Of a DNA stretch of 64,000 nucleotides, positions 1 through 64,000 are shown one piece after another. The notes below the pieces were generated by a model. The model saw nothing but the letters and a program-made list of their open reading frames with translations, did not search any database and had not been told where the DNA came from. The stretch lies in the sequence record NC_031928.1. One strand, given 5' to 3'. The translations under genes and the position numbers were made by a program. Origin of the DNA: Escherichia phage WG01. The first letter of the stretch is position 1; each line of letters opens with the position of its first letter.

Positions 1-30
1 AGAGGAGGTCAAACACTTAATATTGTACAT
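1..30 (-). CDS. rIIB: rIIB N-terminus (partial; gene continues beyond window start)
   Basis: ATG at 30-28 (minus) preceded by AAGGAAA RBS; encoded MYNIKCLTSS matches recalled T4 rIIB N-terminus; lies immediately downstream of rIIA as in T4. Confidence 0.6.
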   Translation of the reverse strand, partial: MYNIKCLTSS

Positions 31-44
31 AATATTTCCTTAGA

Positions 45-2255
45 TTAAGCCGCTTCCACGGCTTTCATGAATTTAACAATTTGAGCTACAGAAGCCTCGG
101 TAATGGATGTTCCACGACGATACATGTAGTCCGAAACTAAATGGTAATCAGATTCAAACTGTACAGTCATTTTATCATTGTTGCTTGAAGCATTATCAGT
201 CAACTTAAAAAAAGTATTGTTACAAATTTTCTTGATAACGGAAAGCTTATCATCAGTGATATAACCATGGAAATTCATATAACGGAATATATCATAGAAA
301 TTACTCAGACGAGTATATGCTTCAGTTACCGGCTTATCACTGAAATACTTGGTCATGAAATTAAGCTGAGGGAACTTAGCAATGATTTCAAGGTAATACC
401 GAGCTCGAGTATTGCTACCAAGGTAGTCATCAACATCTACCGCGTCTAAGGCTTCAGCATAGGCTTCTAATGTAGCTTCCATCAAGCATTCGCACTGGCC
501 TAACTTTTTAATCTTTTTGGCAATCTGAGGGCGAATGATATGGAATTCGGTAGCACCAATCAAATTAGCCATACGACACATGGTAGTGGTATTGATGTCA
601 AAGATACCATAAGCTTCATCCATTCCCATGATATCAGAACGGCTACCAAACAGAACATAACCTGTAATTTCTTCTGCTTCGGCAGCGGTTAAGTACAGGG
701 TTTCATTAGCCCAGCGCCCGTCTTTAATGAACCAACGATAAGCACTTGGTGTTTTAGGACGCGGTTCTGATGAACGGACAGTAACCGGAATCCATGGCTT
801 AACAATTTTATTCAGTTCAGAGACTTTATAAAAATGAATTGTGTCACCTTTAAAAAGTTCTTTAACCTTTTCAAGTTGTTGCATTTGCAACATTGAATTT
901 GGGTCGACAAAAATAAGGTCAGTTCCGTATTTAGGAATATTGTTCTCTTTAACAATTTTCTTAGCCGAAGCACTGTTGTCCATTGCCAGAGCCCAAAGAC
1001 CTCGAACTAATGGCACACGACCTTTTTCATCATCATAAACAACATGGATTTCTTTCTTATTAATGCCTAATAAATTACTAAGTCCTGCTACCGAAGAAGT
1101 ATTACCACTTGACTTAATTCGTTTCAAACGTGGGTCTGAAACGACTTCGTAAACCACACCTAAATTAATAAGGTCGTTTTGAAGGGTATAACGCTGGTAT
1201 AATTTCTCATATGTCAATTTTTCTGTAGTAAACAGGCTAGTTCCACCTTTTTTGGTAAGATAGTCACGAGCACTGTAACCAAGGTTAGAAAGGTCACGAT
1301 AAACATGGCGTGGATTATCAGATTCAACCCATTCCTGTGTATCGTTTTTAAAGACCACTGCATCCAGTGCTTCGATACGGGTTGCAATATTTTCCATCGT
1401 ACGTTTATCAAGAGACAACACTTCACGAGACGGAGCAATATCCAGTGAACCCATAGGGAACTTAATATAAACTACATCATGGCGAGTACGCATCCATGTG
1501 CCTTTATTATAGGCAGAATCCAATGGATAAACAATACCACCATAAACTGCATAAAGTCCTGAACGTTCGAAGCTGCCATAATTTGTAGTGGTTACAGGAT
1601 GGTAATCGTCAAATTCAGGGAAATAATCAACTTCAACACCGTCTACATCACCAAGACCAATGAAAGGCCGCATGATATAACGAACTTCAGTTTCAAACTT
1701 ACGGAAATCTTCTTCATCAACAGGAACCGTGATTTCGATACCTGTTTTATCACCTGGCTGCATAGGTTCTACGAAAGTAGGTTTAATCTGCGGGCCATCA
1801 CCATCCATATATGCTACATAACCGCGAACTTCGCCATTGTGCCATGAGGTGATATTAAACGTTTCGGTATAACTGAACGGAGATTTTGAACCAAGGCCAA
1901 AGCCACCGATGAAATCGTTAGAAGCCGTTTTGGATGATGCGAAATAAGAGTTGTACAAACCTGTTTCGTTTTCATCACCACGAATTTGGAAATCACTCAT
2001 ACCCGGACCGAAATCACGACATACAAAGCGAGGGTCTAGTTTACCAGGAACCTGTACTTTCCAACGTTCTTTATTACCATTTAGAATATGGGCATCAATC
2101 ATGTTGGTAATTAGTTCACGAACTACGGCACGTACTTTATTACTATAAAGGTCTGATGACAAAATTTTAAAGACCTTAGGCGATGCCTGAATAGTAAAGC
2201 CTGTGGACTTAGCACCATTACCAATGATTTGTTCTTTTTCGGTTTCAATAATCAT
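45..2255 (-). CDS. rIIA: rIIA protein (GHKL/HATPase-like; protector from prophage-mediated exclusion)
   Basis: 736-aa ORF; N-terminus MIIETEKE...PKVFKILSSDLYSNKVRAVVRELITNMIDAH matches recalled T4 rIIA; ATG start confirmed. Confidence 0.9.
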   Translation of the reverse strand: MIIETEKEQIIGNGAKSTGFTIQASPKVFKILSSDLYSNKVRAVVRELITNMIDAHILNGNKERWKVQVPGKLDPRFVCRDFGPGMSDFQIRGDENETGLYNSYFASSKTASNDFIGGFGLGSKSPFSYTETFNITSWHNGEVRGYVAYMDGDGPQIKPTFVEPMQPGDKTGIEITVPVDEEDFRKFETEVRYIMRPFIGLGDVDGVEVDYFPEFDDYHPVTTTNYGSFERSGLYAVYGGIVYPLDSAYNKGTWMRTRHDVVYIKFPMGSLDIAPSREVLSLDKRTMENIATRIEALDAVVFKNDTQEWVESDNPRHVYRDLSNLGYSARDYLTKKGGTSLFTTEKLTYEKLYQRYTLQNDLINLGVVYEVVSDPRLKRIKSSGNTSSVAGLSNLLGINKKEIHVVYDDEKGRVPLVRGLWALAMDNSASAKKIVKENNIPKYGTDLIFVDPNSMLQMQQLEKVKELFKGDTIHFYKVSELNKIVKPWIPVTVRSSEPRPKTPSAYRWFIKDGRWANETLYLTAAEAEEITGYVLFGSRSDIMGMDEAYGIFDINTTTMCRMANLIGATEFHIIRPQIAKKIKKLGQCECLMEATLEAYAEALDAVDVDDYLGSNTRARYYLEIIAKFPQLNFMTKYFSDKPVTEAYTRLSNFYDIFRYMNFHGYITDDKLSVIKKICNNTFFKLTDNASSNNDKMTVQFESDYHLVSDYMYRRGTSITEASVAQIVKFMKAVEAA

Positions 2256-2262
2256 ATTTTTC

Positions 2263-2466
2263 TCAATTCAGGTTACGTTTAAAAATGTCTGCCACTTCAA
2301 GGAGCTCGTCCTTAGTAGCGATGTCGTTGAGTATTTTATATCTGATTTCTTTAAAGCGTTCTTTAAAATCCTCAGCCGCATTGATATCAAAAAATCGTTG
2401 GATTAACCGGAATTCTTTATGGACGGCTTTATCGAACAAATCAATATTCACTTTAAAGTTTGTCAT
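2263..2466 (-). CDS. hypothetical small protein (rIIA.1 position)
   Basis: 67-aa ORF directly upstream of rIIA, co-directional; no recognised motif. Confidence 0.5.
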   Translation of the reverse strand: MTNFKVNIDLFDKAVHKEFRLIQRFFDINAAEDFKERFKEIRYKILNDIATKDELLEVADIFKRNLN

Positions 2467-2776
2467 TTTTAACTACCTCATGTTGAACATATTCTCTGGT
2501 AGAACCTAGTTCAGCCAGAATTCTTCTCATAGAACCCATTGTACTTTTGTGCTCTCTGTGGCGATACATTATCTCTAAAACCTTTTCCTGGACCACAGGA
2601 GAGAGCGCCTGGTTATCTTTAATCTTTAAGGCAATAGATTTTACAGCCTTAAGGTATTCAAGTCCCTTACCGCTTGTAGTCACTACTCCTTCATCTTTAC
2701 AGTTACGAATGGCCGTTTCCATAAAGGATAAAGCTAGATTGTCAGTGTTCACTATACTGTTATCTTGCATAATCAT
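2453..2776 (-). CDS. hypothetical protein
   Basis: ORF-track ORF 2453..2809 trimmed to ATG at 2776 which has a GAGGTGA RBS; no recognised motif. Confidence 0.45.
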   Translation of the reverse strand: MIMQDNSIVNTDNLALSFMETAIRNCKDEGVVTTSGKGLEYLKAVKSIALKIKDNQALSPVVQEKVLEIMYRHREHKSTMGSMRRILAELGSTREYVQHEVVKNDKL

Positions 2777-2823
2777 ATTCTCACCTCTAGATAATCCTAT
2801 CATAACCACAGGTCTTTGTAAAC

Positions 2824-2848
2824 CCCGAAAAGGGCCCGAAGGCCCTTA
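2824..2848 (-). terminator. stem-loop terminator (GNRA-like CGAA loop)
   Basis: AAGGGCC CGAA GGCCCTT hairpin after small ORF 2854..3015. Confidence 0.5.
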
Positions 2849-2853
2849 TTAGT

Positions 2854-3015
2854 TTAGTTACTTGAATCGACCTTATAGACTTGTCCGCGGGTTTGGTAAA
2901 CTTCGCCGTCCCATGTCTCGACTGTAATAGTCACGTATTCTGCAAACTGAGGTCTAGTATCAGTCCAGATATAACCGTATTCACCGGTGACGAGCGTAAC
3001 CCAGTACTTTCTCAT
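2854..3015 (-). CDS. hypothetical small protein (53 aa)
   Basis: Hand-translated minus ORF MRKYWVTLVTGEYGYIW... with AAGGAG RBS 6 nt upstream; below the track length cutoff; followed by terminator hairpin. Confidence 0.35.
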   Translation of the reverse strand: MRKYWVTLVTGEYGYIWTDTRPQFAEYVTITVETWDGEVYQTRGQVYKVDSSN

Positions 3016-3059
3016 AAAGTCTCCTTTTGTATGGCACCAATTAGTACCATACGTATTTA

Positions 3060-4877
3060 TTACGACATCCAGGCCTTACGGAGTTGTGGGTCATTACCAA
3101 GGAGCATTTCGAACTGTTCTTTCCAATCTTCAGGTAATTGAACCACATCAAATTTAGGGTCTTGAATCATTCGACGGTATTCAGCTTTCTCAAGAGAACC
3201 TAGTCCTTTGATATACCGAATAGAATGTTTTGGTAGAGAGTCCTTAGCTTTGGTATAACTAGGAACATCATAGAACCATTCTTGTTCTTTACCAACCTGG
3301 GCAATAATTACAGGTGTTTTACAGAAACGTACTCGGCCTTGTTCGAACAATTCAGGCCATTGACTAAAGAAGGCTAGCAATGATGGATAAATCGAGCCAG
3401 TACCATCCACATCGGCATCAGTCATAATAGCAATATTACGATAGTTAGTTTTCTCTGCAGGTTCACCAATAACCAATCCAGTGATTGCACAGATATCAAA
3501 TAGTTCTTTGTTCTTCATGATATCTGTTGCTGTCATTCCCCAGGTATTCATAACCTTACCACGTAATGGGTAACCGCCTTGAAGGTCTTTATTACGGACT
3601 TCAATGAAAGGACCCATAGCGGAATCACCTTCGGTTAGGAACAGGGTTGTATCAGCATCTTTGCCGTATAAGTTAGCTTTAATATGCTTATGGACCTTGG
3701 CTTTAGAAGCTTTCTTAGCGGCTTTAGTTTCAGCGGCCTTTTCAGCTGCTAATTTACGTGCTAAAGCAGCTTCAACGATAGGCATAATCAACCCATCGAC
3801 TTTAAGAATAGCTGTGGCAATTTTCTTAGCATCAATTTGGATATGATTACGAATCTCGCCAAAAGGAGATGTTAAGCGCTCTTTAGTCTGGGAATCAAAA
3901 CGCATGTTGCTCATATCACGAATGAACATCACCATCGTAAGGCATTCTTTAACACGAGCTTTAGTTACTTCAATTCCACGGTATTTCTTTTTAATACCTG
4001 GCAGAAGGTGCTCACAGATATCATCGAATACGCATTCAACGTGGTGACCGCCATTCTTGGTGTGGATATTGTTTACATAAGTCAGTTGACGAAATCCATC
4101 CGGAGAAGGAGTGAATGCCATCGAAACATTATCAGTTTCCTGGATTACAAAGTCTTCACCAAATTGCTTAGCATACTTTTTAAAGTTGCCATCTACTTTT
4201 TTACCATTAAAAGTAAATTGAATATCAGGATAAACTACGGCCAGAGTTTGCAATCGGTCTAATGTAATATCCAGATAAATTTGTGACAGGCTATTTTCTT
4301 CGAAATGATTAAAGTCTGGGGTGAATATAACCGAAGTACCCTTACCTTTAGATTTCTTAGTAGACCAACCTTTGTTTTCCATTCCGTTTGAACAGTTAAC
4401 AGTAATCTCATTCTCACCATCAGAGGTGATGCCTGTGAACAAAACAGAGAAGATATTAGTTAAACTACTACCGACACCATTCATGCCGCCTGTCTTACGC
4501 TCAGCGTCATCTCCAAAGTTACCACCTGCCTTTGGAATAGTCCATGCAGCTACAGGACCTGGAATCTGTTCACCATTTTGGTCGGTGACCATTGCTTGTG
4601 GAATACCACGACCATTATCAGAAACTGAAACCTGGTTATTCTTAATTTGAACATCAATTTTATTTGCGAATTTAAAATTGGTACGAATAGCTTCATCGAC
4701 AGAGTTATCAATGATTTCATCAATTAATTTAACCAGTCCAGGAACATAGTTTACCTGTGTAAAATTACCAAACAGGAATCGACCGTGAGCTTCATTAGCA
4801 CTTGAGCCAATATACATCCCACTACGTTTTTTGATATGTTCAATGTCGGACAGTACTTTAATTTCATTCTTAATCAT
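3060..4877 (-). CDS. 39: DNA topoisomerase II large subunit (fused gp39/gp60-type, GyrB-like ATPase)
   Basis: 605-aa ORF with GHKL ATPase N-terminus (LVKLIDEIIDNSVDEA, SDNGRGIP) and TOPRIM-like region; length fits the uninterrupted 39+60 fusion seen in T4 relatives. Confidence 0.9.
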   Translation of the reverse strand: MIKNEIKVLSDIEHIKKRSGMYIGSSANEAHGRFLFGNFTQVNYVPGLVKLIDEIIDNSVDEAIRTNFKFANKIDVQIKNNQVSVSDNGRGIPQAMVTDQNGEQIPGPVAAWTIPKAGGNFGDDAERKTGGMNGVGSSLTNIFSVLFTGITSDGENEITVNCSNGMENKGWSTKKSKGKGTSVIFTPDFNHFEENSLSQIYLDITLDRLQTLAVVYPDIQFTFNGKKVDGNFKKYAKQFGEDFVIQETDNVSMAFTPSPDGFRQLTYVNNIHTKNGGHHVECVFDDICEHLLPGIKKKYRGIEVTKARVKECLTMVMFIRDMSNMRFDSQTKERLTSPFGEIRNHIQIDAKKIATAILKVDGLIMPIVEAALARKLAAEKAAETKAAKKASKAKVHKHIKANLYGKDADTTLFLTEGDSAMGPFIEVRNKDLQGGYPLRGKVMNTWGMTATDIMKNKELFDICAITGLVIGEPAEKTNYRNIAIMTDADVDGTGSIYPSLLAFFSQWPELFEQGRVRFCKTPVIIAQVGKEQEWFYDVPSYTKAKDSLPKHSIRYIKGLGSLEKAEYRRMIQDPKFDVVQLPEDWKEQFEMLLGNDPQLRKAWMS

Positions 4878-4927
4878 GTTATTTCCTCATGTAGTAGGAG
4901 AATATTATCCCATTTCACTTAAAGCAT

Positions 4928-4946
4928 AAAAGGGCCGAAGCCCTTA
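4928..4946 (-). terminator. stem-loop terminator
   Basis: AAGGGC CGAA GCCCTT hairpin at stop of lipoprotein gene. Confidence 0.5.
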
Positions 4947-5204
4947 ATCAAATCGAATGGTCGACTTTTTAAAGAATAATCCAGAACAAACAGTTCCTTC
5001 AACCCTTTTACCTGTCGGACCCACAGCAATAAAGCCTGTACGTTGGAAATCATCTTCAGAACAGCCGAATAGGTTGTATCCTGTGATTTGGATTTGTTCG
5101 TAGCCATTTGCATCCAATACACGGGTAGCATTATCGGCATCAGTACATCCAACCAAAGAAACTGCTAATACGAGAGCTGCAATAGAACGATTAATATATT
5201 TCAT
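4944..5204 (-). CDS. putative lipoprotein
   Basis: 86 aa; N-terminal signal peptide with lipobox-like LVGC (MKYINRSIAALVLAVSLVGC). Confidence 0.55.
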   Translation of the reverse strand: MKYINRSIAALVLAVSLVGCTDADNATRVLDANGYEQIQITGYNLFGCSEDDFQRTGFIAVGPTGKRVEGTVCSGLFFKKSTIRFD

Positions 5205-5210
5205 AATTTC

Positions 5211-5387
5211 TCACTTAGTCAGCAGGTCGTAAAAACCGCCATTAACATGTTTAGGAGCCGAGACTAACCGAACAGCCAGCCGATGGCAATCAGGACAAAC
5301 ATCATTATCTCTTTCAGAGATTTTCTTGATTTTTTCGTATTCTTTTGCACAGTCTTCAGATTGGCATTTGTAATCATAAAGTGGCAT
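5211..5387 (-). CDS. small zinc-ribbon protein (FmdB-like CxxC...CPxC)
   Basis: Hand-translated 58-aa ORF MPLYDYKCQSEDCAKEYEKIKKISERDNDVCPDCHRL...; start is 1 nt after the upstream stop; below track cutoff. Confidence 0.45.
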   Translation of the reverse strand: MPLYDYKCQSEDCAKEYEKIKKISERDNDVCPDCHRLAVRLVSAPKHVNGGFYDLLTK

Positions 5388-5388
5388 A

Positions 5389-5826
5389 TTATTCCTTAAA
5401 GTGAGCTTTCAACATCTGGAAAACTGACCAGGCTTCAGAATTATTAGAGATAGTGATTTTAGTTAAAGGAAAATCACTCGGTTCGAATGGAGCTGCATCT
5501 TCAGACCGGTCTTCGTCTTCAGAGAAACCATCTTCAGCCCATTCGTCTTCACTGTCAACTACAACCATTTCTGTAAAGAATTTACGCTCGCTTGGATATA
5601 AAACCATATCAGTGTTATCACCATAAGCCAAGTCCACGTTCATCACATAACCTGCCGCTAATCTAACAGGGCAAAAACCTTCAGAATTGACAATAATATC
5701 TGCTATAGAAGAATTATCAAGACTCCTAATATTACTGGAATTCAGGTTACGGAATTCAGCTTCTGCCGCATCATCTTTAAAATAATACCACTTACCTTTT
5801 TCAAATTCAAGTTCTTGATTAAGCAT
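5389..5826 (-). CDS. hypothetical acidic protein
   Basis: ORF-track ORF trimmed to first ATG (5826) with GGAAGGA RBS; acidic C-terminus; no recognised motif. Confidence 0.5.
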   Translation of the reverse strand: MLNQELEFEKGKWYYFKDDAAEAEFRNLNSSNIRSLDNSSIADIIVNSEGFCPVRLAAGYVMNVDLAYGDNTDMVLYPSERKFFTEMVVVDSEDEWAEDGFSEDEDRSEDAAPFEPSDFPLTKITISNNSEAWSVFQMLKAHFKE

Positions 5827-6037
5827 TGTAAGTTTCCTTCCAGAAGTCGGTGCCTTCAGCAGTGATTTCACGGAACACTGCATAGATAGGATTTTTATCG
5901 CCTTGATTTTCGTATACATAAACTGACGATAAATGAGAAAACGTATCAGAATGTTCCTTTTGAACCACGATTAAATCAGGGTTGAACAGAACATCTTCAA
6001 ATTCTTCACGAGTAGAGTTCACAGTAACTTTAGCCAT
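5819..6037 (-). CDS. hypothetical protein
   Basis: 72-aa ORF preceded by early-promoter cassette at 6056-6097. Confidence 0.5.
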   Translation of the reverse strand: MAKVTVNSTREEFEDVLFNPDLIVVQKEHSDTFSHLSSVYVYENQGDKNPIYAVFREITAEGTDFWKETYNA

Positions 6038-6055
6038 TTTATTTTCCTCTCATTT

Positions 6056-6097
6056 GTTGATAGGGTAATAGTATCACACTACTACCCTGTTGTATAC
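6056..6097 (-). promoter_or_regulatory. early promoter cassette (variant -35 GTATAC)
   Basis: Conserved motif GTTGATAGG-TA-ATAGTATCA...-35 upstream of 5819..6037. Confidence 0.5.
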
Positions 6098-6109
6098 TGT
6101 TTTTAAACT

Positions 6110-6661
6110 TTATGCAAAATGAATATCAGCATACTCAACAATAAAACTTTCAGGAACTACTTTAAAGGTGCCAAGGAACACGATGTTATACAGCTTAACA
6201 CCTTCTTCAACCCATTGGTCTGTGATGTAACCGGACATACTAGTGGTTTCATAAGTCGGACCGTACTTGCACTTGTATTCAAACGGTTTAGGTGAAACGA
6301 AAAAGACACCTTTACCTAATTTCCATTTGAAATCAACACCAACATGAGATTGGTCAATAGTTTCAACGTCTTGAGCTACTACGCCACGGATATCATTGCT
6401 TTCACACACATACCCATCATGGGATTCAACTTCTTCAACTACAGGAGCGATGTATCCGGTAAATTCAGTCGATTCCAAGAATTTAGGATGCACATAGGCA
6501 AATTCGGTTTCGGTATGGCCATTTTTAGGAATGATACGCACTTTAACTTCTTTAATTCCACCTACTAAATTAGTACGAATACCTGCAACTTCAACAAAAC
6601 GACCCGCGGCTTTTGAGCGAGATTCTTTGGATACACGAACAATTTCACCGATAGTAATCAT
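6110..6661 (-). CDS. hypothetical protein, paralog A of tandem pair
   Basis: 183 aa; C-terminal block ITDQWVEEGVKLYNIVFLGTFKVVPESF shared with the adjacent ORF. Confidence 0.6.
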   Translation of the reverse strand: MITIGEIVRVSKESRSKAAGRFVEVAGIRTNLVGGIKEVKVRIIPKNGHTETEFAYVHPKFLESTEFTGYIAPVVEEVESHDGYVCESNDIRGVVAQDVETIDQSHVGVDFKWKLGKGVFFVSPKPFEYKCKYGPTYETTSMSGYITDQWVEEGVKLYNIVFLGTFKVVPESFIVEYADIHFA

Positions 6662-6692
6662 AATTTTTCTCTCTTGGTTAAAGGTTTATTCT

Positions 6693-6731
6693 CCATGAGA
6701 GCCATTATAACATGGCCCTCGATAAAGTAAA
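6693..6731 (-). promoter_or_regulatory. early promoter (GTTTAC -35, TTATAAT -10) with inverted repeat
   Basis: gtaaac at 6726-6731 and attataa -10 region; flanking ccatgagag/ctccatgag repeat upstream of 6110..6661. Confidence 0.45.
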
Positions 6732-6734
6732 CTA

Positions 6735-7283
6735 TTAATTCAATACATTAACCACTGCACTACGAGGTACTACACTAAAATCACCAGCATGTACAACGTT
6801 CAACAGCTCAACCCCATCTTCAACCCATTGGTCTGTTACCCATCCACAGATAGGATTATCAAAAGGACGACGGATAGACACAGCACGAGTTAGAAGGTCG
6901 GTAGGGCCTTGTTCTTCAACTTCTTGGAACAGGATGAACTCTGCTTCATAAACCAGGGTTTGCTCAATTTTGTTATTGTCTAAACGACGGCCGTGGAGAA
7001 TATAGGCTTTAGAGAACCACTCACTTTTGGCAAATTCTTCAACAATAAATTCGCCTTCGCCAAAAACATCAGTCAGGGTTTTATGGCCGGAAATCAAGGC
7101 CTTAGTTTTAATTTCAGGTTCAACCAGTTTGTAGGTTTTGCCGATTTCGATAGTCTGAGTAGTCATAGTAGGTTCCTTAATTTCCAGTGGTTTAACAGGG
7201 CATACATAAGTGCTTAAAACATCAAAATCAATCAGTTTAGCTGCAGGATTTGGTGTATATTCAGGGTTATAATTAAATTTCAT
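6735..7283 (-). CDS. hypothetical protein, paralog B of tandem pair
   Basis: 182 aa; C-terminal block VTDQWVEDGVELLNVVHAGDFSVVPRSAV shared with 6110..6661. Confidence 0.6.
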   Translation of the reverse strand: MKFNYNPEYTPNPAAKLIDFDVLSTYVCPVKPLEIKEPTMTTQTIEIGKTYKLVEPEIKTKALISGHKTLTDVFGEGEFIVEEFAKSEWFSKAYILHGRRLDNNKIEQTLVYEAEFILFQEVEEQGPTDLLTRAVSIRRPFDNPICGWVTDQWVEDGVELLNVVHAGDFSVVPRSAVVNVLN

Positions 7284-7789
7284 AATTTTCTCATTTCAAT
7301 AAAATCTACGAGTTCGGCATAGGATTTGCGGAACATTAATTGTCGGCCACCGATGACAACCTCATCTTCTGGTATTTCGTAAACAGCAAGATAGAATCCT
7401 TTAGAAGATAATTCTTCACGCTCTTCACGAGTGAACCAGCGCATCATATCATACTCGCTGGCAAAAGCAAAATGGTAAAGATTAACAAACCAACCTGGAA
7501 TATAATCATCACAGCCTTCATAATCAGGCTGGTTCCACTTAGTTCGAATGGTTTTATTAGAATTTTCCACCAACAACTTGTCTTGACTTGGTAGTGGAAT
7601 ATTTTTATTATTGGTATGATGGTGTCTAAAATTAGGTCTGTCGAAACCTACTTCCAATAACCAACCTTCACTCCATTCGTCAAATGAGCCTCTATACGGG
7701 GTTAATTGGCGGCATTGTTGTCGAGTGATTGCGATAACATCGCTGTTGTCTAGGATACTGAACGATGACTCCACTCGATAAATTTTCAT
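7280..7789 (-). CDS. hypothetical protein
   Basis: 169-aa ORF with own early-promoter cassette; no recognised motif. Confidence 0.5.
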   Translation of the reverse strand: MKIYRVESSFSILDNSDVIAITRQQCRQLTPYRGSFDEWSEGWLLEVGFDRPNFRHHHTNNKNIPLPSQDKLLVENSNKTIRTKWNQPDYEGCDDYIPGWFVNLYHFAFASEYDMMRWFTREEREELSSKGFYLAVYEIPEDEVVIGGRQLMFRKSYAELVDFIEMRKL

Positions 7790-7803
7790 TTTGTTCTCCT
7801 CAT

Positions 7804-7845
7804 GTTGATAGGGTAGATAATATCATGTCATGAGGAGAAGTAAAC
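7804..7845 (-). promoter_or_regulatory. early promoter cassette with perfect inverted repeat CTCCTCATG/CATGAGGAG
   Basis: GTTGATAGGGTAGATAATATCA core, gtaaac 7840-7845. Confidence 0.55.
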
Positions 7846-7849
7846 ACTT

Positions 7850-8524
7850 TTATCGATTTTTTACACTTAACGGGTCAGGATTCTCAGGGACATCTTCCAG
7901 GCCTAAGGCATAACGTTGGGCATATTTCAGCATCAAGATATCCTTAGCACAGTCATGGATGGAGTCATGGGCAACAAAGCCATTCAATGTTCCGTTAGGC
8001 AGAGGACACATGCTCAATCCACGAGTTAGTGAATATGCTTCAATAGCCGTACGGATGTCACGTTGGTTCCAGAATTTAACCGGTTCTAATTTACTGGTAT
8101 CGATTTCATTCTCAGGAACACCTTCAGAACGATAAGCATCACGAATTAAGTCGACTAAGATAGGAAAGTCAAAGGACATTCCACGGCACCACATCTGTGA
8201 TTTCCACTGGTCTACTTCGTTTTTACGGCAGTATTCCAAGAAATTACCAAGGCCGATAGAAGTGGACACATCAATTTCGGATGGCGCCAGGTTTTTACGT
8301 GCTTCAGGCCCTTGCTCTTTCCACCACTGTAACGTGCTTTTAGAAAACAGACGTCTATCACGCTGAGAAGCGAGGTCAAATTTAATACGAAGGCCTCGTT
8401 GAGTAAGCTCTTCAAACGTTTCTACAACCTCTGGATTAGGGTCGTAAGCAATTACGGCTAGGTCGATAACCGCTGCATTTTGAGTAGTGGCAAAGGTTTC
8501 AAAGTCAATAATTATATCTTTCAT
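7850..8524 (-). CDS. dexA: exonuclease A (DnaQ-like 3'-5' DEDD exonuclease)
   Basis: 224 aa; N-terminal IIDFETFATT Exo I motif; position upstream of dda as in T4. Confidence 0.75.
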   Translation of the reverse strand: MKDIIIDFETFATTQNAAVIDLAVIAYDPNPEVVETFEELTQRGLRIKFDLASQRDRRLFSKSTLQWWKEQGPEARKNLAPSEIDVSTSIGLGNFLEYCRKNEVDQWKSQMWCRGMSFDFPILVDLIRDAYRSEGVPENEIDTSKLEPVKFWNQRDIRTAIEAYSLTRGLSMCPLPNGTLNGFVAHDSIHDCAKDILMLKYAQRYALGLEDVPENPDPLSVKNR

Positions 8525-8760
8525 TTAACGTACCTCATAAGGTCTCGGATTTGGCCAACGGTGTAGTCTTCAATATAAACCGAAGAGATATTGTCGTCCA
8601 TCAGATTTTGTACTGCAATAAAATCACTTTCAATCTCTTTAAGAGAGTTCAGGACAGTATGGGCCTTTTGCCTAATGCTGATATTATTTTGGTTGACTTT
8701 AATAATATGTTCGGTTTCGAATTTCAACTTATAAAATTGGTCTTTAGTTACTTTAATCAT
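8521..8760 (-). CDS. hypothetical small protein
   Basis: ORF-track ORF trimmed to ATG at 8760 with GAGGAAA RBS; sits between dda and dexA. Confidence 0.4.
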   Translation of the reverse strand: MIKVTKDQFYKLKFETEHIIKVNQNNISIRQKAHTVLNSLKEIESDFIAVQNLMDDNISSVYIEDYTVGQIRDLMRYVK

Positions 8761-8767
8761 ATTTTCC

Positions 8768-10099
8768 TCAAACGTAGTAGGCGTCAGTACGAGCACGAGT
8801 AATACTAACATAAGCCAGCTGTGAAGCTAAATTCGCATCAGCCATATGCATGCATGGAGTATAGATGAAACTGTTTTGGACTGTAAGTCCTTGGGATTTA
8901 TGAACAGTGCTCACAGGAAGAGCTCGAACCTTACTGAACATTCGCTTGGCTTTCCAGAAATCAGCCCACTTAGGTTTCTTACCACTACCACGCATGGCTT
9001 TGTACTCTGTAGCAACCTTAGCCAAGAAATAATGGAACTTCTCAACTGAAGCCTCATCGATAACCTTTAAATGCTCTACATAGTACTCGTCGTCTTCATC
9101 AACAGATTCTACTTGCAAGTCCCAGTAATTAATCATTTGACGAGTGCCTACATCCTTAGCAGACAAAAACAACGAGGTATGGTTCACATCCAGAATACGA
9201 ACCATTTGTCCATTATTAAAAATGGTTTCAGAGAATTTCTTACCATCGTATTCAAGTTCCTTCATAAAAGGCTCTTGCATCACTAGGATTTCGCCCTTGA
9301 TATAAGGTGCATCGGTTTCATAAAGCTTTTTACGAATAATGCTATTCAGCTTTTCAACCGATTTATTGGTATAAGCAAACATCCTATTCTCAAACAGGGC
9401 ATCAGCATCTTTTACAATGGAAAAATAATTCATCATAAAATCTTTTAATGCTGTTTGGGATTTAAAACCATGGACACCATGTCCTTCGAATACACAATCT
9501 CTAAACCACCCACCATTACGGATTTCAGTAGCCACCTCAATGATAGGAGCATTACTACGCATCACTTCAGTCAAATGTAATTGTTTGATTTTTGGATGTG
9601 TAAAGAATGGAGACAACTGAGGGCTACCATCACTTCCAGGTTCCACTGGCTGTAGCTGAGCTCTGTCGCCAATCCCTAATACAGTACACCATGGTGGCAC
9701 GGAGGATTCAATAATCTTAAACAGCTTACCGTCAATCATCGAGCCTTCGTCAACAACTAGAACATTACATTTGCTCAAGTCAGGAGCTTCGCGTTGTTCA
9801 AAGATGTCCTGGTCTTCGTACGTAGTAGGGTTAATTTTTAGAATTCTATGAATTGTTGATGCTTCTTGACCTGCGAGTTTCGACAGCACCTTTTTGGCCG
9901 CATGGGTAGGTGCAGTCAAAATAACTCCGAGTTCACCATTCTTGACTAGATGGTCAAGAATAAATTTGGTAAGGGTTGTTTTACCCGTACCAGCAGGGCC
10001 GTTCAATGTAATCCATTCGCCCTTACGTCGTTTAATAGCTTCAATGATTTCTTTAAAGGCCGTCCTCTGGCCGATGTTCAAGTCTTCAAATGTAATCAT
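8768..10099 (-). CDS. dda: Dda DNA helicase (SF1)
   Basis: 443 aa; Walker A GPAGTGKTT; length and position as T4 Dda. Confidence 0.9.
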   Translation of the reverse strand: MITFEDLNIGQRTAFKEIIEAIKRRKGEWITLNGPAGTGKTTLTKFILDHLVKNGELGVILTAPTHAAKKVLSKLAGQEASTIHRILKINPTTYEDQDIFEQREAPDLSKCNVLVVDEGSMIDGKLFKIIESSVPPWCTVLGIGDRAQLQPVEPGSDGSPQLSPFFTHPKIKQLHLTEVMRSNAPIIEVATEIRNGGWFRDCVFEGHGVHGFKSQTALKDFMMNYFSIVKDADALFENRMFAYTNKSVEKLNSIIRKKLYETDAPYIKGEILVMQEPFMKELEYDGKKFSETIFNNGQMVRILDVNHTSLFLSAKDVGTRQMINYWDLQVESVDEDDEYYVEHLKVIDEASVEKFHYFLAKVATEYKAMRGSGKKPKWADFWKAKRMFSKVRALPVSTVHKSQGLTVQNSFIYTPCMHMADANLASQLAYVSITRARTDAYYV

Positions 10100-10395
10100 G
10101 CCAATTTTACTCGCTTAACATATAAAGTGTCTAAAACTAATTTAAGTTCTCGGGCTCGTTCTTCGGTAGGATATACTGTTTTAGTTTCCCACTTATCAAA
10201 CCACCATTTTCTAGGTGTGCACACCGTTTCAAGGCGTCCAAGCCGAAGATATCTTTTTGTTGACATTTCATAAACGGATAGAGCGGTATCGGCTCCAATC
10301 TTTGTCGAATACAAAGTCACTTCACCGGCCTCTTCTAATGGAATTTCGTACCCGTCTTTGTCCTTGTGAACTAATACGTATGCATAGTACATCAC
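10096..10395 (-). CDS. hypothetical protein (dda.1 position)
   Basis: 99-aa ORF overlapping dda start by 4 nt. Confidence 0.5.
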   Translation of the reverse strand: MMYYAYVLVHKDKDGYEIPLEEAGEVTLYSTKIGADTALSVYEMSTKRYLRLGRLETVCTPRKWWFDKWETKTVYPTEERARELKLVLDTLYVKRVKLA

Positions 10396-10396
10396 G

Positions 10397-11146
10397 TTAA
10401 CCTCTAATCAGTGAAAAAATTGAAGCATTCAGCGGAAGACCTTTTTTCAACTTCATTTTGTCAATAAAAGAAAGGTGTTCTAAACGCTCCAGACCTTGAA
10501 TAATTTTATCATACATATCGTAACGCGTTTCTGCTTCAGACAATTTAAACTTGACACGCCAATCAGGCCCACCAATTAAAGATTTAAGACCCTTTTCCAT
10601 AGTACCTATTGAAGCGTTAGAACCATGGATACGGGCCTTAACCGCGATGACAGAAGGGGTATTATCAGTGGCTCCCGATTTAATAAGGTCCTTAAGACGT
10701 TTTTCACGCTTTTTAAGACCTCTTTGGGTATCTTTAATATTTTTAACTATTTTACGAATTTTATAATAATTATCTGGGGTAACTTTAAAACTATTAGGCA
10801 TTTTAGAACCACCTGAAATACGGGACGCTAAACGAGTCTGTGCACGTTTCAATTCATCTAAAGACAAATCAGCTCGCAACCCGTTGTACTTAACTTTAAC
10901 CGGGATTACATTACCTTCGATATAACCTATATCGTTGTTAAAGCGTTCAAACGAAATCTTATCTTTATCTGAATTCTCATCAAAGCGCTCGCCTGAATAT
11001 GCACACACTTTTTGTTCAAGAAGTCTACGAACGTACTTACTAGACAGGTTAAAGTCCTTACCACGTTTTTTGGCAGAGGCTTTAGTGTGTTCGCGACGTT
11101 TGTAAACCTTTAACTCAAATTCATCGTTAGTTTTAATAGTAGGCAT
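10397..11146 (-). CDS. Srd-like protein (assigned by position and length only)
   Basis: 249-aa basic protein between dda.1 and modA, the T4 srd position; no motif verified. Confidence 0.45.
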   Translation of the reverse strand: MPTIKTNDEFELKVYKRREHTKASAKKRGKDFNLSSKYVRRLLEQKVCAYSGERFDENSDKDKISFERFNNDIGYIEGNVIPVKVKYNGLRADLSLDELKRAQTRLASRISGGSKMPNSFKVTPDNYYKIRKIVKNIKDTQRGLKKREKRLKDLIKSGATDNTPSVIAVKARIHGSNASIGTMEKGLKSLIGGPDWRVKFKLSEAETRYDMYDKIIQGLERLEHLSFIDKMKLKKGLPLNASIFSLIRG

Positions 11147-11175
11147 AATATTTTTCTCATCTTACGGACGATTAG

Positions 11176-11215
11176 CTGATAGGTCTATAGTATCATGTTG
11201 CTCGGTAAAGTAAAC
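11176..11215 (-). promoter_or_regulatory. early promoter cassette (srd-like gene)
   Basis: CTGATAGGTCTATAGTATCA core, gtaaac 11210-11215. Confidence 0.55.
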
Positions 11216-11284
11216 ACTTTTTTGCTTTAAATTTTCGACGGTATAATGAATCAAGGACTTTGCCTTTCAATTAAACCGGGTGGT

Positions 11285-11899
11285 TCAGTAAGAAAGAACG
11301 GAAAGATTCCAAATGGTGTAATTATTCCATTTAGGATTTCTCTCAATAGAGTCTACGCGCAGCGTAGTTCCCGCAGGGAACATCATCTCATCTTCATCAT
11401 TGATTAATTGTAAGTTTGCTACACGGGTAGATTCAGGAAATGCTCCTGGGAACTCTTCAGGGGGCGCAGCACATAACATTTTAAAGATTTCTTCCTGATA
11501 ATTGTACACAAATGGTGCATCATTAATACAAAAGATATTAAATGTGCCGTAGAAGTTATAAGATGCGAAATTCCTTGCCACGTTGAAGTCTTTAGAGAAG
11601 CTCATCACGCGGTCGAATTCAATTACCGCACCTACACACATTGTGGACTCTAGATACTTCATAGTCTTTTTAGATATGCCGCGATAGAGCTTATCAGGCA
11701 CTACAGAAGTCAGGTTCTTACGGATGATTTTGTTCAGAGTTTCCTGGATACAATCTGGTTTATTTTCCATGCACTGCCAGAGGGTACTCTGTTCTAAATC
11801 AGAATACACTTCATCAATTTCTATCTGAGTATTCTCACGGAAATCATCGCATTTGGCATTGTTGATAAATTCTGCTAATTTATGGCTCGGATATAACAT
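11285..11899 (-). CDS. modA: ADP-ribosyltransferase ModA-like
   Basis: 204 aa; R-S-E ART signature (LYRGI, MSFSKD, acidic DEDEMMF) and position next to srd. Confidence 0.7.
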   Translation of the reverse strand: MLYPSHKLAEFINNAKCDDFRENTQIEIDEVYSDLEQSTLWQCMENKPDCIQETLNKIIRKNLTSVVPDKLYRGISKKTMKYLESTMCVGAVIEFDRVMSFSKDFNVARNFASYNFYGTFNIFCINDAPFVYNYQEEIFKMLCAAPPEEFPGAFPESTRVANLQLINDEDEMMFPAGTTLRVDSIERNPKWNNYTIWNLSVLSY

Positions 11900-11912
11900 A
11901 TTATTCTCCTCA

Positions 11913-11954
11913 GTTGATAGAAAGATAGTACCACAAGCTTCCTTGCCTGTAAAC
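11913..11954 (-). promoter_or_regulatory. early promoter cassette (modA)
   Basis: GTTGATAGAAAGATAGTACCA core, gtaaac 11949-11954. Confidence 0.5.
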
Positions 11955-12523
11955 TAAAAATCCAACATTTTTAAATGAATTGTTTTATACTCGATTTCGT
12001 ACGGGTCTCTTTTGACGGTTTCGATTGCAACAATCTCAAACCGAGATAGGCTGGAGACCATGAACTCACATTCAGTTTCGACCATATCATAGAGGTCAAT
12101 ACGAGTTTCATCTATTTCAAGCTCATCCACATTCCCTGCAAGAACAAGGTCGATAGCATGATTGTAGTAGTCGAAAATGAACGGTGCATTCCTGAGACTT
12201 AAAATGGTTTTGGTTCCATATTCCCATGCCCCTGCGAACTGACGAGCCTGAGAGTATTGTGTACTAAAAGAAGTAACGCGACCAGGAGACCATTGACATC
12301 CTACTGAAAGGAGCTCTAATTGCTCAAGTTCTCTGGTAGTAATCCCGCGATATAACTCTACTGGAACCGCTGAAGTAACATGCTTGCGAACCAGTTTGTC
12401 GAGGTCGTAATGGAAGTTAGGGTCCTTTTTAGCATCCAGACATTTTTCTAAAAGATTCTGTTCGTGTTTTGAGAATTTGGAATTGATTCGGTCTTGATAA
12501 AGACATTTTTGTTCGATGTTCAT
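11954..12523 (-). CDS. modB: ADP-ribosyltransferase ModB-like
   Basis: 189 aa; R-S-E ART signature (LYRGIT, TSFSTQ, DELEIDE); paralog of neighbouring modA. Confidence 0.7.
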   Translation of the reverse strand: MNIEQKCLYQDRINSKFSKHEQNLLEKCLDAKKDPNFHYDLDKLVRKHVTSAVPVELYRGITTRELEQLELLSVGCQWSPGRVTSFSTQYSQARQFAGAWEYGTKTILSLRNAPFIFDYYNHAIDLVLAGNVDELEIDETRIDLYDMVETECEFMVSSLSRFEIVAIETVKRDPYEIEYKTIHLKMLDF

Positions 12524-12526
12524 ATG

Positions 12527-12576
12527 ACCTCCAGTGATTTAGAGGTCATTATAACATGAAGGGAGGAGGTGTAAAC
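12527..12576 (-). promoter_or_regulatory. early promoter (modB) with inverted repeat
   Basis: gtaaac 12571-12576, TTATAAT -10, tgacctc/gaggtca repeat. Confidence 0.5.
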
Positions 12577-12809
12577 TACTTAAACACACCAAGTGGGACG
12601 CCAAACACTGCAATGTCAGCAGCCATGCCTAATGAGGATTGGGTATATGAAGTATAGGAGCTTTTTGATTCATACGAGCTTTTTGTTTCTGACTTCTCGA
12701 CTTCAATCTTAGGAGCTTTCGCCTGAATATTTTTTTGCTCGATTTCCTTACGAGCCTGTTTACGGTCGATATCCAACGCCGATGTAGGTATATTAGTCAG
12801 CCAATTCAT
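12576..12809 (-). CDS. hypothetical protein
   Basis: ORF-track ORF trimmed to ATG 12809 (TAATG overlap with upstream stop). Confidence 0.45.
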   Translation of the reverse strand: MNWLTNIPTSALDIDRKQARKEIEQKNIQAKAPKIEVEKSETKSSYESKSSYTSYTQSSLGMAADIAVFGVPLGVFK

Positions 12810-12997
12810 TATTTTACCCAAGGAGCCCAAGGTGGAGGGTCTAAGTAATAAGAAGCAAGGTCACTAAGGACCTCTTTAGGCAACTTAAACCCATGCTTCT
12901 GTATAATCATATCAAGTTCGTTGACAAGGTCAACAGGCGGCTCCTGAGTTGTTTCAGGCTCAGGGTCCGGAATGACAAACATATCAAATAAGTCCAT
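12809..12997 (-). CDS. hypothetical acidic/proline-rich protein
   Basis: 62-aa ORF, TAATG-coupled to upstream gene. Confidence 0.45.
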   Translation of the reverse strand: MDLFDMFVIPDPEPETTQEPPVDLVNELDMIIQKHGFKLPKEVLSDLASYYLDPPPWAPWVK

Positions 12998-13488
12998 TAG
13001 TAACCACCGATAGGGCCGTAACCGTACATACGAGCTCGTAACTTAGCATCACGAATAGCTTCTTCGGTCGGGGTAAAACGCAATCCAATATCAAAGTGTT
13101 TCCAAATCTGACGTTCTACTTCCATCAGGTCTTCGACGGCAGAAATCAGATAAGTACGACCTTTAAGACGTTCGTTGGACATTCTATCGGTATCTTTATA
13201 GAAAATGTCCATTGTTCCTTCAGCATACGGGTCAGCCGGATAACGATAGCCTTTGATATGCAAGGCTTGAGCCACACTAAAAGGACAACCCTCAGCAACA
13301 TCAACGTTTTGATTATGGCGTACTTTCATCATAACATTTTCTGGAAGCTTAATATCTTTTAAGTGCGTTTCTAACTGGGTGATAGAATTCATACCGTTGT
13401 CAACAAGGATAAGACTTACCGTAGCATCATAAGGACGCGTTTGTCCGGCAGAATCACGAACAAAGAATTCTAGTTCATAAACTTTCAT
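12997..13488 (-). CDS. hypothetical protein
   Basis: 163-aa ORF with AGAGGAAAT RBS. Confidence 0.5.
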
Positions 13489-13642
13489 TATGATTTCCTC
13501 TTCTTAGTTTACCTACTAAAGGACCATCCGGAATTTTATTTTCTTGGATGTATTTCTCGTTTTCTTCCATCATTTTACTACCGATTTTAAGAAGCAAATC
13601 CAATGCCTCTTTAGCATGTTTTTCAGCCTCTTCAGTAGTCAT
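13475..13642 (-). CDS. hypothetical small protein (55 aa)
   Basis: Hand-translated [31 protein letters not shown]...; ATGA-coupled to upstream ORF; below track cutoff. Confidence 0.3.
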
Positions 13643-13839
13643 GATTTATCCCCATAGATGTCACGCATAATTCTAAGAGCTTCGCGTTCTAATTTCTTTT
13701 CGCGTTCTTCACGAATACCTTTAAGAATCCATTCTTCGGAGTCACGTTTCATTTCTGCATTGGCTTGGTCCAACCATCCGTCATCAAGATAATCGCCTGG
13801 ACGGTCTAGCCAATCTTTAAGCCATGATAAAGGTTTCAT
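13639..13839 (-). CDS. hypothetical protein
   Basis: 66-aa ORF in operon frame. Confidence 0.45.
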
Positions 13840-14174
13840 TAATCACACGAGCCGGACGACGAGTCACAGCTTCCTGAGTCATAAGACGAATAAGAAGAAT
13901 CACCAGTCCAAGAACTGACAGCAGCCGCAACCATAATAGGAGTGGTATCAATATGGCTTGTGCGACGAGCTTCTAAATGTTCTTTTAACTTTTCAGAATT
14001 CAATGGTGTGGCGCATAGACCGACATTACCAGCTTTTTCAGGTTGCCTGATAACTTCTTCCATCGTACCATCACCCATGTAAACATATTCCCTTAACTTA
14101 ACGTCTGATGGACTAATAGGAACCGGCCCTTCGCCAGGGGTAATCTTGAAAAAATTCTTAAGCCAACGAATCAT
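13839..14174 (-). CDS. hypothetical protein with Ser/Cys-rich C-terminus
   Basis: 111-aa ORF; low-complexity C-terminal tail SSYSSYDSGSCDSSSGSCD. Confidence 0.45.
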   Translation of the reverse strand: MIRWLKNFFKITPGEGPVPISPSDVKLREYVYMGDGTMEEVIRQPEKAGNVGLCATPLNSEKLKEHLEARRTSHIDTTPIMVAAAVSSWTGDSSYSSYDSGSCDSSSGSCD

Positions 14175-14380
14175 AGGAAACCTCGTTTAAATTCAACTTT
14201 ATCAATATCATCAGTCTCGTGACGGATTTCGGCATTAAATTCGATAGAACCGTCTTCGTGCATCATAAATGAATGGACAATAACTTCGGTATACCAAGGA
14301 GTATAAAAGTACTTTTTCAATACGTGGTTAGCGATAATTTCATCCAAAGTTTTATTAGGTTTAATCCAACGATTTAACAT
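14171..14380 (-). CDS. hypothetical protein
   Basis: ORF-track ORF trimmed to ATG 14380 with GGAGAA RBS, downstream of promoter cassette. Confidence 0.45.
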   Translation of the reverse strand: MLNRWIKPNKTLDEIIANHVLKKYFYTPWYTEVIVHSFMMHEDGSIEFNAEIRHETDDIDKVEFKRGFL

Positions 14381-14394
14381 AGTGTTCTCCTCTA

Positions 14395-14436
14395 TAAGGT
14401 AAGACCATCTTAACACAACCTTCCTAGAAAGTAAAC
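14395..14436 (-). promoter_or_regulatory. early promoter following soc terminator
   Basis: gtaaac 14431-14436 then -10-like region and GGAGAA RBS. Confidence 0.45.
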
Positions 14437-14440
14437 CCTT

Positions 14441-14470
14441 AAAACGAAAAAAGGAACCCGAAGGTTCCTT
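14441..14470 (-). terminator. rho-independent terminator after soc
   Basis: AAGGAACC CGAA GGTTCCTT hairpin followed by T-run on minus strand. Confidence 0.65.
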
Positions 14471-14474
14471 ATAA

Positions 14475-14708
14475 TTAAACTACTGGGGTCGGCGTGAACA
14501 TTGCTGCGTTCTTAGTTCGCCAATCGGCTGCATCAGTCACTACGGTTGAGTAGGCCGCAACGGCTGAAGGGAAAGTCTGATAATGAGAGTCTGCAATACG
14601 GTGCTCGTTTGAATAAATCTCAAACGGGACCGAAACCTCAGTACCTTTAACTTCTTTGCCTTCGCCAGCTGGATGCGTGAAGGTTTTAATATTAACGAAA
14701 CCACCCAT
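14475..14708 (-). CDS. soc: small outer capsid protein Soc
   Basis: 77 aa; GFVNIKTF...AHYQTFPSAVAAYSTV matches recalled T4 Soc; late-promoter TATAAATA upstream; terminator downstream. Confidence 0.8.
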   Translation of the reverse strand: MGGFVNIKTFTHPAGEGKEVKGTEVSVPFEIYSNEHRIADSHYQTFPSAVAAYSTVVTDAADWRTKNAAMFTPTPVV

Positions 14709-14739
14709 AATTAACTCCTTTGTTGTTTAATTACAGGTG

Positions 14740-14747
14740 TATTTATA
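14740..14747 (-). promoter_or_regulatory. late promoter TATAAATA (soc)
   Basis: Minus-strand TATAAATA between gene 56 stop and soc start. Confidence 0.6.
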
Positions 14748-14749
14748 AC

Positions 14750-15271
14750 TTAATAACCTCGGTCTTGGCGAGCGAAGTTTTCAGCATTTTTCAGATAATA
14801 CAGTTTAAAGATTTCTTCAGCAGTCAGTCCAAGACCTTGGAACATATTCAGAACAAAGTGCAGAATATCAATCATTTCGAATTTAATTTCGAGCTGGTCT
14901 TCAGGAGACAAATCGTTAATCAGGGTTTCACGACGTTCAGCATGTTGAGCTTTCCAAGGCTTCCATACAGCGCTCGCATCTTTTTCGCCATTGCTCATGC
15001 CACCAAGAGAAGTCAGAAGTTCGCGGAATTCATCATCAATATAATCTTTCTGATTGCGCAACCAATCAACAACTTCACCTGCAGTAGCCAAGTCATCAGG
15101 ATGACGGTTATATTCAGGTTTATCTTTAGCCAAACGGACCTGTAATGATTTCTGCATATCAAGCATAACCTGCAGAGGGTCTTTATCTTCGTGAATCAGA
15201 GCATTAAAATAAGCTTCCTCAGCTTTATCAACACCAGCAATAAGTTGTGAGCATTCGTTAAAGTGTGCCAT
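14750..15271 (-). CDS. 56: dCTP pyrophosphatase (MazG-like dCTPase)
   Basis: 173 aa, length and position between soc and 61 as T4 gp56. Confidence 0.8.
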   Translation of the reverse strand: MAHFNECSQLIAGVDKAEEAYFNALIHEDKDPLQVMLDMQKSLQVRLAKDKPEYNRHPDDLATAGEVVDWLRNQKDYIDDEFRELLTSLGGMSNGEKDASAVWKPWKAQHAERRETLINDLSPEDQLEIKFEMIDILHFVLNMFQGLGLTAEEIFKLYYLKNAENFARQDRGY

Positions 15272-15362
15272 TATATTTTTTCCTTTTCAATTCATTAGTA
15301 AGTTAGATAATTATAAACTGTTAGATTAAAGCGAATAAATATTATTTTAACAGGAGGATAAC

Positions 15363-15563
15363 ATGGGCAGTATTTTTTACCAAATCTGGAAATTGGCCGA
15401 AAAGAAAGACAAGAAAATGATGTTAGGTTTTCTTGCGCTAGACGTATTCCTTTGGAATCTTCTAGTAGTCCCTGTAGCCGCTAGCCAAGGGATAATTTTA
15501 CCAGCGGTTACAATGGAACACGTATTAAGCATAATTGGATTCTTTAGCGGAGTTCCTGCCTAA
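15363..15563 (+). CDS. small hydrophobic protein (only plus-strand gene called)
   Basis: 66-aa ORF with strong AGGAGG RBS 5 nt before ATG; predicted TM segments; convergent with gene 61. Confidence 0.5.
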   Translation: MGSIFYQIWKLAEKKDKKMMLGFLALDVFLWNLLVVPVAASQGIILPAVTMEHVLSIIGFFSGVPA

Positions 15564-16588
15564 ATTTTAGAATATTTTGAAAGTCTCATTTTTGCCATTA
15601 AACCTTGGGCTATATTAGCTTTCATATATGCCAGTACATCATTTATATCAGCTTTATCTTTCATAATCATATCATTTATATCTTTAGAAGGCCATGGAGC
15701 CTTGTCCCAGAATAGAACCCTTTCGCCAGCATCAACTAATCGTTGCATACGCTTAATTGTGTCAGGATGGCGGGGTTCATTGTCCATTACCCAGGCACGA
15801 GTTTCTTTACATGGAACCATAGCCAAGTCCAACGACCCGCCAGTAATTGCTATTGCATTCGGAACAAACAAAGAGTCAATAGGGCCTTCCATTACCCACA
15901 CCAACTGACGTTCGTCAACTGTATCCATTCCATATATTTTTGTAGCTTGGTCATGAGCTTTTATTGTAATATATTTTTGTGGAGCATCTTTACGTAAGGC
16001 TCGACCCTGAAAACTTTCAATTTGTTTATTCTTATTGAAAATTGGAATAACCAAACGAGGCTCAGGCATTTCTTTAGAATAGGTCCCTGGATTGACAGAG
16101 TTCACCAATGCCGGCCATTCTTTAGTAAACCATAAGCGATTCCATTTGTTTTCAGGAATGCAACGTAGTGTTACATATTTGATAATAGGATGGTCCTTTG
16201 GCATTCTATCCAGACGTTCACAGAAATTAAGCTTTTCGATGACAGGCATCTTGGCTTTAATCTTTTCTGATATCTCCACCTTAGGTGCAGCTTGTCTCCC
16301 GAACGATTGCTCTTTATGTTTCTCAAGAATATATTCTCGATATAAATCAGGCTCATATTCGTATAGATACTTCTTAATTCCTGCTGAATAGTCACAGTTA
16401 AAACAGTGCAGCATTACGGAGCCGTCATTGGCCGGATAGGCCCAAAAACGAGCTTTGTTCTCATCTTTTAGGGAGTCGCCACATACACGACAACGACAGT
16501 TTAATTTAAAATCACTACCGGTTACTTGTCTGAATTTAGGTTGGTAATTCAAGGCACGTACAGCAAATTCTCTATCGACATATGACAT
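15560..16588 (-). CDS. 61: DNA primase
   Basis: 342 aa; zinc-binding CRCRVCGD...CFNC N-terminus plus TOPRIM-like core; length as T4 gp61. Confidence 0.9.
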   Translation of the reverse strand: MSYVDREFAVRALNYQPKFRQVTGSDFKLNCRCRVCGDSLKDENKARFWAYPANDGSVMLHCFNCDYSAGIKKYLYEYEPDLYREYILEKHKEQSFGRQAAPKVEISEKIKAKMPVIEKLNFCERLDRMPKDHPIIKYVTLRCIPENKWNRLWFTKEWPALVNSVNPGTYSKEMPEPRLVIPIFNKNKQIESFQGRALRKDAPQKYITIKAHDQATKIYGMDTVDERQLVWVMEGPIDSLFVPNAIAITGGSLDLAMVPCKETRAWVMDNEPRHPDTIKRMQRLVDAGERVLFWDKAPWPSKDINDMIMKDKADINDVLAYMKANIAQGLMAKMRLSKYSKI

Positions 16589-16626
16589 TATTTTTCCTTG
16601 GGCTCTAAATTAATAGAGCCATTATA

Positions 16627-16788
16627 TCATTCGTTTTCGGATTTTTCTTTACGCTTTTTAGATGGGATTTGTTCAGGCCCTTTGTTGACGACCGCGCCTG
16701 AGGTAGTTCCGGAGGCAATATTAGATGGGTTACCACCTGCATCGCCTGCGACCATATCTTCGTTCATAACTTCTTTAAAAGATTTCAT
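16627..16788 (-). CDS. hypothetical small hydrophilic protein (53 aa)
   Basis: Hand-translated ORF MKSFKEVMNEDMVAGDAGGNPSNIASG...; AGGAG RBS; below track cutoff. Confidence 0.3.
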   Translation of the reverse strand: MKSFKEVMNEDMVAGDAGGNPSNIASGTTSGAVVNKGPEQIPSKKRKEKSENE

Positions 16789-16801
16789 AGGCTCCTGGCC
16801 T

Positions 16802-16809
16802 TATTTATA
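16802..16809 (-). promoter_or_regulatory. late promoter-like TATAAATA
   Basis: Minus-strand TATAAATA upstream of small ORF 16627..16788 and gene 61. Confidence 0.35.
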
Positions 16810-16996
16810 TTACGAAAATAGCTTTATCACCATTCGCATCAGTGACTTCATAGGTATCTTCATGATACAGTGGGATAATCCAAGTCACACCATCACCGGC
16901 AATAATATGGATAGCTTCTTGGTCCTTTGATACGATTTCATACTCTTCGAATAATTCGAATACAGAAATCTTAGAGCCCGTACACATTGCACTCAT
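16805..16996 (-). CDS. hypothetical protein
   Basis: ORF-track ORF trimmed to first ATG with GAGAAGGGA RBS. Confidence 0.4.
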   Translation of the reverse strand: MSAMCTGSKISVFELFEEYEIVSKDQEAIHIIAGDGVTWIIPLYHEDTYEVTDANGDKAIFVI

Positions 16997-17192
16997 ATTG
17001 TTCCCTTCTCTCAATCAGTTGGCGATGGGCCTTTTTAAGTTTACGAAGCTGGCGCTTAGTTGGCCGTGCAACATAAGCTTGAGTAGTTACTCGACCAAAA
17101 ACACCGTACTTAGGTGAAGGAGAATCGATAAAGACTTCCCACTGACAAGAGTAACTATACACCGCTTTAGAGAATTGAGTTAAGACAAACAT
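16971..17192 (-). CDS. hypothetical basic protein
   Basis: 73-aa ORF in operon frame. Confidence 0.45.
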   Translation of the reverse strand: MFVLTQFSKAVYSYSCQWEVFIDSPSPKYGVFGRVTTQAYVARPTKRQLRKLKKAHRQLIERREQYECNVYGL

Positions 17193-17193
17193 A

Positions 17194-17634
17194 TTAACCT
17201 CGATTCATAAAGGCATTAAAAATCTGGTCATCTATTGAATAAACCGGAGCTTCCAGAATTTTCAACAGACTGTTTTTGATATACTTGCTAGGGATGTCCA
17301 TATTAACGCGGTCGTTCAATTCGTTGTCTGGGAGGATGTCTTTAAATTCGAATCCATCAAACTCAACCTTGTCAGGAATACCTTCAGCGAAAAAATAAAC
17401 CAATTGGTGCATTGTATTGCACGAAAATAATTTAGACCTCACCGCGATAAGTTCTTGCCAATGGTTTAATTCTCTGTTAAGAAGTTTATGAGCCATTGTA
17501 ATTCGATCATCGCTATCAACAAGAAAATAACCCAGGTATTGGTGGTCGTCGCTCCAAAACATCCTGTATGCTTGTGCATTTGGATTTTTACAACGAAGTT
17601 TTTTGATAACTAAATTTCTGTTAATCTTATTCAC
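17194..17634 (-). CDS. hypothetical protein
   Basis: 146-aa ORF in operon frame. Confidence 0.5.
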   Translation of the reverse strand: MNKINRNLVIKKLRCKNPNAQAYRMFWSDDHQYLGYFLVDSDDRITMAHKLLNRELNHWQELIAVRSKLFSCNTMHQLVYFFAEGIPDKVEFDGFEFKDILPDNELNDRVNMDIPSKYIKNSLLKILEAPVYSIDDQIFNAFMNRG

Positions 17635-17920
17635 CTGTCACCTCTTTAACGATATTTTTGTTATCGAAATTGGCATCACAATACAAATTCCAGTTATATT
17701 GCATAACACCACCTGAAGCTAATTGGTCTGACACTTCTTTAGCCATGTCAGGACGGTCGCGTTTAGTGATGTTCATGATATCAGCATAAATCTGATGCTC
17801 AACCGCTTCTTGATCGGCAGTCATAGACCATTCACAAAGGTCTTTATCCAATCCAGCCGTAACTGGAGCCGTGCCACATGACGCTACTGTAAGGATTGCT
17901 GCGATTAATAACTTTTTCAT
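17627..17920 (-). CDS. sp: Spackle periplasmic protein (superinfection exclusion / lysozyme-domain inhibitor)
   Basis: 97 aa from ATG 17920; signal peptide MKKLLIAAILTVASC; DKDLCEWSMTADQ...MQYNWNLYCDANFDNKNI matches recalled T4 Sp. Confidence 0.75.
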   Translation of the reverse strand: MKKLLIAAILTVASCGTAPVTAGLDKDLCEWSMTADQEAVEHQIYADIMNITKRDRPDMAKEVSDQLASGGVMQYNWNLYCDANFDNKNIVKEVTGE

Positions 17921-17935
17921 AATGTTCTCCTCGGT

Positions 17936-17978
17936 AGTTGATAGGTCCATAGTATCACTACCATAGACCGTTGTAAAC
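17936..17978 (-). promoter_or_regulatory. early promoter cassette (sp)
   Basis: GTTGATAGGTCCATAGTATCA core, gtaaac 17973-17978. Confidence 0.55.
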
Positions 17979-17979
17979 T

Positions 17980-18219
17980 TTATTTTAATGAATCTTCCAA
18001 ATAAATTTTACGGAATTTACGTTTTGTCTGACGAATCTGACGCTTAGTAGGCTTCACAGGAAAATCGAAGAACTCTACGTATTCTTGTTCATAATCATTG
18101 TGACCGACTGAAAGAACTAGTTCCCAGTTGTTTACGGTACGTTGGATAAACATGTTATGCTTACCAAAAGATTTATTCCAAAAAGAGCTAGGAGTCGGTT
18201 TCATTAGTACGATATTCAT
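17980..18219 (-). CDS. hypothetical protein
   Basis: 79-aa ORF in operon frame. Confidence 0.5.
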   Translation of the reverse strand: MNIVLMKPTPSSFWNKSFGKHNMFIQRTVNNWELVLSVGHNDYEQEYVEFFDFPVKPTKRQIRQTKRKFRKIYLEDSLK

Positions 18220-18360
18220 TTATTCCTCACCTTCATGTTTATGAGCAATTTCTTCGAATTCGCTGTCACAGTCTAAACAGGTTGCGTTATCCCAAGCATC
18301 AAATACCGCTTGGTCTTCATAGACTGAACAACCACATACTACACATTCAAATTCTTCCAT
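18220..18360 (-). CDS. small zinc-finger protein (46 aa, CxxC...CxxC)
   Basis: Hand-translated ORF MEEFECVVCGCSVYEDQAVFDAWDNATCLDCDSEF...; fills the gap between dmd and next gene exactly. Confidence 0.4.
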   Translation of the reverse strand: MEEFECVVCGCSVYEDQAVFDAWDNATCLDCDSEFEEIAHKHEGEE

Positions 18361-18555
18361 TTAGATTTCCTCAATGCGAGCATCATGTTCATAAACTTCT
18401 ACGTCGTCGACATAGGCCTTGACTAGAATACTATTGACTTCAGCGAATTGGGTAGCCACCCACACAATATCGTTTTCACGCACTGAAGCTTCTTTGGTAG
18501 CGGTATCACCGTTGGCGAAATGGCCGACAAATTTTACTTTAATTGATTCAGACAT
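18361..18555 (-). CDS. dmd: Dmd antitoxin-like (discriminator of mRNA degradation)
   Basis: 64 aa; WVATQFAEVNSILVKAYVDD resembles recalled T4 Dmd core; position near 41/61. Confidence 0.65.
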   Translation of the reverse strand: MSESIKVKFVGHFANGDTATKEASVRENDIVWVATQFAEVNSILVKAYVDDVEVYEHDARIEEI

Positions 18556-18885
18556 TTAGATTTCCTCGCAGAAGGCCCATTCAGCATGATAAACCGTAGC
18601 GCCTTTAGTATCATTTAAACAAACCACATCCACCGGAGCAATTACACGATAAAGACGGGGTTCTCCTCCCACTGAACGAGCTGCACGTCCAGCATAAATC
18701 TTAGCCAAACCGATATCTTCAGTAAAGAACACACGATTTAGGTTTTTCTTACGACCGGTTTCAGACAGAACTCCTGTTTCCTCAGGAGGACAAAGCATAT
18801 TACCGATATTAGCGACACTACAACTTCCATGGTAATACACTTTATATTCTGCTTTACAGTCGATGGTTTTCATTTTGTTCTCCAA
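18556..18885 (-). CDS. hypothetical protein
   Basis: 109-aa ORF downstream of promoter cassette 18886-18926. Confidence 0.5.
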   Translation of the reverse strand: MENKMKTIDCKAEYKVYYHGSCSVANIGNMLCPPEETGVLSETGRKKNLNRVFFTEDIGLAKIYAGRAARSVGGEPRLYRVIAPVDVVCLNDTKGATVYHAEWAFCEEI

Positions 18886-18926
18886 GTTGATAGGTCTATA
18901 GTATCATGCCTATAGGAGATGTAAAC
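18886..18926 (-). promoter_or_regulatory. early promoter cassette
   Basis: GTTGATAGGTCTATAGTATCA core, gtaaac 18921-18926. Confidence 0.55.
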
Positions 18927-18930
18927 CCTT

Positions 18931-18957
18931 AAAACAAAAAAGGAGCCGAAGCTCCTT
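18931..18957 (-). terminator. rho-independent terminator after gene 41
   Basis: AAGGAGC CGAA GCTCCTT hairpin followed by T-run on minus strand. Confidence 0.65.
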
Positions 18958-20395
18958 AAAATTTGATAGATGCTGCTAAATCGTCTAAATCACTTCTATT
19001 AACACGCGTCTGTCGATTGACCTCGGCTTGGCGATTCATCTCACCTGTAGCCTCACGTACCGTGTTCACTGGACCTGGGTTGGAATCGTCTTCAACTTCA
19101 TACCAACGTTGATTTCCTTTCTTAACACCAATCTTAAATTTGTTGTAGTAGCTCTTATCACCATAACGAGATTTAAGCTGCTTAACCATCTGCATACCCA
19201 TCTGAGCGAACTCTTCTGTCTCGACCACACCCAACATGAAGTCTGCAGTATGTGCAATACCAAAGGATTCAGCAATATCGGCCATATCGATTTCGGCTGC
19301 AACGTTCGCACCACGAGTAGTCTGGGCTGCAGTCCACAACAGTAATTTCTTCTCTACTGCAAGTCCACGTAGTTCTTCAGCAACCATCTTAATCAATCCG
19401 TAACTGTTTTCAGAGAAAACTTTCGTACGAGACGATGCACAGATAGCCAAGTAGTCAACGATAACGACCTGTGGGACAAAGTTTTGTTTGAGCTTGTATT
19501 CGTTTAATAATGCACGGAATGTATCGGCATTAGCACCGCCAGTAGGATACTGTTTAATCTTTAAACGACCTAAAGTAGCAGTTGAACGCCATTTATCCAT
19601 CTTAGCTTTATATTCAGGCCACGAGACGTGACCATCATCGATATCATCCAGCGACACGTCCAGAAGGTTGGCATCGATACGCTTAGCACATACTTCCTCT
19701 GCCATCTCCATGGAGATATAAAGAACATCGTAACCAGATTGAAGGTAATCAGCAGCCAATGAACAAAGACCAAGAGACTTACCTACGTTTGTTCCTGCCA
19801 ACAATACGTTTTCAGTACCAAACTCAGCACCACCTTTGGTAATCTTATTCAGAATATTAAGACGGAACGGAACCTTACGTGCTTTATCAGAATAACTTTT
19901 GAAACGTTCTTCATAGTCATCCATCCAGTCATGACCTAATTCAGAATCGAAACAAATCGATAATGCATCACGCATGATATCCGGAATAGCACCAATACCT
20001 GGAAGTTTTCTATTTTGTTGCTCAACCGGAAGGTCGGCATTAGTTTGGATTTCAATGATTTTTGAAGTTGCATTATACATCGCTGCTTTCTGAACGTATT
20101 TCTCCGTCTCTTTAACCAACCATTCTTGGTCTTCAGGCCCGGCGTTCAGCGAACTTAAAAGCTCTTTAGCGCCTTGATGTTCAACTTCTGAAAGCGTACT
20201 GTTATCTAATGCAATGCTCAATGCGTTCTTAGAAGGCACTGCATTATATTCATTGACGTGTTTTTTAATTTCTTTGAAAAGGGTCTTTGCAGGACCCTGG
20301 TCAAAATAAGAATCATTCATATAAGGCCAGACCTTAGTGAAATAATCACTATTGCCTAGCAGTTGAGCCAAAATAGTTTCTACCACTTCCACCAC
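18956..20395 (-). CDS. 41: replicative DNA helicase (DnaB-like)
   Basis: 479 aa; Walker A LLAGTNVGKSLGL; the first codon at 20395 is GTG; followed by terminator hairpin. Confidence 0.9.
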   Translation of the reverse strand: MVEVVETILAQLLGNSDYFTKVWPYMNDSYFDQGPAKTLFKEIKKHVNEYNAVPSKNALSIALDNSTLSEVEHQGAKELLSSLNAGPEDQEWLVKETEKYVQKAAMYNATSKIIEIQTNADLPVEQQNRKLPGIGAIPDIMRDALSICFDSELGHDWMDDYEERFKSYSDKARKVPFRLNILNKITKGGAEFGTENVLLAGTNVGKSLGLCSLAADYLQSGYDVLYISMEMAEEVCAKRIDANLLDVSLDDIDDGHVSWPEYKAKMDKWRSTATLGRLKIKQYPTGGANADTFRALLNEYKLKQNFVPQVVIVDYLAICASSRTKVFSENSYGLIKMVAEELRGLAVEKKLLLWTAAQTTRGANVAAEIDMADIAESFGIAHTADFMLGVVETEEFAQMGMQMVKQLKSRYGDKSYYNKFKIGVKKGNQRWYEVEDDSNPGPVNTVREATGEMNRQAEVNRQTRVNRSDLDDLAASIKF

Positions 20396-20709
20396 CTCTT
20401 AGATTTAATTTTATCCAGTTCTTCTTGTATTTGCATTGTAACACATTTTTCTACATGAAGCGCTAGCTCTTCTTTTCGGTCTTCGGAAGGTGTTCCGAAA
20501 TCAACCGACACTTTTCCATCTTTCTCAATAACAATATTCATCACATAAACGATGTGAGCAGTGCCATCGGGTAAAGTAAGCATAATTTCCTGCTTAACAG
20601 AACCCATTGACTTACGGATTATATCTAATGATTTCTCATAATACCGAGGGTCACTAGGACCCTCTTCGGTATCTTTAACAAAATTATCTAAATCAGATAA
20701 ATCAGTCAT
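20380..20709 (-). CDS. hypothetical protein (gene 40 position)
   Basis: 109-aa ORF between uvsX and 41; assignment by position only. Confidence 0.45.
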   Translation of the reverse strand: MTDLSDLDNFVKDTEEGPSDPRYYEKSLDIIRKSMGSVKQEIMLTLPDGTAHIVYVMNIVIEKDGKVSVDFGTPSEDRKEELALHVEKCVTMQIQEELDKIKSKRWWKW

Positions 20710-21874
20710 CTAAATCCATCTCTTCTAAATCGCTTTCGATGTCAGCGGCGCTTTGGGTATTTCCGCCTAATTTAACAGCAACGTTCTTAGAGACACGAGA
20801 GTTAATAAGGTCATTTACCGCATCGTCAACTTCTTTAATAGAATTAATTGCACCAAGCTTATACTTATTCTCGATTGCTTCACGGAACGGAGCATGTTTA
20901 AACAGTGGTCCCCAGAACTCAACACAATCGGTAGCTTTAGCACGCCATGCTTTTTCTTCTTGAACCATTTCACCTGTGGTTTCGTCAAGGAATGCACGAT
21001 TATACCAACCAGCTTTAGGTTTCACGACAAAGCCGATATCAGTAGCCATTTCAAGCAATCCACTGAATGGGTCGATACCACCTTCGAAGTTCACTGTAAT
21101 CGGGAACGTTGATTTCTCTTTAACCGTACGAGATTTCTCGGCCTTCAGTGTGAAGTCATAACCAGTGAGCTCAGTACCATCTTTAACCTGACGTTTAGAG
21201 ATAAAGAACACGGTAGAAGCAGAGTACAGAATACCAGTACCACCACCCATAATCTCTTTAGGGTACATTCCACCAATTTCCATAGCCGTGTGGTTAATTG
21301 CTACACAAGGGATATCTTTGATAGTCAGATAAGGTGTTACGATACGGAACAGAGATTTCAGTGACTTAGCACGGGTCATATCACCTACAACTTTCTCGTT
21401 CAAAGCATCTTCGGTTTCTTTCTTAGAAGCAGTGTTACCAATGGAGTCGATAAAGATAATAACCTTTTCGCCACGAGTAATTTCTTCTAACTGGTTGGTC
21501 ATATCAACTTTAAGCTGTTCGACTGACTGGATTGGTGTATGAACCACACGTTCCAAATCAACACCCATCGAACGGAAATAAGATTCTGAAGCACCAAACT
21601 CAGAGTCATAGAACAAACAAATTGCGTCTGGATATTTCTTCATATATGCCGCAACCATGGTAAGTCCAAACAACGTTTTAAAGTGTTTAGATGGAGCAGC
21701 AAAGATTGTCAAACCTGATTGTAAGCCTGCATTCAACGCACCGCCTAATGCAATATTCAGCATAGGGATACGAGTAGGAACTTCGTCACGACCATTAAAC
21801 AATTTAGATTTGGTCAGGTCGGCGGTCATTTTAGAAGTAGAAGCTTTAATCAAACGGGATTTTAAATCAGACAT
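20702..21874 (-). CDS. uvsX: UvsX recombinase (RecA-like)
   Basis: 390 aa; RecA-fold Walker A region around GLQSGLTIFAAPSKHFKT; length as T4 UvsX. Confidence 0.9.
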   Translation of the reverse strand: MSDLKSRLIKASTSKMTADLTKSKLFNGRDEVPTRIPMLNIALGGALNAGLQSGLTIFAAPSKHFKTLFGLTMVAAYMKKYPDAICLFYDSEFGASESYFRSMGVDLERVVHTPIQSVEQLKVDMTNQLEEITRGEKVIIFIDSIGNTASKKETEDALNEKVVGDMTRAKSLKSLFRIVTPYLTIKDIPCVAINHTAMEIGGMYPKEIMGGGTGILYSASTVFFISKRQVKDGTELTGYDFTLKAEKSRTVKEKSTFPITVNFEGGIDPFSGLLEMATDIGFVVKPKAGWYNRAFLDETTGEMVQEEKAWRAKATDCVEFWGPLFKHAPFREAIENKYKLGAINSIKEVDDAVNDLINSRVSKNVAVKLGGNTQSAADIESDLEEMDLDD

Positions 21875-21951
21875 TATATTTTTCCATAGGCATCATTATA
21901 TTTTACTCACGTTTTAAGATAGGGTAATTATATCACTTCACATTTACAGCG

Positions 21952-22845
21952 TTAAAGGACCACGTCCTCATAACTTGGCATTTCGTGCTCAGAATGGATG
22001 TGGGCACCGAAATAAATGAATTCAGCCAGACCAGGATGGAATACTAAACTGGGATTCTCATGATAAATGATATGAGGTCTTGATTTCAGAATCTGATAAT
22101 ATTCAACCTTACTCGGTTTGAATTTAATAATCTCTACATCAGGACGATGGTCTTCACGCTTAAATGAATCATTCGGATCGGTGATATAAAGGCGAGAACC
22201 TTCAGCCGCAGCTTGGTCTACAACTCTTTCGAATTGATAGCATTTATCTGAGATACGGAATGGATGGAAAATACCATCAATTTTAATAGGCGCTAGACCT
22301 TCAGAGTAACGCTCAATTACTGCGGGATTAATTACCTTTTGGTCTACAAAAATCTTATCAGAGGACGCACCTCGTGACACCAGGACGTCTTTCTGACATT
22401 GATTCAAGACTGTAGTATAAATCGAACGTTCAACTGAACCCACGTCGGTATCAATAAACTCATCGATGTAATAACGAGGAACTTCAGGGTCCATTGTAAT
22501 GTTAAAGTTGAATTGTACAGTCTGAGTGCCATCATAACCTGTGATATCGGTTACCAATCCTGAGCAGTCATAGTATTCGATTAACGAATCAACAACGAAC
22601 TCATTTTCAGACCAAAAATGTTTACGAGTTTCATAAGCATTTTCTTTATACCAAAGCGGTACAAAATTCAGTTCAGGAAATAATTCAATGCATTCTTTGA
22701 TATCGCTCGAATTTCTAGGATAAGCCAGATAATCACCTGGGCAAGCACGGTTTAAATGGAGTTGAAAATTACCGTCCTTAAGGACGGCATATTCACCTGT
22801 TTCGTAACTACGCATACTGAAAATAGGAACGATAAACAAACTCAT
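21952..22845 (-). CDS. orphan protein at the beta-glucosyltransferase locus; candidate hmC glycosyl(arabinosyl)transferase
   Basis: 297-aa ORF, ATGA-coupled to gene 42; occupies the position of beta-gt but does not resemble recalled T4 beta-gt; function inferred from context only. Confidence 0.6.
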   Translation of the reverse strand: MSLFIVPIFSMRSYETGEYAVLKDGNFQLHLNRACPGDYLAYPRNSSDIKECIELFPELNFVPLWYKENAYETRKHFWSENEFVVDSLIEYYDCSGLVTDITGYDGTQTVQFNFNITMDPEVPRYYIDEFIDTDVGSVERSIYTTVLNQCQKDVLVSRGASSDKIFVDQKVINPAVIERYSEGLAPIKIDGIFHPFRISDKCYQFERVVDQAAAEGSRLYITDPNDSFKREDHRPDVEIIKFKPSKVEYYQILKSRPHIIYHENPSLVFHPGLAEFIYFGAHIHSEHEMPSYEDVVL

Positions 22846-23540
22846 TTCAGGAATCCTCGAACGTAGTCAAAATCACGTTCAAATACGTGTGCACTAACCA
22901 TAGTATGGGAATACGTACCCAGACCAACACCACACTGTTCAGCAATAAAGGCCATCAGTTTACCCTGCAGATAGAAATCCAGCTGCATAACAATAGCACA
23001 GTTCTGTGAACGCATATGGGTATGTGCATAAAGACGTCCATCACGAATATAATATGTCACTGAATCAGTACATGGATATTCTAAGGATTCGTCAGAATCA
23101 AGGAGGGCTTGGTCTTGTTCTTGGAGAATTTGGAACACAACTCGTCTTGAGTTAGGCTTCTCTTTAAGCTCTTTAAGTAAGGCTGGGAGTTGGGCCACAA
23201 TTCTAGGTCCATAGAAAGTGTTGAAGTTTGCAGGCAATACGTCACTTTTCGGCTTATCAATGAACTTAGCAACATTAGGGTATTCCTTAAATGCTTCGGC
23301 GGCGTCAGTACCACCAGAAATCATAAACTTCCAGAAAGATTCGGCATAATCATAGTTGATACGATTAATACGAGGGTCGGTGAATTTATAGGTGCTTGCA
23401 TCCAGTACTTCTACCGAAGCAGAACCAATTTCATAACAACGGCCGATACGAGAATCAACTGCAAACTGTGGAGCTTCCAGGATTTCTTCGTTCATTTGCT
23501 TAAACGCGTTTTCAAAACTAACAGCGGTAATGTGTTTCAT
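22842..23540 (-). CDS. 42: dCMP hydroxymethylase (thymidylate synthase family)
   Basis: 232 aa; TS-family blocks PNSRRVVFQI, YPCTDSVTYYIRDGRL, MRSQNCAIVMQLDFY align with recalled T4 gp42 (PDSRR, CTNTVQYLIRD, MRSND). Confidence 0.75.
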   Translation of the reverse strand: MKHITAVSFENAFKQMNEEILEAPQFAVDSRIGRCYEIGSASVEVLDASTYKFTDPRINRINYDYAESFWKFMISGGTDAAEAFKEYPNVAKFIDKPKSDVLPANFNTFYGPRIVAQLPALLKELKEKPNSRRVVFQILQEQDQALLDSDESLEYPCTDSVTYYIRDGRLYAHTHMRSQNCAIVMQLDFYLQGKLMAFIAEQCGVGLGTYSHTMVSAHVFERDFDYVRGFLK

Positions 23541-24073
23541 TTATTCACCTTATTTTCAATATATTCATTCAGACGTTTTAATTCTACCATATCGACGTTA
23601 AGCAAGTTATTATGGCCGTCGTGATTTAAGATTTTAAACACGTTTTCAAAACATGTTTCATATTGCCGGATAGTTAGGTTGAACTCATCTTTGGTTAATT
23701 TAATAAGGTCATCTTCAAAGTCTTTATCCAGTGGATTACGGGTTAAAATAACCTCAATAATATTGAATTCAGATTTAAACCCTTTCCAATCTTCCAGTTC
23801 TACATAAGGGTCCATTTCACCACGAAGGAATCCAGAGTAAACAATATTACTAGGATACCCACGGTCTAAGATGTAGACAAAATTAGGGTCTAAAAACTTA
23901 TACAACGTCTCGACTAAAGCCTTGTCATTATCAGTCCCTAATGAAATGCATTTGCCATTAATCTTTTTAGGGAAATCAATAAGACGATATTTCTTATCAG
24001 ATAAAAGTGATTCAATTAAAGTAGACTTCCCGGAATTATCCGGGCCGTCGATAACAATGATTTTTGGTTTCAC
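23537..24073 (-). CDS. P-loop kinase (dNMP/thymidylate kinase-like fold)
   Basis: 178 aa; Walker A IVIDGPDNSGKST at N-terminus; first codon is GTG overlapping the upstream stop. Confidence 0.6.
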   Translation of the reverse strand: MKPKIIVIDGPDNSGKSTLIESLLSDKKYRLIDFPKKINGKCISLGTDNDKALVETLYKFLDPNFVYILDRGYPSNIVYSGFLRGEMDPYVELEDWKGFKSEFNIIEVILTRNPLDKDFEDDLIKLTKDEFNLTIRQYETCFENVFKILNHDGHNNLLNVDMVELKRLNEYIENKVNK

Positions 24074-24444
24074 GGATGATATGCCTTATAGGTTTCAAGA
24101 GTTCCTTCACGAACCATTTCTTTAAAGTGGTCAGGACGGATTGCTCGGTCATCGATGATAAAAGTATAACTCGGCTTATGTGTAAGCAGATTGTGATATT
24201 TCAATCCAATCTTTTCAAGGTTCTTAACTAATGCAGGAACTACTTCAACCAAGATTCGACCCGGGCCGCATGAAGTCATACCACGGGCAGTGAACAAGGT
24301 AATCTCGTACCCTTCATCATAAAGCTTATTAATCATGGACACCATTTCGGTGTCCGGTTTAAAGTTTTCGTAATCACGGTCATCTTGCCAGTGAGTAATG
24401 GTATTATCGATATCAAAACACAGATGCATTAAATTTTCTTCCAT
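24070..24444 (-). CDS. HAD-superfamily phosphatase
   Basis: 124 aa; HAD motif I FDIDNTIT near N-terminus; alternative start at 24429. Confidence 0.6.
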   Translation of the reverse strand: MEENLMHLCFDIDNTITHWQDDRDYENFKPDTEMVSMINKLYDEGYEITLFTARGMTSCGPGRILVEVVPALVKNLEKIGLKYHNLLTHKPSYTFIIDDRAIRPDHFKEMVREGTLETYKAYHP

Positions 24445-26102
24445 TGTTTGTGGAGTTCGGTAGAACCTGTAGGTTTATATTTTACACCAGTTTCCTGGTC
24501 AAGCAAAACCCACTTATCAGGACAACGAGTGATAATTTGAGCCGTGATAGGGTCGCGAACTTCATCAACGAATTCACCTGTGATAAGCTTACGCTTACGA
24601 GGATGCCGCTTCAGCAGCACACTCAGTTGATATAGCCCATTGTAATAAGCGCCCAGAGCTTTCAGAGGGTTATTTTTAAAGTAACCTGCCAATGCCATCC
24701 AAATAACGGCAATCCAGAGCTTGTGCTTAAATGTACACATCGGAATATCATCTAAAGGCATAACCTTTTCAATATCAACGAATACACGAGTTCCGTTACG
24801 AGTTAATCCGCCCCATAGAGGGTCAGAGTTAAATTTGTCATAACCATCGATAGAATAAAGCACCTTAGCTTCATCATAAATCGCAGGGCCTTTAGAACTA
24901 TTACCAAAATAACCACGTGGGTCGATGATTTTAATATTACCTTCGTCCGACAACATAATATTACTGTAGTGCGGGTCGCCATGAATAAGTTGGTACGGTT
25001 CTTTATGTTCAGACAGAATTTCTAAGGCGTGACGAAGAAGTTTTTCTGGGTCGCCTACCTTGAAGTCGTTAACATGGGTAATACCCTGTGGAGCAAAGCC
25101 TTCAATCAATCCGGCAATAGAAGCATTACGAATAAGGACCTTGTCCAATACTTCTTTCTTAACATCAGAATACCATTGCTCATCGGACGGATTATCGATA
25201 GTTCCACCGAACGAACGTAATGCACTAATAACCTTATAAACCATTAGGACTTTAGTTTCTTTAGACATAAACCGGTAGGCATCTGCCATGGTTCGACCAA
25301 AGATACGTTCCATTTTAATGAATTCGCCTGGAGCAAAGTCTACAATGCTAGGAACGAATTCGGAATCAATAGAATTATACCAATTGATTTCTTTAGATTG
25401 GATTTCTTTACCCAATTCGTTAGTTGGTACTTTAATAGCTAGATTCTCGGTGAACTCTAATTTATTAAATTCACGGTTAATTTCAGAATCTTCATGCGCC
25501 TTAGCCAGTTTCAGTTTGTCACCAACATCAACTACAAAGTCTAACTTACGTTCAGTCAAATGGACCATTGAATCCAGGTTGTCAGCAAGGTCTTCACCAT
25601 AATTAGAACGGTCGAAACCTGTCCAATTAGCCACCTGATACAAGCCAACTACGCCACCACCGGTACCAATTTCACGCAAGTACGGTTCTTCAAATGTAAA
25701 ACGACAGTCAGTCCCATAGGTATAACAGTAGTCGTTATCCCACTCAACTTTATGACCTTCAGGAATAATATCACACCAGTTAAACAAGACATTGTGCCCA
25801 ATGATATCTTCGGCAATGCAATCGATAGCATGAGCCGAACCATTGGCAACATCAACGTTACGAATAGTGAATTTAGGCTTATCACTATTAATCATGTTAA
25901 TGGATTTAATATAGCCTTTAACGAGGTCGTTAAATTTGCTGTGAATAACCAGAATAATTTCATCTGATTGATTACTATACAAATCATACAAATGTTTTAA
26001 TACAGTATGTTGTTTGTAGTTAACCAGTACCTTCGGGATTTCGTTGGTAATTGGATACAACCGTGAGCCAAGACCCGCGCCTAAAATAACAACCTTTTTC
26101 AT
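24429..26102 (-). CDS. bifunctional sugar-1-phosphate nucleotidyltransferase / APH-fold sugar kinase
   Basis: 557 aa from ATG 26102 (GAGGAA RBS); N-terminal NTase motif ILGAGLGSRLYPIT; C-terminal kinase motifs LIHGDPHYSNIM and IIDPRGYFG. Confidence 0.75.
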   Translation of the reverse strand: MKKVVILGAGLGSRLYPITNEIPKVLVNYKQHTVLKHLYDLYSNQSDEIILVIHSKFNDLVKGYIKSINMINSDKPKFTIRNVDVANGSAHAIDCIAEDIIGHNVLFNWCDIIPEGHKVEWDNDYCYTYGTDCRFTFEEPYLREIGTGGGVVGLYQVANWTGFDRSNYGEDLADNLDSMVHLTERKLDFVVDVGDKLKLAKAHEDSEINREFNKLEFTENLAIKVPTNELGKEIQSKEINWYNSIDSEFVPSIVDFAPGEFIKMERIFGRTMADAYRFMSKETKVLMVYKVISALRSFGGTIDNPSDEQWYSDVKKEVLDKVLIRNASIAGLIEGFAPQGITHVNDFKVGDPEKLLRHALEILSEHKEPYQLIHGDPHYSNIMLSDEGNIKIIDPRGYFGNSSKGPAIYDEAKVLYSIDGYDKFNSDPLWGGLTRNGTRVFVDIEKVMPLDDIPMCTFKHKLWIAVIWMALAGYFKNNPLKALGAYYNGLYQLSVLLKRHPRKRKLITGEFVDEVRDPITAQIITRCPDKWVLLDQETGVKYKPTGSTELHKQWKKI

Positions 26103-26162
26103 TATCTGTTCCTCAAGTGAATGTAGGTACATTATACACTATTTTTAATAAATTGGTATTGC

Positions 26163-26663
26163 TTAAATCTTATCTTTACCGATTTCAATACACTGTTCTA
26201 TTGCCGCCGGTGCTTTGGTCTTGAGCTTATCGATTTGTTTCTTATAATCACGAGCTTTACCGAAGCTCTCGGTTTCGAGCATTTCGTAATAACGAGCCTC
26301 GTGGATGGAAATCTGTAGATTGATATGGTTTACGCACATCGCATACAGTTTCTGCTTTTTGTACAAATCATCTTGACGCTTCATTTCTGCCTGGTGTTTG
26401 GCTAGTACCGCTTCACGCTTGGACTCTTGTTCACGTTGGAATTCGATTTCCCTTTGAGCATATTTTGCACAGTTATTACCACATTGATTATTGGCTCGGG
26501 TGTACACAAGTCCAGAACCTGCACGGAATTTCATTTCGCCATCGAATTGTTTCTGTTCAGCTGCGATACGAGCTTTACCAACTTCATCAGCCGAAACTGC
26601 ATCACCATATTGGACCGCGCAACCTGATAGGAGCATACTCATTGCGATAATTAACTTTTTCAT
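26163..26663 (-). CDS. putative lipoprotein with coiled-coil region
   Basis: 166 aa; signal peptide with lipobox LLSGC; GAGGA RBS. Confidence 0.55.
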   Translation of the reverse strand: MKKLIIAMSMLLSGCAVQYGDAVSADEVGKARIAAEQKQFDGEMKFRAGSGLVYTRANNQCGNNCAKYAQREIEFQREQESKREAVLAKHQAEMKRQDDLYKKQKLYAMCVNHINLQISIHEARYYEMLETESFGKARDYKKQIDKLKTKAPAAIEQCIEIGKDKI

Positions 26664-26670
26664 AATATCC

Positions 26671-26808
26671 TCAATTAAAACAGTTATACTTAATTTGTGC
26701 TATAAGAATAATCCATCCGATGATTAGTGTCGGAATCATTGGCGGAATTGCCACTGCCCAATAAATGGTAAAGGCAGTCATTATAAGAAATAAAATAATT
26801 ATTTTCAT
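26671..26808 (-). CDS. small membrane protein (45 aa)
   Basis: Hand-translated hydrophobic ORF MKIIILFLIMTAFTIYWAVAIPPMIPTLIIGWIIL...; ATGA-coupled to imm; below track cutoff. Confidence 0.35.
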   Translation of the reverse strand: MKIIILFLIMTAFTIYWAVAIPPMIPTLIIGWIILIAQIKYNCFN

Positions 26809-27041
26809 TGCTTAACAATAATGATTTGTGCGTTTGATTTACGTTCAGCGACGATAGCCCAGATTAAAGCCACTACCCAACCAATCATAGTCCATCCTAA
26901 CAGAAGGTTTAGGAAGAAAATTCCGACATTACTACGAGTGCCTCGCAGAAGAGCCAGAATCCATGGTAAAAAGTAACCGATGAACATAATAACCAGAGAA
27001 CCGAATCCTAAAACACCAGCACTAACGATTAAAGCTTCCAT
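26805..27041 (-). CDS. imm: superinfection immunity membrane protein
   Basis: 78 aa, two TM helices, LNLLLGWTMIGWVVALIWA block typical of Imm family; position next to 43. Confidence 0.6.
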   Translation of the reverse strand: MEALIVSAGVLGFGSLVIMFIGYFLPWILALLRGTRSNVGIFFLNLLLGWTMIGWVVALIWAIVAERKSNAQIIIVKQ

Positions 27042-27056
27042 TGTAATTTCCTCATG

Positions 27057-27101
27057 TAGTTGATAGGAAGGATACTACCACGTTCCTTGTGGTATGTAAA
27101 C
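27057..27101 (-). promoter_or_regulatory. early promoter cassette (imm)
   Basis: GTTGATAGGAAGGATACTACCA core, gtaaac 27096-27101. Confidence 0.5.
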
Positions 27102-27103
27102 AC

Positions 27104-29815
27104 TTAAAAGTCGAACATATCAAATAATGTTGCTTTTTTCTCGTAGTCGATTTTAGCAGACTCAGTAAAACCGGTCAGAGGCTTGATAAAGGTCTTTTGG
27201 AACAGTACGTTGTAGTCCATCCAACGGAGGACCTGGTCGCGAATCTGAACCGGGAGTTCAATACCTGACGGCCATGCCATACAAGCTTCACCGAACGGGT
27301 TGCCTTCTTTAAGTGGCAGTACATATACCTTTTCACCATCAACGATACGAGGCATAGTCAAATCACCTGCAGAAGCACGCATGTAAGCTAAGCAACCTTT
27401 GATGTGGTATGGACATTTAGAACCCGGGAATCCACCTTCATTATATTTCTCGATGTTGTTAGCACTGGATACTGCTGCAATGCTTACATAGTTGAGTTCG
27501 TTAAATTCCTTATTAAACTGTTTGAAATATTCTTGCAAAGATGCCTCGCCTTCCTGAAGCATACGACGGATACATTCCTTCAGAGCTTTCTGAACTGCTT
27601 TAGGTGTACTTGATTTCTGAGTTTCAAGGCCCATGATTTTCAAGTGCGGTTCGGCATAACGAGTACCTTCCATGTCCCAAACGTTCAGTGCATAACGTTT
27701 CTTGCCTGTCCAGAATCCACCAAGACCTTTAGAACCAAGTGGAGGACCTGCGATAGCTTCTCGGTCCATGAACATCAAGTGTTGTTTGTTGTTCATGTAT
27801 TCGCACATCTCACGGAAGCCTGCATCAATAGCTGGTTCCATACGTTCACGTGCAAATTTATCTAAGAAGTCGACCCAGTGGTTAGTATCACGGAATTTAT
27901 CTTCGCCTACTTTATTGATGATTGCATCTGCCTTAACATAAATGGAGTCAGTATCACCGTAGAGCACGAACTTCTGGTTTTCAGTCTTACACACGCTATT
28001 CAGATATTCGTTAACCTTACGTTCAATCCATTGGAGGGCCATTTGACCAAACAATGTGATTGCAGTTGCGTTCCTGAGGTCATAGTAACGGAACCATACG
28101 TTACCAAGTGCACCATAAAGGGAGTTGATAAGCAACTTACGGTTAATCTGAGCAGTGTTACCTGCAACTTCAGTGAGCTCGGCTTTCTTCAACATTTCTC
28201 TTAAAGAAGGCGCTGACAGTGCTTTAATCTGGGCTTTGATTTCGTCAGAGAAGTCAAAACGATAATCGATATCCAGTGGACTATCAACTGAGAGATTAGG
28301 ATTTTCCAATGCTTCTTTAATTAACTCGCCATTACGTTGAGCTGCAAGCATGTAACCTTTATGTTCTTTACGCTGCAAGAATACCTTTGTGATTTCTGTC
28401 GGAATCACACCTTCACGGTCTTTATAATACATCATGCCGTTAGGAGAGCAACTGTAGGTGTCGCTAGGACGCGGAGCTGTTCCGGCAATATATTCATGTA
28501 TCGGTGCGTTAGCGAATGTCCCTGCGATGGTCTCTGGGCTTATATTCACTTGTCTAATGATACTCGGGTACAGAGATGTAAGGTCGAAACTCATTACATA
28601 TTTGTAAGCGTTAGGAATCGGTTCCTTAACGAAAGCACCAGGATAAGGTTGGACCACGTGCGAACGAGCTTGTGGAATTACCTTGCCTTGTTCTTTAAGG
28701 CTATTAAAGATAATAGCGTCCCAAGTCTTAATTGGACTAAACACCGACTGAATCTGCATCTTGGCATAATAACCCATGTCCAAACTCAGAAGAATGAACT
28801 GACGCTTCATATCAATCTGCACTACACGATATACGTCGATAATGTTATAGGAAATATATCGTTGGTGGTTCGTCTCACGTAACTTGGAGATTGGGCCATC
28901 ATATTTCAACTTACCTACTTTCAATTCATATTCAGAAACATAATCCAGAGAATAAGAAGGCTGGTTGGTAAAGCTGAATTTTTTATACAGGTCGATATAA
29001 TCCAGAACAGAGATACCGAACAATGTAATGATTTCACGAGCACCGTACATGTTCTCGATAACTTTAACACGAGTTTTACGATGTGGGCTTAATCGCTTAG
29101 CAGTGTTCTCACCGAACAGATTTTTCAGACGGTTATAAACGTACGGTACGTCAAACGACTCAACGTTCCATCCAGTCAAAATCACAGGAGTTTTCTGTTG
29201 CCAGAAATTCAAGTACTCAAGCATCATTTCTTCTTCAGAATTAAACGGAAGATAAACGATTTTGTCAATGATTTCTTGTGGAACTTCGTCACCGCCTTCG
29301 TCTTGGAGTTTCTCAGCGATTTTAATCGACCACTCTTCGACAGTACCATAAGGCGAAACTAAAAGGTCGAATACATAGAATTTATCGTCAATCGAGTCGT
29401 AGTGGGTAATGGCATCGATAGGATGTTTAGCCTGAGCTGGTTCAGGGAATCCATCAGGAGATGTTACCTCGATGTCGAAGTTAGCAATACGAATCTTAGA
29501 AGAATCATATCTGATTTCTTTACGATAGGTATCAGACAAATAGGCTAATTTATAGTCGTCCATACCCAGGGCTTCGAGACCCATATCGTCCATACGTTTC
29601 ATCCATTGGGATGCATCACGCATAGAGTCGAATTCTTTCTTAACACAACCCTTACCATAGATATCAATGTATTTTACGGCTTGCTCTGGATTAGCATGCA
29701 TAAACATTGTAGGCTTGTAAGGAACTTCACGACTACGTTCGTTACCATTTTTATCGATGTAACGTTCGAGAATATTATCACCGATTTGTTCGACTGTCAA
29801 ATAGAATTCTTGCAT
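27104..29815 (-). CDS. 43: DNA polymerase (family B)
   Basis: 903 aa from ATG 29815 (AAGGAAATGAA RBS); exonuclease FDIEV and polymerase YGDTDS motifs; near-identical blocks to recalled RB69/T4 gp43. Confidence 0.95.
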   Translation of the reverse strand: MQEFYLTVEQIGDNILERYIDKNGNERSREVPYKPTMFMHANPEQAVKYIDIYGKGCVKKEFDSMRDASQWMKRMDDMGLEALGMDDYKLAYLSDTYRKEIRYDSSKIRIANFDIEVTSPDGFPEPAQAKHPIDAITHYDSIDDKFYVFDLLVSPYGTVEEWSIKIAEKLQDEGGDEVPQEIIDKIVYLPFNSEEEMMLEYLNFWQQKTPVILTGWNVESFDVPYVYNRLKNLFGENTAKRLSPHRKTRVKVIENMYGAREIITLFGISVLDYIDLYKKFSFTNQPSYSLDYVSEYELKVGKLKYDGPISKLRETNHQRYISYNIIDVYRVVQIDMKRQFILLSLDMGYYAKMQIQSVFSPIKTWDAIIFNSLKEQGKVIPQARSHVVQPYPGAFVKEPIPNAYKYVMSFDLTSLYPSIIRQVNISPETIAGTFANAPIHEYIAGTAPRPSDTYSCSPNGMMYYKDREGVIPTEITKVFLQRKEHKGYMLAAQRNGELIKEALENPNLSVDSPLDIDYRFDFSDEIKAQIKALSAPSLREMLKKAELTEVAGNTAQINRKLLINSLYGALGNVWFRYYDLRNATAITLFGQMALQWIERKVNEYLNSVCKTENQKFVLYGDTDSIYVKADAIINKVGEDKFRDTNHWVDFLDKFARERMEPAIDAGFREMCEYMNNKQHLMFMDREAIAGPPLGSKGLGGFWTGKKRYALNVWDMEGTRYAEPHLKIMGLETQKSSTPKAVQKALKECIRRMLQEGEASLQEYFKQFNKEFNELNYVSIAAVSSANNIEKYNEGGFPGSKCPYHIKGCLAYMRASAGDLTMPRIVDGEKVYVLPLKEGNPFGEACMAWPSGIELPVQIRDQVLRWMDYNVLFQKTFIKPLTGFTESAKIDYEKKATLFDMFDF

Positions 29816-29869
29816 TTCATTTCCTTTATAGACGAGTGATTGTCTTTTGTTTGTTGATGAATCATTATA

Positions 29870-29894
29870 CTCCAAAAGGGACCGAAGTCCCTTT
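29870..29894 (-). terminator. stem-loop terminator upstream of gene 43
   Basis: AAAGGGAC CGAA GTCCCTTT hairpin followed by TTGGAGTATAATG. Confidence 0.55.
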
Positions 29895-29896
29895 GC

Positions 29897-30112
29897 TTAA
29901 ATTTCTATTGTAAAACGTTTAATGGATGGATTGCCATATTCGTCTTTAGTTCTAATCATAGCCTGGAAGACTTGCTGTCCGGGATGTAATAACTTATGGA
30001 GGTCCTTTTGAAATTCTATTTGGAGCTCTTCGGAAAGGTCAAAAACAGTTTGAGTTGGAGAAAGTCCGTATACCTCTTTAAGACGTTCACACGTTTCAAT
30101 TTCAAGAATCAT
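29897..30112 (-). CDS. hypothetical small protein between regA and 43
   Basis: 71-aa ORF from first ATG, 1 nt after regA stop. Confidence 0.3.
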   Translation of the reverse strand: MILEIETCERLKEVYGLSPTQTVFDLSEELQIEFQKDLHKLLHPGQQVFQAMIRTKDEYGNPSIKRFTIEI

Positions 30113-30113
30113 A

Positions 30114-30476
30114 TTAATTACCAATGGTGTACTTAGACAGTAGTTCCCAGTCATTTTTCTGCTTAAAGGAAATGACACGGAAGTTATTGGTGATTTCGAA
30201 CAGTTCAGAGTCGTCTACGATATCAATCAGTCCCCACTCCTTAAGAAGCTGGGCAATTGAATCACGACGTTGGTAGTCTTCACCATCGATATCAACTTGG
30301 CGGCCATCCATACGCAACATCTCTTTAAAGTGGACGATATAGTATAGCCCTTGCTTTTGCAGAATGTGGCAGGATTGATATAGTTTCTTTTCTTTATTAT
30401 TAGCGATACCCATACGAGTTAGGGTCTCTTTCACTTTCAAGAAGTCTTCAGGTTGTTTCAGAGTAATTTCAATCAT
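30114..30476 (-). CDS. regA: translational repressor RegA
   Basis: 120 aa; MIEITLKQPEDFLKVKETLTRMGIANNKEKKLYQSCHILQKQGLYYIVHFKEMLRMDGRQV nearly identical to recalled T4 RegA. Confidence 0.92.
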   Translation of the reverse strand: MIEITLKQPEDFLKVKETLTRMGIANNKEKKLYQSCHILQKQGLYYIVHFKEMLRMDGRQVDIDGEDYQRRDSIAQLLKEWGLIDIVDDSELFEITNNFRVISFKQKNDWELLSKYTIGN

Positions 30477-30482
30477 TTTAAT

Positions 30483-31055
30483 TTACCATTCCAATGCTTT
30501 CTTTTTCAAGTCTTTTTGTTCTTTAACATTTTTAGTTACGGATTTCAGGAATTCGTCCGTAACCAACCCTTTCATCTTCTTAAGCACTGCCGGAAGATGG
30601 CCTTTAATTTTATAAGTCTCGAGATAACGATAAGCGTCATCATTATTAATTGAATGGTATTTCATCAATAAACGAGTAATAAAAACTACACTAACTTCAT
30701 CATCATGGGCCTTAGCCCATTTACCAAACCTCTTACCCTTAGGAACAGCGTGTAAAAGATAGTTGAAATGACTTTGGTCATCAAGTTTCAGACAGTTAAC
30801 CATTGCAGCCTGCATAATACAATCCACATGTTGGCTCAAACTATTATCGAGCCAAAATTGATTGTAGTTTTCCGACTGAGCCAAGTTACGTTGGTTCTTA
30901 CCATATGTGATATCGTTCATAATGGCAAACAATTCGTTTTCAGCCTTTTCTTTAAATGAATCGGCCAAGGCTTGAATAGCGGCATCGTTACGTTGTTTCC
31001 AAGCAACTTCATGTTCGTTCAGTTCAACGTCATCATCAAAAAGACTTATAGCCAT
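30483..31055 (-). CDS. 62: clamp loader small subunit
   Basis: 190 aa; ADSFKEKAENE, HFNYL, GKRFGKWAK, GLVTDEFLKSVTKNVKEQKDLKKKALEW match recalled T4 gp62. Confidence 0.85.
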   Translation of the reverse strand: MAISLFDDDVELNEHEVAWKQRNDAAIQALADSFKEKAENELFAIMNDITYGKNQRNLAQSENYNQFWLDNSLSQHVDCIMQAAMVNCLKLDDQSHFNYLLHAVPKGKRFGKWAKAHDDEVSVVFITRLLMKYHSINNDDAYRYLETYKIKGHLPAVLKKMKGLVTDEFLKSVTKNVKEQKDLKKKALEW

Positions 31056-32005
31056 TGGAGCTCCAGAGCAAGTTGGATGAACAGATAAGTCATGTGAATT
31101 TCTGGGTTAGCCGCAATACCGTGGTATTGGTTATTTTCACCGACAATTTCATACATTCTAACAATGCTTGGCCCAGGCAATTTACCATAGAGTTCGTTAG
31201 CCAGCGCCATAATAAAGTTGGAATAGTCATTGACATGGCGTGGAGCTAATGCACGGAGTTCTTTAAAGTTTTTATCTTTAAGTGCAGCCACTACTTCATC
31301 AATAGGCGAATTGGTATTCATTACAATACTCAAAATGCCTGAATCGATTTTACCACCGGACGAGTAACGGTCTAGTTGGTTAACTGTTTTACGGAAGTCA
31401 GGAAAGTTTTGTTTAACTAAGGCAGCAATAACTTTAAGGTCTTCGACTTCGATATTTTCGTTTTTACAGATTGCTACAGCACGATGAATCATTTCTTTCA
31501 TCATGGATGTTTGGTCGGCCGGGGTGGCTTCACCAAATTTAATAACACGACAACGGGATTGAAGTGGACCGATAATACCATCAATATTGTTTGCTGTAAT
31601 AATTACAGAACAGTTTGAGGAATAGGCTTCTAAGAACGAACGAAGGTGACGTTGAGCTTCAGCAACACCGGCGCGGTCGAATTCGTCGATAACAATTACC
31701 TTACGCTTACCTTCGATAGATTTGGAAGATGCAAAACGAGTAAGTTCATTACGAACGAAATCAATACGGCAGTCAGAACCGTTAACAAACAACATGTCTG
31801 AATTTGTATCAGCACACAATGCTTTAGCTACGGTAGTTTTACCTGTGCCTGGTGAAGCAGAGACTAGGATAATGTTAGGGATTAGGCCCTTATTAACAAT
31901 GGCTTGGAGGGTTTCTTTATCATGCGCAGGCAGAATACACTCAGATAAAGTACCTGGACGATATTTCTGTTCCCACATGAATTCATTATTGTTTACTGTA
32001 AGCAT
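31046..32005 (-). CDS. 44: clamp loader large subunit (AAA+)
   Basis: 319 aa; Walker A SPGTGKTTVAKAL, Walker B VIVIDEFD. Confidence 0.9.
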   Translation of the reverse strand: MLTVNNNEFMWEQKYRPGTLSECILPAHDKETLQAIVNKGLIPNIILVSASPGTGKTTVAKALCADTNSDMLFVNGSDCRIDFVRNELTRFASSKSIEGKRKVIVIDEFDRAGVAEAQRHLRSFLEAYSSNCSVIITANNIDGIIGPLQSRCRVIKFGEATPADQTSMMKEMIHRAVAICKNENIEVEDLKVIAALVKQNFPDFRKTVNQLDRYSSGGKIDSGILSIVMNTNSPIDEVVAALKDKNFKELRALAPRHVNDYSNFIMALANELYGKLPGPSIVRMYEIVGENNQYHGIAANPEIHMTYLFIQLALELQWL

Positions 32006-32043
32006 ATTAATTTCCTCAGGTTTGTTTTTACATTATACTCCAA

Positions 32044-32060
32044 GGGAGGAAATTCCTCCC
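32044..32060 (-). promoter_or_regulatory. intergenic hairpin between 45 and 44 followed by TATAAT
   Basis: GGGAGGAA-ATT-CCTCCC palindrome followed on minus strand by TTGGAGTATAATG. Confidence 0.4.
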
Positions 32061-32066
32061 TATGCT

Positions 32067-32765
32067 TTAGAACGAGTGGCTTGAGCCTGCTTCCATAGCC
32101 AATACATAAGAAGCTTGTGAACCTTCAAACTTGGCTGCGAAACGAGCGTCCTGGCCTTCACCACGGGCCCATAACAATACATGGTAATCGGCAGGCATCA
32201 TTTTCATATTAGTTTTGTTGATAATGAATTTGAATTCAGGGCCATCATGATCTGCAACCACTAAGGAATACAATGGACGGGCCAGGTCCTTATCATCAAC
32301 TTGTTTGTAGCCATTGATTACAATTTTACCATTGTCTACAGTAATAGCAAATGTATCAATACTCAGTCCAGAGGACACACGCATCAACTGCTGGTAATCT
32401 TCGGCTTTAAGGTCAAAAATAACTTCAGCCACCGGGAACGGAATAGCTTTGCTTGGGAATGCAATTGTGCTTGGGTCGGCAATAGGCCACTTAATAGTTG
32501 AACGTTGGTCTTTAATAATTAAAGTGGTTTGGTCTTCACTTACCGAAACTTCAGCACTTTCAGATACCAATGACAGAATACTTAAGAAGCCGTTCAGGTC
32601 GTAGATTGCGGCTTCGATATCAAAGGTGTCATTTACAGTAGCTTCACCATAACTTGCACCCGTTACTGAACGAGTTAGAATAGTGTTACCAGGTTTAAGC
32701 ATGATACCTGGGTTAATACCGGAGAAGTTTTTCAGAATGTTCAGAGTTTCTTTAGAGAATTTCAT
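32067..32765 (-). CDS. 45: sliding clamp
   Basis: 232 aa; aligns along length with recalled T4 gp45 (LKNFSGINPGIMLK..., AIYDLNGFL..., C-terminal block). Confidence 0.9.
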   Translation of the reverse strand: MKFSKETLNILKNFSGINPGIMLKPGNTILTRSVTGASYGEATVNDTFDIEAAIYDLNGFLSILSLVSESAEVSVSEDQTTLIIKDQRSTIKWPIADPSTIAFPSKAIPFPVAEVIFDLKAEDYQQLMRVSSGLSIDTFAITVDNGKIVINGYKQVDDKDLARPLYSLVVADHDGPEFKFIINKTNMKMMPADYHVLLWARGEGQDARFAAKFEGSQASYVLAMEAGSSHSF

Positions 32766-32793
32766 AATGTTTCCTTATCAAGTCAAAAATTAA

Positions 32794-33207
32794 TTAAGCA
32801 ATAACGATCATTTGTTTACGAATGGATTCAGGCAGAGATTCAATATACTCTGGAATCTGGGAAGCAACAATAGCACCAGCTTCAAGCAGTTGTTCGTCAA
32901 AATCTACACAATAATCATCTTCGAGACGTTCAGAACCATCACGGTCGATAACCAGTTTAGCACCTGCGGCCAGTGAATCATTATAGTGGCGACGCATAAT
33001 TTCTACCCACTTATCGGATACGTCGTTATCAATGATACCGTAGAGCATGAACTTAGTTTCTTGTGGAAGAGACTGCAGACGACGTGCAGAGTCGGTATCA
33101 ATATTCAGTACCCATGATTTACGGATACGGTTTTGATTATGTGGGTTGGAATCAGTACGAATGGTTTTAACTTGGATATCTTTAACAGTAATAGCGTTAG
33201 CAAACAT
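32794..33207 (-). CDS. RpbA-like RNA polymerase-binding protein (by position)
   Basis: ORF between 45 and 46 as T4 rpbA; start moved to internal ATG; no motif verified. Confidence 0.45.
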   Translation of the reverse strand: MFANAITVKDIQVKTIRTDSNPHNQNRIRKSWVLNIDTDSARRLQSLPQETKFMLYGIIDNDVSDKWVEIMRRHYNDSLAAGAKLVIDRDGSERLEDDYCVDFDEQLLEAGAIVASQIPEYIESLPESIRKQMIVIA

Positions 33208-33267
33208 AATATTTTCTCTCATTTGGTTGGTAGATGTATTATAAATCAATATTTTAAAGCACTTAAT

Positions 33268-33459
33268 TTAATCAAAGTATTCATAAACGAACCAGGCAGG
33301 ATTCCTGTTCGACATGATTCTATCATACTCTGACTTAAAAGCATTTCGGAGATAATCTTCAGTAACAAGATGTTCGTCTCCAGAGAAGTTATTAACTAAA
33401 ACATACCGCTTTAGTTCAGGAACGGCCAACAAATGCTGGCCTGTTATAAAATCACTCAT
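33268..33459 (-). CDS. hypothetical protein (45.2 position)
   Basis: 63-aa ORF overlapping start of 46 region. Confidence 0.45.
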   Translation of the reverse strand: MSDFITGQHLLAVPELKRYVLVNNFSGDEHLVTEDYLRNAFKSEYDRIMSNRNPAWFVYEYFD

Positions 33460-35138
33460 TCCATCACCGTGAATCGTCCAACTTTCTTCATTTGAAGATG
33501 TTGGCCATAAGCTTGTGGGTCATGGTCTCGGTGAGAGATAATGAACACGTTCGTATCCTCAAGGCTATTCAAGATGGTTGCAATGGTCTTAACGCCTTCA
33601 GCGTCAGTAGCACTGTCAAATACCTCATCAAGAATTAACGTGCTGATATTAACACCTGATACCTTAGAAGCAATATCGCGCCATGTAAAAAGTAGTGCGA
33701 TATCAATACGTGCTTTCTCACCCTGTGAAAATGAAGCATAACTAAAGTCTTCACGTCCACGTGATTTAATCGTCTCATTGAACTCTTCGTCTAGTGTAAA
33801 GACGTAGTCCGCTTCCATAATCTTCAAATAAGAATTTATCTGCTTATTAAAGATAGGAATGTATTTCTTAATAATGGAACCTTTAATACCAGTATCCTTC
33901 AACATTTCTGTCAGAATTCCACGATGGTATTTTTCCATTACCAAGGACGATTTGGTAGAGACGATTTTATCAAGCTCTGCTTGAAGCGCGGCAATCTCTT
34001 CGGCATTACTTACGAACTCAGCAGCTGCTTGGTCGATTAATACTTTAACTTTTTTAGCTTTCTCTACGGCAGTAATGGCTTGTTGCTTATGAGTAGCTAT
34101 CTGAGATTTAATAGCCAGAGCTTTATTACGTTGTTCGGTTACTTGGTCCTTAATGAGCTTGAGTTCTTGGTACTGTTCGTTAATCTTATCCAAAGATTTT
34201 TGAAGCTCAAAGTTCTTATCCTTAATTTTAGTAAGGATATTTCCATGCTCTTCCAGTCCTTGCATACATGTAGGACAACTACCACCGGTTTCGTATAATT
34301 TCACGACCTTAGTAAAGGTTGCCATATCATTCTTGATTGCAAATCCTTTATTGCTCAGGTCACTCATAGAGTTGCTAGGGTCATCATCGACGATGACATT
34401 GAGTAATTCATCAGTCAGTTTTTCTATATTGCCCTTCGCAGTCCTGGCTTCTTTAACGAGCTCATCGTACATTGTTTGTAGACGTGCTGCGTTCTCACCT
34501 GATAATTTACGCTGACGTTCTTCGTTGTCATTATAAATTTTAATTTGCTGGATAATAGAATCCTGTTTAACGTCGATTACTTGGATTTGGCTATTAGTCT
34601 CACGAATCAAAGATTTGTTCAACTTGTCCATATCCGCTAATACAGAAACCTCTAAGAGGTCTTCCACAAGCTTTCGGCGCGCAGGGGTCGACAAACCCAT
34701 GAAAGGGGTATACCCTGCTGTACCAAGTACGACAATCTGTTTGAAACTGGTATATGACATTCCGATAAGCTGTTCAAATTCTGCTTGGAAGTCTTTACTG
34801 CTGGCAGATTCATCAAGACGTTCACCGCCACAAGAGATTTCAAAAATATTGGGTTTTTGCCCGCGCTTGATATAGTATTCTTTGCCATCATATTCCATCC
34901 ACAGTTCGACCAAAAGGTCTTTCTTATTACTTGAGTTAATCAACTGCCCTTTCTTAACATCACGAAAAGGCTTACCGAACAGAGCAAATGTAACGGCTTC
35001 AAGGAACGTAGATTTACCAGCGCCGTTTTTACCGGTGACTAAGGTCTTTTGGACCTTATCAAGTTGGATTGTAATAGGTTGCTGGCCTACCGACATAATA
35101 TTTTTATACGTTACTTTCTTTAACTTAAACGTTTTCAT
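33456..35138 (-). CDS. 46: recombination endonuclease subunit (Rad50/SbcC-like ATPase)
   Basis: 560 aa; Walker A GKNGAGKST, central coiled coil with CPTC zinc hook, C-terminal signature and Walker B LILDEVFD. Confidence 0.9.
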   Translation of the reverse strand: MKTFKLKKVTYKNIMSVGQQPITIQLDKVQKTLVTGKNGAGKSTFLEAVTFALFGKPFRDVKKGQLINSSNKKDLLVELWMEYDGKEYYIKRGQKPNIFEISCGGERLDESASSKDFQAEFEQLIGMSYTSFKQIVVLGTAGYTPFMGLSTPARRKLVEDLLEVSVLADMDKLNKSLIRETNSQIQVIDVKQDSIIQQIKIYNDNEERQRKLSGENAARLQTMYDELVKEARTAKGNIEKLTDELLNVIVDDDPSNSMSDLSNKGFAIKNDMATFTKVVKLYETGGSCPTCMQGLEEHGNILTKIKDKNFELQKSLDKINEQYQELKLIKDQVTEQRNKALAIKSQIATHKQQAITAVEKAKKVKVLIDQAAAEFVSNAEEIAALQAELDKIVSTKSSLVMEKYHRGILTEMLKDTGIKGSIIKKYIPIFNKQINSYLKIMEADYVFTLDEEFNETIKSRGREDFSYASFSQGEKARIDIALLFTWRDIASKVSGVNISTLILDEVFDSATDAEGVKTIATILNSLEDTNVFIISHRDHDPQAYGQHLQMKKVGRFTVME

Positions 35139-35359
35139 GTATTGTTCTCACGAATTGTTTGTTCAGCATATTCTAGCATTTCTTCGGAAGAAGCAAACAC
35201 GTCGTCAAGTTCCATGGCCCATGAAACACCTTCAGAATATTCAGAAGTGACATACATAGTTCCGGTATACCAAGAACCATCCACGTCCCATTCTACATTA
35301 CCGAACCAGCCATCGCCAATATGAAAATCATGTTTATACATTTTCATCATTATAAGCAT
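35135..35359 (-). CDS. hypothetical protein (46.1 position)
   Basis: 74-aa ORF between 46 and 47. Confidence 0.5.
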   Translation of the reverse strand: MLIMMKMYKHDFHIGDGWFGNVEWDVDGSWYTGTMYVTSEYSEGVSWAMELDDVFASSEEMLEYAEQTIRENNT

Positions 35360-35597
35360 CCTTGATGCATGATTCAGCCATATGAATTAATGTTTCTGGA
35401 GTATCATCTACCATTACATTAAAGCTAAATTCCACAGCCCAATCAGTAGCAACATAAACTTTAATAAGCTCGTTGGTATCGCGAGTGCTCACGGCTTCAA
35501 ACCAGAACTTAATGATATTCGTTTGGTTATCGTCATCAATAACGATGCAGTCGTGTTCTAGTTCAAGGCCTGATTTTTTGAATTCATCTAAAGTCAT
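35334..35597 (-). CDS. hypothetical protein (46.2 position)
   Basis: 87-aa ORF between 46 and 47. Confidence 0.5.
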   Translation of the reverse strand: MTLDEFKKSGLELEHDCIVIDDDNQTNIIKFWFEAVSTRDTNELIKVYVATDWAVEFSFNVMVDDTPETLIHMAESCIKDAYNDENV

Positions 35598-36616
35598 CGT
35601 GTAACCTCATTATAAAGTTGTGCGGCCATAGTCTTAAGGGCTTTAACATCGTCTTCAGTGTGGCCATCAGGAAGGGCATCGATATAATCATACATCATAT
35701 CCAAGAGGGACTTAACTTCATCTTCCTCTTCAGAATCATCGATATCAACACTGTTATCTACCTTAGACACAATACGTAAAGAGTGAACAACCTTTTCAAG
35801 TTCAGATTCGAACTTGGTAAGCCCGTCATCAATTTTATCGACTATAACACGAACCGCAATATTTGTAAAATCTTTGTAATCGATAGTCGCATTCGGATAA
35901 TGAATCTTACGATGCCAACAAGTTTCATTGATGATGAAATCCATTTTATGGGTTTCTGTATCGAAAATCCAGAAGCCACGAGGGTCGTTCTCATCACCTG
36001 CAGTCAGGGTCCATGGCGTACCAATATACTTGACGTTTGCTGCATCAGAAATGGTGTGGAAGTGACCAGACCATACTTGCTTATACTTCTTAAGGAAATC
36101 AGGTTCTAAACCATGTGATTTCATTCCTTTATAGAAATAGAAACCATTTAATTCCCAGTGGCCAATACAGAAATCGGCAGTAGTATTTTTGATATGGTCC
36201 ATGATATCGGTCGTGTTTTCTTCACACATCCATGGAATCAAATCAATTTCTGTACCATCAAAATTAACCGTAGTAGGTTTCTCAATAACCTTGATATGGT
36301 CGTATTTACCCAGAACTTCAGAAGCAGCGTTCGGAGTCAATGTGTTTTTGTAGTGCATATCATGGTTACCAACGACCGTATACATGGTAATGCCGTTGGC
36401 TTTAAGCAAATCGGAGATTTCGCGAGCGAATTCCATACACTTATGGGTAATTGCTTTACGAACGTCAAAGATATCACCGTATTGAATCCATACAGTAATG
36501 CCATTTGCTTTAGAATAATTAATAGCGTCTTGGATACCTTGACGTTGGATATTTTGTACCCACACATCATCGGCCTTCACTCCAAGGTGCCAGTCACCTG
36601 TGTTTAATATTTTCAT
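35594..36616 (-). CDS. 47: recombination nuclease subunit (Mre11/SbcD-like phosphoesterase)
   Basis: 340 aa from ATG 36616; MKILNTGDWHLG phosphoesterase motif I, GNHD motif. Confidence 0.9.
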   Translation of the reverse strand: MKILNTGDWHLGVKADDVWVQNIQRQGIQDAINYSKANGITVWIQYGDIFDVRKAITHKCMEFAREISDLLKANGITMYTVVGNHDMHYKNTLTPNAASEVLGKYDHIKVIEKPTTVNFDGTEIDLIPWMCEENTTDIMDHIKNTTADFCIGHWELNGFYFYKGMKSHGLEPDFLKKYKQVWSGHFHTISDAANVKYIGTPWTLTAGDENDPRGFWIFDTETHKMDFIINETCWHRKIHYPNATIDYKDFTNIAVRVIVDKIDDGLTKFESELEKVVHSLRIVSKVDNSVDIDDSEEEDEVKSLLDMMYDYIDALPDGHTEDDVKALKTMAAQLYNEVTR

Positions 36617-36756
36617 AAGCCAAGCGCCGTTATTGCAATGCAAAATAAAATTATTGAAATGAACCCGTCAGGAGTGGAAAAGAATCCTATCCAACAAGCT
36701 CGTGTGAATGTGTAGAATGCCATGAATAACACGACATATCCTAAAAGTAGTTCCAT
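36613..36756 (-). CDS. small membrane protein (47 aa)
   Basis: Hand-translated ORF MELLLGYVVLFMAFYTFTRACWIGFF...; GAGGAGAACA RBS; ATGA-coupled to gene 47; below track cutoff. Confidence 0.4.
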   Translation of the reverse strand: MELLLGYVVLFMAFYTFTRACWIGFFSTPDGFISIILFCIAITALGL

Positions 36757-36799
36757 ATGTTCTCCTCAGTTGGTTCATTTTATCATCCAAATATAAAGC

Positions 36800-36822
36800 A
36801 AAAAAGGAGCCTAAGCTCCTTT
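36800..36822 (-). terminator. stem-loop terminator
   Basis: AAGGAGC CTAA GCTCCTT hairpin with flanking A/T runs. Confidence 0.5.
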
Positions 36823-36984
36823 ACCAACTAATACACCGTACAGAGGTTCGTGATTAGACCTGAACTTGATAGGCTTATAGGTAATAGTACCTTCATTTTC
36901 TGCTTTAATACGAGCGGCTTCAAATTGAAGTATCATCTCATTTTTGTCAGATTTAATCTTATCAAAATCCATCGAATTCGTCAT
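36811..36984 (-). CDS. hypothetical small protein (57 aa)
   Basis: Hand-translated ORF MTNSMDFDKIKSDKNEMILQFEAARIK...; AAGAGG RBS; 3' end overlaps terminator hairpin. Confidence 0.3.
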   Translation of the reverse strand: MTNSMDFDKIKSDKNEMILQFEAARIKAENEGTITYKPIKFRSNHEPLYGVLVGKGA

Positions 36985-37226
36985 TCATACAACCTCTTAA
37001 ACTTTTTCGTATTCGTCTTTCATTAGCCGCCTGTCCACGTTATCATCGTTGCCACCATTTCTTAAGTTGATGAGAATCTACCCAAACCTTGGCTACGGGC
37101 TCAATCCGAAAAATTCCATCGGAATACTGGCCGACCATTTTATATTCGGTTTCGGACTGCTTAATACAGATATTACCGTATGAGCGAAGTCTAAAGGCGG
37201 CTCCAATAAGAAGCCGTTTAAAGGGT

Positions 37227-37538
37227 TTATTTACTAGGGCCATTGACGATTTCCCAAATTTGTTTGCGGGTAGATTCCCACATCAATTGAACAAGTTCAT
37301 CAGTAACAGGTTGACGGTAAATACCACGTAATTTAATTAAAGCGTACTTATATGCTTCAAAGTTGTTTTCAAGTACAGCGCCTTGGGCATGGAGATTTAA
37401 ACGACGGATTTCACGAGCATTCTTCTTAAGAATCTTAGCCGCTTGAGAATTAGCTTCTTTAATATTGTGCTCTTCTAAACGTTGCTGGGCTTCTTCAATT
37501 TGCTCATCAGTCAATTGAGAAATGTCATGGCTTTGCAT
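37227..37538 (-). CDS. hypothetical protein
   Basis: 103-aa ORF with AAGGA RBS. Confidence 0.5.
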   Translation of the reverse strand: MQSHDISQLTDEQIEEAQQRLEEHNIKEANSQAAKILKKNAREIRRLNLHAQGAVLENNFEAYKYALIKLRGIYRQPVTDELVQLMWESTRKQIWEIVNGPSK

Positions 37539-37539
37539 A

Positions 37540-37770
37540 TTAATCCTTTGGAGTCAATTCAATAGTGAAGTAGAAATTAGCGTTCTCAACATGATAACGG
37601 TAATCTACGTTATTGTCAGGAGAAGTGAATTCAATATTCCTGACGTTAAGTGGGTCAATATCAATAGGAAGACCTTTAACATCCCGTAATATCAATTTAA
37701 TAAAATAAGGGAGTGCTTCGAAGTCTTCCATTCCATCTAAAAGTGGAGTGATATTAATCTGATGTTCCAT
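37540..37770 (-). CDS. hypothetical protein
   Basis: ORF-track ORF trimmed to first ATG; upstream of gene 55. Confidence 0.4.
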
Positions 37771-38311
37771 ATAAAAAATCCAGTTCACCAACTTTAGGTT
37801 GGGCACTCTTATCAGACCCTGGTGCTTTAGTTAAAGAGGTTTCATACTGAGTCATTTTGTCGTAGATATCTTGGATAAAGGTTTCATCTGCAATACCTAC
37901 CATGTCGTCATCATTACTGTCATAGACATTATGGACGAAGTAGCTATATTTCTTTGCCATTTCTTTACGTTCTTTTTTGATACGCTGAACGAAGGCATTA
38001 AAACAAGCCATAGTGATATATGCATGTGGGTTGTCGTATTTTGTTTCGTCGAAGTTGTGAAGACCTTTAATCGAAGCTTCGATTCCATCAGCAATCATTT
38101 CTTGCTTCCAAGATTGGGTATATCCTGAGAAGTTGAAACGTTTACTTAGTCCTTCAGCAATGAGCATAATAGCCAAGCCGATAACGTCGTTCTGGCGAAC
38201 TATTTTATTAGGATCGGTATTTTCTCTGAGTTCTGTTTTCCATTGGGTGATAGCTTTCAGAAGCTCCTTATTATTTACATAGTTATTTTTAGTCAGTTTA
38301 ATTTCGGTCAT
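37754..38311 (-). CDS. 55: late-transcription sigma factor
   Basis: 185 aa; length and N-terminal region consistent with T4 gp55; position between 47 and nrd-region genes. Confidence 0.85.
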
Positions 38312-38377
38312 TGTTACCTCAGATAACTCAAATCATAGGTCTATTATATCATAGTATTTGAAGACCCTTTTAAAGCA

Positions 38378-38641
38378 TCAACGGAGTAAGCAATAAGCCT
38401 GAAATACGGTTTCAAGGATTTGTGTGAACTCGGAATAAGAAATTGTATCAGTACATCCATGTTCAGACATATATCCACAAAATTCTTTAAAAAGACCTGG
38501 ATATTCGCGATGGTTGTATTTGGAAATATGAGACTTCCATACTAAAGAAGTCTCACCACAAACAAACTCAACATCCATACGGTTATCTATTAAGAAAAAT
38601 CCGAGACCTTCGTAGGCGAGGGTGGTGGATATGGGTTTCAT
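38378..38641 (-). CDS. hypothetical protein
   Basis: 87-aa ORF in operon frame. Confidence 0.45.
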   Translation of the reverse strand: MKPISTTLAYEGLGFFLIDNRMDVEFVCGETSLVWKSHISKYNHREYPGLFKEFCGYMSEHGCTDTISYSEFTQILETVFQAYCLLR

Positions 38642-38904
38642 TGTAGGAATCGAGCTCCTTCTAGTGCGTCATCAAGATTATCAAACTCGTCGACATAATC
38701 AACACCGCCAACTTCGTCCTTCGCATAAAGCCAGTACTGTTTAAATTCGTATTCGATGATGAAGTGGTCACCCTCAATCTGGAGAGCCCCATCACCATTA
38801 AATTGAACTGCATAACCTGTAAAGCGGACATCATTCAAGAGTTCTTCTTTCATAGCAATCATTTCCAAGTTTTTATCGTAATTAGAGAGTTTTATTTTAA
38901 TCAT
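38638..38904 (-). CDS. hypothetical acidic protein
   Basis: 88-aa ORF, ATGA-coupled. Confidence 0.45.
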   Translation of the reverse strand: MIKIKLSNYDKNLEMIAMKEELLNDVRFTGYAVQFNGDGALQIEGDHFIIEYEFKQYWLYAKDEVGGVDYVDEFDNLDDALEGARFLQ

Positions 38905-39230
38905 TTCGCTGCCTTAACAATTTTCAGGTCAACGAATTTTTTCTTACGTTGGTTTTTCATACGACGGATGGTTTTATCCGTGATTTCACCAGGGGCCCAA
39001 GCTTTAGATTCTACACCAAAGGCAGCGACATCGAATTCATCGAGGATATATTGAACCAGGATTTCACGAATACCGTTCTTACCAATTTTCTGGTCTTTAG
39101 AGTGCATGATAGGTAACAGTTCAGCAACCCATTGGTCAAGAACCTGAGGAGTTACAAAACCTGTTTTCATCAGTTCGTTTACTTTATCGAAAGCGAAAGA
39201 GTTCAGTACGTTTTTAATAGCTTGTGACAT
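38901..39230 (-). CDS. hypothetical protein
   Basis: ORF-track ORF trimmed to ATG 39230 with GAGGAAATTAT RBS. Confidence 0.5.
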   Translation of the reverse strand: MSQAIKNVLNSFAFDKVNELMKTGFVTPQVLDQWVAELLPIMHSKDQKIGKNGIREILVQYILDEFDVAAFGVESKAWAPGEITDKTIRRMKNQRKKKFVDLKIVKAAK

Positions 39231-39298
39231 AATAATTTCCTCAGTTTTAAAGTTATAATCCGTAGGACCATTATACTCTGGTCCCAAGAGTTTGTAAA

Positions 39299-39499
39299 CT
39301 ATTTTTGACTCATTGCACCTTTCCAGCCTTCGTACATAGATGCAGCTGAAATTAATAAAGCGCCTGAACAACTTGAATATTTGTGGTTCCAAAACCAGTT
39401 CAGAAAAACTTCGTCATCAATACCTTGGGCTATCATATTTTCAAAGAACTGACGACGAGCTTCAGCAATTCGCTGTGATAATTTAGATTCAGGATTCAT
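39299..39499 (-). CDS. hypothetical protein
   Basis: 66-aa ORF. Confidence 0.4.
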   Translation of the reverse strand: MNPESKLSQRIAEARRQFFENMIAQGIDDEVFLNWFWNHKYSSCSGALLISAASMYEGWKGAMSQK

Positions 39500-39631
39500 T
39501 TAAATTTTCCAGTTTCCGTGTTTATCAATGAATTTAATCCAGTCATTTACTGACCACGTGGTTGTATCGCCCTTTGGACTAACATTTAAAGTGTATAGTC
39601 CTTGCTTAAAAAGCATTCGTTTGATATTCAT
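39500..39631 (-). CDS. hypothetical small protein (43 aa)
   Basis: ORF-track ORF trimmed to first ATG with GAGGAAAAT RBS. Confidence 0.35.
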   Translation of the reverse strand: MNIKRMLFKQGLYTLNVSPKGDTTTWSVNDWIKFIDKHGNWKI

Positions 39632-39638
39632 ATTTTCC

Positions 39639-39932
39639 TCAGCTATAACGATAACATTCGTTTGATTTACGTTTTGCAACTCGATGAGAAGTATTGTAAT
39701 CAGGTTCATCGTCATTGTAAACATCTTTTTTCAGCTTTCTCACTTCTTTACGAAGCTGGCGGTTCATTTCGTTCTTAACTTCAGAATCAACACCGCGCAT
39801 ACGTTTCCACTTGTCGGAACGGAAGATATTTTCTTCAACCAGTTCCTGACTTACGCCGTCCGGTGCTTTACGACGTCCGGAATAATAAAAATCTTTTACA
39901 GACAATTCTTTACGACGAATAGTTTTACCCAT
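39639..39932 (-). CDS. hypothetical basic protein
   Basis: 97-aa ORF. Confidence 0.45.
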   Translation of the reverse strand: MGKTIRRKELSVKDFYYSGRRKAPDGVSQELVEENIFRSDKWKRMRGVDSEVKNEMNRQLRKEVRKLKKDVYNDDEPDYNTSHRVAKRKSNECYRYS

Positions 39933-39934
39933 AG

Positions 39935-40189
39935 TTACCTCAGCAGTTTGTATCCAATAAGATTTTTAATGTATTGGACATCTTTGACATCCAAATCTAA
40001 CTTAATATCTTTCAGACGGTCGCACAGGGTCAAAAAGGTTACATGTTTCCAATTCTTCACTGGGCAACAATAAGTCTTAGGACCATTTGCAATTTCAATA
40101 TTCTTATCAGTGACGGTGAGAAAAATCAGGCGCTCATCATCCAGATTAAGGGTAATGATATTTTTCATTGAATGTAATTTCAGACTCAT
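39935..40189 (-). CDS. hypothetical protein
   Basis: 84-aa ORF. Confidence 0.45.
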   Translation of the reverse strand: MSLKLHSMKNIITLNLDDERLIFLTVTDKNIEIANGPKTYCCPVKNWKHVTFLTLCDRLKDIKLDLDVKDVQYIKNLIGYKLLR

Positions 40190-40368
40190 GATTTAATTTC
40201 CTTAGCTACTGAACAAAATAAAGAACGGTCGCACACCATCAATGGAGCATCAGGGTGAGTCAAAGGTTGATACCATACATCGAGATTTGTTACCTTTGTT
40301 ACTTGAACAGGGTAGCCATTTACTGAATAATACTGGTCGGCTTTAATTTCTTTATCTTGGATAGTCAT
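40186..40368 (-). CDS. hypothetical protein
   Basis: 60-aa ORF downstream of promoter cassette 40385-40426. Confidence 0.45.
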   Translation of the reverse strand: MTIQDKEIKADQYYSVNGYPVQVTKVTNLDVWYQPLTHPDAPLMVCDRSLFCSVAKEIKS

Positions 40369-40384
40369 AATGTTCTCCTCATGT

Positions 40385-40426
40385 GTTGATAGGATAGACT
40401 ATAACACGTGAGGAGAGGAAGTAAAT
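40385..40426 (-). promoter_or_regulatory. early promoter cassette with inverted repeat CTCCTCATGTG/CACGTGAGGAG
   Basis: GTTGATAGGATAGACTATAACA core; -35 variant gtaaat. Confidence 0.5.
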
Positions 40427-40427
40427 A

Positions 40428-40745
40428 CTAATCTTCAATTAAATCTTGGTCATAACCAAGTTCAATCAAAAGCGATTTGAAGGCAGGAATATTTTCTATT
40501 TTCTTATTATCGACAAATATGACAGGATAGCGTATCGCTAAGCTCTTGAAGCCTGCACGTTTGGCCAATGATACTATAAGAGGCTTGTCGTATACTGCGC
40601 CTGACGGCGTCTGGTTAATCACAGGATAGAAAGTATGTGGGATAGAAAGGGAATTTAGGAGCGATAGAACAGCAATGCACCCTGGACAGCGCATGACTGT
40701 CTCAGGGATACCGTAAATCTCAATTTTAGTTAACTTTTGGTCCAC
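40428..40745 (-). CDS. glutaredoxin/thioredoxin-fold protein (NrdH-like)
   Basis: 105 aa; CPGC redox motif after first beta-strand. Confidence 0.6.
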   Translation of the reverse strand: MDQKLTKIEIYGIPETVMRCPGCIAVLSLLNSLSIPHTFYPVINQTPSGAVYDKPLIVSLAKRAGFKSLAIRYPVIFVDNKKIENIPAFKSLLIELGYDQDLIED

Positions 40746-41022
40746 AGGAAATAACTCCTTGGTAGTCCCAAGTTTTTAGAACTTCGTCTTCATTAGTTCC
40801 GTATGGGACGTAAATCTGGATAAGGAACCCGGTATCATCAAAAGAGAAATAGACAGTAGGTTTAATACCATGAATCTCTGACAGAGCATAGATGTCCTTG
40901 AGGTCGTCTTCCTTACCTTTAAAGAATTCAGGGTTCAGGTCACAGTCATGGAAGTACCAATCATCACCAAACTTGTCCCAAGCGGTCCAATTCAAAGCTA
41001 CATATTCTTCAAAACGTTTCAT
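40726..41022 (-). CDS. hypothetical protein
   Basis: 98-aa ORF. Confidence 0.45.
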   Translation of the reverse strand: MKRFEEYVALNWTAWDKFGDDWYFHDCDLNPEFFKGKEDDLKDIYALSEIHGIKPTVYFSFDDTGFLIQIYVPYGTNEDEVLKTWDYQGVISCGPKVN

Positions 41023-41234
41023 TCTTTCACCTTCATCATTTTTGCAATAACACTATGAACAGCCTGGATTCGTTTGTCGAACTCGGACCCTTCAAGACCT
41101 TTTTCAGTACTCAGAGCACCAATAATCATGAACAGCAATCCAAACGGAATAGCCAGGATTAAAAGGCATACGATAAACAGAACCAATGTTATATTAGCCA
41201 GGATATCAGAAACAGCATTACGAAATTTATTCAT
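41019..41234 (-). CDS. small membrane protein
   Basis: ORF-track ORF begins with GTG at 41246; trimmed to first ATG 41234, TAATG-coupled to the upstream ORF; one TM helix. Confidence 0.45.
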   Translation of the reverse strand: MNKFRNAVSDILANITLVLFIVCLLILAIPFGLLFMIIGALSTEKGLEGSEFDKRIQAVHSVIAKMMKVKE

Positions 41235-41359
41235 TAAAGAACCCACATGTTAGTTACAACAAATAACCATTGAGCAGGATACTCAACACCCATAATACGC
41301 ACCGCATCATTCAGAGATTCGGCTAAAGCATAAAATGTGTAGCCATAAAAATTAATCAT
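41234..41359 (-). CDS. hypothetical small protein (41 aa)
   Basis: Hand-translated ORF MINFYGYTFYALAESLNDAVRIMGVEYPAQWLF...; ATGA-coupled to gene 49 stop; below track cutoff. Confidence 0.35.
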   Translation of the reverse strand: MINFYGYTFYALAESLNDAVRIMGVEYPAQWLFVVTNMWVL

Positions 41360-41829
41360 TTAAGCGATTTCCTCAGTTGTTTTTTAAATGAATCGACCAT
41401 TTGTTTCTTAGTGTCAGATTCATTATAAGTCATTCCATGTGAAAGCATTTCAGCAATCATTTCTTCCTTACCTAACCTGCTGAACTCTTTGGTTTTATCA
41501 GGAACGAAATTAGGATGGATATTGTTTTCAGTATAATCAGCTTTCAGATAGACCAGCAAATTCTCTAACCATTCGAGGTAGTCAACGTTTTGACCTTTAA
41601 GACCAGAACGGTTGAACTTATGCTTCATTTGTCCTTCTGCAGCATTACACAGATTACATAGTAAACCACGAACCTTACCGGCTTTTGGCCCGTTCAATTC
41701 ATGGTCGTGGTCAAGGTGGTTACTTTGAACATCAGGGTTTAATTCACGTTTACAAATCAAACACTTACCACATTGTGCATCATAAAGTTTTTGTTTTTCT
41801 TCTTTGTATAATTTGCCGGTCAACAACAT
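41356..41829 (-). CDS. 49: endonuclease VII (Holliday junction resolvase)
   Basis: 157 aa; zinc-binding CGKCLIC...HLDHDHELNG...LLCNLCN as T4 gp49. Confidence 0.85.
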   Translation of the reverse strand: MLLTGKLYKEEKQKLYDAQCGKCLICKRELNPDVQSNHLDHDHELNGPKAGKVRGLLCNLCNAAEGQMKHKFNRSGLKGQNVDYLEWLENLLVYLKADYTENNIHPNFVPDKTKEFSRLGKEEMIAEMLSHGMTYNESDTKKQMVDSFKKQLRKSLK

Positions 41830-41864
41830 AATAAACCCTTACCATTATTAGATAAGGGTATTTA

Positions 41865-42062
41865 TTATTTTTCAAATGTACTATAAAACGAGCGATGCAA
41901 CCGTTTAAATTGACGAATCATCTTTTTAGTAGGACGGGTGTATAACCCTACACAAGTGGCCATAAACTGATCAGTAGGACTTCCTTTAATAAGAAGTTTC
42001 CAGACTTTACCGCCATTTAACTTTTCAGTATAAATCAGTTCAGTTTTCATAGTAAAACCCAT
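41865..42062 (-). CDS. hypothetical protein
   Basis: ORF-track ORF begins with TTG; trimmed to first ATG; GTTTAC-N18-TATAAT promoter immediately upstream. Confidence 0.4.
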   Translation of the reverse strand: MGFTMKTELIYTEKLNGGKVWKLLIKGSPTDQFMATCVGLYTRPTKKMIRQFKRLHRSFYSTFEK

Positions 42063-42096
42063 ATTCCATATCAATTAAATCATTGTTTGAAGGTTC

Positions 42097-42126
42097 ATTA
42101 TACTCTATTTCGGAATCGTTGTAAAC
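42097..42126 (-). promoter_or_regulatory. sigma70-type promoter GTTTAC-N18-TATAAT
   Basis: Minus-strand GTTTAC (revcomp of 42121-42126) and TATAAT (revcomp of 42097-42102) upstream of 41865..42062. Confidence 0.45.
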
Positions 42127-42181
42127 GGGTTCCTCTGGCTCGGTAGGTTCTATCGTATCCCACCGAGCGACATACCATGGC

Positions 42182-42490
42182 TTAACGGTCACACCACCAA
42201 CTACTTACTTCAAAATCAGGTTCACCGTGTTCCCAGTACCAAGGACCGACTGGATGCCAATCACCGTGTTCATCTTCTTCAAATTCTTCAGATTCAAGGC
42301 CAACGTATTGCCATTGGACTTCGTAAGCGGTGCCGCCGATTACAACAGTGTTCTCGCCATATGGATGGGCTACAGCAAAGTCTATACCTTCTGCTTTAGC
42401 CAACCAAACCATATATTCGTATAGTTTATATTCCAGGTCATCTTCGGTACCATCACCTAGAAAAATGGTTTGTTCGTTTAATTCAATCAT
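42182..42490 (-). CDS. hypothetical acidic Trp-rich protein
   Basis: ORF-track ORF trimmed to first ATG 42490 (track start is TTG); ATGA-coupled to upstream small ORF. Confidence 0.45.
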   Translation of the reverse strand: MIELNEQTIFLGDGTEDDLEYKLYEYMVWLAKAEGIDFAVAHPYGENTVVIGGTAYEVQWQYVGLESEEFEEDEHGDWHPVGPWYWEHGEPDFEVSSWWCDR

Positions 42491-42648
42491 TTGAAGTTCC
42501 AGAATGAAGCACCAACCAGAAATAAAGGCCAACAAATCATAGACGTCAACCACCAACAAAAGTCACCTGAATCATCTAATTTAGCTAGGGTCTTAGCATA
42601 ACCAATACCGATGATAAGATACAAAACAACCAACATTAATTCAATCAT
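42487..42648 (-). CDS. small membrane protein (53 aa)
   Basis: Hand-translated ORF MIELMLVVLYLIIGIGYAKTLAKLDDSGDFCWWLTSMICWPLFLVGASFWNFK; ATGA-coupled at both ends (nrdC stop and downstream start). Confidence 0.4.
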   Translation of the reverse strand: MIELMLVVLYLIIGIGYAKTLAKLDDSGDFCWWLTSMICWPLFLVGASFWNFK

Positions 42649-42908
42649 TTGAAATACGCTCGCAGTTGGTCAAAGCCACCAATATGACTTCCATCAGGGG
42701 CAAATACTTGCGGCATGGTCAAACCGATTTGAGATTCGCGACCAAGCGCAGCCAGGAGTTGAGCAATCTTCTCATCATCAAATACGCCTTTTTCCGGCAT
42801 CACGTTAATGAATTCGTAAGGTTGTTTCTTAACATCAAGCAGACGTTTGGCATTATCACAGAAAACACAACGGTGAATATTTGAATCATAACCATAAACT
42901 TTAAACAT
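42645..42908 (-). CDS. nrdC: thioredoxin (glutaredoxin-like)
   Basis: 87 aa; MFKVYGYDSNIHRCVFCDNAKRLL...GLTMPQVFAPDGSHIGGFDQL nearly identical to recalled T4 NrdC. Confidence 0.92.
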   Translation of the reverse strand: MFKVYGYDSNIHRCVFCDNAKRLLDVKKQPYEFINVMPEKGVFDDEKIAQLLAALGRESQIGLTMPQVFAPDGSHIGGFDQLRAYFK

Positions 42909-42909
42909 T

Positions 42910-43146
42910 TTAAATTCCTAATATTTGTTTGAATGCTTCAGAACGGTCAAGTTCTGTTCCATATTTTTCCATGTGCTCATATTTTAAATTATACACATCA
43001 GATAGTATATTATTATACGAGCGAGTTAAAGCAGATTTCAATACTGAATAACTGTCCGGAAATTTACCATGCTCTTTATAATAAGCTAAAGTAAGTTCGC
43101 GGACTGCCTTATCGGCAGCCTCTACATATTCTTTACGCTTTGCCAT
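42910..43146 (-). CDS. hypothetical protein
   Basis: ORF-track ORF trimmed to first ATG at 43146. Confidence 0.45.
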
Positions 43147-43444
43147 TTTCTTCTCGCTCAAATTTATGTTTACAATGGCGGCATTTGTAACGAAGATTAC
43201 TAGTCTGCCAATGGACCAATTGAACCTGTTCTGTGCCGCACTTAGGACAGTTAGGAACATTCTTAGAAGCTTGTTCTCGTCGTGCGACCATAGCCATTAC
43301 AGCATCCCAATTAACGGCATCACCATAATCATCACAACCATGAATTTTACCAACCAATTCAACTTCAACATCCGCGGCTTTAATAAATTTCAATAAGCCG
43401 GTATTAGATGCTGAAGCAATATCTTCAGCTAAACGTTGTTTCAT
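43133..43444 (-). CDS. zinc-ribbon protein
   Basis: 103 aa; C-terminal CPKCG...CRHCKHKF four-Cys ribbon; ATGA-coupled. Confidence 0.5.
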
Positions 43445-44451
43445 TTCAGCAGCTCCAGAGCCTGTTCAAGACGGTCTAAACGATTGGTAGACTCTTCCCA
43501 AAGTTTCTTGGCAGCGGTATATTGTCCAGCCAGTTTTTTGTTGATAGCAAGGGCATCTTTATACGCTTTTTCTAAGGCAACGACTTCTGGTAACTTGGAT
43601 TTAGTAATTGGTGTAGGGGCCATGATAGGGCCGTTCAAGTCGTTAATCAAATCTTCTAATGTAGCAGGCTCTTTATCAGTGTTCACAATTTCCTCACATT
43701 TTTCTTGGTAAATTTCAGCGTCAGTTTTTGGAACGGTACATTTGATTTCACGGACTGTTACTAAGACTTCATATCCTTTCCAGCCTAAGTGGTGTTTAAC
43801 TTCTTGGGTCTCATATTTCTCTACGGTATCCATCAGAGCTAAAGCCTGTTCGATAGTATTCAAGGTATCGTAAGCAATATCTTGATACTTTACAACTTCC
43901 GCATCATCTTTAGGTTTCCTATTAGGCGACCAAATAACAGAAATAATAGCTTTTCCTTTATAACTATTTGTTTTAATCATGCAATTAGCCATCGGGTGAA
44001 TAGTACGACAATCACCGGAAACTATAGTTTTAGAGGCCGCTTTGAGAATTAATGCAGAGTTAGCCTTGAATTCGCTAACCCAACGTTGCGGAAATAAACT
44101 ATTAGGGTCCATACCTTTAATTTTGATATAACCTTTTATGGTATCACCAAACCATTTGTAGCTAACAACACGGTTGGAACCTGGATATTTCTCTTTACCG
44201 AACTCAGAAAGGATGTCCTTATTGACCAGGCGCGAAAGCAGTCGAGAACCTTTAAATGTTTTAATGATATCATGAATGCACAAACGGCCTGCAATCTTTT
44301 CGATTTCAGCTTTGAAACAGCGCGATAATGCATCATCAATTTGGTCGACCCATTTATTGATATTAGAAACTATTACCTCGTATGGGGTTAACGGAGGGGT
44401 GTTGGTAGTGATATACGTAGTAAAGGCATTGATGTATTCAGTACGAGTCAT
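43441..44451 (-). CDS. hypothetical protein with C-terminal coiled coil
   Basis: ORF-track ORF trimmed to ATG 44451 with GAGGAGAATAT RBS. Confidence 0.55.
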   Translation of the reverse strand: MTRTEYINAFTTYITTNTPPLTPYEVIVSNINKWVDQIDDALSRCFKAEIEKIAGRLCIHDIIKTFKGSRLLSRLVNKDILSEFGKEKYPGSNRVVSYKWFGDTIKGYIKIKGMDPNSLFPQRWVSEFKANSALILKAASKTIVSGDCRTIHPMANCMIKTNSYKGKAIISVIWSPNRKPKDDAEVVKYQDIAYDTLNTIEQALALMDTVEKYETQEVKHHLGWKGYEVLVTVREIKCTVPKTDAEIYQEKCEEIVNTDKEPATLEDLINDLNGPIMAPTPITKSKLPEVVALEKAYKDALAINKKLAGQYTAAKKLWEESTNRLDRLEQALELLK

Positions 44452-44509
44452 GATATTCTCCTCAGTAGATTTAAAAAGATTATACTCCATCCGTCCTTGG
44501 ATGTAAACA

Positions 44510-45403
44510 TTATTTTAGAGCTAATACTGCCGCGCTAAGCTTGTCACGCTGGATTTCCATGTTCTTGATGCGAATCAATACGTCTTGAATACTCTTTTTC
44601 TCATCTTCGATCTGGCCGTTTAAACGGTGGATTGATTCCTGGAGGTGGTCCTCATGATACTTCTCGATAGGTTTCATCGTAGGGTTAGTAACCACCAAAG
44701 AATTCTCGGGTTTAATTTTCCAATGATACGGTTCGGAATTGAATGGGCTTGGTACAGCAGTGGTTTTGAATTTGTCATAGGCCGCATACTGGCCTACACT
44801 GTCACATGATACTGCAGAGATACGACGTTCCATTTGTGGGTCCTTTTGTTGGGATTGATAAGGGGCATAAGACAAAAGATATTCACGAGTTAGTTTAACA
44901 TTAAAATACACTGCATCAGGCCGTCCGGAACAATCAGCATATTCATCGGTTGTAACTTTATATGATTCTACTGCCTTAATACGAGTCATTGCTTCCCTGA
45001 ATAAGGTTTCGAATGCTTCACGAAGAGCCTTATTGCCTTTTGAGGTGGGACGGAAACGAACTTGAATACCGTCAGGCAGAATATTAATGACTAGGTTACG
45101 AGCCGTAAAATTAATATTCTTGATATTGACAGGAACCGTAGAAATACGTCCTGCGGTAGCCAAGAGGTCTTTGATATTAGCTCGCAGTGTTGCACCAAAT
45201 AAATGAGCAGGGCAACGGCAATAATCGTTCAAAGAACTAATATAAGTCCCTTTACGACCTACACCATAAGTATAATTACCATTACAAATATGGCCAAAGT
45301 CTGCCAGCCGATCGATAGCGATACGACGAGTCGTGTCATGGTCATAGATGGAATATTCTTTACGTGTTTTAATGTTCATATCAGAGTCCAAATAATTTTT
45401 CAT
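44510..45403 (-). CDS. hypothetical protein
   Basis: 297-aa ORF; alternative start at 45379. Confidence 0.5.
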   Translation of the reverse strand: MKNYLDSDMNIKTRKEYSIYDHDTTRRIAIDRLADFGHICNGNYTYGVGRKGTYISSLNDYCRCPAHLFGATLRANIKDLLATAGRISTVPVNIKNINFTARNLVINILPDGIQVRFRPTSKGNKALREAFETLFREAMTRIKAVESYKVTTDEYADCSGRPDAVYFNVKLTREYLLSYAPYQSQQKDPQMERRISAVSCDSVGQYAAYDKFKTTAVPSPFNSEPYHWKIKPENSLVVTNPTMKPIEKYHEDHLQESIHRLNGQIEDEKKSIQDVLIRIKNMEIQRDKLSAAVLALK

Positions 45404-45596
45404 AGAGTTTAGCGATAGGCCACAGAATTAGCATACATAACCAGGCAAAGCAAAATACTGGCCATACAAATGTAATGAATACCGCATCATAGCTTGATTC
45501 AATTTTAACCGGGTTCCACGCGCCTGTTTTATGCGCAATCAAAGCAGTAATAAATCCTATCACAAGATAAGCAAGAATAAAACCAATAATTTCCAT
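45381..45596 (-). CDS. small membrane protein
   Basis: 71-aa ORF with two predicted TM helices. Confidence 0.45.
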   Translation of the reverse strand: MEIIGFILAYLVIGFITALIAHKTGAWNPVKIESSYDAVFITFVWPVFCFAWLCMLILWPIAKLYEKLFGL

Positions 45597-45598
45597 AA

Positions 45599-46441
45599 TT
45601 AATCCTTAAGAAGATTTAGGATATCGATATATTTTTGACGTTCAGCCTTGGCTTTAGCATTCAGACCAGAGAGTCGGAAAATCTCATCATCTTGTTGTTG
45701 AATTGTAACATTCAAGCAAGTAAGCAAATTGCTAAAATACTCAATCTGGGCTTGATGCTTCTCATTGCTGCGCACTGGCACAGGTTCCGGTTTAGGAGCT
45801 TGTTCTGAATGCTCTTCAGCCAGGTCTTTAATTTTATAAAGTTTAATACGCTGACCCACCCCAGTTTCGGCATCACCAAAACTAAGAACACCGTGCTGTT
45901 CTAATTCGGACAAGGCTAATCGGAGATGGAACTTCCAGTTGTCATATTGACAACCACTAAAAGTTGAAATGGTATACTCATTTTCATTTCTGGGGTGGTT
46001 AACAATACTAAAGATAATCCAATCACCTGAACCATTAGTCTTAAAGGTCATTTGTTTATCTTGACCTTTTGCAAGGCGAGCACCTAGTGCTAGTAGACGT
46101 CGTTGGTTGGCATGAAGGTCTTGAACCACTTCGTCAAATGACATCGCCGGGATTAAACGACCATAGAGGTCGTAGCCTTTGTTATAATTTTTAAGAATAA
46201 TTTTGGCATTAGCACGAGACAACATACCTGTTTTACGAAGAGTTTTCATGACCCGGTCTTCTAAGGTAAACGACCTGGTCTTGTCAAAGATTTTAGTGAA
46301 GTCATCTTTAACAGTACAAACGTTGAACTTGTCCCACATCATATATAGAACCTTTTCAACCACTTCTTTAGAACTCGGAATACGACCAAATTTAACAACT
46401 TTTTTAACTTCAGAACGAATTTGATTAATTGCCTGTGACAT
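45599..46441 (-). CDS. hypothetical protein
   Basis: 280-aa ORF with GAGGAAATTAT RBS. Confidence 0.55.
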   Translation of the reverse strand: MSQAINQIRSEVKKVVKFGRIPSSKEVVEKVLYMMWDKFNVCTVKDDFTKIFDKTRSFTLEDRVMKTLRKTGMLSRANAKIILKNYNKGYDLYGRLIPAMSFDEVVQDLHANQRRLLALGARLAKGQDKQMTFKTNGSGDWIIFSIVNHPRNENEYTISTFSGCQYDNWKFHLRLALSELEQHGVLSFGDAETGVGQRIKLYKIKDLAEEHSEQAPKPEPVPVRSNEKHQAQIEYFSNLLTCLNVTIQQQDDEIFRLSGLNAKAKAERQKYIDILNLLKD

Positions 46442-46504
46442 AATAATTTCCTCAGTAAGTAATTAAGAACCTAGAACCATTATACCATCCTTGGTATAAA
46501 GCGT

Positions 46505-47029
46505 TTATGCGAGAACCGTCTTTAAACGCTCTTCAAATTTCTGAAGCAGAGCTTGGCGTTCAGCTCGTTGTGATTTGTACTGCTCGATACGACCTGAAGT
46601 GAGGGCGTACTGTTCGTTTACTGATTCCCGCATGAATTCAGGAATCTCTTTACAAGCTTTGATTTCGTCAAACTTATCAATAACAGCTTGTTGTTCAGCA
46701 ATCAGATTATCGAAATAAGCGATATCAGATTTAACGTTTGCCAGGTCAGATTCGGTAGGCATTAAACGTTTGTTACGTTCAGCTTGATAAGCTTGATTGG
46801 TTTCACGACTCCAGTGAAGAGTACGTTTTTTGTTAGTGTTTTTATAGAGCTCTACAATACCAACTGAATCGATGACAACAATCCAGTTCCAACGGCTTTT
46901 GTAAATCTCTCCTCCAGATACAGTAATCTCATTACCACAAGCAACGTCGTTAAAGAACTTGCTTTGTTTTTCGGATTTGAAATTACCATTGTTATAATTG
47001 ATGAGTGAAAAAATATCTTTAGCGTTCAT
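46505..47029 (-). CDS. hypothetical protein with C-terminal coiled coil
   Basis: 174-aa ORF preceded by promoter cassette 47043-47084. Confidence 0.5.
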   Translation of the reverse strand: MNAKDIFSLINYNNGNFKSEKQSKFFNDVACGNEITVSGGEIYKSRWNWIVVIDSVGIVELYKNTNKKRTLHWSRETNQAYQAERNKRLMPTESDLANVKSDIAYFDNLIAEQQAVIDKFDEIKACKEIPEFMRESVNEQYALTSGRIEQYKSQRAERQALLQKFEERLKTVLA

Positions 47030-47042
47030 GTTAACCTCCAGT

Positions 47043-47084
47043 AGTTGATAGGTCTATAGTATCATTTCTACTGGAGATGTAAAC
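47043..47084 (-). promoter_or_regulatory. early promoter cassette with covarying inverted repeat CTCCAGTAG/CTACTGGAG
   Basis: GTTGATAGGTCTATAGTATCA core, gtaaac 47079-47084. Confidence 0.55.
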
Positions 47085-47086
47085 AA

Positions 47087-47428
47087 CTAATAGAAACTTT
47101 TTTCACCGGCTTGACCACTAAACCAAGCGGATTGGGTGTTCTCTTTCCGTTGGTGTTCAATACGAATGCGATATTCATTCCTGATGGCGCAGAGTTCATC
47201 TCGGAAGTCGCCTGCCAACTTTACCTGCTTATGGTCTAGATTTATTAAGGCCTGGGTCTTCGCGGCCAAGAGCAGTCTCTTGTAGTCTCCTTCTTCACAA
47301 TCGGTTTTATAAACTCTATTAGTATATCCATCGATAAGTTCTTTATCATAGTCCTCGACGGACTGTTTCATAGCTTTGGAAAAAGTCTGACCTGCGTTAT
47401 AAAGATTGTAAATAAATTGTTCAAACAT
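47087..47428 (-). CDS. hypothetical protein
   Basis: 113-aa ORF. Confidence 0.5.
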   Translation of the reverse strand: MFEQFIYNLYNAGQTFSKAMKQSVEDYDKELIDGYTNRVYKTDCEEGDYKRLLLAAKTQALINLDHKQVKLAGDFRDELCAIRNEYRIRIEHQRKENTQSAWFSGQAGEKSFY

Positions 47429-47437
47429 AATTCACCC

Positions 47438-48418
47438 TTATTTCAGAAGTGTAACTTCAGCGATTTCGCTCCAGTCATTTTTATCGGTGGCAATGAAGTC
47501 CGCCAGATAAAGAGCTGTACGTAATGATACGTTACGAAGACGAGATACATTAGCCTTCATCCATGCTAAAGCTTGGTAAGTCTCGGCATCAGTCAGACCA
47601 CGGTTTTGCATCATATCAGTGGACAGGATAACGTCTTCAACACGAACCATAATCTCTTCGTTAGAGTGAACTCCGAGGTCTAAGTAAACTGAACGAGATA
47701 CTAAAGCCTGGAGGTGTGGAGCAAGTTTAGTTCCACGCTCTAATTCACGGTCAATATCAACGTTGGTGATGAACACGATGGTGCCTTCATACTCAAATTC
47801 TTTATCGATATTTTTATCATCAAGATAAGAACTTGAAGTGCTCCAGCACACCTTACGTTTTTCACCAGTATCCAATGCTGCTTTTAACAGGTTCAGGATA
47901 TCCATATCAGAGAATACATCAACATCATCAATAAGAAGAACACTATTAGGGCCGCGGTTATTCCAAAGCTGCTCGTAAAGACCGATTCCACTAATCTTTC
48001 CGTTGATTGATTTATATTCGATAGTTTCATTTTCGTGGGCATTCTGTAATGCTTTATCCAAAGAATATGTTTTACCAATACCTGCGGCACCAGAGATTAT
48101 AAGGGAACGAATTTTACCATCGATGATTCCGTTAGTCATCATGTTCATTACTTTAAAACGTTTGTTGATACGGTGTTTCATTTCTTCAGCGGATTCAGTA
48201 ACCATTGCAGGAGCTGGTGCGCCTTCGGTTTCGATATCACATTTGAATACCCATACACCACGTTCAACACCATCAATCTGTACGAATACCTTGCCATCAC
48301 CGAGGTGAGCTTCGGATTCATGAATTTTGTTAGGGAACCAGGTTTTACCTGAACTCATGAACGTACCAGAGATTTCATTACCGCGATAGATACCTTTGTT
48401 GATTTTGATAGTTAACAT
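47438..48418 (-). CDS. P-loop NTPase (AAA-like)
   Basis: ORF-track ORF trimmed to ATG 48418 (GGAGAA RBS); Walker A ISGAAGIGKTYSL, Walker B VLLIDDVD. Confidence 0.6.
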   Translation of the reverse strand: MLTIKINKGIYRGNEISGTFMSSGKTWFPNKIHESEAHLGDGKVFVQIDGVERGVWVFKCDIETEGAPAPAMVTESAEEMKHRINKRFKVMNMMTNGIIDGKIRSLIISGAAGIGKTYSLDKALQNAHENETIEYKSINGKISGIGLYEQLWNNRGPNSVLLIDDVDVFSDMDILNLLKAALDTGEKRKVCWSTSSSYLDDKNIDKEFEYEGTIVFITNVDIDRELERGTKLAPHLQALVSRSVYLDLGVHSNEEIMVRVEDVILSTDMMQNRGLTDAETYQALAWMKANVSRLRNVSLRTALYLADFIATDKNDWSEIAEVTLLK

Positions 48419-48445
48419 TATATTCTCCATTTCACTCAGTAGATT

Positions 48446-48484
48446 TGATAGGTCTATAATAACATGTTTAAAGCAGATGTACAC
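48446..48484 (-). promoter_or_regulatory. early promoter cassette copy 1 (-35 GTGTAC)
   Basis: TGATAGGTCTATAATAACATGTTTAAAGCAGATGTACAC, near-identical to copy at 48758. Confidence 0.5.
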
Positions 48485-48486
48485 AC

Positions 48487-48717
48487 TTATTTTGCAATAA
48501 TTTCACAGAAGCCATCTTTATAGCGGGCCCATGTTTCACCATTTACTGTATAAAGAGCAGCTTTACGGCCATTAGGCATAACAACTTGTTTACCTTTGTT
48601 TTTAGTTACTGCTTCAATAATTTCGTATTCTTCAGCACGATCAGCTTTAAAGGTATCTTCCAGAGCGATCAAGTTAGTAGTGTAAGAACCGTATTTGTAA
48701 TTTTTGATAGCGTACAT
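48487..48717 (-). CDS. hypothetical protein
   Basis: 76-aa ORF with own promoter cassette copy. Confidence 0.45.
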   Translation of the reverse strand: MYAIKNYKYGSYTTNLIALEDTFKADRAEEYEIIEAVTKNKGKQVVMPNGRKAALYTVNGETWARYKDGFCEIIAK

Positions 48718-48757
48718 TTTTATATCTCCGTTTGGTTTAAGTTTTCAGCTCTTTAGC

Positions 48758-48796
48758 TGATAGGTCTATAATAACATGTTTAAAGCAGATGTACAC
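48758..48796 (-). promoter_or_regulatory. early promoter cassette copy 2 (-35 GTGTAC)
   Basis: Near-identical ~39-bp duplicate of 48446-48484. Confidence 0.5.
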
Positions 48797-48810
48797 TACT
48801 TTTTTGCACT

Positions 48811-48837
48811 AAACCCAAAAAAGGCCCGAAGGCCTTT
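48811..48837 (-). terminator. rho-independent terminator after NTase gene
   Basis: AAGGCC CGAA GGCCTT hairpin followed by T-run on minus strand. Confidence 0.6.
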
Positions 48838-48839
48838 TA

Positions 48840-49850
48840 TCATTTATAATACGAGTTATGGTTTTCTAGGTAAACCTGCTCAACGAACTTGTCCCAGAAC
48901 TTCATGTCTACCTTCTCAGGCATACCGTTCTTGGCCGCCCAGATGGCATTGGTTTCGACTTCATCAACGATAGCTTCAAGTTCGGCCTGTACATCTTTAA
49001 AAGCATGAAGCCCTTGTTTGATTTCAAGGATAAACGGTGCTGTACGTAAAGGATATTGGAGGTCACCTGTTTGATAGATTTCCTTCAACTGGTATCCAGC
49101 ACGATAAGCGTGGCTCAGAGCTTTCCAGTCAATACCTTCGTTAGCTTCAGCTTTACGAGCACGTTCACCATATTCCGCATCAAGCTTATTCAGGGATTGC
49201 TTGAGCTCTGTAATTGATAACGTTGTTTGGTACTTACGTCCGAGAACAGTATAGAACGTTTGCGGACCTGTTTTCTCATGGTTATGGAATACCCATTCAC
49301 AGAACTCATTTTCAGGGAGTCTGTGTTTGATATCTTCTACCTTAGTACGACGAAGTCTATCAGGGATTCCTTCTTGATAATCGACCCACTGTTCAGGAAT
49401 CTGGTTAACAATAGCCAGTACACCACGCAGTGCAGCTAGTCGAGAACCCTTAACACCATATTTAGAAGCTTGCTTACGGACGTACCCTAAATAGGCTTTC
49501 ATGTTAGTCGTATAGAACCGAGAACGATTGTCTTGGATAAATTTCCATACACCAGGTAAATCAGATTTAACCACCAGTTCAGGTGGAGTGTGGAGCATAT
49601 CCAGAGCAACGGTTTCGCCTTCAGCAGCCAGTTTAAAGAAATATTTCAGACTGTAAAGCTCGTGGTCAACATCATCTTTAGTGTTTTTGGAAGCAGTGTT
49701 ATTCGTATTCAGGTTGGTATGGTTCATAGCCGTACCTAACAGAATATCACGCGGATGTGGAACAAAGATTTCTTTAAAATCAACATCAGATTCTGGAGTA
49801 CTTGTTCCATAAAGGTGGCTACCGAAGTAGCCTTTCATAACTGTTCTCAT
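48840..49850 (-). CDS. Pol-beta-type nucleotidyltransferase-fold protein
   Basis: 336 aa; N-terminal GS-x11-DVD motif (FGSHLYGTSTPESDVDF); terminator hairpin downstream. Confidence 0.6.
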   Translation of the reverse strand: MRTVMKGYFGSHLYGTSTPESDVDFKEIFVPHPRDILLGTAMNHTNLNTNNTASKNTKDDVDHELYSLKYFFKLAAEGETVALDMLHTPPELVVKSDLPGVWKFIQDNRSRFYTTNMKAYLGYVRKQASKYGVKGSRLAALRGVLAIVNQIPEQWVDYQEGIPDRLRRTKVEDIKHRLPENEFCEWVFHNHEKTGPQTFYTVLGRKYQTTLSITELKQSLNKLDAEYGERARKAEANEGIDWKALSHAYRAGYQLKEIYQTGDLQYPLRTAPFILEIKQGLHAFKDVQAELEAIVDEVETNAIWAAKNGMPEKVDMKFWDKFVEQVYLENHNSYYK

Positions 49851-50299
49851 TCTTTGTCCTCGAAGTGGATTACCGGACAGACCTTAGATTTACGAGCTTT
49901 AATGTATTGAATAACGATGTTTTCTTTAGTTTCTCGGCCTTCACGCTCAGCTTGAATACGTTGCCATTCCTTTTCTTCTCTACGGGCATCATACCATGCG
50001 TGTAAATTCATCGCACCGAATGCCAAACCAATGGATAGCGCAATAATAAGAGCTATTGCAACCAATCCTAAAACAAACCCTAGACTCAACAGAACAGGGG
50101 TACTTAATACAAAGAAATGCTCTAATACACCAACACCTGCAACAGTTAATCCAAAAAGCGTACTACCTGCAACAACAGCACAAGCAAAACAAGCCCAAAC
50201 CATTTTCCAGAAGTAAGCACACAAAGAGTGTGGTCGAGAATGACGGTCATAAAAACGGTCATGAAGTTTAGCGTGCCAAGAGTTTGCATTGATAATCAT
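49847..50299 (-). CDS. membrane protein
   Basis: 150 aa; 2-3 predicted TM helices; ATGA-coupled to the NTase gene. Confidence 0.5.
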   Translation of the reverse strand: MIINANSWHAKLHDRFYDRHSRPHSLCAYFWKMVWACFACAVVAGSTLFGLTVAGVGVLEHFFVLSTPVLLSLGFVLGLVAIALIIALSIGLAFGAMNLHAWYDARREEKEWQRIQAEREGRETKENIVIQYIKARKSKVCPVIHFEDKE

Positions 50300-50309
50300 A
50301 ATATTTTCC

Positions 50310-50870
50310 TTAAGAGTTCATAGTTGGGATAACAGAGTTCAGATAAGAGACTAAAACTTTTAGTTCGTCTTTAGTAAATACCACTTCACTTTCACCATCG
50401 TGTCTTTGGGTCAAGGATAACAAATCACGGCCCTGATGTTGATACACGGTTAATTCAGTATCATAATTCAGTTCTTCTTCATCACCTTCAAAGGTTTCAC
50501 TAGAACGAATCACGGCATCTTGGCCAGGGACTTTCCATTCAACTTCCGGCTTGCATTCTTCCTGGAACAGTTTGAAAATACAATCAAAGAATTTATCAGA
50601 ATCGCTGATGCTCAGACATTCAATACCATTTTCCAGATTAAACCCGGTTTCATTTTTATAGATATAGGCAAACATATCATCATTGATATCGATAGGAGCA
50701 CTAGCCCGACCGTTAAGATAATCGTGTCTATCTAAAACCATTAAATCATAAAGCGGTTTAATATCAGCGATAGTCAGTACGATTTTATCGTCTTCTTGTG
50801 AAAGCTCAATTGCGTTATTAACTACTTCAGCGGACAGTTCGCCAAACAATTCAGTTGTTTCAATAATCAT
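50310..50870 (-). CDS. hypothetical acidic protein
   Basis: 186-aa ORF. Confidence 0.5.
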   Translation of the reverse strand: MIIETTELFGELSAEVVNNAIELSQEDDKIVLTIADIKPLYDLMVLDRHDYLNGRASAPIDINDDMFAYIYKNETGFNLENGIECLSISDSDKFFDCIFKLFQEECKPEVEWKVPGQDAVIRSSETFEGDEEELNYDTELTVYQHQGRDLLSLTQRHDGESEVVFTKDELKVLVSYLNSVIPTMNS

Positions 50871-50880
50871 TTTCTATTCC

Positions 50881-51078
50881 TCAACGGTTATGTTTTAAAA
50901 TACTATAAAGCTCTTCGACTTGGTCTGCATTCAGACAAATCATATCATTTTCTTGTTGGAGCGTGATTCCACCTTTTTCTTCCCAATCTTTAACAAAGAC
51001 GTCATCGTCAGATTCTTCAACATCTGCTAAAAGGGCAATCACACCATCTTCAGAACAACCATTTGGATCGTATAACAT
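50881..51078 (-). CDS. hypothetical acidic protein
   Basis: 65-aa ORF. Confidence 0.4.
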   Translation of the reverse strand: MLYDPNGCSEDGVIALLADVEESDDDVFVKDWEEKGGITLQQENDMICLNADQVEELYSILKHNR

Positions 51079-51199
51079 TTACAATTTCCTCACTAACCAT
51101 GAAAAGAATAAACCGATTAAAATAGGGCCTATAATCATTGTTGACCAAGCCCAGGGTTCTAAGTAATAAATCATCTTCATGCTCCTATGCCGACAGCCA

Positions 51200-51382
51200 T
51201 TAGGCTTTCAACCCATTCAGATACTCAACCAATGCCGCTTTAGAGTTATCCAAATCTCGTTTACACTGCTCTATTGCGGAATATGAATAGCCTTCGCAAT
51301 GTTCTACTGCACTATCATAAGAATCACGTTCAATAGCAGTAGCTAGTTTAAGGATTTGTTCAATCTGTTCAGTAGTTAACAT
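51200..51382 (-). CDS. hypothetical protein
   Basis: 60-aa ORF. Confidence 0.4.
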   Translation of the reverse strand: MLTTEQIEQILKLATAIERDSYDSAVEHCEGYSYSAIEQCKRDLDNSKAALVEYLNGLKA

Positions 51383-51386
51383 AATA

Positions 51387-51623
51387 TCACCAGTATTTGT
51401 TGATAGTAGAAATTAATTCTTGGGCTTGGGTAGTCTTCAGTTTACATCCACAACCCTTTAATGTGTCTTTAAGGAGCCACGGTTCCTTGAGCTCGTCCTT
51501 TTCTAGACGAATTCTGTATCCTCGATAATCAGCGAAGATACTTCGGTCGTCGAATATCTTAATCTCAAGGATACGACCGTTGATTTCATATTCTAATGAA
51601 ACCGTAGTACTTGTAAGTTTCAT
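51387..51623 (-). CDS. hypothetical protein
   Basis: 78-aa ORF preceded by promoter cassette 51641-51680. Confidence 0.45.
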   Translation of the reverse strand: MKLTSTTVSLEYEINGRILEIKIFDDRSIFADYRGYRIRLEKDELKEPWLLKDTLKGCGCKLKTTQAQELISTINKYW

Positions 51624-51640
51624 ACTGTTCTCCTCATTAG

Positions 51641-51680
51641 TTGATAGGTCTATAGTATCATGTTCCTAGAGGATGTAAAC
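51641..51680 (-). promoter_or_regulatory. early promoter cassette
   Basis: GTTGATAGGTCTATAGTATCA core, gtaaac 51675-51680. Confidence 0.55.
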
Positions 51681-51687
51681 ACCTAAA

Positions 51688-51718
51688 CGAAAAAAGGTCC
51701 CACCGAAGTGAGACCTTT
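51688..51718 (-). terminator. rho-independent terminator
   Basis: AAAGGTCCCAC CGAA GTGAGACCTTT hairpin followed by T-run on minus strand. Confidence 0.55.
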
Positions 51719-51720
51719 GA

Positions 51721-52104
51721 TTATTCTAACGTCAGCAAATACTTAGTCTGGTAAAAGACGCCAGTGATATCGTCCAAAGTCGACTGGATGGCCTTAGGAA
51801 GGGTGTCATAGATTTTATCAGATGCTTTAAGAAGCTCGTCAAGGAAATCTACAGGGTCCTTAGGCAAGTCTGAAGCAGACGGTAATGATGCTTTATATTC
51901 TTTGCCACTGAATCCAAGATATTGCTCACTAAATTGGTCCAGCGGTCCTTGAACTTCTACATAATAGAAGTCATACGCTTTGTGTCTTGCATAGCTTTTG
52001 GTTTCTAAATGGGCTGACTTAAAATAGGCTAAAGAAACCAGTAGCCAACCAATATAAGAATCCACTTCAGACCCTCGACTGGGTACGAAATCATTGAACT
52101 TCAT
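51721..52104 (-). CDS. hypothetical protein (rI.-1 position)
   Basis: 127-aa ORF after terminator hairpin. Confidence 0.45.
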   Translation of the reverse strand: MKFNDFVPSRGSEVDSYIGWLLVSLAYFKSAHLETKSYARHKAYDFYYVEVQGPLDQFSEQYLGFSGKEYKASLPSASDLPKDPVDFLDELLKASDKIYDTLPKAIQSTLDDITGVFYQTKYLLTLE

Positions 52105-52384
52105 CTTCCACCTTCATTAGTTTTACATAACGCTCTCCGATGGCCCGACCTTCAATTGAGCACGCTTCTATAGTCCGACAACTTGAAATCTTCCAGGAAG
52201 CCGTAACATAGGCCCAATAGTCTTCGGAGGCCTTTACGCTGGGTCTACTCATTTGCGCATAAACAGGCATCGCACTACTAGCAAATGCATCCATCAATTT
52301 ATCATTGGCACCATTTGCTAGTGAAACTGTAGGGCTTAAACATCCCGCCATAAGGATACAAGCCGCTGTACGGAAAATATCCAT
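52091..52384 (-). CDS. rI: lysis-inhibition antiholin RI-like
   Basis: 97 aa; N-terminal signal/SAR-like segment; C-terminal SSCRTIEACSIEGRAIGERYVKLM resembles recalled T4 RI; located next to tk. Confidence 0.55.
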   Translation of the reverse strand: MDIFRTAACILMAGCLSPTVSLANGANDKLMDAFASSAMPVYAQMSRPSVKASEDYWAYVTASWKISSCRTIEACSIEGRAIGERYVKLMKVEDEVQ

Positions 52385-52473
52385 ACAAAAGTCCTTTGTT
52401 GTTTTATACTATTTGCCTTTCGGCCTTAACCGATAGCGATTACCAAAAGCTAAAGCTCTACGGTTAGTATTAT

Positions 52474-52481
52474 TATTTATA
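52474..52481 (-). promoter_or_regulatory. late promoter-like TATAAATA (rI region)
   Basis: Minus-strand TATAAATA ~90 nt upstream of rI-like gene. Confidence 0.35.
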
Positions 52482-52755
52482 GCTTTTTAAGCTTACGACA
52501 ATAAGAATAGAACACGTCGTTAAAATTATATTCAACCCAATTCCTCTGTATAGGCGAGGTAATGGAAAGCATATAATGCGCTTTAATTAAATCCATCCCG
52601 TTTTTATTAGGACACTCTTTATTATTAGCATTATACGTCGCTGCTACAACCTCTATCTCTCTTTTGTAAGCCACATCATCCATGATAGGCGAAAGAACAA
52701 TATAAGAAATAGCCACAGCGAACGCTAGAATTAAAATCTTTGAATTTAGGTCCAT
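52477..52755 (-). CDS. small membrane protein (rI.1 position)
   Basis: 92 aa; N-terminal TM helix. Confidence 0.45.
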   Translation of the reverse strand: MDLNSKILILAFAVAISYIVLSPIMDDVAYKREIEVVAATYNANNKECPNKNGMDLIKAHYMLSITSPIQRNWVEYNFNDVFYSYCRKLKKL

Positions 52756-52762
52756 AATACCC

Positions 52763-53335
52763 TCAACTCGTTATTTCTATCCAGTGCTTCCTGCACAATG
52801 ACACGTAAGAATCGTTGCCACCTATAGAAACTTGGGCGCCGTCCTTAATTGCGATACCATCCTGGACCCTAGCAGTCATAGTAGCTTTACGGCCACAATG
52901 GCACACACCTTTGTACTCAACGAGTTTATCTGCCGTAGCGAGTAATTCAGCAGAGCCAGGAAACAGTTTACCCTGAAAATCAGTTCTTAGCCCATAGCAC
53001 ATAACTGGAACATTATAATTGTCTACTATCTTTGCCAGTTGTTTTATCTGTGCAGGTTCTAAGAACTGTGCTTCATCCACAAATACACAGTGGATATCTT
53101 TTTGAGATTCAGCCCAACGATAGAACTCGTATAGGTCCATATCCGGAGTCACGGCATTAGCCTCTTGACTAATCCCTATACGAGACGAAATGCTATGGCT
53201 TGATTCTCTATTGTCTATCGCAGGCTTTAAAAGGAGTACGCCCATACCGCGTTCTTTGTAGTTATGAGCCGCTGTTAGCAATGAAGCGGTCTTCCCAGAA
53301 TTCATCGCCGCATAGTGAAAATAAAGTTGAGCCAT
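52763..53335 (-). CDS. tk: thymidine kinase
   Basis: 190 aa; Walker A AAMNSGKTASLL, zinc-ribbon CHCG...C at C-terminus. Confidence 0.85.
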   Translation of the reverse strand: MAQLYFHYAAMNSGKTASLLTAAHNYKERGMGVLLLKPAIDNRESSHSISSRIGISQEANAVTPDMDLYEFYRWAESQKDIHCVFVDEAQFLEPAQIKQLAKIVDNYNVPVMCYGLRTDFQGKLFPGSAELLATADKLVEYKGVCHCGRKATMTARVQDGIAIKDGAQVSIGGNDSYVSLCRKHWIEITS

Positions 53336-53344
53336 ATTACCTTC

Positions 53345-53551
53345 TTAAAGACTATTTACATAAGCAATTAATTCATTTTCTTTCTCATCAAATCGATTAG
53401 CAAATTCTTCCAGATGGTCGGCATCTATAGGGCCGTATTCATCATAAAAGGCGTTTGCTTCTGTATGCTCGTCCAAAAGCTCATGGATAAGCTCAAACAA
53501 TTTATCTTTCTGTTCTTTACTCAGACTCATAACCATTGCACCTTTAAGCAA
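53345..53551 (-). CDS. hypothetical acidic protein
   Basis: 68-aa ORF. Confidence 0.4.
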   Translation of the reverse strand: MLKGAMVMSLSKEQKDKLFELIHELLDEHTEANAFYDEYGPIDADHLEEFANRFDEKENELIAYVNSL

Positions 53552-53739
53552 TATTCTTCTACATGCTGTTTACGTTTATTTTTATCTATAAAAGTATATT
53601 CAACATATTCACCAATATACCATTTATCGGTGTTGTGTTGACTTTTTATAGGGCATTTAGTTACTCGTGTTTCGGTCCAGCGTCGAATAATTTCCGCTTT
53701 GTTTTTAGGGTCAAACGGATGCGGGTAATGGGCTTTCAT
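53527..53739 (-). CDS. hypothetical protein
   Basis: 70-aa ORF. Confidence 0.4.
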   Translation of the reverse strand: MKAHYPHPFDPKNKAEIIRRWTETRVTKCPIKSQHNTDKWYIGEYVEYTFIDKNKRKQHVEEYCLKVQWL

Positions 53740-54178
53740 AATCTACCACCACTAAATTAATATCAGGAGTAAACAAATTAATCAATTGGTAAACCTTGTC
53801 CCAATCACCACCAGCAATACCACAACCAATGCGAGGAATATAAATTCTTGGTTTAAACAAAAGACCTTTTGCGGTACGGTTTAATTCTATCATACAGTTT
53901 ACTAAAGCACCATAATCAAGATTAGGGCCTGGTTCGTATTGGGTATATAAATTATAGCAAATTTGGCCATTATTACCTGTAGCTTGAGTAAACGTGCCAA
54001 GTTTTGCCAAATTGCCTAAATAAGTAGTTTTATCGATAGCGAGAATAGGCGGATAAGCCTTAGCCAATTGCCCAGCTACACCTGAACCCATTGTGTGGAA
54101 ACAGTTGCACCCGTGTGCAACATTATTACCTTGAAGAAACAGGGCGACGATATCGCCCTTAATATAATCAATAATCAT
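53711..54178 (-). CDS. macro-domain protein (ADP-ribose binding/processing)
   Basis: 155 aa; GNNVAHGCNCFHTMGSGVAGQLAKAYP macro-domain nucleotide-binding motif. Confidence 0.7.
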   Translation of the reverse strand: MIIDYIKGDIVALFLQGNNVAHGCNCFHTMGSGVAGQLAKAYPPILAIDKTTYLGNLAKLGTFTQATGNNGQICYNLYTQYEPGPNLDYGALVNCMIELNRTAKGLLFKPRIYIPRIGCGIAGGDWDKVYQLINLFTPDINLVVVDYESPLPASV

Positions 54179-54531
54179 TTAGAGTTTAATCCTCGATTGT
54201 ATGAGTCAACGAGTCTGTCTACCATAGACGCGCACATTTCTTTGTACTTTTTATCAGATGGAATACATTCAGTAACGTTTAGACGTTGCTCGTATCTTTT
54301 AGAAAGAGTTTTCTCTTTCATTCGGCGATGCTCTACGTCATTCTGGCCATCTTTAAAAGCAGCTGTGATTTTTGAACTGAATTCGATAATGCATTCAGTA
54401 TTGCTCGGATGACAATAATCTTTTGCTGTACGGGTAGCATACTCGACAATTGAATTATTACTATCATCAACTTGTGACGCTAATACTCCCGGAGCAATCA
54501 ACATAAGCGCTATAGTCATCTGCTTAATCAT
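54175..54531 (-). CDS. secreted hypothetical protein
   Basis: 118 aa; N-terminal signal peptide. Confidence 0.45.
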   Translation of the reverse strand: MIKQMTIALMLIAPGVLASQVDDSNNSIVEYATRTAKDYCHPSNTECIIEFSSKITAAFKDGQNDVEHRRMKEKTLSKRYEQRLNVTECIPSDKKYKEMCASMVDRLVDSYNRGLNSK

Positions 54532-55071
54532 TTAATACACCGCCTCAAACATCTTTTTAGATTTTAGGTAATTGGCCTTTTCTAGAACTTCAGAAGCATA
54601 TTTACTGCCTGCTTTGGCGTTCCAGCCCGCATTATAAGAAGCAATCGCTTTTCTCAGGTCACCTTTGTGAACATCAATCCAATAAGACAGTTCAATGTAG
54701 GCCCAAGAGGCACTGTTCTGTCGTTTTTGGACCATACGAATTATTTCTTTGTCTGACATCTTCCAACCTACCTGTTGAACACGACTTCTTAACGTAGGCA
54801 AGTAATTTTGGAACATGCCATAAGCATGGTGCTTATCTTTATTTAAACCCTGATTAATTCCGGCAGATGATTCCTGCCATAGTAATCCGGCCATGATATA
54901 TCCTAATCCTTTTTGATTAGGGTTTTCTTTGAACTTTCCCGACTTTTGGTATTGTTCACCGAAAGCATATGCATAATGCAAATTGTCGAGTTGCTCACTG
55001 TTGAAAGTAGGCTCTACGCTATAGGCAGACATACTAACTGTCAATAGTAAAGTGGCTAATACTTTTTTCAT
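54532..55071 (-). CDS. secreted lytic transglycosylase-like protein
   Basis: 179 aa; signal peptide; SLT-like catalytic region LWQESS and later YNAG. Confidence 0.55.
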   Translation of the reverse strand: MKKVLATLLLTVSMSAYSVEPTFNSEQLDNLHYAYAFGEQYQKSGKFKENPNQKGLGYIMAGLLWQESSAGINQGLNKDKHHAYGMFQNYLPTLRSRVQQVGWKMSDKEIIRMVQKRQNSASWAYIELSYWIDVHKGDLRKAIASYNAGWNAKAGSKYASEVLEKANYLKSKKMFEAVY

Positions 55072-55083
55072 GAGACCTCATTA

Positions 55084-55542
55084 TTAAAGATAGATTACTT
55101 TCGTGCTGGTTTTACCTTCTAAACGTTTAGAGTTAACAAATGCCATACGACATTTAAGGGAATATCCTTTATCAGGATGTTTACGGTCTACAGTCATACC
55201 TAGCCATAAGGTTTTATCGGTAATTTCGAGACGCAATGGGCGATACACTTTACCAGGAATGATTTCGGCTTCTACATCAGGCAGAGGTTCCTGGATTAAA
55301 AATTCATGAATTTCTTTAACATGGTTATGGAGTTGCTTGAATAAAGCAAAAACGTATTTTTCGTCGATTTCACGTTGGATAGCACGGTCCAACAAGTGAT
55401 TAGAGTACTTAATAAAGAAGGCTGGGACTCCGCTCTTAATGGCGGCTTTTTTGATGGACGCATTCAGTTCACGGAATTCGGTTTCGAACTGACGACGTAA
55501 TTTATTGCGGCGGATGAATACTTCTGAATTAATTTCTGACAT
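55084..55542 (-). CDS. regB: RegB site-specific endoribonuclease
   Basis: 152 aa from ATG 55542; EVFIRRNKLRR...KYSNHLLDRAIQREIDE...RLEITD closely matches recalled T4 RegB. Confidence 0.85.
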   Translation of the reverse strand: MSEINSEVFIRRNKLRRQFETEFRELNASIKKAAIKSGVPAFFIKYSNHLLDRAIQREIDEKYVFALFKQLHNHVKEIHEFLIQEPLPDVEAEIIPGKVYRPLRLEITDKTLWLGMTVDRKHPDKGYSLKCRMAFVNSKRLEGKTSTKVIYL

Positions 55543-55557
55543 TTTGTAATCTCCTGT

Positions 55558-55599
55558 AGTTGATAGGTTTATAGTATCATACCTACAGGAGATGTAAAC
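55558..55599 (-). promoter_or_regulatory. early promoter cassette (regB) with inverted repeat CTCCTGTAG/CTACAGGAG
   Basis: GTTGATAGGTTTATAGTATCA core, gtaaac 55594-55599. Confidence 0.55.
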
Positions 55600-55603
55600 T
55601 GCT

Positions 55604-55882
55604 TTAGTACTTTTCTTCCGGTTGGAAAACGGAACGACACGCCCACATACTAGCTTCTTTAAGACGGTCAATTGCATTACGAATCTGGGTAATGCGTTCA
55701 TGAGCCTGGTCTAGTTCTTGTTCAGAAACCTCTTCGGTATCTAAGTTCATATAATAGGTAACATGTTCTTCTTCTAGAGCTTTAAACATCAGCCCTAACC
55801 GAATTTCGGCATCTTTAATAGCATTCACTTTACCGATTTTATCGTCGGTATGTGGTTTGTAACCCTTGATATCTTCAATCAT
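55604..55882 (-). CDS. hypothetical small helical protein (vs.3/vs.4 position)
   Basis: 92-aa ORF immediately upstream of regB. Confidence 0.45.
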   Translation of the reverse strand: MIEDIKGYKPHTDDKIGKVNAIKDAEIRLGLMFKALEEEHVTYYMNLDTEEVSEQELDQAHERITQIRNAIDRLKEASMWACRSVFQPEEKY

Positions 55883-56097
55883 TTCACTTCCTCGCCAGTT
55901 GCGATATCATATTCTACCAAACGAAGGCCTTCAGTCCAACCTTGCACGGAGATATAGGTAGTCGGGTAAATCATTTCTTTACCGTTCCACCGACCGCCAT
56001 CCCAGACTTCCAGAAAGTCTTGTTCACCTGGTCCATTAAGCCATTCAACAAATCTTTTCAGAGCTTCTTCAGAACCTTCAATTGTCAATTTAGACAT
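55879..56097 (-). CDS. hypothetical protein
   Basis: 72-aa ORF, ATGA-coupled. Confidence 0.45.
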   Translation of the reverse strand: MSKLTIEGSEEALKRFVEWLNGPGEQDFLEVWDGGRWNGKEMIYPTTYISVQGWTEGLRLVEYDIATGEEVK

Positions 56098-56383
56098 ATT
56101 TTTTCCAATCAGAAATCATATGAATCTCTTGGTCATAAGTCAAGAGACTACGAGCAATAATACCCTTACAAGGCCCTGAGATGAACTCGAGAGTGAAGTA
56201 AGGAACCTGTTTCATTAATCGGATACTAGGAGCATGACATCTAAAACGAGAGCCCTTAAAGGGCCCTGTCATGAATACATATTCCAATGGGTAGAAATAA
56301 GCATATTCGAAATTTGCAGTAAGGTCCTCTCTTCGAACCTTACGTGAGAAATAACAGAACTCAAAAAGTTCTTCATCAGTCAT
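56090..56383 (-). CDS. hypothetical protein
   Basis: ORF-track ORF trimmed to ATG 56383. Confidence 0.4.
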   Translation of the reverse strand: MTDEELFEFCYFSRKVRREDLTANFEYAYFYPLEYVFMTGPFKGSRFRCHAPSIRLMKQVPYFTLEFISGPCKGIIARSLLTYDQEIHMISDWKKYV

Positions 56384-56910
56384 CATTGCATTCCTATCAC
56401 AAAGAACAGAGGCAAAGGCTTGTCGCCTTGGCACATAAATTTATTAATCATTACCTGGTAAGCTTCATAGAACTTATCCATCGCTGGAAGGCGCATTGGC
56501 TCTTCGATAATAATCAATAATCGAGTAACAGATAGTCCACGATACTTATGGAAATTGTCTTCATCAAGGAAACTGCGCACAGTATCATAGACAACAAAAC
56601 CAGGACCTTCGACTTGGAGATGTGGGTGTGCCTTAGAAACCTGTTTTATTACATTACAAATTTCTCGCGAGCGATGCGAAGAACTCGACATAACAATCAC
56701 ATCATTACCCTTGGAAACCCAATCAGCGGCGAACTGAGCAAGGGCACTTGTTTTACCTGTTTGGCGTCCGCCATCAAGTCGAAGAGTACCAAACTCTTGC
56801 ATTCTTGAAGCAGGTTCATACCAGGTATATTGGTCTGAGTCTAAACGTTCAATGGCGCGTTCAGCGAAGGCGTGCATTAAGGTTAGATAAATGGGAGTTA
56901 AAAATTTCAT
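56383..56910 (-). CDS. P-loop NTPase-like protein
   Basis: 175 aa from ATG 56910 (AAAGGAAATACT RBS); Walker A-like GGRQTGKTSA. Confidence 0.5.
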   Translation of the reverse strand: MKFLTPIYLTLMHAFAERAIERLDSDQYTWYEPASRMQEFGTLRLDGGRQTGKTSALAQFAADWVSKGNDVIVMSSSSHRSREICNVIKQVSKAHPHLQVEGPGFVVYDTVRSFLDEDNFHKYRGLSVTRLLIIIEEPMRLPAMDKFYEAYQVMINKFMCQGDKPLPLFFVIGMQ

Positions 56911-57059
56911 AGTATTTCCTTTGAGGGCCGTTCCTTGGCACATTAATTCGTCCCTTTCTGCATTTACCCATTACCGCACTTGGGCTCGACCTTATTACAG
57001 GTTGGCGGGAGTCCCTCACAGAATTGTGAGGTCCAGGTTGCTCCCATTTAAAATGCTAA

Positions 57060-57317
57060 TTAACGTTCTTCGTGTTTAAAACCTTTCTTAGTAAACAGCT
57101 TAACAACATCTGCTACTTTACGAAGTTGATCTGCATCAGCAACCAGTTGCTTAACCACTTTCTCGTCAGTTTCTTTAGAGCTAAAAGCGTGCTCAAGTTC
57201 GTCATCATTAGGGTCGGCCATAGAAACTTCAGTGCCGGAAGGTTTAACGTTTACAATCATATTCCAACGTTTAGAAACTAAAGTGGATTCTGTAATAAAT
57301 TCTTGGTAAGTTTTCAT
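57060..57317 (-). CDS. internal protein with capsid-targeting leader (85 aa)
   Basis: N-terminus MKTYQEFITES matches the T4 internal-protein capsid targeting sequence. Confidence 0.6.
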   Translation of the reverse strand: MKTYQEFITESTLVSKRWNMIVNVKPSGTEVSMADPNDDELEHAFSSKETDEKVVKQLVADADQLRKVADVVKLFTKKGFKHEER

Positions 57318-57325
57318 ATTAAGCC

Positions 57326-57685
57326 TTAAAGATGGTCTAGTGCCGGGTTATGAGGTTTTTCTGCTTTAGTAGTGTTTTTATGCCAATCTGATTTAGAAAC
57401 ACGGATGGCATCCGCGCCATAAGAACTCTTAAGGAGACCTTTTTTATTGTACACACTTATTGAAGTAAGAGAATCACCATTCCATGTAGCATGAATGAAG
57501 TTAGATTTAGATTTAAGTTCTTTAGCCAAGCTCTGGTTAGTGGCCATGGAAGCAAAGTCTTTACCTGTAACTTTAAAAACTTCAGATGGGTTCAGCCCTT
57601 CTTTGGCCTTAGCCAATTGTTCAGGAGACATAGCTTCGTTAATGCGCTGAGTAGATTCAGTAATAAATTGTTGGTAAGTTTTCAT
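57326..57685 (-). CDS. internal protein with capsid-targeting leader (119 aa)
   Basis: N-terminus MKTYQQFITES capsid-targeting leader. Confidence 0.6.
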   Translation of the reverse strand: MKTYQQFITESTQRINEAMSPEQLAKAKEGLNPSEVFKVTGKDFASMATNQSLAKELKSKSNFIHATWNGDSLTSISVYNKKGLLKSSYGADAIRVSKSDWHKNTTKAEKPHNPALDHL

Positions 57686-57699
57686 ATTATTCCTTAAGT

Positions 57700-57736
57700 T
57701 GATAGAAGTATTCTATCACGGATTTAATTAAGCGTA
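57700..57736 (-). promoter_or_regulatory. early promoter-like cassette (variant)
   Basis: GTTGATAGAAGTATTCTATCA core upstream of internal protein gene; -35 variant gtaaat. Confidence 0.4.
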
Positions 57737-58144
57737 AATAGCCTTGCCGTAATGTTTGTACCAGGTAGAGCGTTGTGCAATTTTTTCGTCCAAACGGGCC
57801 TGAGATATAGCAATAGAAGCTTCGTGTGGAGTATAGTCACCACGGAATTCCTGAGGAATGTCACTAATGTCCTGGACAGTAGTATCCTTGATATTAAAAC
57901 CACGTTTTAAACATTCGGCTATAAGCTCAATTTGTCGCTTACGTAAAAATTCAAGCTTATCGTAAAAGAATGTAACATGGCCTGTGCCAAGGATAAAAGT
58001 AGGACTGATTTTGAAATCACGGACACGTTTACCATTAGCAACATGCTTACGAACTGCACCGAAAACACGTGGTAATTCACGATATTCAGCCATTAAGTGT
58101 TGGTCAGCCAATTCAGATACTAAGGTAAGGTTGATACGAGTCAT
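57728..58144 (-). CDS. denV: endonuclease V (pyrimidine-dimer DNA glycosylase)
   Basis: 138 aa; essentially identical to recalled T4 DenV ([41 protein letters not shown]...). Confidence 0.95.
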
Positions 58145-58150
58145 TTTTAA

Positions 58151-58200
58151 TCTCCTGTAGTTGATAGGTCTATAGTATCATGACTACAGGAGATGTAAAC
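58151..58200 (-). promoter_or_regulatory. early promoter cassette (denV) with inverted repeat CTCCTGTAG/CTACAGGAG
   Basis: GTTGATAGGTCTATAGTATCA core, gtaaac 58195-58200; repeat arms flank the -10. Confidence 0.6.
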
Positions 58201-58224
58201 AACTTTTATCAAGTATAGGCTTTA

Positions 58225-58821
58225 TTAATTACCACGGGCAGCATTAGCAACGGCGTAAGCGTACTGAATATTAGCGTCTTTAAACGTACCTTTAGAGGTA
58301 TCTATTTCTGCCTTAAAGCCGCCTTTAGCCATAACATCGGCAAATTCTTTACGGAAAGTCATTGCATCAAGACCTTTCCATGCGGATTTATGCTTGGCAA
58401 ATTCAAGACCGGCGAAGTTGACCGCCTTAGCCAATTTATTATCAATAGTCCATTTACCTGCTTTAGGTACAAATACAGGACCTTTCTGTTTAGAGAACAG
58501 TTTTAAATTCCAGCGACGAAGGTCGCCGTCAGCTTTAACAAAAGCTGCGTCCAAGTTACTAGCAACAACATCTTGGATATGGGCAAATTTAAGTCCATCA
58601 GCTTCAATATTTAGGTCGTTACGCCAGCGAAGTCCTTCCCAGGCGAAAGCTTTAAAATCAGAAGCTTTTGTAGCCAAGTACCGTTCAATAGGAGCTGTTT
58701 TAGCGTCAAAACCGTTTCCTGGGTTGTCAACGCCGTTTCCTTTGTAAGTCCACTCATCTTTATTAATGCCTTGGACCTTTCCTACAGAAGCTTCGGCGAT
58801 AAATTCTTTATACGTTTTCAT
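58225..58821 (-). CDS. internal protein with capsid-targeting leader (198 aa; IPIII-sized)
   Basis: N-terminus MKTYKEFIAEA capsid-targeting leader; basic Ala/Lys-rich body; early and late promoter motifs upstream. Confidence 0.65.
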   Translation of the reverse strand: MKTYKEFIAEASVGKVQGINKDEWTYKGNGVDNPGNGFDAKTAPIERYLATKASDFKAFAWEGLRWRNDLNIEADGLKFAHIQDVVASNLDAAFVKADGDLRRWNLKLFSKQKGPVFVPKAGKWTIDNKLAKAVNFAGLEFAKHKSAWKGLDAMTFRKEFADVMAKGGFKAEIDTSKGTFKDANIQYAYAVANAARGN

Positions 58822-58866
58822 ACGGGTTCCTTAAAGGAAAATATTTTAATTGGTCTGTTCAAGTAA

Positions 58867-58903
58867 CTGTAGATATACTATCACAATTCTAGGAGATGTA
58901 AAC
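58867..58903 (-). promoter_or_regulatory. early promoter cassette (internal protein gene)
   Basis: ATATACTATCA core, gtaaac 58898-58903. Confidence 0.5.
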
Positions 58904-59302
58904 TTATTTATAGGTCTTCATCCAATTCTTGAACAAAGCCGCGACGTCTTTCTCTTTAACGTTCAGTTTAATGTCCAACATTTTACCACCCGCTGCTCTG
59001 GTTTGGCGAATCTTAGCAGTACCGGTTTCGCCATTCCACTCAACATAATACTGTCCAGTGTTCATTGCAATACCATCACCGTAGTCTTCATTTTTAGAAG
59101 TGGTGAATGCTAGCTTCATAGTCTTAGATACACGAGCCTGCATGCCTGTCTGAAGGGCATTACGAACGCGAATAACCTGAGGAGTGGCCTGGGTCAAGTT
59201 CTCATTCAGTTCTTCAGTGAACTCTTCAGATTCAAACATCGCCAAAAGTTCTTTAGATGCAGGAATTACATTCTCTGCGATAAATTCATTATAAGTTTTC
59301 AT
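58904..59302 (-). CDS. internal protein with capsid-targeting leader (132 aa)
   Basis: N-terminus [11 protein letters not shown] capsid-targeting leader. Confidence 0.6.
58906..58913 (-). promoter_or_regulatory. late promoter TATAAATA (internal protein gene)
   Basis: Minus-strand TATAAATA immediately upstream of early -35 for 58225..58821. Confidence 0.5.
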
Positions 59303-59783
59303 ATGCTTTCCAAGTACCTGTTTTAAATGTTGAAATCACGCGCTTAGCACGATTAGGAGTTTGTTTATACCAACGGGATTGAGCCAGGTTAACTGCCGCA
59401 TCGTTCCAACGTTTCTGTTGGAGCATACGTAAAGAGTTAGTGAACCCTGCTACGCCTGCTTCACCCATTTGGAAGACCATGTTAATTAAAGCACAACGAC
59501 GAACTTCGTCCAGTACATCATAAACAGGTTTCAATTTAGGATTACGCAGAATAGCTCTACGAGCATTTTCAACCGATCGGTTAAAGAGTTGTTCAGCTTC
59601 AGCCATAGTAATACGACCATTACAAACTCGACCCATAAGCTTATCAAGTTCAGCACGAGCAACATCTTTAGAAGGGTTCTTAGTAATCAATTGGCCAATG
59701 CCAATAGTCCAATAACCTTCAGTGTCTTTATAAAGATTTAAATCAAGACCTTCGTCTTGACGTAACATATCAAAAATATCCAT
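59289..59783 (-). CDS. e: lysozyme (endolysin, T4 lysozyme family)
   Basis: 164 aa; catalytic region [11 protein letters not shown] and [32 protein letters not shown] nearly identical to recalled T4 lysozyme. Confidence 0.95.
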
Positions 59784-59787
59784 AATA

Positions 59788-59813
59788 CCTCCTGAGTATA
59801 GGAGGTATTTATA
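59788..59813 (-). promoter_or_regulatory. gene e late promoter TATAAATA embedded in SD-sequestering hairpin
   Basis: Minus-strand TATAAATA CCTCCT ATACTC AGGAGG TATT ATG; same architecture as described for T4 gene e. Confidence 0.7.
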
Positions 59814-60263
59814 TCAAAAGAGTGAATCCAAAACCTTAAACATCGACGGGCCCATGACATATTCCCATTGTGGCCGTTTAATCAAGGCAAAAGCATCGAA
59901 TTCAGGAATAGTACGACCATCAGGGAACGTATGGTAAGCCGTACATTTGCAATCCTTGAACTGCTCGTGTTCCACAGGAACTGTATATAAGAACAGATGT
60001 AGATTCTTATTGCTTGAATATTTGAACTCACCTAGGTCTTTCAGGAACGCAGGATCGTATGCTGTGAATCCAATCTCTTCTTCGGTTTCGCGCATTGCCG
60101 CTTGAATGGGCTCTTCGCCTGGTTCGACATGACCCTTAGGAATGTCCCATTTATGACGCATATTCTCTGGATTACGAGAGCCTGTTACACGGCCCATGAC
60201 CAGTTCTTTATCAACGGTCATGAATAAAATACCGGCAGATAGTTCTTTCACTTTCTTACTCAT
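59814..60263 (-). CDS. nudE: Nudix hydrolase
   Basis: 150 aa from ATG 60263; Nudix box GHVEPGEEPIQAAMRETEEEIG; position next to e. Confidence 0.75.
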   Translation of the reverse strand: MSKKVKELSAGILFMTVDKELVMGRVTGSRNPENMRHKWDIPKGHVEPGEEPIQAAMRETEEEIGFTAYDPAFLKDLGEFKYSSNKNLHLFLYTVPVEHEQFKDCKCTAYHTFPDGRTIPEFDAFALIKRPQWEYVMGPSMFKVLDSLF

Positions 60264-60492
60264 CGTCTCGTTCCCATGATTGTTTAAAAATATCTTGCAT
60301 AATAATTTGAAGTCTATTTTCTGATGATGGACTTTCACTATCAGACACTTGAAGCATATAGTCACCAATAGGACAGAACATATCCATATCGCTTTCTAAG
60401 TCTTCTTTAATTTTCTCTTCTGATGTTCCGGTATCATAGGAATACAGATAAGAATCACATGACTCAGATTTAATATAAATTGCAATGCTCAT
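60256..60492 (-). CDS. hypothetical acidic protein
   Basis: 78-aa ORF. Confidence 0.4.
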   Translation of the reverse strand: MSIAIYIKSESCDSYLYSYDTGTSEEKIKEDLESDMDMFCPIGDYMLQVSDSESPSSENRLQIIMQDIFKQSWERDDE

Positions 60493-61076
60493 TTACGGCA
60501 TTCCTTAATAAAAGAGTTTAATGTATTTTTCTTAGTGATATCGTCATATACCTTTTTAACTTTAGAAATACGAAAAGGTACTTCGATAACAGAGGTCCAT
60601 AAAAATGATGCGATAAGACCTAAGATAGCAGCAGACATCGCTGAAGCGAATACACAAATAGGCAGGTCATTATCTGTTGTCAGGAAAAACCCTAGGAGTG
60701 GGAAAAATAATATACCCATCCAAACATAGAATCTAGAACTCACCAATTTGTCGTATTCATCACTCCAGGCACGGAAGCCGTATTTTTTGCTATAACAAAT
60801 CAATGGGTCTGGAGTCTGTTCTTTATATGGTTCCGCTTGCCAGCCGTTTACAATATAGCCCATTTTATATTCCTCAATTAAAAGCTGTTTCATTTCGGCA
60901 GTACAACCTGACCAATCTATTGTACTGGCTGAAATTCCTTCATCACAGTCATCGATATTTCGCCAGGACTTTTTAATAATCATATTCTCACCACTTGGGA
61001 TAATAATTCCAGCATTTTCCGACCGACGGATGAAGTTTGTATCAATACCCATACAACCAGGTTCATAAAGGGCCAT
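60489..61076 (-). CDS. membrane protein
   Basis: 195 aa; two C-terminal TM helices. Confidence 0.45.
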   Translation of the reverse strand: MALYEPGCMGIDTNFIRRSENAGIIIPSGENMIIKKSWRNIDDCDEGISASTIDWSGCTAEMKQLLIEEYKMGYIVNGWQAEPYKEQTPDPLICYSKKYGFRAWSDEYDKLVSSRFYVWMGILFFPLLGFFLTTDNDLPICVFASAMSAAILGLIASFLWTSVIEVPFRISKVKKVYDDITKKNTLNSFIKECRK

Positions 61077-61762
61077 TACCAGCCCTCCATAGGGAATTCC
61101 AGATATACTTGAGCATTAACGCGGATTTCATTTGTAATCTTTTTAACACGGTCTGTATTACGAGACACACGACCAAACCAGCGCCAACCGTTACTTACTG
61201 CACGAGAACCTGTATGCCATGTCTGCCAATCAAACTGGAGCAACGTGCGGTCAGGAGCATCCCACTTAGTTAATTCATTAGACTCAATTTTTTCCAGAAC
61301 TTCTTTATGCCACTGGCGATAGATAAGTTCGCCTTCAGGAATCTGACTGAACTGGGCAGTTCCGGTTGCAAAATGAGTAGGACACACATCAGCGTTAACA
61401 AGACCAAGAATATGTTCAGAATGGTATCGAGGATTATCATAATCAGGTTGCCCTGCGGTAATAAAGTGTTGACCCACCGGAATATCCGGGCGTGGTACAT
61501 CATCATGGTGGAAGCCTGGAATTGCAGGGTACCAGCCGGGCATTAACATGTGTACACGGGAATCAAATACGCATTCAACGGCTTTCCACTCATCAGGGAG
61601 ATTAGTAATAAAGCTACGAGTAATAGGACCACCATTTTGTGCAGCAAAATTCAAATCACAGTTAAAGAACATAGGCTCGTTTTTAATATCATCATTAGAA
61701 ATATGACCTGCAAAACCACCTACTGCACGAGCTTTAGAATTAAAAGTTTTCGGACCGTTCAT
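61076..61762 (-). CDS. hypothetical protein
   Basis: 228-aa ORF, His/Asp-rich; no assigned fold. Confidence 0.5.
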   Translation of the reverse strand: MNGPKTFNSKARAVGGFAGHISNDDIKNEPMFFNCDLNFAAQNGGPITRSFITNLPDEWKAVECVFDSRVHMLMPGWYPAIPGFHHDDVPRPDIPVGQHFITAGQPDYDNPRYHSEHILGLVNADVCPTHFATGTAQFSQIPEGELIYRQWHKEVLEKIESNELTKWDAPDRTLLQFDWQTWHTGSRAVSNGWRWFGRVSRNTDRVKKITNEIRVNAQVYLEFPMEGW

Positions 61763-61776
61763 AATATTTTCCTCAC

Positions 61777-61989
61777 TTACTTTTTGTTGAAAAAGTACAT
61801 TTTACCTTTAGGAGATAAGGATACACGAAGTGCGTTACCAATACCAACTGAACATTTAACCAGGTCAGCAGATTTCAATTCACCAAATGCTTGACGAAGG
61901 TCACCATCACGAGTGTTAACCATCAGGCATTTAGCACCAGCTGCACGAACTTCGTTTAACATGTTGATTGCTTGGTTAGAAAGTTTCAT
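61777..61989 (-). CDS. hypothetical protein
   Basis: ORF-track ORF trimmed to ATG 61989 with GGAGAA RBS. Confidence 0.45.
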   Translation of the reverse strand: MKLSNQAINMLNEVRAAGAKCLMVNTRDGDLRQAFGELKSADLVKCSVGIGNALRVSLSPKGKMYFFNKK

Positions 61990-62014
61990 TTTATTCTCCA
62001 TTTCACTCTGTTGT

Positions 62015-62055
62015 TTTGATAGGTCTATAGTATCACACCTATAGACCTTGTACAC
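62015..62055 (-). promoter_or_regulatory. early promoter cassette (-35 GTGTAC variant)
   Basis: TTGATAGGTCTATAGTATCA core with aggtctatag/ctatagacc repeat. Confidence 0.5.
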
Positions 62056-62067
62056 TGTTTTGTGCAA

Positions 62068-63027
62068 TTATTTTTCGAAAGGACGAATTAAATGTTGGTT
62101 ACGCTTAAACCGTTCAATGTAGTCGTTTTCACCTAAAGTCTTGTACATATTAACCACAGCTTGGTAGTTTTCCCATGCATAAGTGCGGAACCAACCTGAA
62201 GTGATTGAGGTGCACACTTTCTCAAGGGCCATATAGAAACTTAATGATGGTGAAATATTGAAGTCATTAGGAACCTGTGAACGTTCTAGTGCCAGGACAC
62301 AAGTTTCTTCATACACACCAGCCAGTTTAATAGCTTCAGGCAAAGCCTCGAACTTCTCACGAGAGGTCATGACTTCAGAACCTTCCTTCATATAAAAGGT
62401 ATATGCAGGGCGCCCTGCCAATGCCACTGCTTCATGGATAGAGTCGTGGTCTAGGGTATAAATGGTATCATTAAAGAACGATGATTTGTTTACATCCAAT
62501 TTAGGGTGGGAATAGCTCAACGTTTCTTTTTGACGTTGCAACATAATTTCCTGGAGTTCTTCGTTAAGGGTGATACCTTTATTACGAAGGTATTTGATGT
62601 GGGACATGGTTTTCAAGAAGAACGGATTATTCTTCAAGAAACGATGGGAGGTTTTGATAGCCAGACAGATATCAGGGGTTGCCCAATAGAAACCTGTAAG
62701 ACGGTCCTTTTTAATATGATTTTCAGCATATTTCAGAAGACGATAACTTGAGGTGAAATCTTCATCTTGGAGCTCACCGGTGATTTCTCGTACGTTAGTC
62801 AGAGCACGAACGATATATGCTTCAAAATAGGTTTCTTTACCGTTGTACATGCATTTAAAAGCCTGGACATCAGGATTATCCACAGGAACATGGGCACCAA
62901 ACATCCGAGCTTTAAAGTGATTCCATGAGCCTTGGTCGGCAATGAAATCCCAATCAGAATTTTCGATATGCTTACTTTCAATCAGACCAGCGTGGTGCAG
63001 TGCACGAGAACCAATAACTAACATCAT
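62068..63027 (-). CDS. hypothetical protein with possible nucleotidyltransferase-like N-terminus
   Basis: ORF trimmed to ATG 63027 (GAGGAAAAT RBS); N-terminal GS...DWD spacing loosely resembles Pol-beta NTase motif. Confidence 0.45.
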   Translation of the reverse strand: MMLVIGSRALHHAGLIESKHIENSDWDFIADQGSWNHFKARMFGAHVPVDNPDVQAFKCMYNGKETYFEAYIVRALTNVREITGELQDEDFTSSYRLLKYAENHIKKDRLTGFYWATPDICLAIKTSHRFLKNNPFFLKTMSHIKYLRNKGITLNEELQEIMLQRQKETLSYSHPKLDVNKSSFFNDTIYTLDHDSIHEAVALAGRPAYTFYMKEGSEVMTSREKFEALPEAIKLAGVYEETCVLALERSQVPNDFNISPSLSFYMALEKVCTSITSGWFRTYAWENYQAVVNMYKTLGENDYIERFKRNQHLIRPFEK

Positions 63028-63046
63028 AATATTTTCCTCAGTAAAC

Positions 63047-63286
63047 TTAAATTTCAGCGACGTAATCGTTATGCAATTCCCACATATCATCAGAATTATT
63101 CTTAATGATAGGAATTATCTCATTAGAGATTTCTTCAGCATAAGGGTCATTGATACAGTGGGCATCTTCAAAACGAACACCGTAATCAGACTTCTTATAA
63201 GAGAAGCCATAAATCTTTTTAAACTTGGCGCGAGTAATGCGTACCGGTTCATTAGACTTATCGGACATCGGAGCGTAATACCACAT
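63047..63286 (-). CDS. hypothetical protein
   Basis: 79-aa ORF with GAGGAGAACAT RBS. Confidence 0.45.
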   Translation of the reverse strand: MWYYAPMSDKSNEPVRITRAKFKKIYGFSYKKSDYGVRFEDAHCINDPYAEEISNEIIPIIKNNSDDMWELHNDYVAEI

Positions 63287-63300
63287 ATGTTCTCCTCATG

Positions 63301-63350
63301 TTTGTGTAGGGTAATAGTAACATGATTTTCTAGAGTTGTACATCACTTCT
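63301..63350 (-). promoter_or_regulatory. early promoter-like cassette (variant)
   Basis: TGTGTAGGGTAATAGTAACA core, -35 variant gtacat. Confidence 0.4.
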
Positions 63351-63680
63351 GCAATATTCTAAAAATAATTTATCATTGTCTACTGTATCCCAACGACGCC
63401 AAGACGGGTTCCAGACCAAAGCGTTGTCACCACAATCATTGAGCTTAAAATGGTCGTAGTACATAGCTATGTGTCTAGTCTCGTCACCAGAGAACCCCAG
63501 TATAGGCTCACCGCGGGTGTGATACATATGATGGTGCATTGAGAGGTCGCATTTGTAAAACATCTCACGTTTACCACGAACGAACAAGAAGGCCTGTCCA
63601 TTCATATAGAATTCTTTATTTGTTTTCAAAAGATATTTGAATACTGAATCTTTATGCATAAGTCCTCCTACCACATCCAT
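63330..63680 (-). CDS. hypothetical His-rich protein
   Basis: 116-aa ORF. Confidence 0.45.
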   Translation of the reverse strand: MDVVGGLMHKDSVFKYLLKTNKEFYMNGQAFLFVRGKREMFYKCDLSMHHHMYHTRGEPILGFSGDETRHIAMYYDHFKLNDCGDNALVWNPSWRRWDTVDNDKLFLEYCRSDVQL

Positions 63681-63689
63681 GTGGTTAAA

Positions 63690-63917
63690 TTATTTTCCTA
63701 ACGAAATACGAGTAGGTTTTTTACCGAAATAGTCTTCATAAGAACCATCTAAACGACCTGCTTTAGACCGACAATATGAATCGTACTTTTTGTAATAAGT
63801 CATCTCAGTATTATAACGCGGGTGTCTATCAGCCATAATAATACTTAACGGCCAACCTTTGGCATAATCGCGAAGACCATTTATTTTACGAATGTATCTT
63901 TTCTTTAATTTTAGCAT
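63690..63917 (-). CDS. hypothetical basic protein
   Basis: 75-aa ORF. Confidence 0.45.
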   Translation of the reverse strand: MLKLKKRYIRKINGLRDYAKGWPLSIIMADRHPRYNTEMTYYKKYDSYCRSKAGRLDGSYEDYFGKKPTRISLGK

Positions 63918-64000
63918 GAGCTCGGATACCAGATTTTACCATCGGCCTGAGCAACGAAGGTGCGACCAGCTTCTTCGCCATAACACGAGCTATTCAGCCA

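What the first reader, a model, noticed from the sequence alone, without database searches (positions are those of the whole stretch)
24429..26102. Fusion of a sugar-1-P nucleotidyltransferase with an APH/choline-kinase-fold kinase
The N-terminus has the GxGxRL nucleotidyltransferase signature (ILGAGLGSRLYPIT); the C-terminus has the Brenner/APH catalytic motif (LIHGDPHYSNIM) and the DxG-like IIDPRGYFG. This domain order mirrors the bacterial AmgK/MurU salvage pair collapsed into one polypeptide, which implies direct conversion of a free sugar to an NDP-sugar inside the infected cell.
Basis: partly seen in the sequence, partly recalled or inferred. Interest (0 to 1): 0.7.

Follow-up and report, generated by a model that had tools for sequence, protein, structure and literature searches.

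The report
Phage UDP-arabinose synthase (AfhE-type) fusion
This gene encodes a real two-domain enzyme (sugar nucleotidyltransferase plus small-molecule kinase) that T4-like phages use to make the activated arabinose they attach to their DNA cytosines, but the enzyme family and its pathway have already been published.

Summary

The window is a Dhakavirus (T4-like coliphage; the protein is 100% identical to phage QL01's). The protein is the full-length ortholog (43% identity, E 7e-144) of the RB69 gp52:53 / HY126 protein. [quoted passage not shown]

It lies in a five-gene run with overlapping stops and starts. The partners are a HAD phosphatase (AfhF-like), a P-loop kinase, a 5-hydroxy-dCMP synthase (79% to RB69 gp48) and a DNA arabinosyltransferase.

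The AmgK/MurU comparison is right on architecture. The "free sugar" part is probably wrong. The reported route is A5P -> Ara-1,5-P2 -> (HAD) Ara-1-P -> UDP-Araf, which follows the logic of the NDP-heptose pathway.

The fusion was predicted in 2018, with a Dhakavirus homolog named, and characterised in 2025-26. Local difference: this genus lacks the phage arabinose-5-phosphate isomerase, the U32-like gene and the second arabinosyltransferase. That suggests host-supplied A5P and mono-arabinosylation. Verdict: ordinary and already known; low interest.

The parts
24429..26102 (-). AfhE-type bifunctional enzyme, 557 aa: sugar-1-P nucleotidyltransferase fused to an APH-fold anomeric kinase. Stop codon at 24429-24431.
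   Evidence: ORF. Pfam NTP_transferase and APH. PHROG 4098 over the full length, E 5.5e-269. 43% identity over the full length to the HY126 562-aa protein, E 7e-144. 41-44% to RB69 gp52 and gp53. 100% identical to QL01_45.
26111..26114 (-). GAGG ribosome-binding site, 8 nt upstream of the ATG at 26102.
   Evidence: Read directly from the sequence.
25488..26102 (-). Nucleotidyltransferase domain (aa 1-~205). It carries the GAGLGSRL motif (26058-26081), the PK motif (K24), D111 and D192/D195.
24609..25475 (-). APH/choline-kinase-fold kinase domain (aa ~210-498). It has the beta3 Lys K224, the alphaC Glu E238, the catalytic loop HGDPHYSN (24960-24983) and the Mg-binding IDPRG (24912-24926).
24432..24608 (-). 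C-terminal ~59-aa beta-rich extension (aa 499-557) of unknown role.
   Evidence: pLDDT 84-92 with four short strands. It is 54-64 aa long in the T4-like-phage homologs and absent or much shorter (0-17 aa; one sequence has 40) in most of the more distant homologs.
24070..24444 (-). HAD-family phosphatase, ortholog of AfhF / RB69 gp51. Proposed to remove the 5-phosphate from arabinose-1,5-bisphosphate. Its start overlaps the fusion's 3' end by 16 nt.
   Evidence: 62% identity to RB69 gp51. NCBIfam TIGR01689 capsule biosynthesis phosphatase, E 1.6e-14, below cutoff. Role taken from PMC13326640.
23537..24073 (-). P-loop thymidylate-kinase-like kinase, ortholog of RB69 gp45. Its role in the pathway is unknown.
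   Evidence: 37% identity to RB69 gp45. phrog_761. 4-nt overlaps with both neighbours.
22842..23540 (-). Thymidylate-synthase homolog, inferred to be 5-hydroxy-dCMP synthase. It sits in the position of T4 gene 42.
   Evidence: 79% identity to RB69 gp48. RB69 gp48 was shown experimentally to make 5hodCMP (PMC13326640). Pfam Thymidylat_synt.
21952..22845 (-). Putative first DNA arabinosyltransferase, ortholog of RB69 gp46:47. It sits in the position of T4 beta-gt.
   Evidence: 69% and 62% identity to RB69 gp47 and gp46. Role proposed in PMC13326640.

Best explanation
The gene encodes the Dhakavirus ortholog of the phage enzyme AfhE (HY126) / gp52:53 (RB69) / gp82 (DLP3). This is the sugar-activating enzyme of the pathway that decorates 5-hydroxycytosine in phage DNA with D-arabinofuranose.

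Proposed mechanism:
1. The C-terminal APH-fold kinase uses ATP to phosphorylate the anomeric hydroxyl of D-arabinose 5-phosphate, giving arabinose-1,5-bisphosphate.
2. The HAD phosphatase encoded by the overlapping downstream gene removes the 5-phosphate, giving arabinofuranose-1-phosphate.
3. The N-terminal nucleotidyltransferase condenses this with UTP to give UDP-Araf and PPi.
4. The 297-aa glycosyltransferase three genes downstream transfers arabinose onto 5-hydroxycytosine in replicated DNA. That base derives from 5hodCMP made by the adjacent thymidylate-synthase homolog.

This genus encodes no arabinose-5-phosphate isomerase, so the A5P most likely comes from host KdsD/GutQ (inference). 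With a single arabinosyltransferase, the DNA is predicted to be mono-arabinosylated (inference).

Shown here: the domain architecture, the intact catalytic residues, the orthology and the gene context. Taken from the literature on orthologs: substrate identity, order of steps and the UDP carrier. Inferred: that these apply to this 43%-identical protein.
For: Architecture and intact active sites:

Orthology:
- Collinear full-length match to the HY126 562-aa protein: 43% identity, E 7e-144. Matches to both halves of RB69 gp52:53.

Context, with every partner orthologous to the RB69 arabinosylation cluster between uvsX and DNA polymerase:
- 5hodCMP synthase 79%, HAD phosphatase 62%, arabinosyltransferase 62-69%, P-loop kinase 37%.
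- The five genes have overlapping stop and start codons.

Rosetta-stone support:
- Homologs P0068, P0074 and P0093 fuse HAD, SIS (isomerase), NTase and kinase in one ~920-aa protein.
- A jumbo-phage-like homolog has a SIS gene immediately upstream.
- Thomas 2018 reported Butyrivibrio NTase-kinase-SIS fusions.

Literature:
- AfhE is described as a dual D-arabinose-5-phosphate kinase / UDP-D-arabinose pyrophosphorylase, and AfhF as a Mg-dependent phosphatase (PMC13326640 citing He et al. 2026).
- UDP-Araf served as donor for DLP3 arabinosyltransferases in vitro.
- Dhakaviruses are listed among genera with the syntenic cluster.

No sign of changed specificity:
- Only 8 conservative hydrophobic substitutions separate the isomerase-less clade from the other 83 homologs at conserved positions.
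Against: - No chemistry has been reported for Dhakavirus DNA in any paper I could read. The assignment rests on 43% identity and synteny.
- I could not read the primary biochemical paper (He et al. 2026). I saw only its summary in PMC13326640.
- Table 1 of PMC13326640 still lists the alternative order: the phosphatase makes free arabinose and the kinase then makes Ara-1-P.
- The phage isomerase that accompanies the enzyme in 276 other phage records is absent here.
- The closest solved relatives of the N-domain by sequence profile use GTP or CTP, not UTP: HddC, LicC and GDP-mannose pyrophosphorylases. The nucleotide therefore cannot be confirmed from sequence.
- The kinase domain has no sequence-detectable solved relative.
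Confidence: 0.8

Rival explanations
1. The HAD phosphatase (or the host) yields free D-arabinose. The kinase domain phosphorylates the free sugar at C1, as AmgK or NahK do. The NTase then makes the NDP-sugar, so the fusion alone converts a free sugar into an NDP-sugar.
For: - Table 1 of PMC13326640 annotates the phosphatase as 'dephosphorylates Araf5p to Ara' and the kinase domain as 'phosphorylates Ara to Araf1p'.
- Known APH-fold anomeric kinases act on free sugars (own knowledge).
- Both routes have the same net stoichiometry: one ATP used and one Pi released (inference).
- Structural matches include glucosamine kinase and maltokinase.
Against: - The text of the same paper, following He et al., states that AfhE has D-arabinose-5-phosphate kinase activity and that AfhF dephosphorylates Ara-1,5-P2.
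- The HAD protein's best structural analogue is the heptose-1,7-bisphosphate 7-phosphatase GmhB.
- Isomerase, phosphatase, NTase and kinase are fused in one protein in some homologs. This fits a phospho-sugar pathway starting at Ru5P rather than salvage.
Confidence: 0.1
2. Same architecture but a different product in this clade. Dhakaviruses lack the arabinose-5-phosphate isomerase, so the enzyme might activate another pentose phosphate (for example ribose 5-phosphate) or use a nucleotide other than UTP. The DNA would then carry a different sugar.
For: - No isomerase in the window and none in Dhakavirus records. The isomerase is found in 276 records against 366 for the fusion, and the count differences match the 50 Dhakavirus records.
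- Only 43% identity to the characterised ortholog.
- The N-domain's nearest solved relatives by profile are GTP/CTP enzymes.
Against: - E. coli makes A5P constitutively for Kdo via KdsD, and also has GutQ (own knowledge; GutQ/KdsD isomerase activity is cited).
- The arabinosyltransferase that must recognise the donor is 62-69% identical to RB69's.
- All polar conserved residues are retained. The clade-specific changes are 8 conservative hydrophobic swaps.
Confidence: 0.06
3. A LicA/LicC-type pair: a kinase for a small alcohol such as choline, fused to a cytidylyltransferase that makes a CDP-alcohol. It would be unrelated to sugars.
Against: - The gene context is a DNA glycosylation cluster with a glycosyltransferase.
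- There are fusions with a sugar-phosphate isomerase domain.
- Biochemistry is published for the ortholog.
- RmlA, GalU, MurU and HddC match equally well or better.
Confidence: 0.02

Closest known systems
AfhE of Escherichia phage HY126 (= RB69 ORF53_52c / gp52:53; Acinetobacter phage DLP3 gp82)
   Same: - Same length, domain order and C-terminal extension.
- 43% identity end to end.
- Same neighbours: HAD phosphatase AfhF, 5hodCMP synthase and arabinosyltransferase.
- Same position between uvsX and DNA polymerase.
   Different: [quoted passage not shown] None of these was found in this window or in Dhakavirus records.
- The gene order within the cluster differs.
- The activity of this ortholog is untested.
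NDP-heptose pathway: GmhA (SIS isomerase), HldE/HddA (anomeric kinase), GmhB (HAD phosphatase), HldE C-domain/HddC (nucleotidyltransferase)
   Same: - Identical pathway logic: isomerase, then C1 kinase acting on a distally phosphorylated sugar, then distal phosphatase, then NTase (own knowledge of the pathway).
- HddC is the closest solved relative of the N-domain by profile, E 8e-12.
- GmhB is the reported structural analogue of the phosphatase.
- HldE is likewise a kinase-NTase fusion (own knowledge).
   Different: - The sugar is a pentose, not a heptose.
- The kinase here has the APH fold, not the ribokinase or GHMP fold.
- The domain order is the opposite of HldE's.
- The product feeds DNA modification, not LPS or capsule.
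AmgK / MurU (MurNAc salvage in Pseudomonas)
   Different: - They are separate proteins.
- They act on a free amino sugar and need no phosphatase step.
- Sequence relation is only at superfamily level: MurU model 24 bits against a cutoff of 370, and no AmgK hit.
LicA / LicC (choline kinase and CTP:phosphocholine cytidylyltransferase, S. pneumoniae)
   Different: The substrate is an amino alcohol, the nucleotide is CTP, and the proteins are separate.
FKP-type bifunctional sugar kinase/pyrophosphorylases (Bacteroides L-fucokinase/GDP-fucose pyrophosphorylase; Leishmania D-arabino/L-fucokinase-pyrophosphorylase AFKP80); own knowledge, not tested here
   Same: One polypeptide with an N-terminal NTase and a C-terminal anomeric kinase that yields an NDP-sugar. 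The Leishmania enzyme makes GDP-D-arabinopyranose.
   Different: - The kinase has the GHMP fold.
- The substrate is a free sugar.
- The carrier is GDP.
- There is no homology in the kinase domain.

Membership tests
AfhE / RB69 gp52:53 family (PHROG 4098) | Full-length collinear homology to the characterised or named members | tested here: met
   43% identity, E 7e-144 to the HY126 protein. 41% and 44% to RB69 gp52 and gp53. PHROG 4098 matched at positions 1-559 of 559, E 5.5e-269.
AfhE / RB69 gp52:53 family (PHROG 4098) | N-terminal sugar-1-P nucleotidyltransferase domain with GxGxRL, PK and acidic Mg-binding residues | tested here: met
AfhE / RB69 gp52:53 family (PHROG 4098) | C-terminal APH-fold kinase with the HxDxxxxN catalytic loop and a Mg-binding Asp | tested here: met
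AfhE / RB69 gp52:53 family (PHROG 4098) | Adjacent AfhF-type HAD phosphatase, within a 5hodCMP-synthase / arabinosyltransferase cluster | tested here: met
   HAD 62%, ThyA homolog 79% and glycosyltransferase 62-69% identical to the RB69 proteins. The genes overlap.
AfhE / RB69 gp52:53 family (PHROG 4098) | Phage-encoded arabinose-5-phosphate isomerase partner | tested here: not met
   tblastn with RB69 gp55 finds nothing in the window (best E 0.64). No Dhakavirus appears among the 276 phage records that have it. This is a pathway partner, not a feature of the protein itself. The host KdsD/GutQ can supply A5P (inference).
AfhE / RB69 gp52:53 family (PHROG 4098) | D-arabinose-5-phosphate 1-kinase and UDP-arabinose pyrophosphorylase activities | not testable with these tools
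   Reported for HY126 AfhE only, and seen second-hand (PMC13326640). Needs an enzyme assay.
MurU (MurNAc-1-P uridylyltransferase) | Score above the NCBIfam equivalog cutoff | tested here: not met
AmgK (anomeric MurNAc/GlcNAc kinase) | Sequence match of the kinase domain to AmgK models | tested here: not met
   No NCBIfam hit to any kinase model at E <= 0.01. The profile search of PDB finds no kinase at E <= 0.01.
Aminoglycoside phosphotransferase (antibiotic resistance) | Specific APH subfamily match and a resistance context | tested here: not met
   Only the generic Pfam APH model matches, covering aa 356-427. APH_6_hur scores 17.9 bits against a cutoff of 27. The context is DNA modification.

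The most novel reading that the evidence does not exclude
Dhakaviruses have no phage arabinose-5-phosphate isomerase, so their version of the enzyme might have shifted to another host pentose phosphate or to a free pentose. Their DNA would then carry a sugar different from the D-arabinofuranose of RB69-like phages. This would be an undescribed cytosine hypermodification in a widely used group of therapeutic coliphages.
Probability: 0.07. Interest if true: 0.5.

Novelty: already known. Interest (0 to 1): 0.17.

Why it matters
The enzyme supplies the activated sugar for arabinosyl-5-hydroxycytosine. This DNA hypermodification shields T4-like phages from restriction and CRISPR nucleases, and it also makes them targets of type IV restriction systems. 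That biology is important, but it has already been worked out in RB69, HY126, DLP3 and the Serratia and BASEL phages.

What this window adds is modest. Dhakaviruses (JS98, Bp7, IME08, QL01), which are common in phage-therapy collections and still annotated 'hypothetical protein', carry a stripped-down five-gene version without the isomerase, the U32-like gene or the extra arabinosyltransferases. This predicts dependence on the host A5P (Kdo precursor) pool and mono-arabinosylated DNA. It is useful for annotation and for predicting sensitivity to defence systems. It is not a discovery.

Tried and rejected
- I tried to read He et al. 2026 (Nat Chem Biol), the primary AfhE paper. It is not held, and term searches found no preprint. 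AfhE biochemistry is therefore cited only through PMC13326640.
- Sequence search of PDB with the single protein and with the family profile found no solved structure of the fusion. It also found no sequence-detectable relative for the kinase domain.
- NCBIfam returned nothing above curated cutoffs for any of the six proteins.
- The sigma-70 promoter and terminator scan of 21500-27300 gave no enrichment over shuffles: 18 found against 17.4 expected. It was not used.
- tblastn of RB69 gp55 (isomerase), gp50 (U32-like) and gp3 (second arabinosyltransferase) against the window gave only chance-level hits.
- Loci fetched by accession (L002, L006) were not visible to the Python sandbox. I worked around this by translating them and pasting the sequences.
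- I considered and rejected an antibiotic-resistance APH, a protein kinase and a LicA/LicC choline pathway, on context and family evidence.
- I could not inspect the kinase pocket for a 5-phosphate binding site, because model coordinates are not exposed. The invariant basic residues K321, R325, R396, K413 and K481 are candidates only.
Full report
**1. Observation**

The ORF is real and lies at the stated coordinates. The ORF listing gives 24429..26132 on the minus strand, 567 aa.
- A GAGG lies 8 nt upstream, at 26114-26111.
- The ATG at 26132 sits inside a TATAAT hexamer.
- The QL01 annotation and the RB69 and HY126 orthologs all begin at the equivalent MKK.

All numbering below refers to the 557-aa protein. 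Both domains exceed Pfam gathering thresholds: NTP_transferase 34.3 bits against 21.2, and APH 26.0 bits against 23.2.

**2. Source of the window**

The window is a T4-like coliphage of the genus Dhakavirus.
- The protein is 100% identical to Escherichia phage QL01 gp45 and 98-99.5% identical to Bp7, IME08, JS98 and JS10. All are annotated 'hypothetical protein'.
- tblastn finds the protein at near full length (at least 80% of the query covered) in 366 of 50,697 phage records. Most listed hosts are Escherichia, Acinetobacter, Klebsiella, Vibrio, Shigella and Serratia. A more distant match is a Synechococcus phage.
- In the large protein database the family has 190 hits.

**3. Structure and active sites**

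An AlphaFold2 model built on an 86-sequence alignment is confident: pLDDT 94.7, pTM 0.91.

Residues 1-~205 form a sugar-1-phosphate nucleotidyltransferase fold.
- By sequence profile the closest solved relative is HddC, the heptose-1-phosphate guanylyltransferase (E 8e-12).

Residues ~210-498 form an APH/choline-kinase fold.
- No solved kinase is detectable by sequence.

Invariant residues across the 86 homologs cover the catalytic set of both domains.
- NTase: G10, R14, L15, P23, K24, D111, D192, D195.
- Kinase: K224, E238, H374-G-D376, N381, D394-P-R-G.

Both halves therefore look catalytically competent.

A ~59-aa beta-rich C-terminal extension (aa 499-557) is present in the T4-like-phage members. 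It is absent or much shorter in most of the more distant homologs. Its role is unknown.

**4. Gene context**

Five genes run head-to-tail on the minus strand from 26102 to 21952, with overlapping stop and start codons.
- The fusion (24429-26102).
- A 124-aa HAD phosphatase, 62% identical to RB69 gp51.
- A 178-aa thymidylate-kinase-like P-loop protein, 37% identical to RB69 gp45.
- A 232-aa thymidylate-synthase homolog, 79% identical to RB69 gp48.
- A 297-aa protein, 69% and 62% identical to the two halves of RB69 gp46:47.

The block sits between DNA polymerase/imm and uvsX. This is where T4 carries gene 42 and beta-gt, and where RB69 and HY126 carry their arabinosylation cluster.

**5. What the literature says**

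- Thomas et al. 2018 (PMC6024577) showed that RB69 ORF053c and ORF052c are one 561-aa protein. They noted its NTase/phosphotransferase domains and named IME08 gp43, a Dhakavirus protein 99.3% identical to this one, as a full-length homolog. They also found Butyrivibrio fusions with a GutQ-like SIS domain and proposed a role in UDP-arabinose synthesis.
- Lee et al. 2026 (PMC13326640) showed that the base is 5-hydroxycytosine, not hydroxymethylcytosine. They showed that RB69 gp48 and DLP3 gp80 are 5hodCMP synthases, and that UDP-Araf is the donor for DLP3 arabinosyltransferases in vitro. They list Dhakaviruses among the genera with the syntenic cluster.
- Lee et al. also summarise He et al. 2026 on phage HY126. 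[quoted passage not shown] AfhF is a Mg-dependent HAD phosphatase that converts Ara-1,5-P2 to Ara-1-P.

I could not obtain He et al. itself. HY126 is in the phage collection (PP658200.1). Its 562-aa protein at the gp52:53 position is 43% identical to the window protein over the full length.

**6. Mechanism**

The best-supported reading has four steps.
1. The kinase domain converts A5P and ATP to Ara-1,5-P2.
2. The downstream HAD phosphatase yields Ara-1-P.
3. The NTase domain converts Ara-1-P and UTP to UDP-Araf.
4. The 297-aa glycosyltransferase puts arabinose on 5hoC in DNA.

The logic is that of the NDP-heptose pathway: a GmhA SIS isomerase, an HldE/HddA anomeric kinase acting on a distally phosphorylated sugar, a GmhB HAD phosphatase and an HddC nucleotidyltransferase (own knowledge). 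Two results fit this. HddC is the closest solved relative of the N-domain. GmhB is the reported structural analogue of the phosphatase.

Independent support comes from fusions found here.
- P0068, P0074 and P0093 (~920-946 aa) join HAD, SIS, NTase and kinase in a single chain.
- A homolog on a 315-kb phage-like contig has a SIS gene immediately upstream.

**7.

The architecture claim and the functional analogy with AmgK/MurU are sound. Membership in those families fails: MurU model 24 bits against a cutoff of 370, and no AmgK hit.

The inference of 'direct conversion of a free sugar' is probably wrong. The reported kinase substrate is a sugar phosphate, and a third enzyme is needed between the two domains' reactions.

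The free-sugar order cannot be excluded from sequence alone. It is still printed in Table 1 of Lee et al. and has the same net stoichiometry. I give it about 10%.

**8. What is particular to this phage**

No homolog of three RB69 genes exists in the 64-kb window:
- the arabinose-5-phosphate isomerase (gp55);
- the U32-peptidase-like protein (gp50);
- the second arabinosyltransferase (gp3).

Across the phage collection the same pattern holds.
- The isomerase occurs in 276 records and the fusion in 366. No Dhakavirus or Marfa-like Klebsiella phage appears in an evenly spaced listing of the isomerase hits. The per-genus count differences match the 50 Dhakavirus records.
- The gp3-type transferase occurs only in Mosigvirus, Acinetobacter phages and one Tegunavirus.

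I therefore infer that Dhakaviruses draw A5P from host KdsD/GutQ and mono-arabinosylate their DNA. This matches Shewanella phage Thanatos, which has a single ara-GT and whose TH1_060 is a 44%-identical homolog.

A shift in sugar specificity is unlikely. At positions conserved in the other 83 homologs, the isomerase-less clade differs only by 8 conservative hydrophobic substitutions.

**9. Verdict**

The feature is real and was correctly recognised at the domain level. It is a member of a family whose architecture was published in 2018, and whose biochemistry and pathway were published in 2025-26. Dhakavirus homologs are explicitly mentioned in that literature.

Novelty: already known. Interest: low. 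The only residual value is annotation transfer and the prediction of a minimal, host-dependent variant of the pathway.

Noticed in passing
L004 10001-12775 (P0068); also P0074 and P0093: Proteins of ~920-946 aa fuse HAD phosphatase, SIS isomerase, NTase and APH-fold kinase in one chain. The whole Ru5P-to-NDP-arabinose route would then sit in a single polypeptide. The P0068 contig is 26% GC and packed with large multi-domain glycosyltransferases (GT25, GT11, GT2). It looks like a giant virus or other AT-rich organism that uses the sugar for glycans rather than DNA.
   Followed up: partly
window 1-64000 (absence); RB69 L002 11964-12599, L002 8493-9662, L006 2520-3620: The Dhakavirus cluster lacks the phage arabinose-5-phosphate isomerase, the U32-peptidase-like gene and the gp3-type second arabinosyltransferase found in RB69 and HY126. 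Collection-wide counts indicate that the isomerase and the gp3-type transferase are absent from the whole genus. This implies host-supplied A5P and probably mono-arabinosylation.
   Followed up: yes
window 24432-24608 (-): A ~59-aa beta-rich C-terminal extension of the fusion (pLDDT 84-92) is conserved in T4-like-phage homologs. It is missing or much shorter in most jumbo-phage and other distant homologs. Its function is unknown.
   Followed up: partly
window 26163-26663 (-): A 166-aa ORF lies between the fusion and imm. It has a lipoprotein-type signal peptide (MKKLIIAMSMLLSGC). It matches phrog_1754 (unknown function) and has no Pfam or NCBIfam family. It occupies the slot where RB69 has the isomerase.
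   Followed up: no
window 23537-24073 (-): A thymidylate-kinase-like P-loop protein is conserved in the arabinosylation clusters (37% to RB69 gp45), but no role has been assigned. The gp1-type dNMP kinase already phosphorylates 5hodCMP, according to Lee et al.
   Followed up: no
window 24070-24444 (-); RefSeq records of Bp7, JS98, IME08, RB69: RefSeq labels the HAD phosphatase gene 'phosphoheptose isomerase'. The protein is a HAD-superfamily phosphatase (TIGR01689-like), so the name is a misannotation.
   Followed up: partly
window 26130-26136 (-): The mechanical ORF start at 26132 overlaps a perfect TATAAT hexamer about 30 nt upstream of the real start. This may be the -10 element of an early promoter for the five-gene block, but the consensus scan found no matching -35.
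   Followed up: partly
L005 (GCA_013565635.1, contig JACCDQ012122952.1, 315,690 bp): A homolog with an adjacent SIS gene sits on a 315-kb contig carrying UvrD helicase, gyrase/topo IV subunits and a Fapy glycosylase among many unannotated ORFs. It looks like a jumbo phage hidden in a very large, probably eukaryotic, assembly.
   Followed up: no

Follow-up and report, generated by a model that had tools for sequence, protein, structure and literature searches.

Organization of the gene 55–gene 47 interval

The window analysed here comprises the first 64 kb (64,000 nt) of the genome of a Dhakavirus, a JS98-like T-even phage, with 98.4% identity here to phage PSD2002 and 92.7% identity to JS98, in which the genes annotated at matching positions are called 47.1 and a-gt.2 to a-gt.5. 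The interval from 36613 to 37770 carries five ORFs on the minus strand, corresponding to 47.1 (47 aa), a-gt.2 (57 aa), a-gt.3 (66 aa), a-gt.4 (103 aa) and a-gt.5 (76 aa), and conserved ORFs fill 1045 of its 1158 nt (90%). Four of them (36613–36756, 36811–36984, 37227–37538 and, with 76 aa counted from its ATG, 37540–37770) had been listed in the original prediction, with sizes that we confirmed; the string of small ORFs that it described lacked a fifth member, the a-gt.3 orthologue at 37043–37243.

All five ORFs match PHROG families (E = 1e-29 to 1e-40), and three of the five match Pfam domains of unknown function above threshold (DUF5486, 69.7 bits with a cut-off of 27; DUF2654, 81.9 bits with a cut-off of 25; DUF5491, 54.3 bits with a cut-off of 27). 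Searches with the T4 proteins 47.1, a-gt.2, a-gt.3, a-gt.4 and a-gt.5 using tblastn gave identities of 78, 57, 46, 43 and 41%, and the dN/dS values of the small ORFs against other Dhakaviruses range from 0.04 to 0.30. By these sequence comparisons, each of the five ORFs is an orthologue of the T4 gene of the same name and is under purifying selection.

Gene 55, which encodes the late sigma factor (37754–38311, minus strand; 79% identity to T4 gp55; PHROG 234, E = 1e-68), forms the upstream boundary of the interval, and the start of a-gt.5 overlaps its 3′ end by 17 nt. The a-gt.5, a-gt.4, a-gt.3 and a-gt.2 genes follow gene 55, overlapping or abutting each other, and the series closes at a hairpin terminator. 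A −10 element, TATAAT (38343–38348, minus strand), is the orthologue of that of the T4 middle promoter P55 and lies in a region near-identical to the T4 region with the mapped start site 40180; it is the likely start of a transcription unit consisting of 55, a-gt.5, a-gt.4, a-gt.3 and a-gt.2. No known RNA element was found in an Rfam search of positions 35500–38500 at E ≤ 1.

The a-gt.5 product (37540–37770, minus strand) is an acidic protein with the DUF5491 domain (PF17595, E = 1.8e-14; PHROG 1169). It was matched in 932 phage records, and in nearly all of the matches listed a sigma-factor (gene 55) annotation lies under or beside the match. An alternative 88-aa form starting at GTG 37806 was rejected, since the ATG at 37770 is where alignment begins with the PHROG profile and with the orthologues of T4 and JS98. 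The a-gt.4 product (37227–37538, minus strand) belongs to DUF2654 (PF10849, E = 4e-23; PHROG 951, E = 1e-39) and is predicted to be all-helical; its AlphaFold2 model has four helices (pLDDT 86), with which a Foldseek search of the PDB returned helical matches at chance level only (best E = 1.9). The a-gt.3 product (37043–37243, minus strand) is basic, with a pI of 10, and matches PHROG 1648 (E = 2.7e-29) with a dN/dS of ~0.05. The a-gt.2 product (36811–36984, minus strand) carries DUF5486 (PF17588, E = 2e-19; PHROG 2140) and has a dN/dS of 0.24–0.30. A match of a-gt.2 to a ‘head maturation protease’ family (phrog_17354, E = 5e-9) covered 36 residues of a 62-residue profile and was judged to be annotation carry-over. 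Relatives of solved structure were sought by sequence for a-gt.2, a-gt.3, a-gt.4 and a-gt.5 and none was significant; NCBIfam gave no match for any of the five small proteins, and a literature search on the gene names returned only a-gt.4, mentioned as a conserved ORF of unknown function. The T4 proteomics data assign a protein temporal class to a-gt.2, a-gt.3, a-gt.4 and a-gt.5, and an RNA class only to 47.1. Conservation, selection and the proteomic detection of four T4 orthologues show that the five small ORFs are real genes.

A predicted terminator and middle-promoter module precedes 47.1 and gene 47

The spacer between a-gt.2 and 47.1, where an a-gt cassette would be, is 54 bp long and contains a terminator hairpin, a MotA-type middle promoter and a strong ribosome-binding site. 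The hairpin, AAAGGAGC-TTAG-GCTCCTTT followed by a T run (36803–36822, minus strand), was picked up by a terminator scan as resembling an intrinsic terminator, with a fold energy of −13.3 kcal/mol; the stop codon of a-gt.2 lies in its loop, and an equivalent hairpin is found 3′ of a-gt.2 in every genome compared. Pattern matching placed a predicted middle promoter at 36777–36800 (minus strand), with a MotA box TGCTTTA at 36800–36794, an 11-nt spacer and a −10 element TAAAAT at 36782–36777, and transcription is predicted to start near 36770. MotA/AsiA-dependent middle promoters are defined by an (a/t)(a/t)(a/t)TGCTTtA box placed 12 ± 1 bp from a good sigma-70 −10 element (PMC2988021), and the sequence found here reads TTTTGCTTTA, 11 nt and TAAAAT at 36800–36777. 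The pattern of MotA box and −10 element occurs at 8 sites in the window, against 1.4 expected, and the box and −10 element at this position are conserved in JS98, QL01, IME08, AnYang, RB69, T2, T4 and Mineola. In T4, the corresponding middle promoter, PmobB/Pa-gt.1, has been mapped, with its start site at 38682 (PMC2988021, Table 1). In this phage, the promoter leads into 47.1, gene 47 and gene 46. The motA and asiA genes themselves presumably lie outside the first 64 kb, as judged from the T4 map.

Five nucleotides before its ATG, the 47.1 gene (36613–36756, minus strand) has a Shine-Dalgarno sequence GAGGAG (36762–36767, minus strand), as is evident from the sequence itself. Its 47-aa product matches PHROG 6693 over the full length (E = 1.5e-30), and it is strongly hydrophobic, with two hydrophobic segments and a GRAVY of 1.60, so that the strong ribosome-binding site and the hydrophobicity noted in the original prediction are both borne out. 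T4 gp47.1 is annotated as a predicted membrane protein. Synonymous sites are saturated in the comparison with T4 (dS 1.1, dN 0.17) and both hydrophobic segments are kept, while the comparison with JS98 gave a dN/dS of 0.036. A tblastn search with 47.1 matched 600 phage records and, among the matches listed, mostly fell on or beside a gene 47 annotation.

Gene 47 (35594–36616, minus strand) encodes the Mre11/SbcD-like subunit of the recombination nuclease and is 71% identical in amino acid sequence to T4 gp47 (PHROG 100, E = 3e-135). Alignment with T4, JS98 and RB69 places its true start at the ATG at 36616, and the stop codon of 47.1 overlaps this start codon (ATGA). Among the genomes compared, gene 47 has no Shine-Dalgarno sequence where it is preceded by 47.1, and GAGG(A) is present where 47.1 is absent. 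Since gene 47 is without its own Shine-Dalgarno sequence in this phage, translational coupling to 47.1 is probable. In T4, P47 is a mapped middle promoter with its start at 36576 (PMC2988021), 8 nt inside the 47.1 ORF; T4 gene 47 is thus also transcribed without a translatable 47.1, and coupling is not the sole route to gp47. For this phage, the promoter, the terminator and the coupling are assigned from the sequence and from what is known of T4.

Absence of a-gt and b-gt homologues and a predicted arabose-type DNA modification cluster

The T4 map confirms that T4 carries a-gt, the gene for alpha-glucosyltransferase, between genes 47 and 55. A tblastn search with T4 a-gt gave no match in the interval at E ≤ 10, and its best match in the whole 64-kb window, which spans both T4 glucosyltransferase loci, was a stretch of 36 residues (E = 0.019) near 24.2 kb, inside a HAD-phosphatase ORF at 24070–24444; T4 b-gt gave nothing better than E = 1.3 in the window. 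A frameshifted or remnant a-gt in the interval, the case in which the original prediction would fail, was rejected, as there is no tblastn signal and, with 90% of the interval filled by conserved ORFs, there is no room for a frameshifted 400-aa glycosyltransferase. The absence of a-gt asserted earlier, alongside that of T4-type glucosylation, accordingly stands, with no homologue of a-gt or b-gt in 64 kb. JS98 and RB69 have been described as lacking glucosyltransferase genes (Petrov 2010). By gene content and order, the only difference from T2 is one absent cassette (a-gt; in T4 also mobB) between a-gt.2 and 47.1.

In the slot occupied by gene 42 and b-gt in T4, the window contains a hypermodification cluster (21952–26132, minus strand) that is homologous to the arabosyl-5-hydroxycytosine pathway of RB69 and, as there, lies between uvsX and gene 43. 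It consists, all on the minus strand, of an arabosyltransferase-like gene (21952–22845), a homologue of the ThyA-like 5-hydroxy-dCMP synthase (22842–23540), a nucleotide kinase (23537–24073), the HAD phosphatase (24070–24444) and a fusion of a sugar-1-P nucleotidyltransferase and a kinase (24429–26132). Identities to RB69 are 79% for gp48, 63–69% for gp46:47, 62% for gp51, 41–44% for gp52:53 and 37% for gp45, and the Pfam and NCBIfam domains agree with the assignments. The gene functions follow those given for RB69 and DLP3 (PMC13326640), and the same study counts Dhakaviruses among the groups in which comparative genomics suggested that 5-hydroxy-dC biosynthesis is conserved. The RB69/DLP3-type gene set, comprising a ThyA-homologue synthase, a DNA arabosyltransferase and AfhE/AfhF-like UDP-arabose enzymes, was found between uvsX and gene 43.

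With homologues of the RB69-type 5-hydroxy-dCMP synthase, the first arabosyltransferase and the UDP-arabose pathway, the phage would make a cytosine modification different from that of T4. By this homology it would have no glucosyl-acceptor hmC, and a-gt would therefore not be needed; the absence of a-gt fits a phage that may decorate its DNA with arabose-type sugars instead of glucose. RB69 has in addition a second arabosyltransferase (p003), p050 and an arabose-5-P isomerase (p055), and none of these has a homologue in this window; the two phages may therefore not carry exactly the same sugar decoration. The loss of glucosylation proposed earlier is consistent with the missing glucosyltransferase homologues but gives an incomplete description, because the RB69-type cluster replaces gene 42 and b-gt.

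Variable content of the slot across T-even phages

The order of a-gt.2 to a-gt.5 downstream of gene 55 is identical in T4, T2, RB69, JS98 and Mineola, and the block is kept in every genome examined in detail. The maps read 47/47.1/a-gt/mobB/a-gt.2–5/55 in T4, the same without mobB in T2, 47/a-gt.2–5/55 in RB69 and 47/a-gt/a-gt.2–5/55 in Mineola. The synteny comparison with T4, RB69 and other T-even genomes suggested in the original prediction thus finds a-gt lacking here, the slot variable and the a-gt.2–5 block shared. Content does vary, as had been proposed for an accessory slot, but the variable part is narrower than the interval, being bounded by the promoter module after a-gt.2 and the start codon of gene 47. 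The module itself is conserved across genera. Gene 47 can follow it directly, or the two can be separated by 47.1, by a homing endonuclease or by a-gt, which may or may not be accompanied by 47.1 or mobB.

Dhakaviruses themselves show three states of the slot: empty, occupied by 47.1, or occupied by a 205-aa GIY-YIG-like endonuclease. The 47–55 region of JS98, JS10 and IME08 in GenBank (EF469154, NC_014260) has the same order, the five small genes and the spacer, at 92–98% DNA identity. Points of difference are a-gt.5, whose allele here is of the IME08 type (100% identical to IME08, QL01 and AnYang, 41% to T4 and only 38% to JS98), and the slot of IME08 and QL01, where the GIY-YIG-like endonuclease takes the place of this phage's 47.1. 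T4 and T2 share with this phage the orthologous flanking and small genes in the same order as well as the terminator and MotA promoter after a-gt.2. They differ in carrying the 400-aa alpha-glucosyltransferase and a second promoter module (P47), together with the MobB endonuclease in T4, all of which are absent here, so that 47.1 stands directly behind the first module. The a-gt cassette of T2 and T4 accordingly lies between the terminator/promoter module and 47.1, with a second, similar module at its 3′ end. RB69, a Mosigvirus, resembles this phage in lacking a-gt and in having the a-gt.2–5 block directly upstream of gene 47 behind the same stem-loop/MotA module; unlike this phage, it has no 47.1, and its gene 47 has its own Shine-Dalgarno sequence.

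The breakpoints between these arrangements fall just after the conserved −10 element in five Dhakaviruses, RB69, T2, T4 and Mineola, and their positions suggest recombination at the modules. The repeated stem-loop/promoter modules and the shared leader probably serve as recombination boundaries in the manner of PeSL/PmSL elements, and the first gene behind the module could thereby be swapped, lost or gained. In PeSL/PmSL elements, which lie at the borders of indels that distinguish related genomes, a promoter follows a stem-loop (Arbiol 2010, PMC2839356; Comeau 2014, PMC4122927), an arrangement also seen here with a promoter of the MotA-box middle type, hence PmSL. Duplicated copies of such elements flank a cassette, likewise around the a-gt cassette of T2 and T4. 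These elements have been described mainly in the hyperplastic regions of RB49/phi1, PST/T4 and nt-1/KVP40, whereas the module here lies inside a conserved replication/recombination block, and recombination at it is deduced from breakpoint positions.

Discussion

We regard it as very probable that the interval is the conserved stretch between genes 55 and 47 that T-even-type genomes ordinarily carry, arranged as is usual in phages lacking glucosyl-hmC. The original prediction had read it differently, as a locus at which a lineage losing glucosylation had exchanged an ancestral a-gt for novel accessory small ORFs, one of them a new membrane peptide. The missing a-gt, an interval that holds small ORFs only and the differing content of the slot between phages all agree with that reading, but it can hardly be correct: the small ORFs do not replace a-gt, as all five (47.1 and a-gt.2 to a-gt.5) have orthologues in T4 and T2 at the same relative positions, where they flank a-gt itself; the a-gt site here is a 54-bp regulatory spacer; and the presence of another hypermodification cluster speaks against a simple loss of modification. 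A separate matter is whether a-gt was ever in the Dhakavirus lineage. If the compact arrangement were ancestral, a-gt and its 3′ stem-loop/promoter module would have been inserted in the glucosyl-hmC lineages (Tequatrovirus, Jiaodavirus). A tblastn search with a-gt matched 657 phage records, and the matches listed are Tequatrovirus-type or Klebsiella Jiaodavirus-type phages; many other genera have a compact 47-to-55 interval, and the cassette bears its own duplicated regulatory module, like the mobile cassettes of T4-type phages. Such an insertion is a possibility that we hold only tentatively, because a-gt of T4 and of Mineola (Jiaodavirus) are 66% identical, near the 71% of the flanking gp47, and occupy the same site, and because at this locus T4 is closer to RB69, which has no a-gt, than to Mineola. 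The divergence pattern leans towards an ancient presence of a-gt followed by loss in arabosylating lineages, although local comparisons in mosaic phages are weak evidence on direction.

Under the preferred reading, that of a conserved segment of real genes, there is also the role of 47.1 to consider. It is improbable that 47.1 (or another of the small ORFs) is not a functional protein, with 47.1 acting as a translated leader that brings ribosomes to gene 47. The ATGA overlap, the missing Shine-Dalgarno sequence of gene 47 when 47.1 is present, the dispensability of 47.1 in RB69, Mineola, AnYang and QL01 and the lack of proteomic detection of the T4 protein would be expected of a leader. The peptide sequence itself is nevertheless conserved, as the 78% identity to T4 and the low dN/dS against JS98 indicate, and T4 47.1 has no UniProt identifier in the proteomics table, so that its non-detection may be technical. 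A further idea, to which we give very little credence, is that 47.1 might be no passive accessory gene but a membrane partner of the gp46/gp47 (Rad50/Mre11-like) nuclease, made in the same passage of ribosomes as gp47, in keeping with the ATGA overlap and the missing Shine-Dalgarno sequence of gene 47, and tethering or gating the nuclease at the inner membrane. Such a partnership would account for an old report, cited by title in PMC3016280, that T4 genes 46 and 47 control a membrane-associated DNase; if true, lineages in which 47.1 has been patchily lost or in which a homing endonuclease has taken its place would be those with a different regulation of the nuclease.

The gene content of the interval is already known from the JS98 annotation of 2007. 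That JS98-type phages have no glucosyltransferases was pointed out in 2010, and studies of relatives from 2018–2026 established the arabosyl-5-hydroxycytosine chemistry. The locus therefore carries little weight as a discovery, and the useful points are practical. The absence of a-gt should not be taken for a simple loss and has to be viewed alongside the modification cluster at 22–26 kb. Functional work could legitimately be directed at the five small genes, which are conserved in T-even phages and expressed in T4. Finally, the stem-loop/middle-promoter module illustrates cleanly how a regulatory landing pad can stay fixed while the first gene behind it varies, being a-gt, mobB, 47.1, a homing endonuclease or gene 47.

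Small genes between genes 47 and 55

Megablast of 35500–38400 returned 193 matching phage records, the best being that of Escherichia phage PSD2002, a Dhakavirus (98.4% identity over the full length of the query), with JS98 matching at 92.7%. Because of these matches and the positions of rIIA (48–2255) and gene 39 (3063–4877), the window is identified, on sequence, as the initial 64 kb of a T-even-type genome resembling JS98, its genes lying on the minus strand. The ORF listing and the sequence place five minus-strand ORFs in 36613–37770, where they occupy 1045 of 1158 nt: 47.1 (36613–36756, 47 aa), a-gt.2 (36811–36984, 57 aa), a-gt.3 (37043–37243, 66 aa), a-gt.4 (37227–37538, 103 aa) and a-gt.5 (37540–37770, 76 aa counted from ATG). 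The original prediction had sized four of them correctly but overlooked a-gt.3. All five match PHROG families (E=1e-29 to 1e-40), three exceed the gathering score of a Pfam DUF (DUF5486, DUF2654 and DUF5491), and their dN/dS values are 0.04–0.30 (Nei-Gojobori, against JS98, IME08 and AnYang). These ORFs are real genes in an ordinary arrangement that is already annotated, the JS98 GenBank record naming the counterparts 47.1, a-gt.2, a-gt.3, a-gt.4 and a-gt.5.

The T4 RefSeq order is 47, 47.1, a-gt, mobB, a-gt.2, a-gt.3, a-gt.4, a-gt.5 and 55, so that a-gt does lie between 47 and 55 in T4, as had been stated. The proposal that small ORFs had replaced it is wrong, because tblastn places the T4 proteins at these exact positions in the window (47.1, 78% identity; a-gt.2, 57%; a-gt.3, 46%; a-gt.4, 43%; a-gt.5, 41%); by homology and by the T4 and T2 maps, the five ORFs are conserved neighbours of a-gt. 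T2 has the T4 order without mobB, and its sole difference from the window is a-gt itself, which stands between a-gt.2 and 47.1 where the window has a 54-bp spacer (36757–36810).

A time course of the T4 proteome and transcriptome (PMC9697503, supplementary files 4 and 6) records early RNA for all five genes and assigns a protein class to a-gt.2 to a-gt.5 but not to 47.1. Sequence searches of PDB with a-gt.2 to a-gt.5, and of NCBIfam with all five small proteins, returned nothing significant. The a-gt.4 product, which PMC1524935 lists among conserved ORFs with no function assigned, gave a confident four-helix AlphaFold2 model that found no match in a PDB fold search. The acidic a-gt.5 shares 17 nt with the end of gene 55. 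It occurs in 932 phage records, and in nearly all of those listed its neighbour is gene 55; 47.1 occurs in 600 and a-gt in 657. The a-gt.5 protein of the window is identical (100%) to those of IME08, QL01 and AnYang and only 38% identical to that of JS98 (L001, the JS98 sequence, 2571–2798), whereas the flanking gp55 and a-gt.4 are 84–99% identical within Dhakavirus. One genus thus holds two deeply divergent alleles of this small protein, a pattern that suggests allelic replacement or very fast evolution.

A hypermodification cluster in place of gene 42 and b-gt

Neither a-gt nor mobB nor b-gt of T4 gave a meaningful tblastn match in the 64-kb window, and no hidden glycosyltransferase was recoverable from 36613–37770; a-gt is absent, as predicted. 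T4 carries segA, b-gt and gene 42 between uvsX and gene 43. The corresponding interval here, between uvsX (20702–21874) and gene 43 (27104–29875), holds a DNA hypermodification cluster in the 42/b-gt slot (21952–26132, minus strand), homologous to the arabosyl-5-hydroxycytosine genes of RB69. It encodes a 297-aa protein (63–69% identical to RB69 gp46:47), a ThyA-like protein (79% to RB69 gp48, only 25% to T4 gp42), a P-loop kinase (37% to gp45), a HAD phosphatase (62% to gp51) and a nucleotidyltransferase/kinase fusion (41–44% to gp52:53). RB69 gp48 has been shown to act as a 5-hydroxy-dCMP synthase, arabosyl transfer and UDP-arabose synthesis are the functions assigned to the other RB69 cluster proteins, and comparative genomics has suggested conserved 5-hydroxy-dC biosynthesis in groups including the Dhakaviruses (PMC13326640). 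Since this RB69-type cluster is present and Petrov et al. 2010 already noted that JS98 and RB69 are without glucosyltransferase genes (PMC2993671), absence of glucosylation is supported; the predicted loss is, however, better read from gene content as a different hypermodification than as a bare loss.

No homologue of RB69p003 (the second arabosyltransferase), RB69p050 or RB69p055 (arabose-5-phosphate isomerase) was found in 1–64000 at E<=1e-3, and the exact sugar pattern may therefore differ from that of RB69. The decoration of this phage may be simpler than that of RB69, or the phage may rely on host KdsD/GutQ.

Between the cluster and a 78-aa membrane ORF (26805–27041) lies a 166-aa ORF (26163–26663, minus strand) with a lipoprotein-like N-terminus, MKKLIIAMSMLLSGC, and no significant Pfam family.

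A predicted terminator and promoter module upstream of 47.1

On the coding strand, a terminator scan found a hairpin, AAAGGAGC-TTAG-GCTCCTTT, formed by the last a-gt.2 codons and the stop codon and followed by a T run (fold energy −13.3 kcal/mol). Next to it, TTTTGCTTTA, 11 nt and TAAAAT fit the MotA-box middle-promoter consensus of Hinton 2010 (PMC2988021), followed by a short leader with GAGGAG and the 47.1 ATG. The MotA-box/−10 pattern has 8 sites in the window against 1.4 expected, the other exact matches being at 169–192, 4902–4926, 33238–33261 and 53884–53909 (minus strand) and at 11223–11247, 42392–42417 and 62818–62843 (plus strand). The site at 33238–33261 is directly upstream of an ORF at 32794–33249.

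The module of hairpin and promoter lies 3' of a-gt.2 in JS98, PSD2002, QL01, IME08, AnYang, RB69, T2, T4 and Mineola. At its T4 counterpart lies the mapped middle promoter PmobB/Pa-gt.1 (start site 38682, 6 nt after the identified −10), and a second, similar module at the a-gt 3' end in T4 matches the position of mapped P47 (start site 36576; PMC2988021). The T4 P55 region is also kept in the window, upstream of gene 55. Conservation of these elements makes a two-unit layout likely, in which P55 would drive 55, a-gt.5, a-gt.4, a-gt.3 and a-gt.2 up to the terminator, and the middle promoter after it would drive 47.1, 47 and 46.

The 47.1 product has two hydrophobic segments (GRAVY 1.60) and GAGGAG 5 nt 5' of its ATG, which bears out the predicted strongly hydrophobic ORF with a strong RBS. 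Its dN/dS against JS98 is 0.036 (dN 0.17 and dS 1.1 against T4), indicating that the peptide sequence itself is constrained. The 47.1 stop and the gene 47 start overlap as ATGA in the window (36613–36616), JS98, T4 (L004, 4445–4448) and T2 (L010, 5447–5450), and in these four, where 47.1 precedes, gene 47 has no Shine-Dalgarno sequence; AnYang, RB69 and Mineola, without 47.1, have GAGG(A) 5–8 nt upstream of gene 47. We infer that 47.1 and gene 47 are translationally coupled. However, T4 P47 starts 8 nt inside the 47.1 ORF, and some T4 gene 47 mRNA therefore cannot encode 47.1. A gene 47 start at TTG 36643 (35594–36643, 349 aa), given by the ORF list, was rejected; alignment with T4, JS98 and RB69 favours ATG 36616 (340 aa).

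A narrow variable slot and the history of a-gt

From the conserved −10 element to the ATG of gene 47, RB69 and AnYang have nothing, this window, JS98 and PSD2002 have 47.1, QL01 and IME08 have a 205-aa GIY-YIG-like endonuclease gene, Klebsiella phage Mineola has a-gt alone, T2 has a-gt and 47.1, and T4 has mobB, a-gt and 47.1. The predicted variable accessory slot thus exists but is a narrow one: all genomes examined in detail share the block of a-gt.2 to a-gt.5. Similarity between the genomes stops right after the −10 element. The same behaviour has been described for T4-type genomes (PMC4122927), where composite elements of stem-loop and promoter, called PeSL or, with a MotA-type promoter, PmSL, lie at the edges of indels.

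The endonuclease-like gene occupies the 47.1 position in QL01 (L003, 1604–2221) and IME08 (L008, about 1288–1905); its GIY-YIG match is weak (E=0.003), and the QL01 annotation says HNH. The ORF is intact and unannotated in IME08, whose gene 47 is annotated with a spurious N-terminal extension. AnYang (L009, 1317–1378) has neither 47.1 nor the endonuclease, and the promoter module is followed by gene 47 with its own RBS, GAGGA. The AnYang record leaves a-gt.2 and a-gt.3 unannotated although its DNA carries both.

T4 and Mineola have a-gt at the same site and are 66% identical in a-gt, not far from their identity in gp47 (71%) and gp55 (77%), and RB69 is nearer to T4 at the 47–55 locus (gp55, 90%) than Mineola is. 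This local comparison leans, tentatively, towards an old a-gt that would have been lost in the arabosylating lineages.

What the first reader, a model, noticed from the sequence alone, without database searches (positions are those of the whole stretch)
47438..50299. Cluster of P-loop ATPase, nucleotidyltransferase-fold protein and membrane protein
A 326-aa Walker A/B ATPase, a 76-aa protein, a 336-aa protein with a canonical Pol-beta NTase motif (GS-x11-DVD) and an ATGA-coupled 150-aa multi-TM protein lie together, bounded by promoter cassettes and a terminator. NTase-fold enzymes in phages can make or cap nucleotide signals or modify nucleic acids; pairing with a membrane protein and ATPase suggests a functional unit, possibly anti-defence or host-takeover.
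Basis: partly seen in the sequence, partly recalled or inferred. Interest (0 to 1): 0.5.

Follow-up and report, generated by a model that had tools for sequence, protein, structure and literature searches.

The report
T4 nrdC.10–nrdC.11 genes, not a unit
These four neighbouring genes are the already catalogued nrdC.10–nrdC.11 stretch of a T4-like phage; the nucleotidyltransferase belongs to the RlaP RNA-repair family, and the four genes are independent, swappable neighbours rather than one machine.

Summary
The four ORFs are real. The window is a JS98-group T4-like phage (98.7% identical to Shigella phage PSD9).

- **ATPase:** this is T4 NrdC.10, an orphan AAA+ protein.
- **NTase:** this is T4 NrdC.11. 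It passes the Pfam threshold for RlaP (RNA-ligase-associated Pol-beta NTase) and hits no CD-NTase, MenT or OAS profile.
- **Transcription:** a terminator and an early promoter, conserved from T4 to JS98, separate the NTase from the ATPase. In this window the promoter is duplicated around the 76-aa ORF, like a PeSL cassette insertion.
- **Linkage:** NTase and ATPase are neighbours only within close T4-like phages (38/47 loci). The link is gone in distant phages (0/23 and 1/23) and in bacteria (0/80). The ATPase block is even replaced in phages whose NTase is 95% identical.
- **NTase context elsewhere:** it sits beside RtcB, Rnl1, Pnkp/Hen1, Ro/TROVE and canonical RlaP.

[quoted passage not shown] This role is already predicted in the literature. 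The ATPase, the small ORF and the membrane protein are unrelated accessory genes. The finding is ordinary and of low interest.

The parts
47438..48418 (-). NrdC.10-type AAA+ ATPase (326 aa): N-terminal beta domain (about 1-65), AAA+ core with Walker A 110-117, Walker B 164-167 and sensor-1 N219, then a helical lid
48446..48484 (-). Early-promoter cassette, copy 2 (GTGTACA-N16-TATTAT with TG extension), directly upstream of the ATPase
   Evidence: Exact 39-nt repeat; promoter scan hit; single-copy equivalent in IME08, IME281 and T4
48487..48717 (-). 76-aa ORF of unknown function, a sporadic occupant of the nrdC.11-to-nrdC.10 slot
   Evidence: phrog_33156 E 2e-18; absent from IME08, IME281 and T4; homologues at 51-65% identity in the same slot in L030, L042, L045 and L047
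48758..48796 (-). Early-promoter cassette, copy 1; together with the upstream hairpin it forms a PeSL-like terminator-promoter element
   Evidence: T4-type PeSL consensus TTTACW-N17-TAYWAT from PMC4122927
48819..48838 (-). Intrinsic terminator hairpin (AAAAGGCC-TTCG-GGCCTTTT plus T run) ending the transcription unit that contains the NTase
   Evidence: the hairpin-plus-T-run is kept at the same position in JS98, IME08, IME281 and T4, with the stem sequence differing in IME281 and T4
48840..49850 (-). NrdC.11-type 'long' RlaP-family Pol-beta nucleotidyltransferase (336 aa); catalytic residues G10, S11, D22, D24, D60
   Evidence: Pfam PF10127 42.5 bits against a cut-off of 23; 28/28 diverse members hit RlaP only; invariant residues; hhalign to canonical RlaP 85%, E 6e-6 over the N-terminal core; RNA-repair neighbours elsewhere
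49847..50299 (-). 150-aa membrane protein (RB69 ORF104c-like); its stop overlaps the NTase start (ATGA)
   Evidence: phrog_944 E 4e-57; hydropathy; abuts the NTase in only 10/79 loci; T4 and VR26 have the mobD homing endonuclease at this junction
47087..47428 (-). 113-aa DUF7203 ORF starting 10 nt after the ATPase stop; it shares the ATPase's transcription unit and is lost together with it in VR-type relatives
47056..47083 (-). Next early promoter of the same family (TTTACA-N16-TACTAT), marking the downstream end of the ATPase + orf113 unit
51647..51682 (-). Nearest upstream early promoter of the same family; likely start of the multi-gene unit that ends with the membrane gene and the NTase

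Best explanation
The region is the nrdC.10-nrdC.11 segment of the variable nrdC-mobD region of a JS98-group (Dhakavirus) T4-like phage. It is a row of independently evolving early genes, not one system.

(1) The 336-aa protein is the T4 NrdC.11 orthologue, a divergent 'long' member of the RlaP family (PF10127). Inferred mechanism, taken from the biochemistry of bacterial RlaP: it uses NTPs and a divalent metal (Mn2+ preferred in bacterial RlaP) to add one or two nucleotides, without a template, to the 3'-OH of broken RNA. The main target would be tRNA 5' halves whose end nucleotide was removed by 'smart' anticodon nucleases such as RloC. The phage's own Pnkp first heals the ends, and Rnl1, both encoded about 85 kb away, then seals them. 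This would be a counter-defence by RNA repair.

(2) The 326-aa protein is NrdC.10, an orphan ring-type AAA+ ATPase with its own promoter. Its substrate is unknown and it has no detectable functional tie to the NTase.

(3) The 76-aa ORF is an accessory gene lying between two copies of the nrdC.10 early promoter, a PeSL-type cassette arrangement.

(4) The 150-aa membrane protein is a lineage-specific accessory gene that is merely co-transcribed and translationally coupled with the NTase in this genus.

Shown here: gene identities, family membership, the catalytic motif, transcription signals, and linkage statistics. Inferred: the RNA substrate, the in vivo role, and co-operation with Pnkp/Rnl1.
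For: Identity: 98.7% DNA identity to phage PSD9 and about 93% to JS98, where the genes are annotated nrdC.10 and nrdC.11.

RlaP membership: Pfam score above the gathering threshold. All 28 members down to 30% identity hit RlaP and no other NTase family. G10, D22, D24 and D60 are invariant and S11 nearly so. They align with the invariant G37, S38, D49, D51 and D82 of canonical RlaP.

RNA-repair context: 6 of 15 distant phage lineages have RtcB or Rnl1 within 5 kb, against 1 of 21 ATPase lineages (Fisher p = 0.013). phiN3 places the gene among two RNA ligases, a peptidyl-tRNA hydrolase, a macrodomain protein and a CCA enzyme. Bacterial loci carry canonical RlaP (19 loci), RtcB (10), Hen1 (7), Pnkp (7), Ro/TROVE (6) and T4-type PNKP (5) next to it. 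JS98 encodes pseT, rnlA and stp.

Biochemistry of bacterial RlaP and the RloC-antidote model: bioRxiv 10.64898/2025.12.29.696909. Phage RlaP prediction: PMC7824862.

Not a unit: the terminator plus promoter between the NTase and the ATPase is conserved from T4 to JS98. Linkage is 38/47 in close loci, 0/23 and 1/23 in distant loci, and 0/80 in bacteria. The ATPase + orf113 block is replaced in VR-type phages with 94-95% identical NTase. orf76 is present or absent among near-identical genomes. The membrane gene abuts the NTase in only 10/79 loci, and a homing endonuclease occupies that junction in T4 and VR26.
Against: No activity of any NrdC.11-type protein has been measured; the preprint lists T4 NrdC.11 as 'unknown function'.

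Only the N-terminal half matches RlaP. The C-terminal half has no detectable similarity to canonical RlaP, so substrate and product could differ.

In T4-like phages the gene is not next to any RNA ligase (0 of 45 loci of at least 50% identity), and the window has no ligase, PNK or tRNA gene.

The NTase structure model was too poor to test the fold.

NTase and ATPase are adjacent in about 80% of close T4-like loci, so a clade-specific co-operation cannot be strictly excluded.

The RNA-ligase queries used for the association test came mostly from NTase neighbourhoods, which biases the control comparison.
Confidence: 0.7

Rival explanations
1. ATPase, NTase and membrane protein form one anti-defence or host-takeover module in which the NTase makes, caps or depletes nucleotide signals (CD-NTase, OAS or cGAS-like chemistry), and the ATPase and membrane protein act with it.
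For: The genes are adjacent and on the same strand. The membrane gene and NTase are translationally coupled. NTase and ATPase are neighbours in 38/47 close loci. All are early-promoter-driven accessory genes, and the T4 block from nrdC.11 to mobD.3 is dispensable on a laboratory host.
Against: No match to CD-NTase, SMODS, OAS or Mab21 models in Pfam at E up to 0.1 for the window protein or up to 0.01 across 28 family members, nor in PADLOC. A terminator and a promoter separate the NTase from the ATPase. The genes are unlinked in distant phages and in bacteria. The ATPase is lost, and the membrane gene detached, in close relatives. NTase neighbours elsewhere are RNA ligases and end-healing enzymes, not signalling or effector genes.
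Confidence: 0.04
2. The NTase is an offensive enzyme rather than a repair enzyme. Like MenT-type toxins, it would add nucleotides to intact host tRNA or rRNA 3' ends to block charging or translation as part of host shut-off.
For: Bacterial RlaP also labels full-length tRNA and rRNA in total E. coli RNA and has little NTP specificity. The gene lies in an early transcription unit.
Against: There is no MenT/AbiEii profile match. Co-location with RtcB, Rnl1, Pnkp/Hen1 and Ro/TROVE recurs in both phages and bacteria, which is the signature of repair. Bacterial chromosomes carry the gene without an antitoxin-like partner but with a second RlaP.
Confidence: 0.07
3. A clade-specific partnership. Within Tevenvirinae only, the AAA+ NrdC.10 assists NrdC.11, for example as an RNA or ribosome remodeller that exposes damaged RNA ends, even though the two are transcribed separately.
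For: Adjacency in 38/47 (NTase-centred) and 39/45 (ATPase-centred) close loci. One distant ATPase lineage sits near an Rnl2-type RNA ligase. One distant locus (L142) has both genes 6.4 kb apart.
Against: Many neighbouring genes are equally syntenic in T4-like genomes. VR-type phages keep a 95%-identical NTase without the ATPase. Aeromonas- and Vibrio-type phages keep the ATPase without the NTase nearby. In other phages the ATPase lies next to replication or nucleotide-metabolism genes: ribonucleotide reductase, glutaredoxin and topoisomerase in VH7D, primase/helicase in BUDD, and an SF2 helicase in four or five lineages.
Confidence: 0.1

Closest known systems
T4 NrdC.11 / RlaP family (Pfam PF10127, RNA-ligase-associated Pol-beta nucleotidyltransferase)
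   Same: 82% identical to T4/T2 NrdC.11. Passes the Pfam gathering threshold. Same G-S...DxD...D catalytic core as canonical RlaP. Same genomic company of RNA ligases and end-healing enzymes in distant phages and bacteria.
   Different: About 70-80 residues longer than canonical RlaP (about 260 aa). Only the N-terminal half matches the model; the C-terminal half, with a variable beta-rich insert around residues 150-210, is not detectably homologous. Bacteria often carry both forms in tandem, which implies non-redundant roles. In T4-like phages it is not adjacent to a ligase. No biochemistry exists for this subfamily.
T4 NrdC.10 (orphan AAA+ ATPase, phrog_1250)
   Same: 78% identical to T4 NrdC.10 and 99% to JS98. 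AAA+ fold with Walker A, Walker B, sensor 1 and lid.
PeSL (promoter-early stem-loop) mobile regulatory cassettes of T4-type phages (Arbiol et al. 2010, PMC2839356; PMC4122927)
   Same: A stem-loop terminator is followed by a T4-type early promoter in a variable region. Duplicated copies flank an ORF that is present or absent between near-identical genomes.
   Different: Only the promoter part is duplicated here; the hairpin is single. The recombination event itself is inferred, not observed.
T4 Pnkp/Rnl1 tRNA repair pathway against the PrrC anticodon nuclease
   Same: The proposed role of NrdC.11 feeds into this pathway. JS98 encodes pseT, rnlA and stp. 5'-phosphate ligases accept the 3'-OH end that an RlaP product would carry.
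   Different: NrdC.11 is not part of the experimentally defined pathway, and its involvement is a prediction.
CD-NTase/cGAS, OAS and MenT/AbiEii nucleotidyltransferases
   Same: They share the Pol-beta fold superfamily motif hG[GS]...DxD.
   Different: No profile match. The gene neighbourhoods are different.

Membership tests
RlaP (Pfam PF10127) | Score against the curated family HMM at or above the gathering threshold | tested here: met
   42.5 bits against a cut-off of 23, E 8e-11. 28/28 diverse homologues hit RlaP. The match covers only model positions 25-143 of 249.
RlaP (Pfam PF10127) | Pol-beta NTase catalytic core: G-S, DxD and a third carboxylate | tested here: met
   G10, D22, D24 and D60 are invariant and S11 nearly invariant over 28 sequences of 30-82% identity. 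They align to G37, S38, D49, D51 and D82 of canonical RlaP.
RlaP (Pfam PF10127) | C-terminal helical domain, with a terminal helix packing on the NTase domain (PfRlaP crystal structure) | tested here: inconclusive
   hhalign finds no match beyond residue 91. AF2 predicts a confident helical C-terminus (213-335), but the N-terminal domain is unmodelled. No RlaP chain was found in the PDB copy by sequence or fold.
RlaP (Pfam PF10127) | Genomic association with RNA ligases or RNA-repair genes | tested here: met
   Met for the subfamily: 6/15 distant phage lineages plus phiN3, and many bacterial loci with RtcB, Pnkp/Hen1, TROVE or PNKP. Not met locally: no ligase in the window or within 10 kb in T4-like loci. 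Partners lie about 85 kb away in JS98.
RlaP (Pfam PF10127) | Adds 1-2 NMP to RNA 3'-OH, with Mn2+ preferred | not testable with these tools
   Known only for Pseudomonas RlaP.
CD-NTase / cGAS-OAS-like signalling NTases | Profile match to SMODS, CD-NTase, OAS or Mab21 models | tested here: not met
   No such Pfam hit at E up to 0.1 or in any of 28 members. No PADLOC hit at E up to 0.01.
MenT / AbiEii toxin NTases | Profile match, and a toxin-antitoxin gene pair | tested here: not met
   No Pfam or PADLOC match. No antitoxin-like partner recurs among the neighbour families.
AAA+ ATPases | Walker A, Walker B, sensor 1, conserved arginines, alpha/beta core plus helical lid | tested here: met
A specific AAA+ clade (MoxR, MCM, NtrC, clamp loader, Cdc6/ORC) | A clearly best structural or profile match to one clade | tested here: inconclusive
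PeSL cassette | Stem-loop terminator followed by an early promoter, in a variable region, flanking ORFs that differ between close relatives | tested here: met
   consensus from PMC4122927.
Conserved operon / functional gene cluster | Linkage kept across divergent genomes, and co-transcription | tested here: not met
   0/23 and 1/23 distant phage loci and 0/80 bacterial loci. Internal terminator and promoters. Independent loss or replacement of each member.

The most novel reading that the evidence does not exclude
The NrdC.11-type 'long' RlaP is functionally distinct from canonical RlaP, as bacteria keep both side by side. Its divergent C-terminal half would give it a different RNA-end specificity. 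In T4-like phages it would be the missing step that lets the classical Pnkp/Rnl1 pathway defeat nucleotide-excising anticodon nucleases such as RloC, which were thought to be repair-proof.
Probability: 0.3. Interest if true: 0.55.

Novelty: already known. Interest (0 to 1): 0.2.

Why it matters
As found, it matters little. The genes are 96-100% identical to deposited phage proteins, they carry T4 gene names, and the NTase family and its predicted RNA-repair role in phages are already in the literature.

The useful outcome is negative. The apparent 'ATPase + NTase + membrane' module is a synteny artefact of a variable T4 region and should not be pursued as a new anti-defence system.

What remains of value is that no NrdC.11-type enzyme has been tested experimentally. 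T4 and JS98 are tractable models for asking whether phage RlaP counters RloC-type nucleases. NrdC.10 is a widespread phage AAA+ protein (1,310 phage records) with no known function.

Tried and rejected
1. **Structure-based test of the NTase fold.** The AF2 model built from a 21-sequence, at least 68%-identical alignment was poor (pLDDT 66; residues 1-65 below 50). Foldseek against the PDB gave only noise.

2. **PDB sequence and profile searches for an RlaP structure.** Nothing relevant was found. The PfRlaP crystal structure from the preprint was not retrievable.

4. **DUF7203 (orf113) as a constant partner of the ATPase.** It holds only for relatives of at least 90% identity, so it was rejected.

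5. **Canonical RlaP in the window or in phage loci.** None was found.

6. **The cassette as a MotA-dependent middle promoter.** It contains TGCTTTA, but by my own reading of the sequence the spacing to the -10 element does not fit. It fits the T4-type early/PeSL consensus instead.

7. **Burroughs & Aravind 2016 (PMC5062991).** The paper is not held, so its content is cited only through PMC7824862 and the 2025 preprint.

8. **tRNA genes, RNA ligase or PNK in the window.** None was found.
Full report
**What the window is.** The region 47000-50900 is 98.7% identical to Shigella phage PSD9 and about 93% identical to Escherichia phage JS98 (Straboviridae, Tevenvirinae, Dhakavirus), and it matches 558 phage records. 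In the JS98 RefSeq record the same genes are annotated as follows. The ATPase is nrdC.10. The NTase is nrdC.11, with product 'nucleotidyltransferase'. The multi-TM protein is 'membrane protein, similar to RB69 ORF104c'. The next gene upstream is mobD.1. The finding therefore lies in the T4 nrdC-mobD region.

**Check of the observation.** All four ORFs are present on the minus strand, and all belong to conserved phage protein families: phrog_1250 (E 8e-163), phrog_33156 (2e-18), phrog_388 'nucleotidyltransferase' (1e-132) and phrog_944 'membrane protein' (4e-57). The ATPase has invariant Walker A (GAAGIGKT), Walker B (DDVD), a sensor-1 asparagine and conserved arginines in 30 homologues of 53-99% identity. 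The ATGA overlap between the membrane gene and the NTase is real. The membrane protein has one hydrophobic stretch of about 75 residues, roughly 28-103, between a basic N-terminus and a strongly charged C-terminal tail.

**Regulatory anatomy.** Directly after the NTase stop lies a GC-rich hairpin followed by a T run (48819-48838; -12 kcal/mol, z -2.4). It is followed by a 39-nt sequence, GTGTACATCTGCTTTAAACATGTTATTATAGACCTATCA, containing a -35-like TGTACA, a 16-nt spacer and a TG-extended TATTAT. This sequence occurs exactly twice in the 64-kb window, with none expected by chance, and the two copies flank the 76-aa ORF.

An alignment with relatives shows that hairpin-then-promoter between nrdC.11 and nrdC.10 is conserved in JS98, IME08, IME281 and T4. 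IME08, IME281 and T4 have a single promoter copy and no 76-aa ORF. This matches the published 'PeSL' (promoter-early stem-loop) cassettes, which mediate modular gene shuffling in the variable regions of T4-type genomes. The published T4-type consensus is TTTACW-N17-TAYWAT (PMC4122927).

Promoters of the same family also lie at about 47083, after the 113-aa DUF7203 ORF that follows the ATPase, and at about 51682. The membrane gene starts 10 nt after mobD.1, and orf113 starts 10 nt after the ATPase stop. The inferred transcription units are therefore:
- a unit from about 51682 through mobD.1, the membrane gene and the NTase, ending at the terminator;
- the 76-aa ORF on its own promoter copy;
- the ATPase and orf113 together.

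**The NTase.** It passes the Pfam gathering threshold for RlaP, the 'RNA repair pathway DNA polymerase beta family' (PF10127; 42.5 bits against 23), over residues 8-135. The only other NTase model in the list is a sub-threshold NTP_transf_2 hit.

A profile search of 1.84 billion cluster representatives finds a large full-length family: 1,142 clusters at E up to 1e-30. Across 28 members down to 30% identity, G10, Y14, G15, S21, D22, D24, N56, D60, Q127, K134, G135, R230, H247 and R250 are invariant. All 28 members hit RlaP and no other NTase family. PADLOC, which holds CBASS cyclase models, gives nothing for the NTase.

A profile-profile comparison with canonical bacterial RlaP (243.7 bits to PF10127) aligns only the N-terminal catalytic core (85% probability, E 6e-6). 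In that alignment D22, D24 and D60 pair with the invariant D49, D51 and D82 of canonical RlaP. The C-terminal half gives no match. The NrdC.11 type is thus a divergent 'long' RlaP subfamily.

The AF2 model was poor in the catalytic domain, and its fold search returned noise.

**What RlaP does.** A December 2025 preprint (10.64898/2025.12.29.696909) reports on two Pseudomonas RlaP enzymes:
- They add one or two NMPs to RNA 3'-OH ends. DNA, protein and 3'-phosphate ends are not substrates.
- They prefer Mn2+.
- They favour the broken end of a cleaved-tRNA mimic.
- They partly restore aminoacylation of a tRNA that had lost one anticodon-loop nucleotide.

The authors propose RlaP as the antidote to 'smart' ribotoxins such as RloC. 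They place T4 NrdC.11 in a separate cluster of the family and call its function unknown. An earlier comparative study states that RlaP is the most prevalent such NTase in jumbo phages, mirrors the distribution of RNA ligases, and is predicted to restore nucleotides removed by RloC-type nucleases before ligation (PMC7824862).

**Independent test of the RNA-repair association for the NrdC.11 subfamily.** I clustered all ORFs within 4 kb of NTase homologues below 50% identity in IMG/VR contigs. The most recurrent neighbour families, confirmed by Pfam, were RtcB, T4 Rnl1-type RNA ligase, an ATP-dependent ligase, an HD + AAA_33 kinase and a Zeta/AAA_33 kinase.

After dereplication at 70% identity, 6 of 15 lineages have an RNA ligase within 5 kb. 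For ATPase-centred distant lineages the figure is 1 of 21 (Fisher p = 0.013). One caveat applies: most ligase queries came from NTase neighbourhoods.

Sinorhizobium phage phiN3 places its NrdC.11 among two RNA ligases, a peptidyl-tRNA hydrolase, a macrodomain protein and a tRNA nucleotidyltransferase.

Among 80 loci taken from bacterial and archaeal genome assemblies, recurrent neighbours are:
- a canonical RlaP, in most cases starting about 20-30 nt downstream of the long form (19 loci);
- RtcB (10);
- Hen1 (7);
- Pnkp (7);
- Ro60/TROVE (6);
- T4-type PNKP (5);
- HD_4 (7).

In T4-like phages themselves there is no ligase within 10 kb, and the window has none. However, JS98 encodes pseT (Pnkp), rnlA (Rnl1) and the PrrC activator Stp about 85 kb away.

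The family occurs in 1,310 phage records, including Vibrio, Aeromonas and Acinetobacter T4-like phages and several jumbo phages. In the jumbo phages the match starts near residue 75-88, so the N-terminal domain is missing.

In distant phages its neighbours are replication or nucleotide-metabolism genes. In Vibrio phage VH7D these are ribonucleotide reductase, glutaredoxin and the topoisomerase II medium subunit. In Xanthomonas phage BUDD it is a primase/helicase. In four or five environmental lineages it is an SF2 helicase. Its function remains unknown. The most that can be said is that it is a ring-type AAA+ remodeller that does not depend on the NTase.

**Linkage test.** The counts below use ±10-kb loci with at least 3 kb of sequence on both sides.

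| Centre gene | Identity to the window protein | Loci with the partner gene |
|---|---|---|
| NTase | at least 90% | 5/8 |
| NTase | 70-90% | 11/11 |
| NTase | 50-70% | 22/28 |
| NTase | below 50% | 0/23 |
| ATPase | at least 90% | 6/6 |
| ATPase | 70-90% | 22/23 |
| ATPase | 50-70% | 11/16 |
| ATPase | below 50% | 1/23 |

The single distant case with both genes is L142, where they are 6.4 kb apart. None of the 80 bacterial loci has the ATPase, the membrane protein or the 76-aa ORF.

Even among very close relatives the genes behave independently:
- In VR-type Dhakaviruses (L011, L012, L044; NTase 94-95% identical) the ATPase + orf113 block, which is what lies between two promoter cassettes, is replaced by unrelated small ORFs.
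- The 76-aa ORF is present or absent between near-identical genomes. It recurs at 51-65% identity in the same slot in four other lineages.
- The membrane gene abuts the NTase in only 10 of 79 loci.
- In L011 a 254-aa ORF separates the membrane gene from the NTase, and the VR26 record annotates a mobD homing endonuclease under that match. T4 also has mobD at the nrdC.11/mobD.1 junction and has no homologue of the membrane gene there.

A genome-reduction study removed the T4 block from nrdC.11 to mobD.3 without loss of viability (PMC9825161).

**Conclusion.** The interpretation as one functional unit, and the suggested CD-NTase, MenT or OAS affinity, are not supported. The NTase is a known, named family member (T4 NrdC.11, RlaP) whose most likely job is nucleotide restoration at damaged RNA 3' ends ahead of ligation. 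That is a counter-defence role, but one already predicted in the literature and still untested for this subfamily. The ATPase is the equally well catalogued but functionally unknown NrdC.10. The small ORF and the membrane protein are variable accessory genes in a PeSL-structured variable region. Novelty: already known. Interest: low.

Noticed in passing
L184, L191, L192, L194, L198, L201, L203, L205, L208, L210, L211, L214, L223, L232, L233, L237, L239, L240 (long NTase at about 6001-6955 in most, canonical RlaP starting about 6954-7065); L202 has the canonical RlaP farther away on the other strand: In 19 of 80 bacterial loci, mostly Alphaproteobacteria, the NrdC.11-type 'long' RlaP is accompanied by a canonical 260-aa RlaP. 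In 18 of them it starts about 0-110 nt (typically 20-30 nt) downstream. RtcB, Pnkp/Hen1 or Ro/TROVE are often nearby. Such a tandem pair suggests that the two forms have non-redundant roles or act together.
   Followed up: partly
L011, L012, L044 (about 11000-12250), compared with window 47087-48484: In VR-type Dhakaviruses the ATPase + DUF7203 block is replaced by unrelated small ORFs. One of these is a 100-aa protein whose C-terminus (SAWFSGENTERTFN) resembles the end of the window's 113-aa ORF. The replaced block corresponds to one promoter-cassette-bounded module.
   Followed up: partly
GenBank records listed: Many deposited phage records name both NrdC.10 and NrdC.11 homologues 'thioredoxin', apparently carried over from the nrdC gene-name prefix. 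Neither protein has any thioredoxin-family hit, so this is a widespread annotation error.
   Followed up: yes
window 51079-51174 (-): There is a 31-aa hydrophobic ORF (MIYYLEPWAWSTMIIGPILIGLFFSWLVRKL) whose stop abuts the start of the next gene (TAAATG). It may be a small membrane peptide in the same early transcription unit as the NTase.
   Followed up: no
L066, L070, L072, L074-L080, L085 (0-420 nt from the NTase): In the RtcB-associated phage lineages an ATP-dependent ligase (Pfam DNA_ligase_A_M, motif KLNGVR) abuts or overlaps the NTase gene, with RtcB 1.6-2.4 kb away. These phages thus place two different ligases beside the NTase.
   Followed up: partly
L141-L167 and jumbo-phage hits H141-H144: Distant NrdC.10 homologues (27-41% identity, including jumbo phages K64-1 and Erwinia pEa_SNUABM_50) match only from about residue 75-88 onward. 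They therefore lack the N-terminal beta domain of the T4-type protein. An SF2 (ResIII/DEAD) helicase lies within 1-4.5 kb in four or five lineages.
   Followed up: partly
window 11182-11217, 47048-47083, 48446-48484, 48758-48796, 51647-51682 (all on the minus strand): A family of near-identical early promoters ends in ...ATG(A/T)TA(C/T)TATAGACC(TATCA). The conserved sequence extends past the -10 element, which suggests a conserved start-site or 5'-leader motif.
   Followed up: partly
L004 (Sinorhizobium phage phiN3), 826-20963: A 20-kb stretch gathers a peptidyl-tRNA hydrolase, a macrodomain protein, a metallophosphoesterase, two RNA ligases, the NrdC.11-type NTase, a Nudix hydrolase and a CCA-adding enzyme. 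This looks like a concentrated RNA-repair and translation-rescue island.
   Followed up: no
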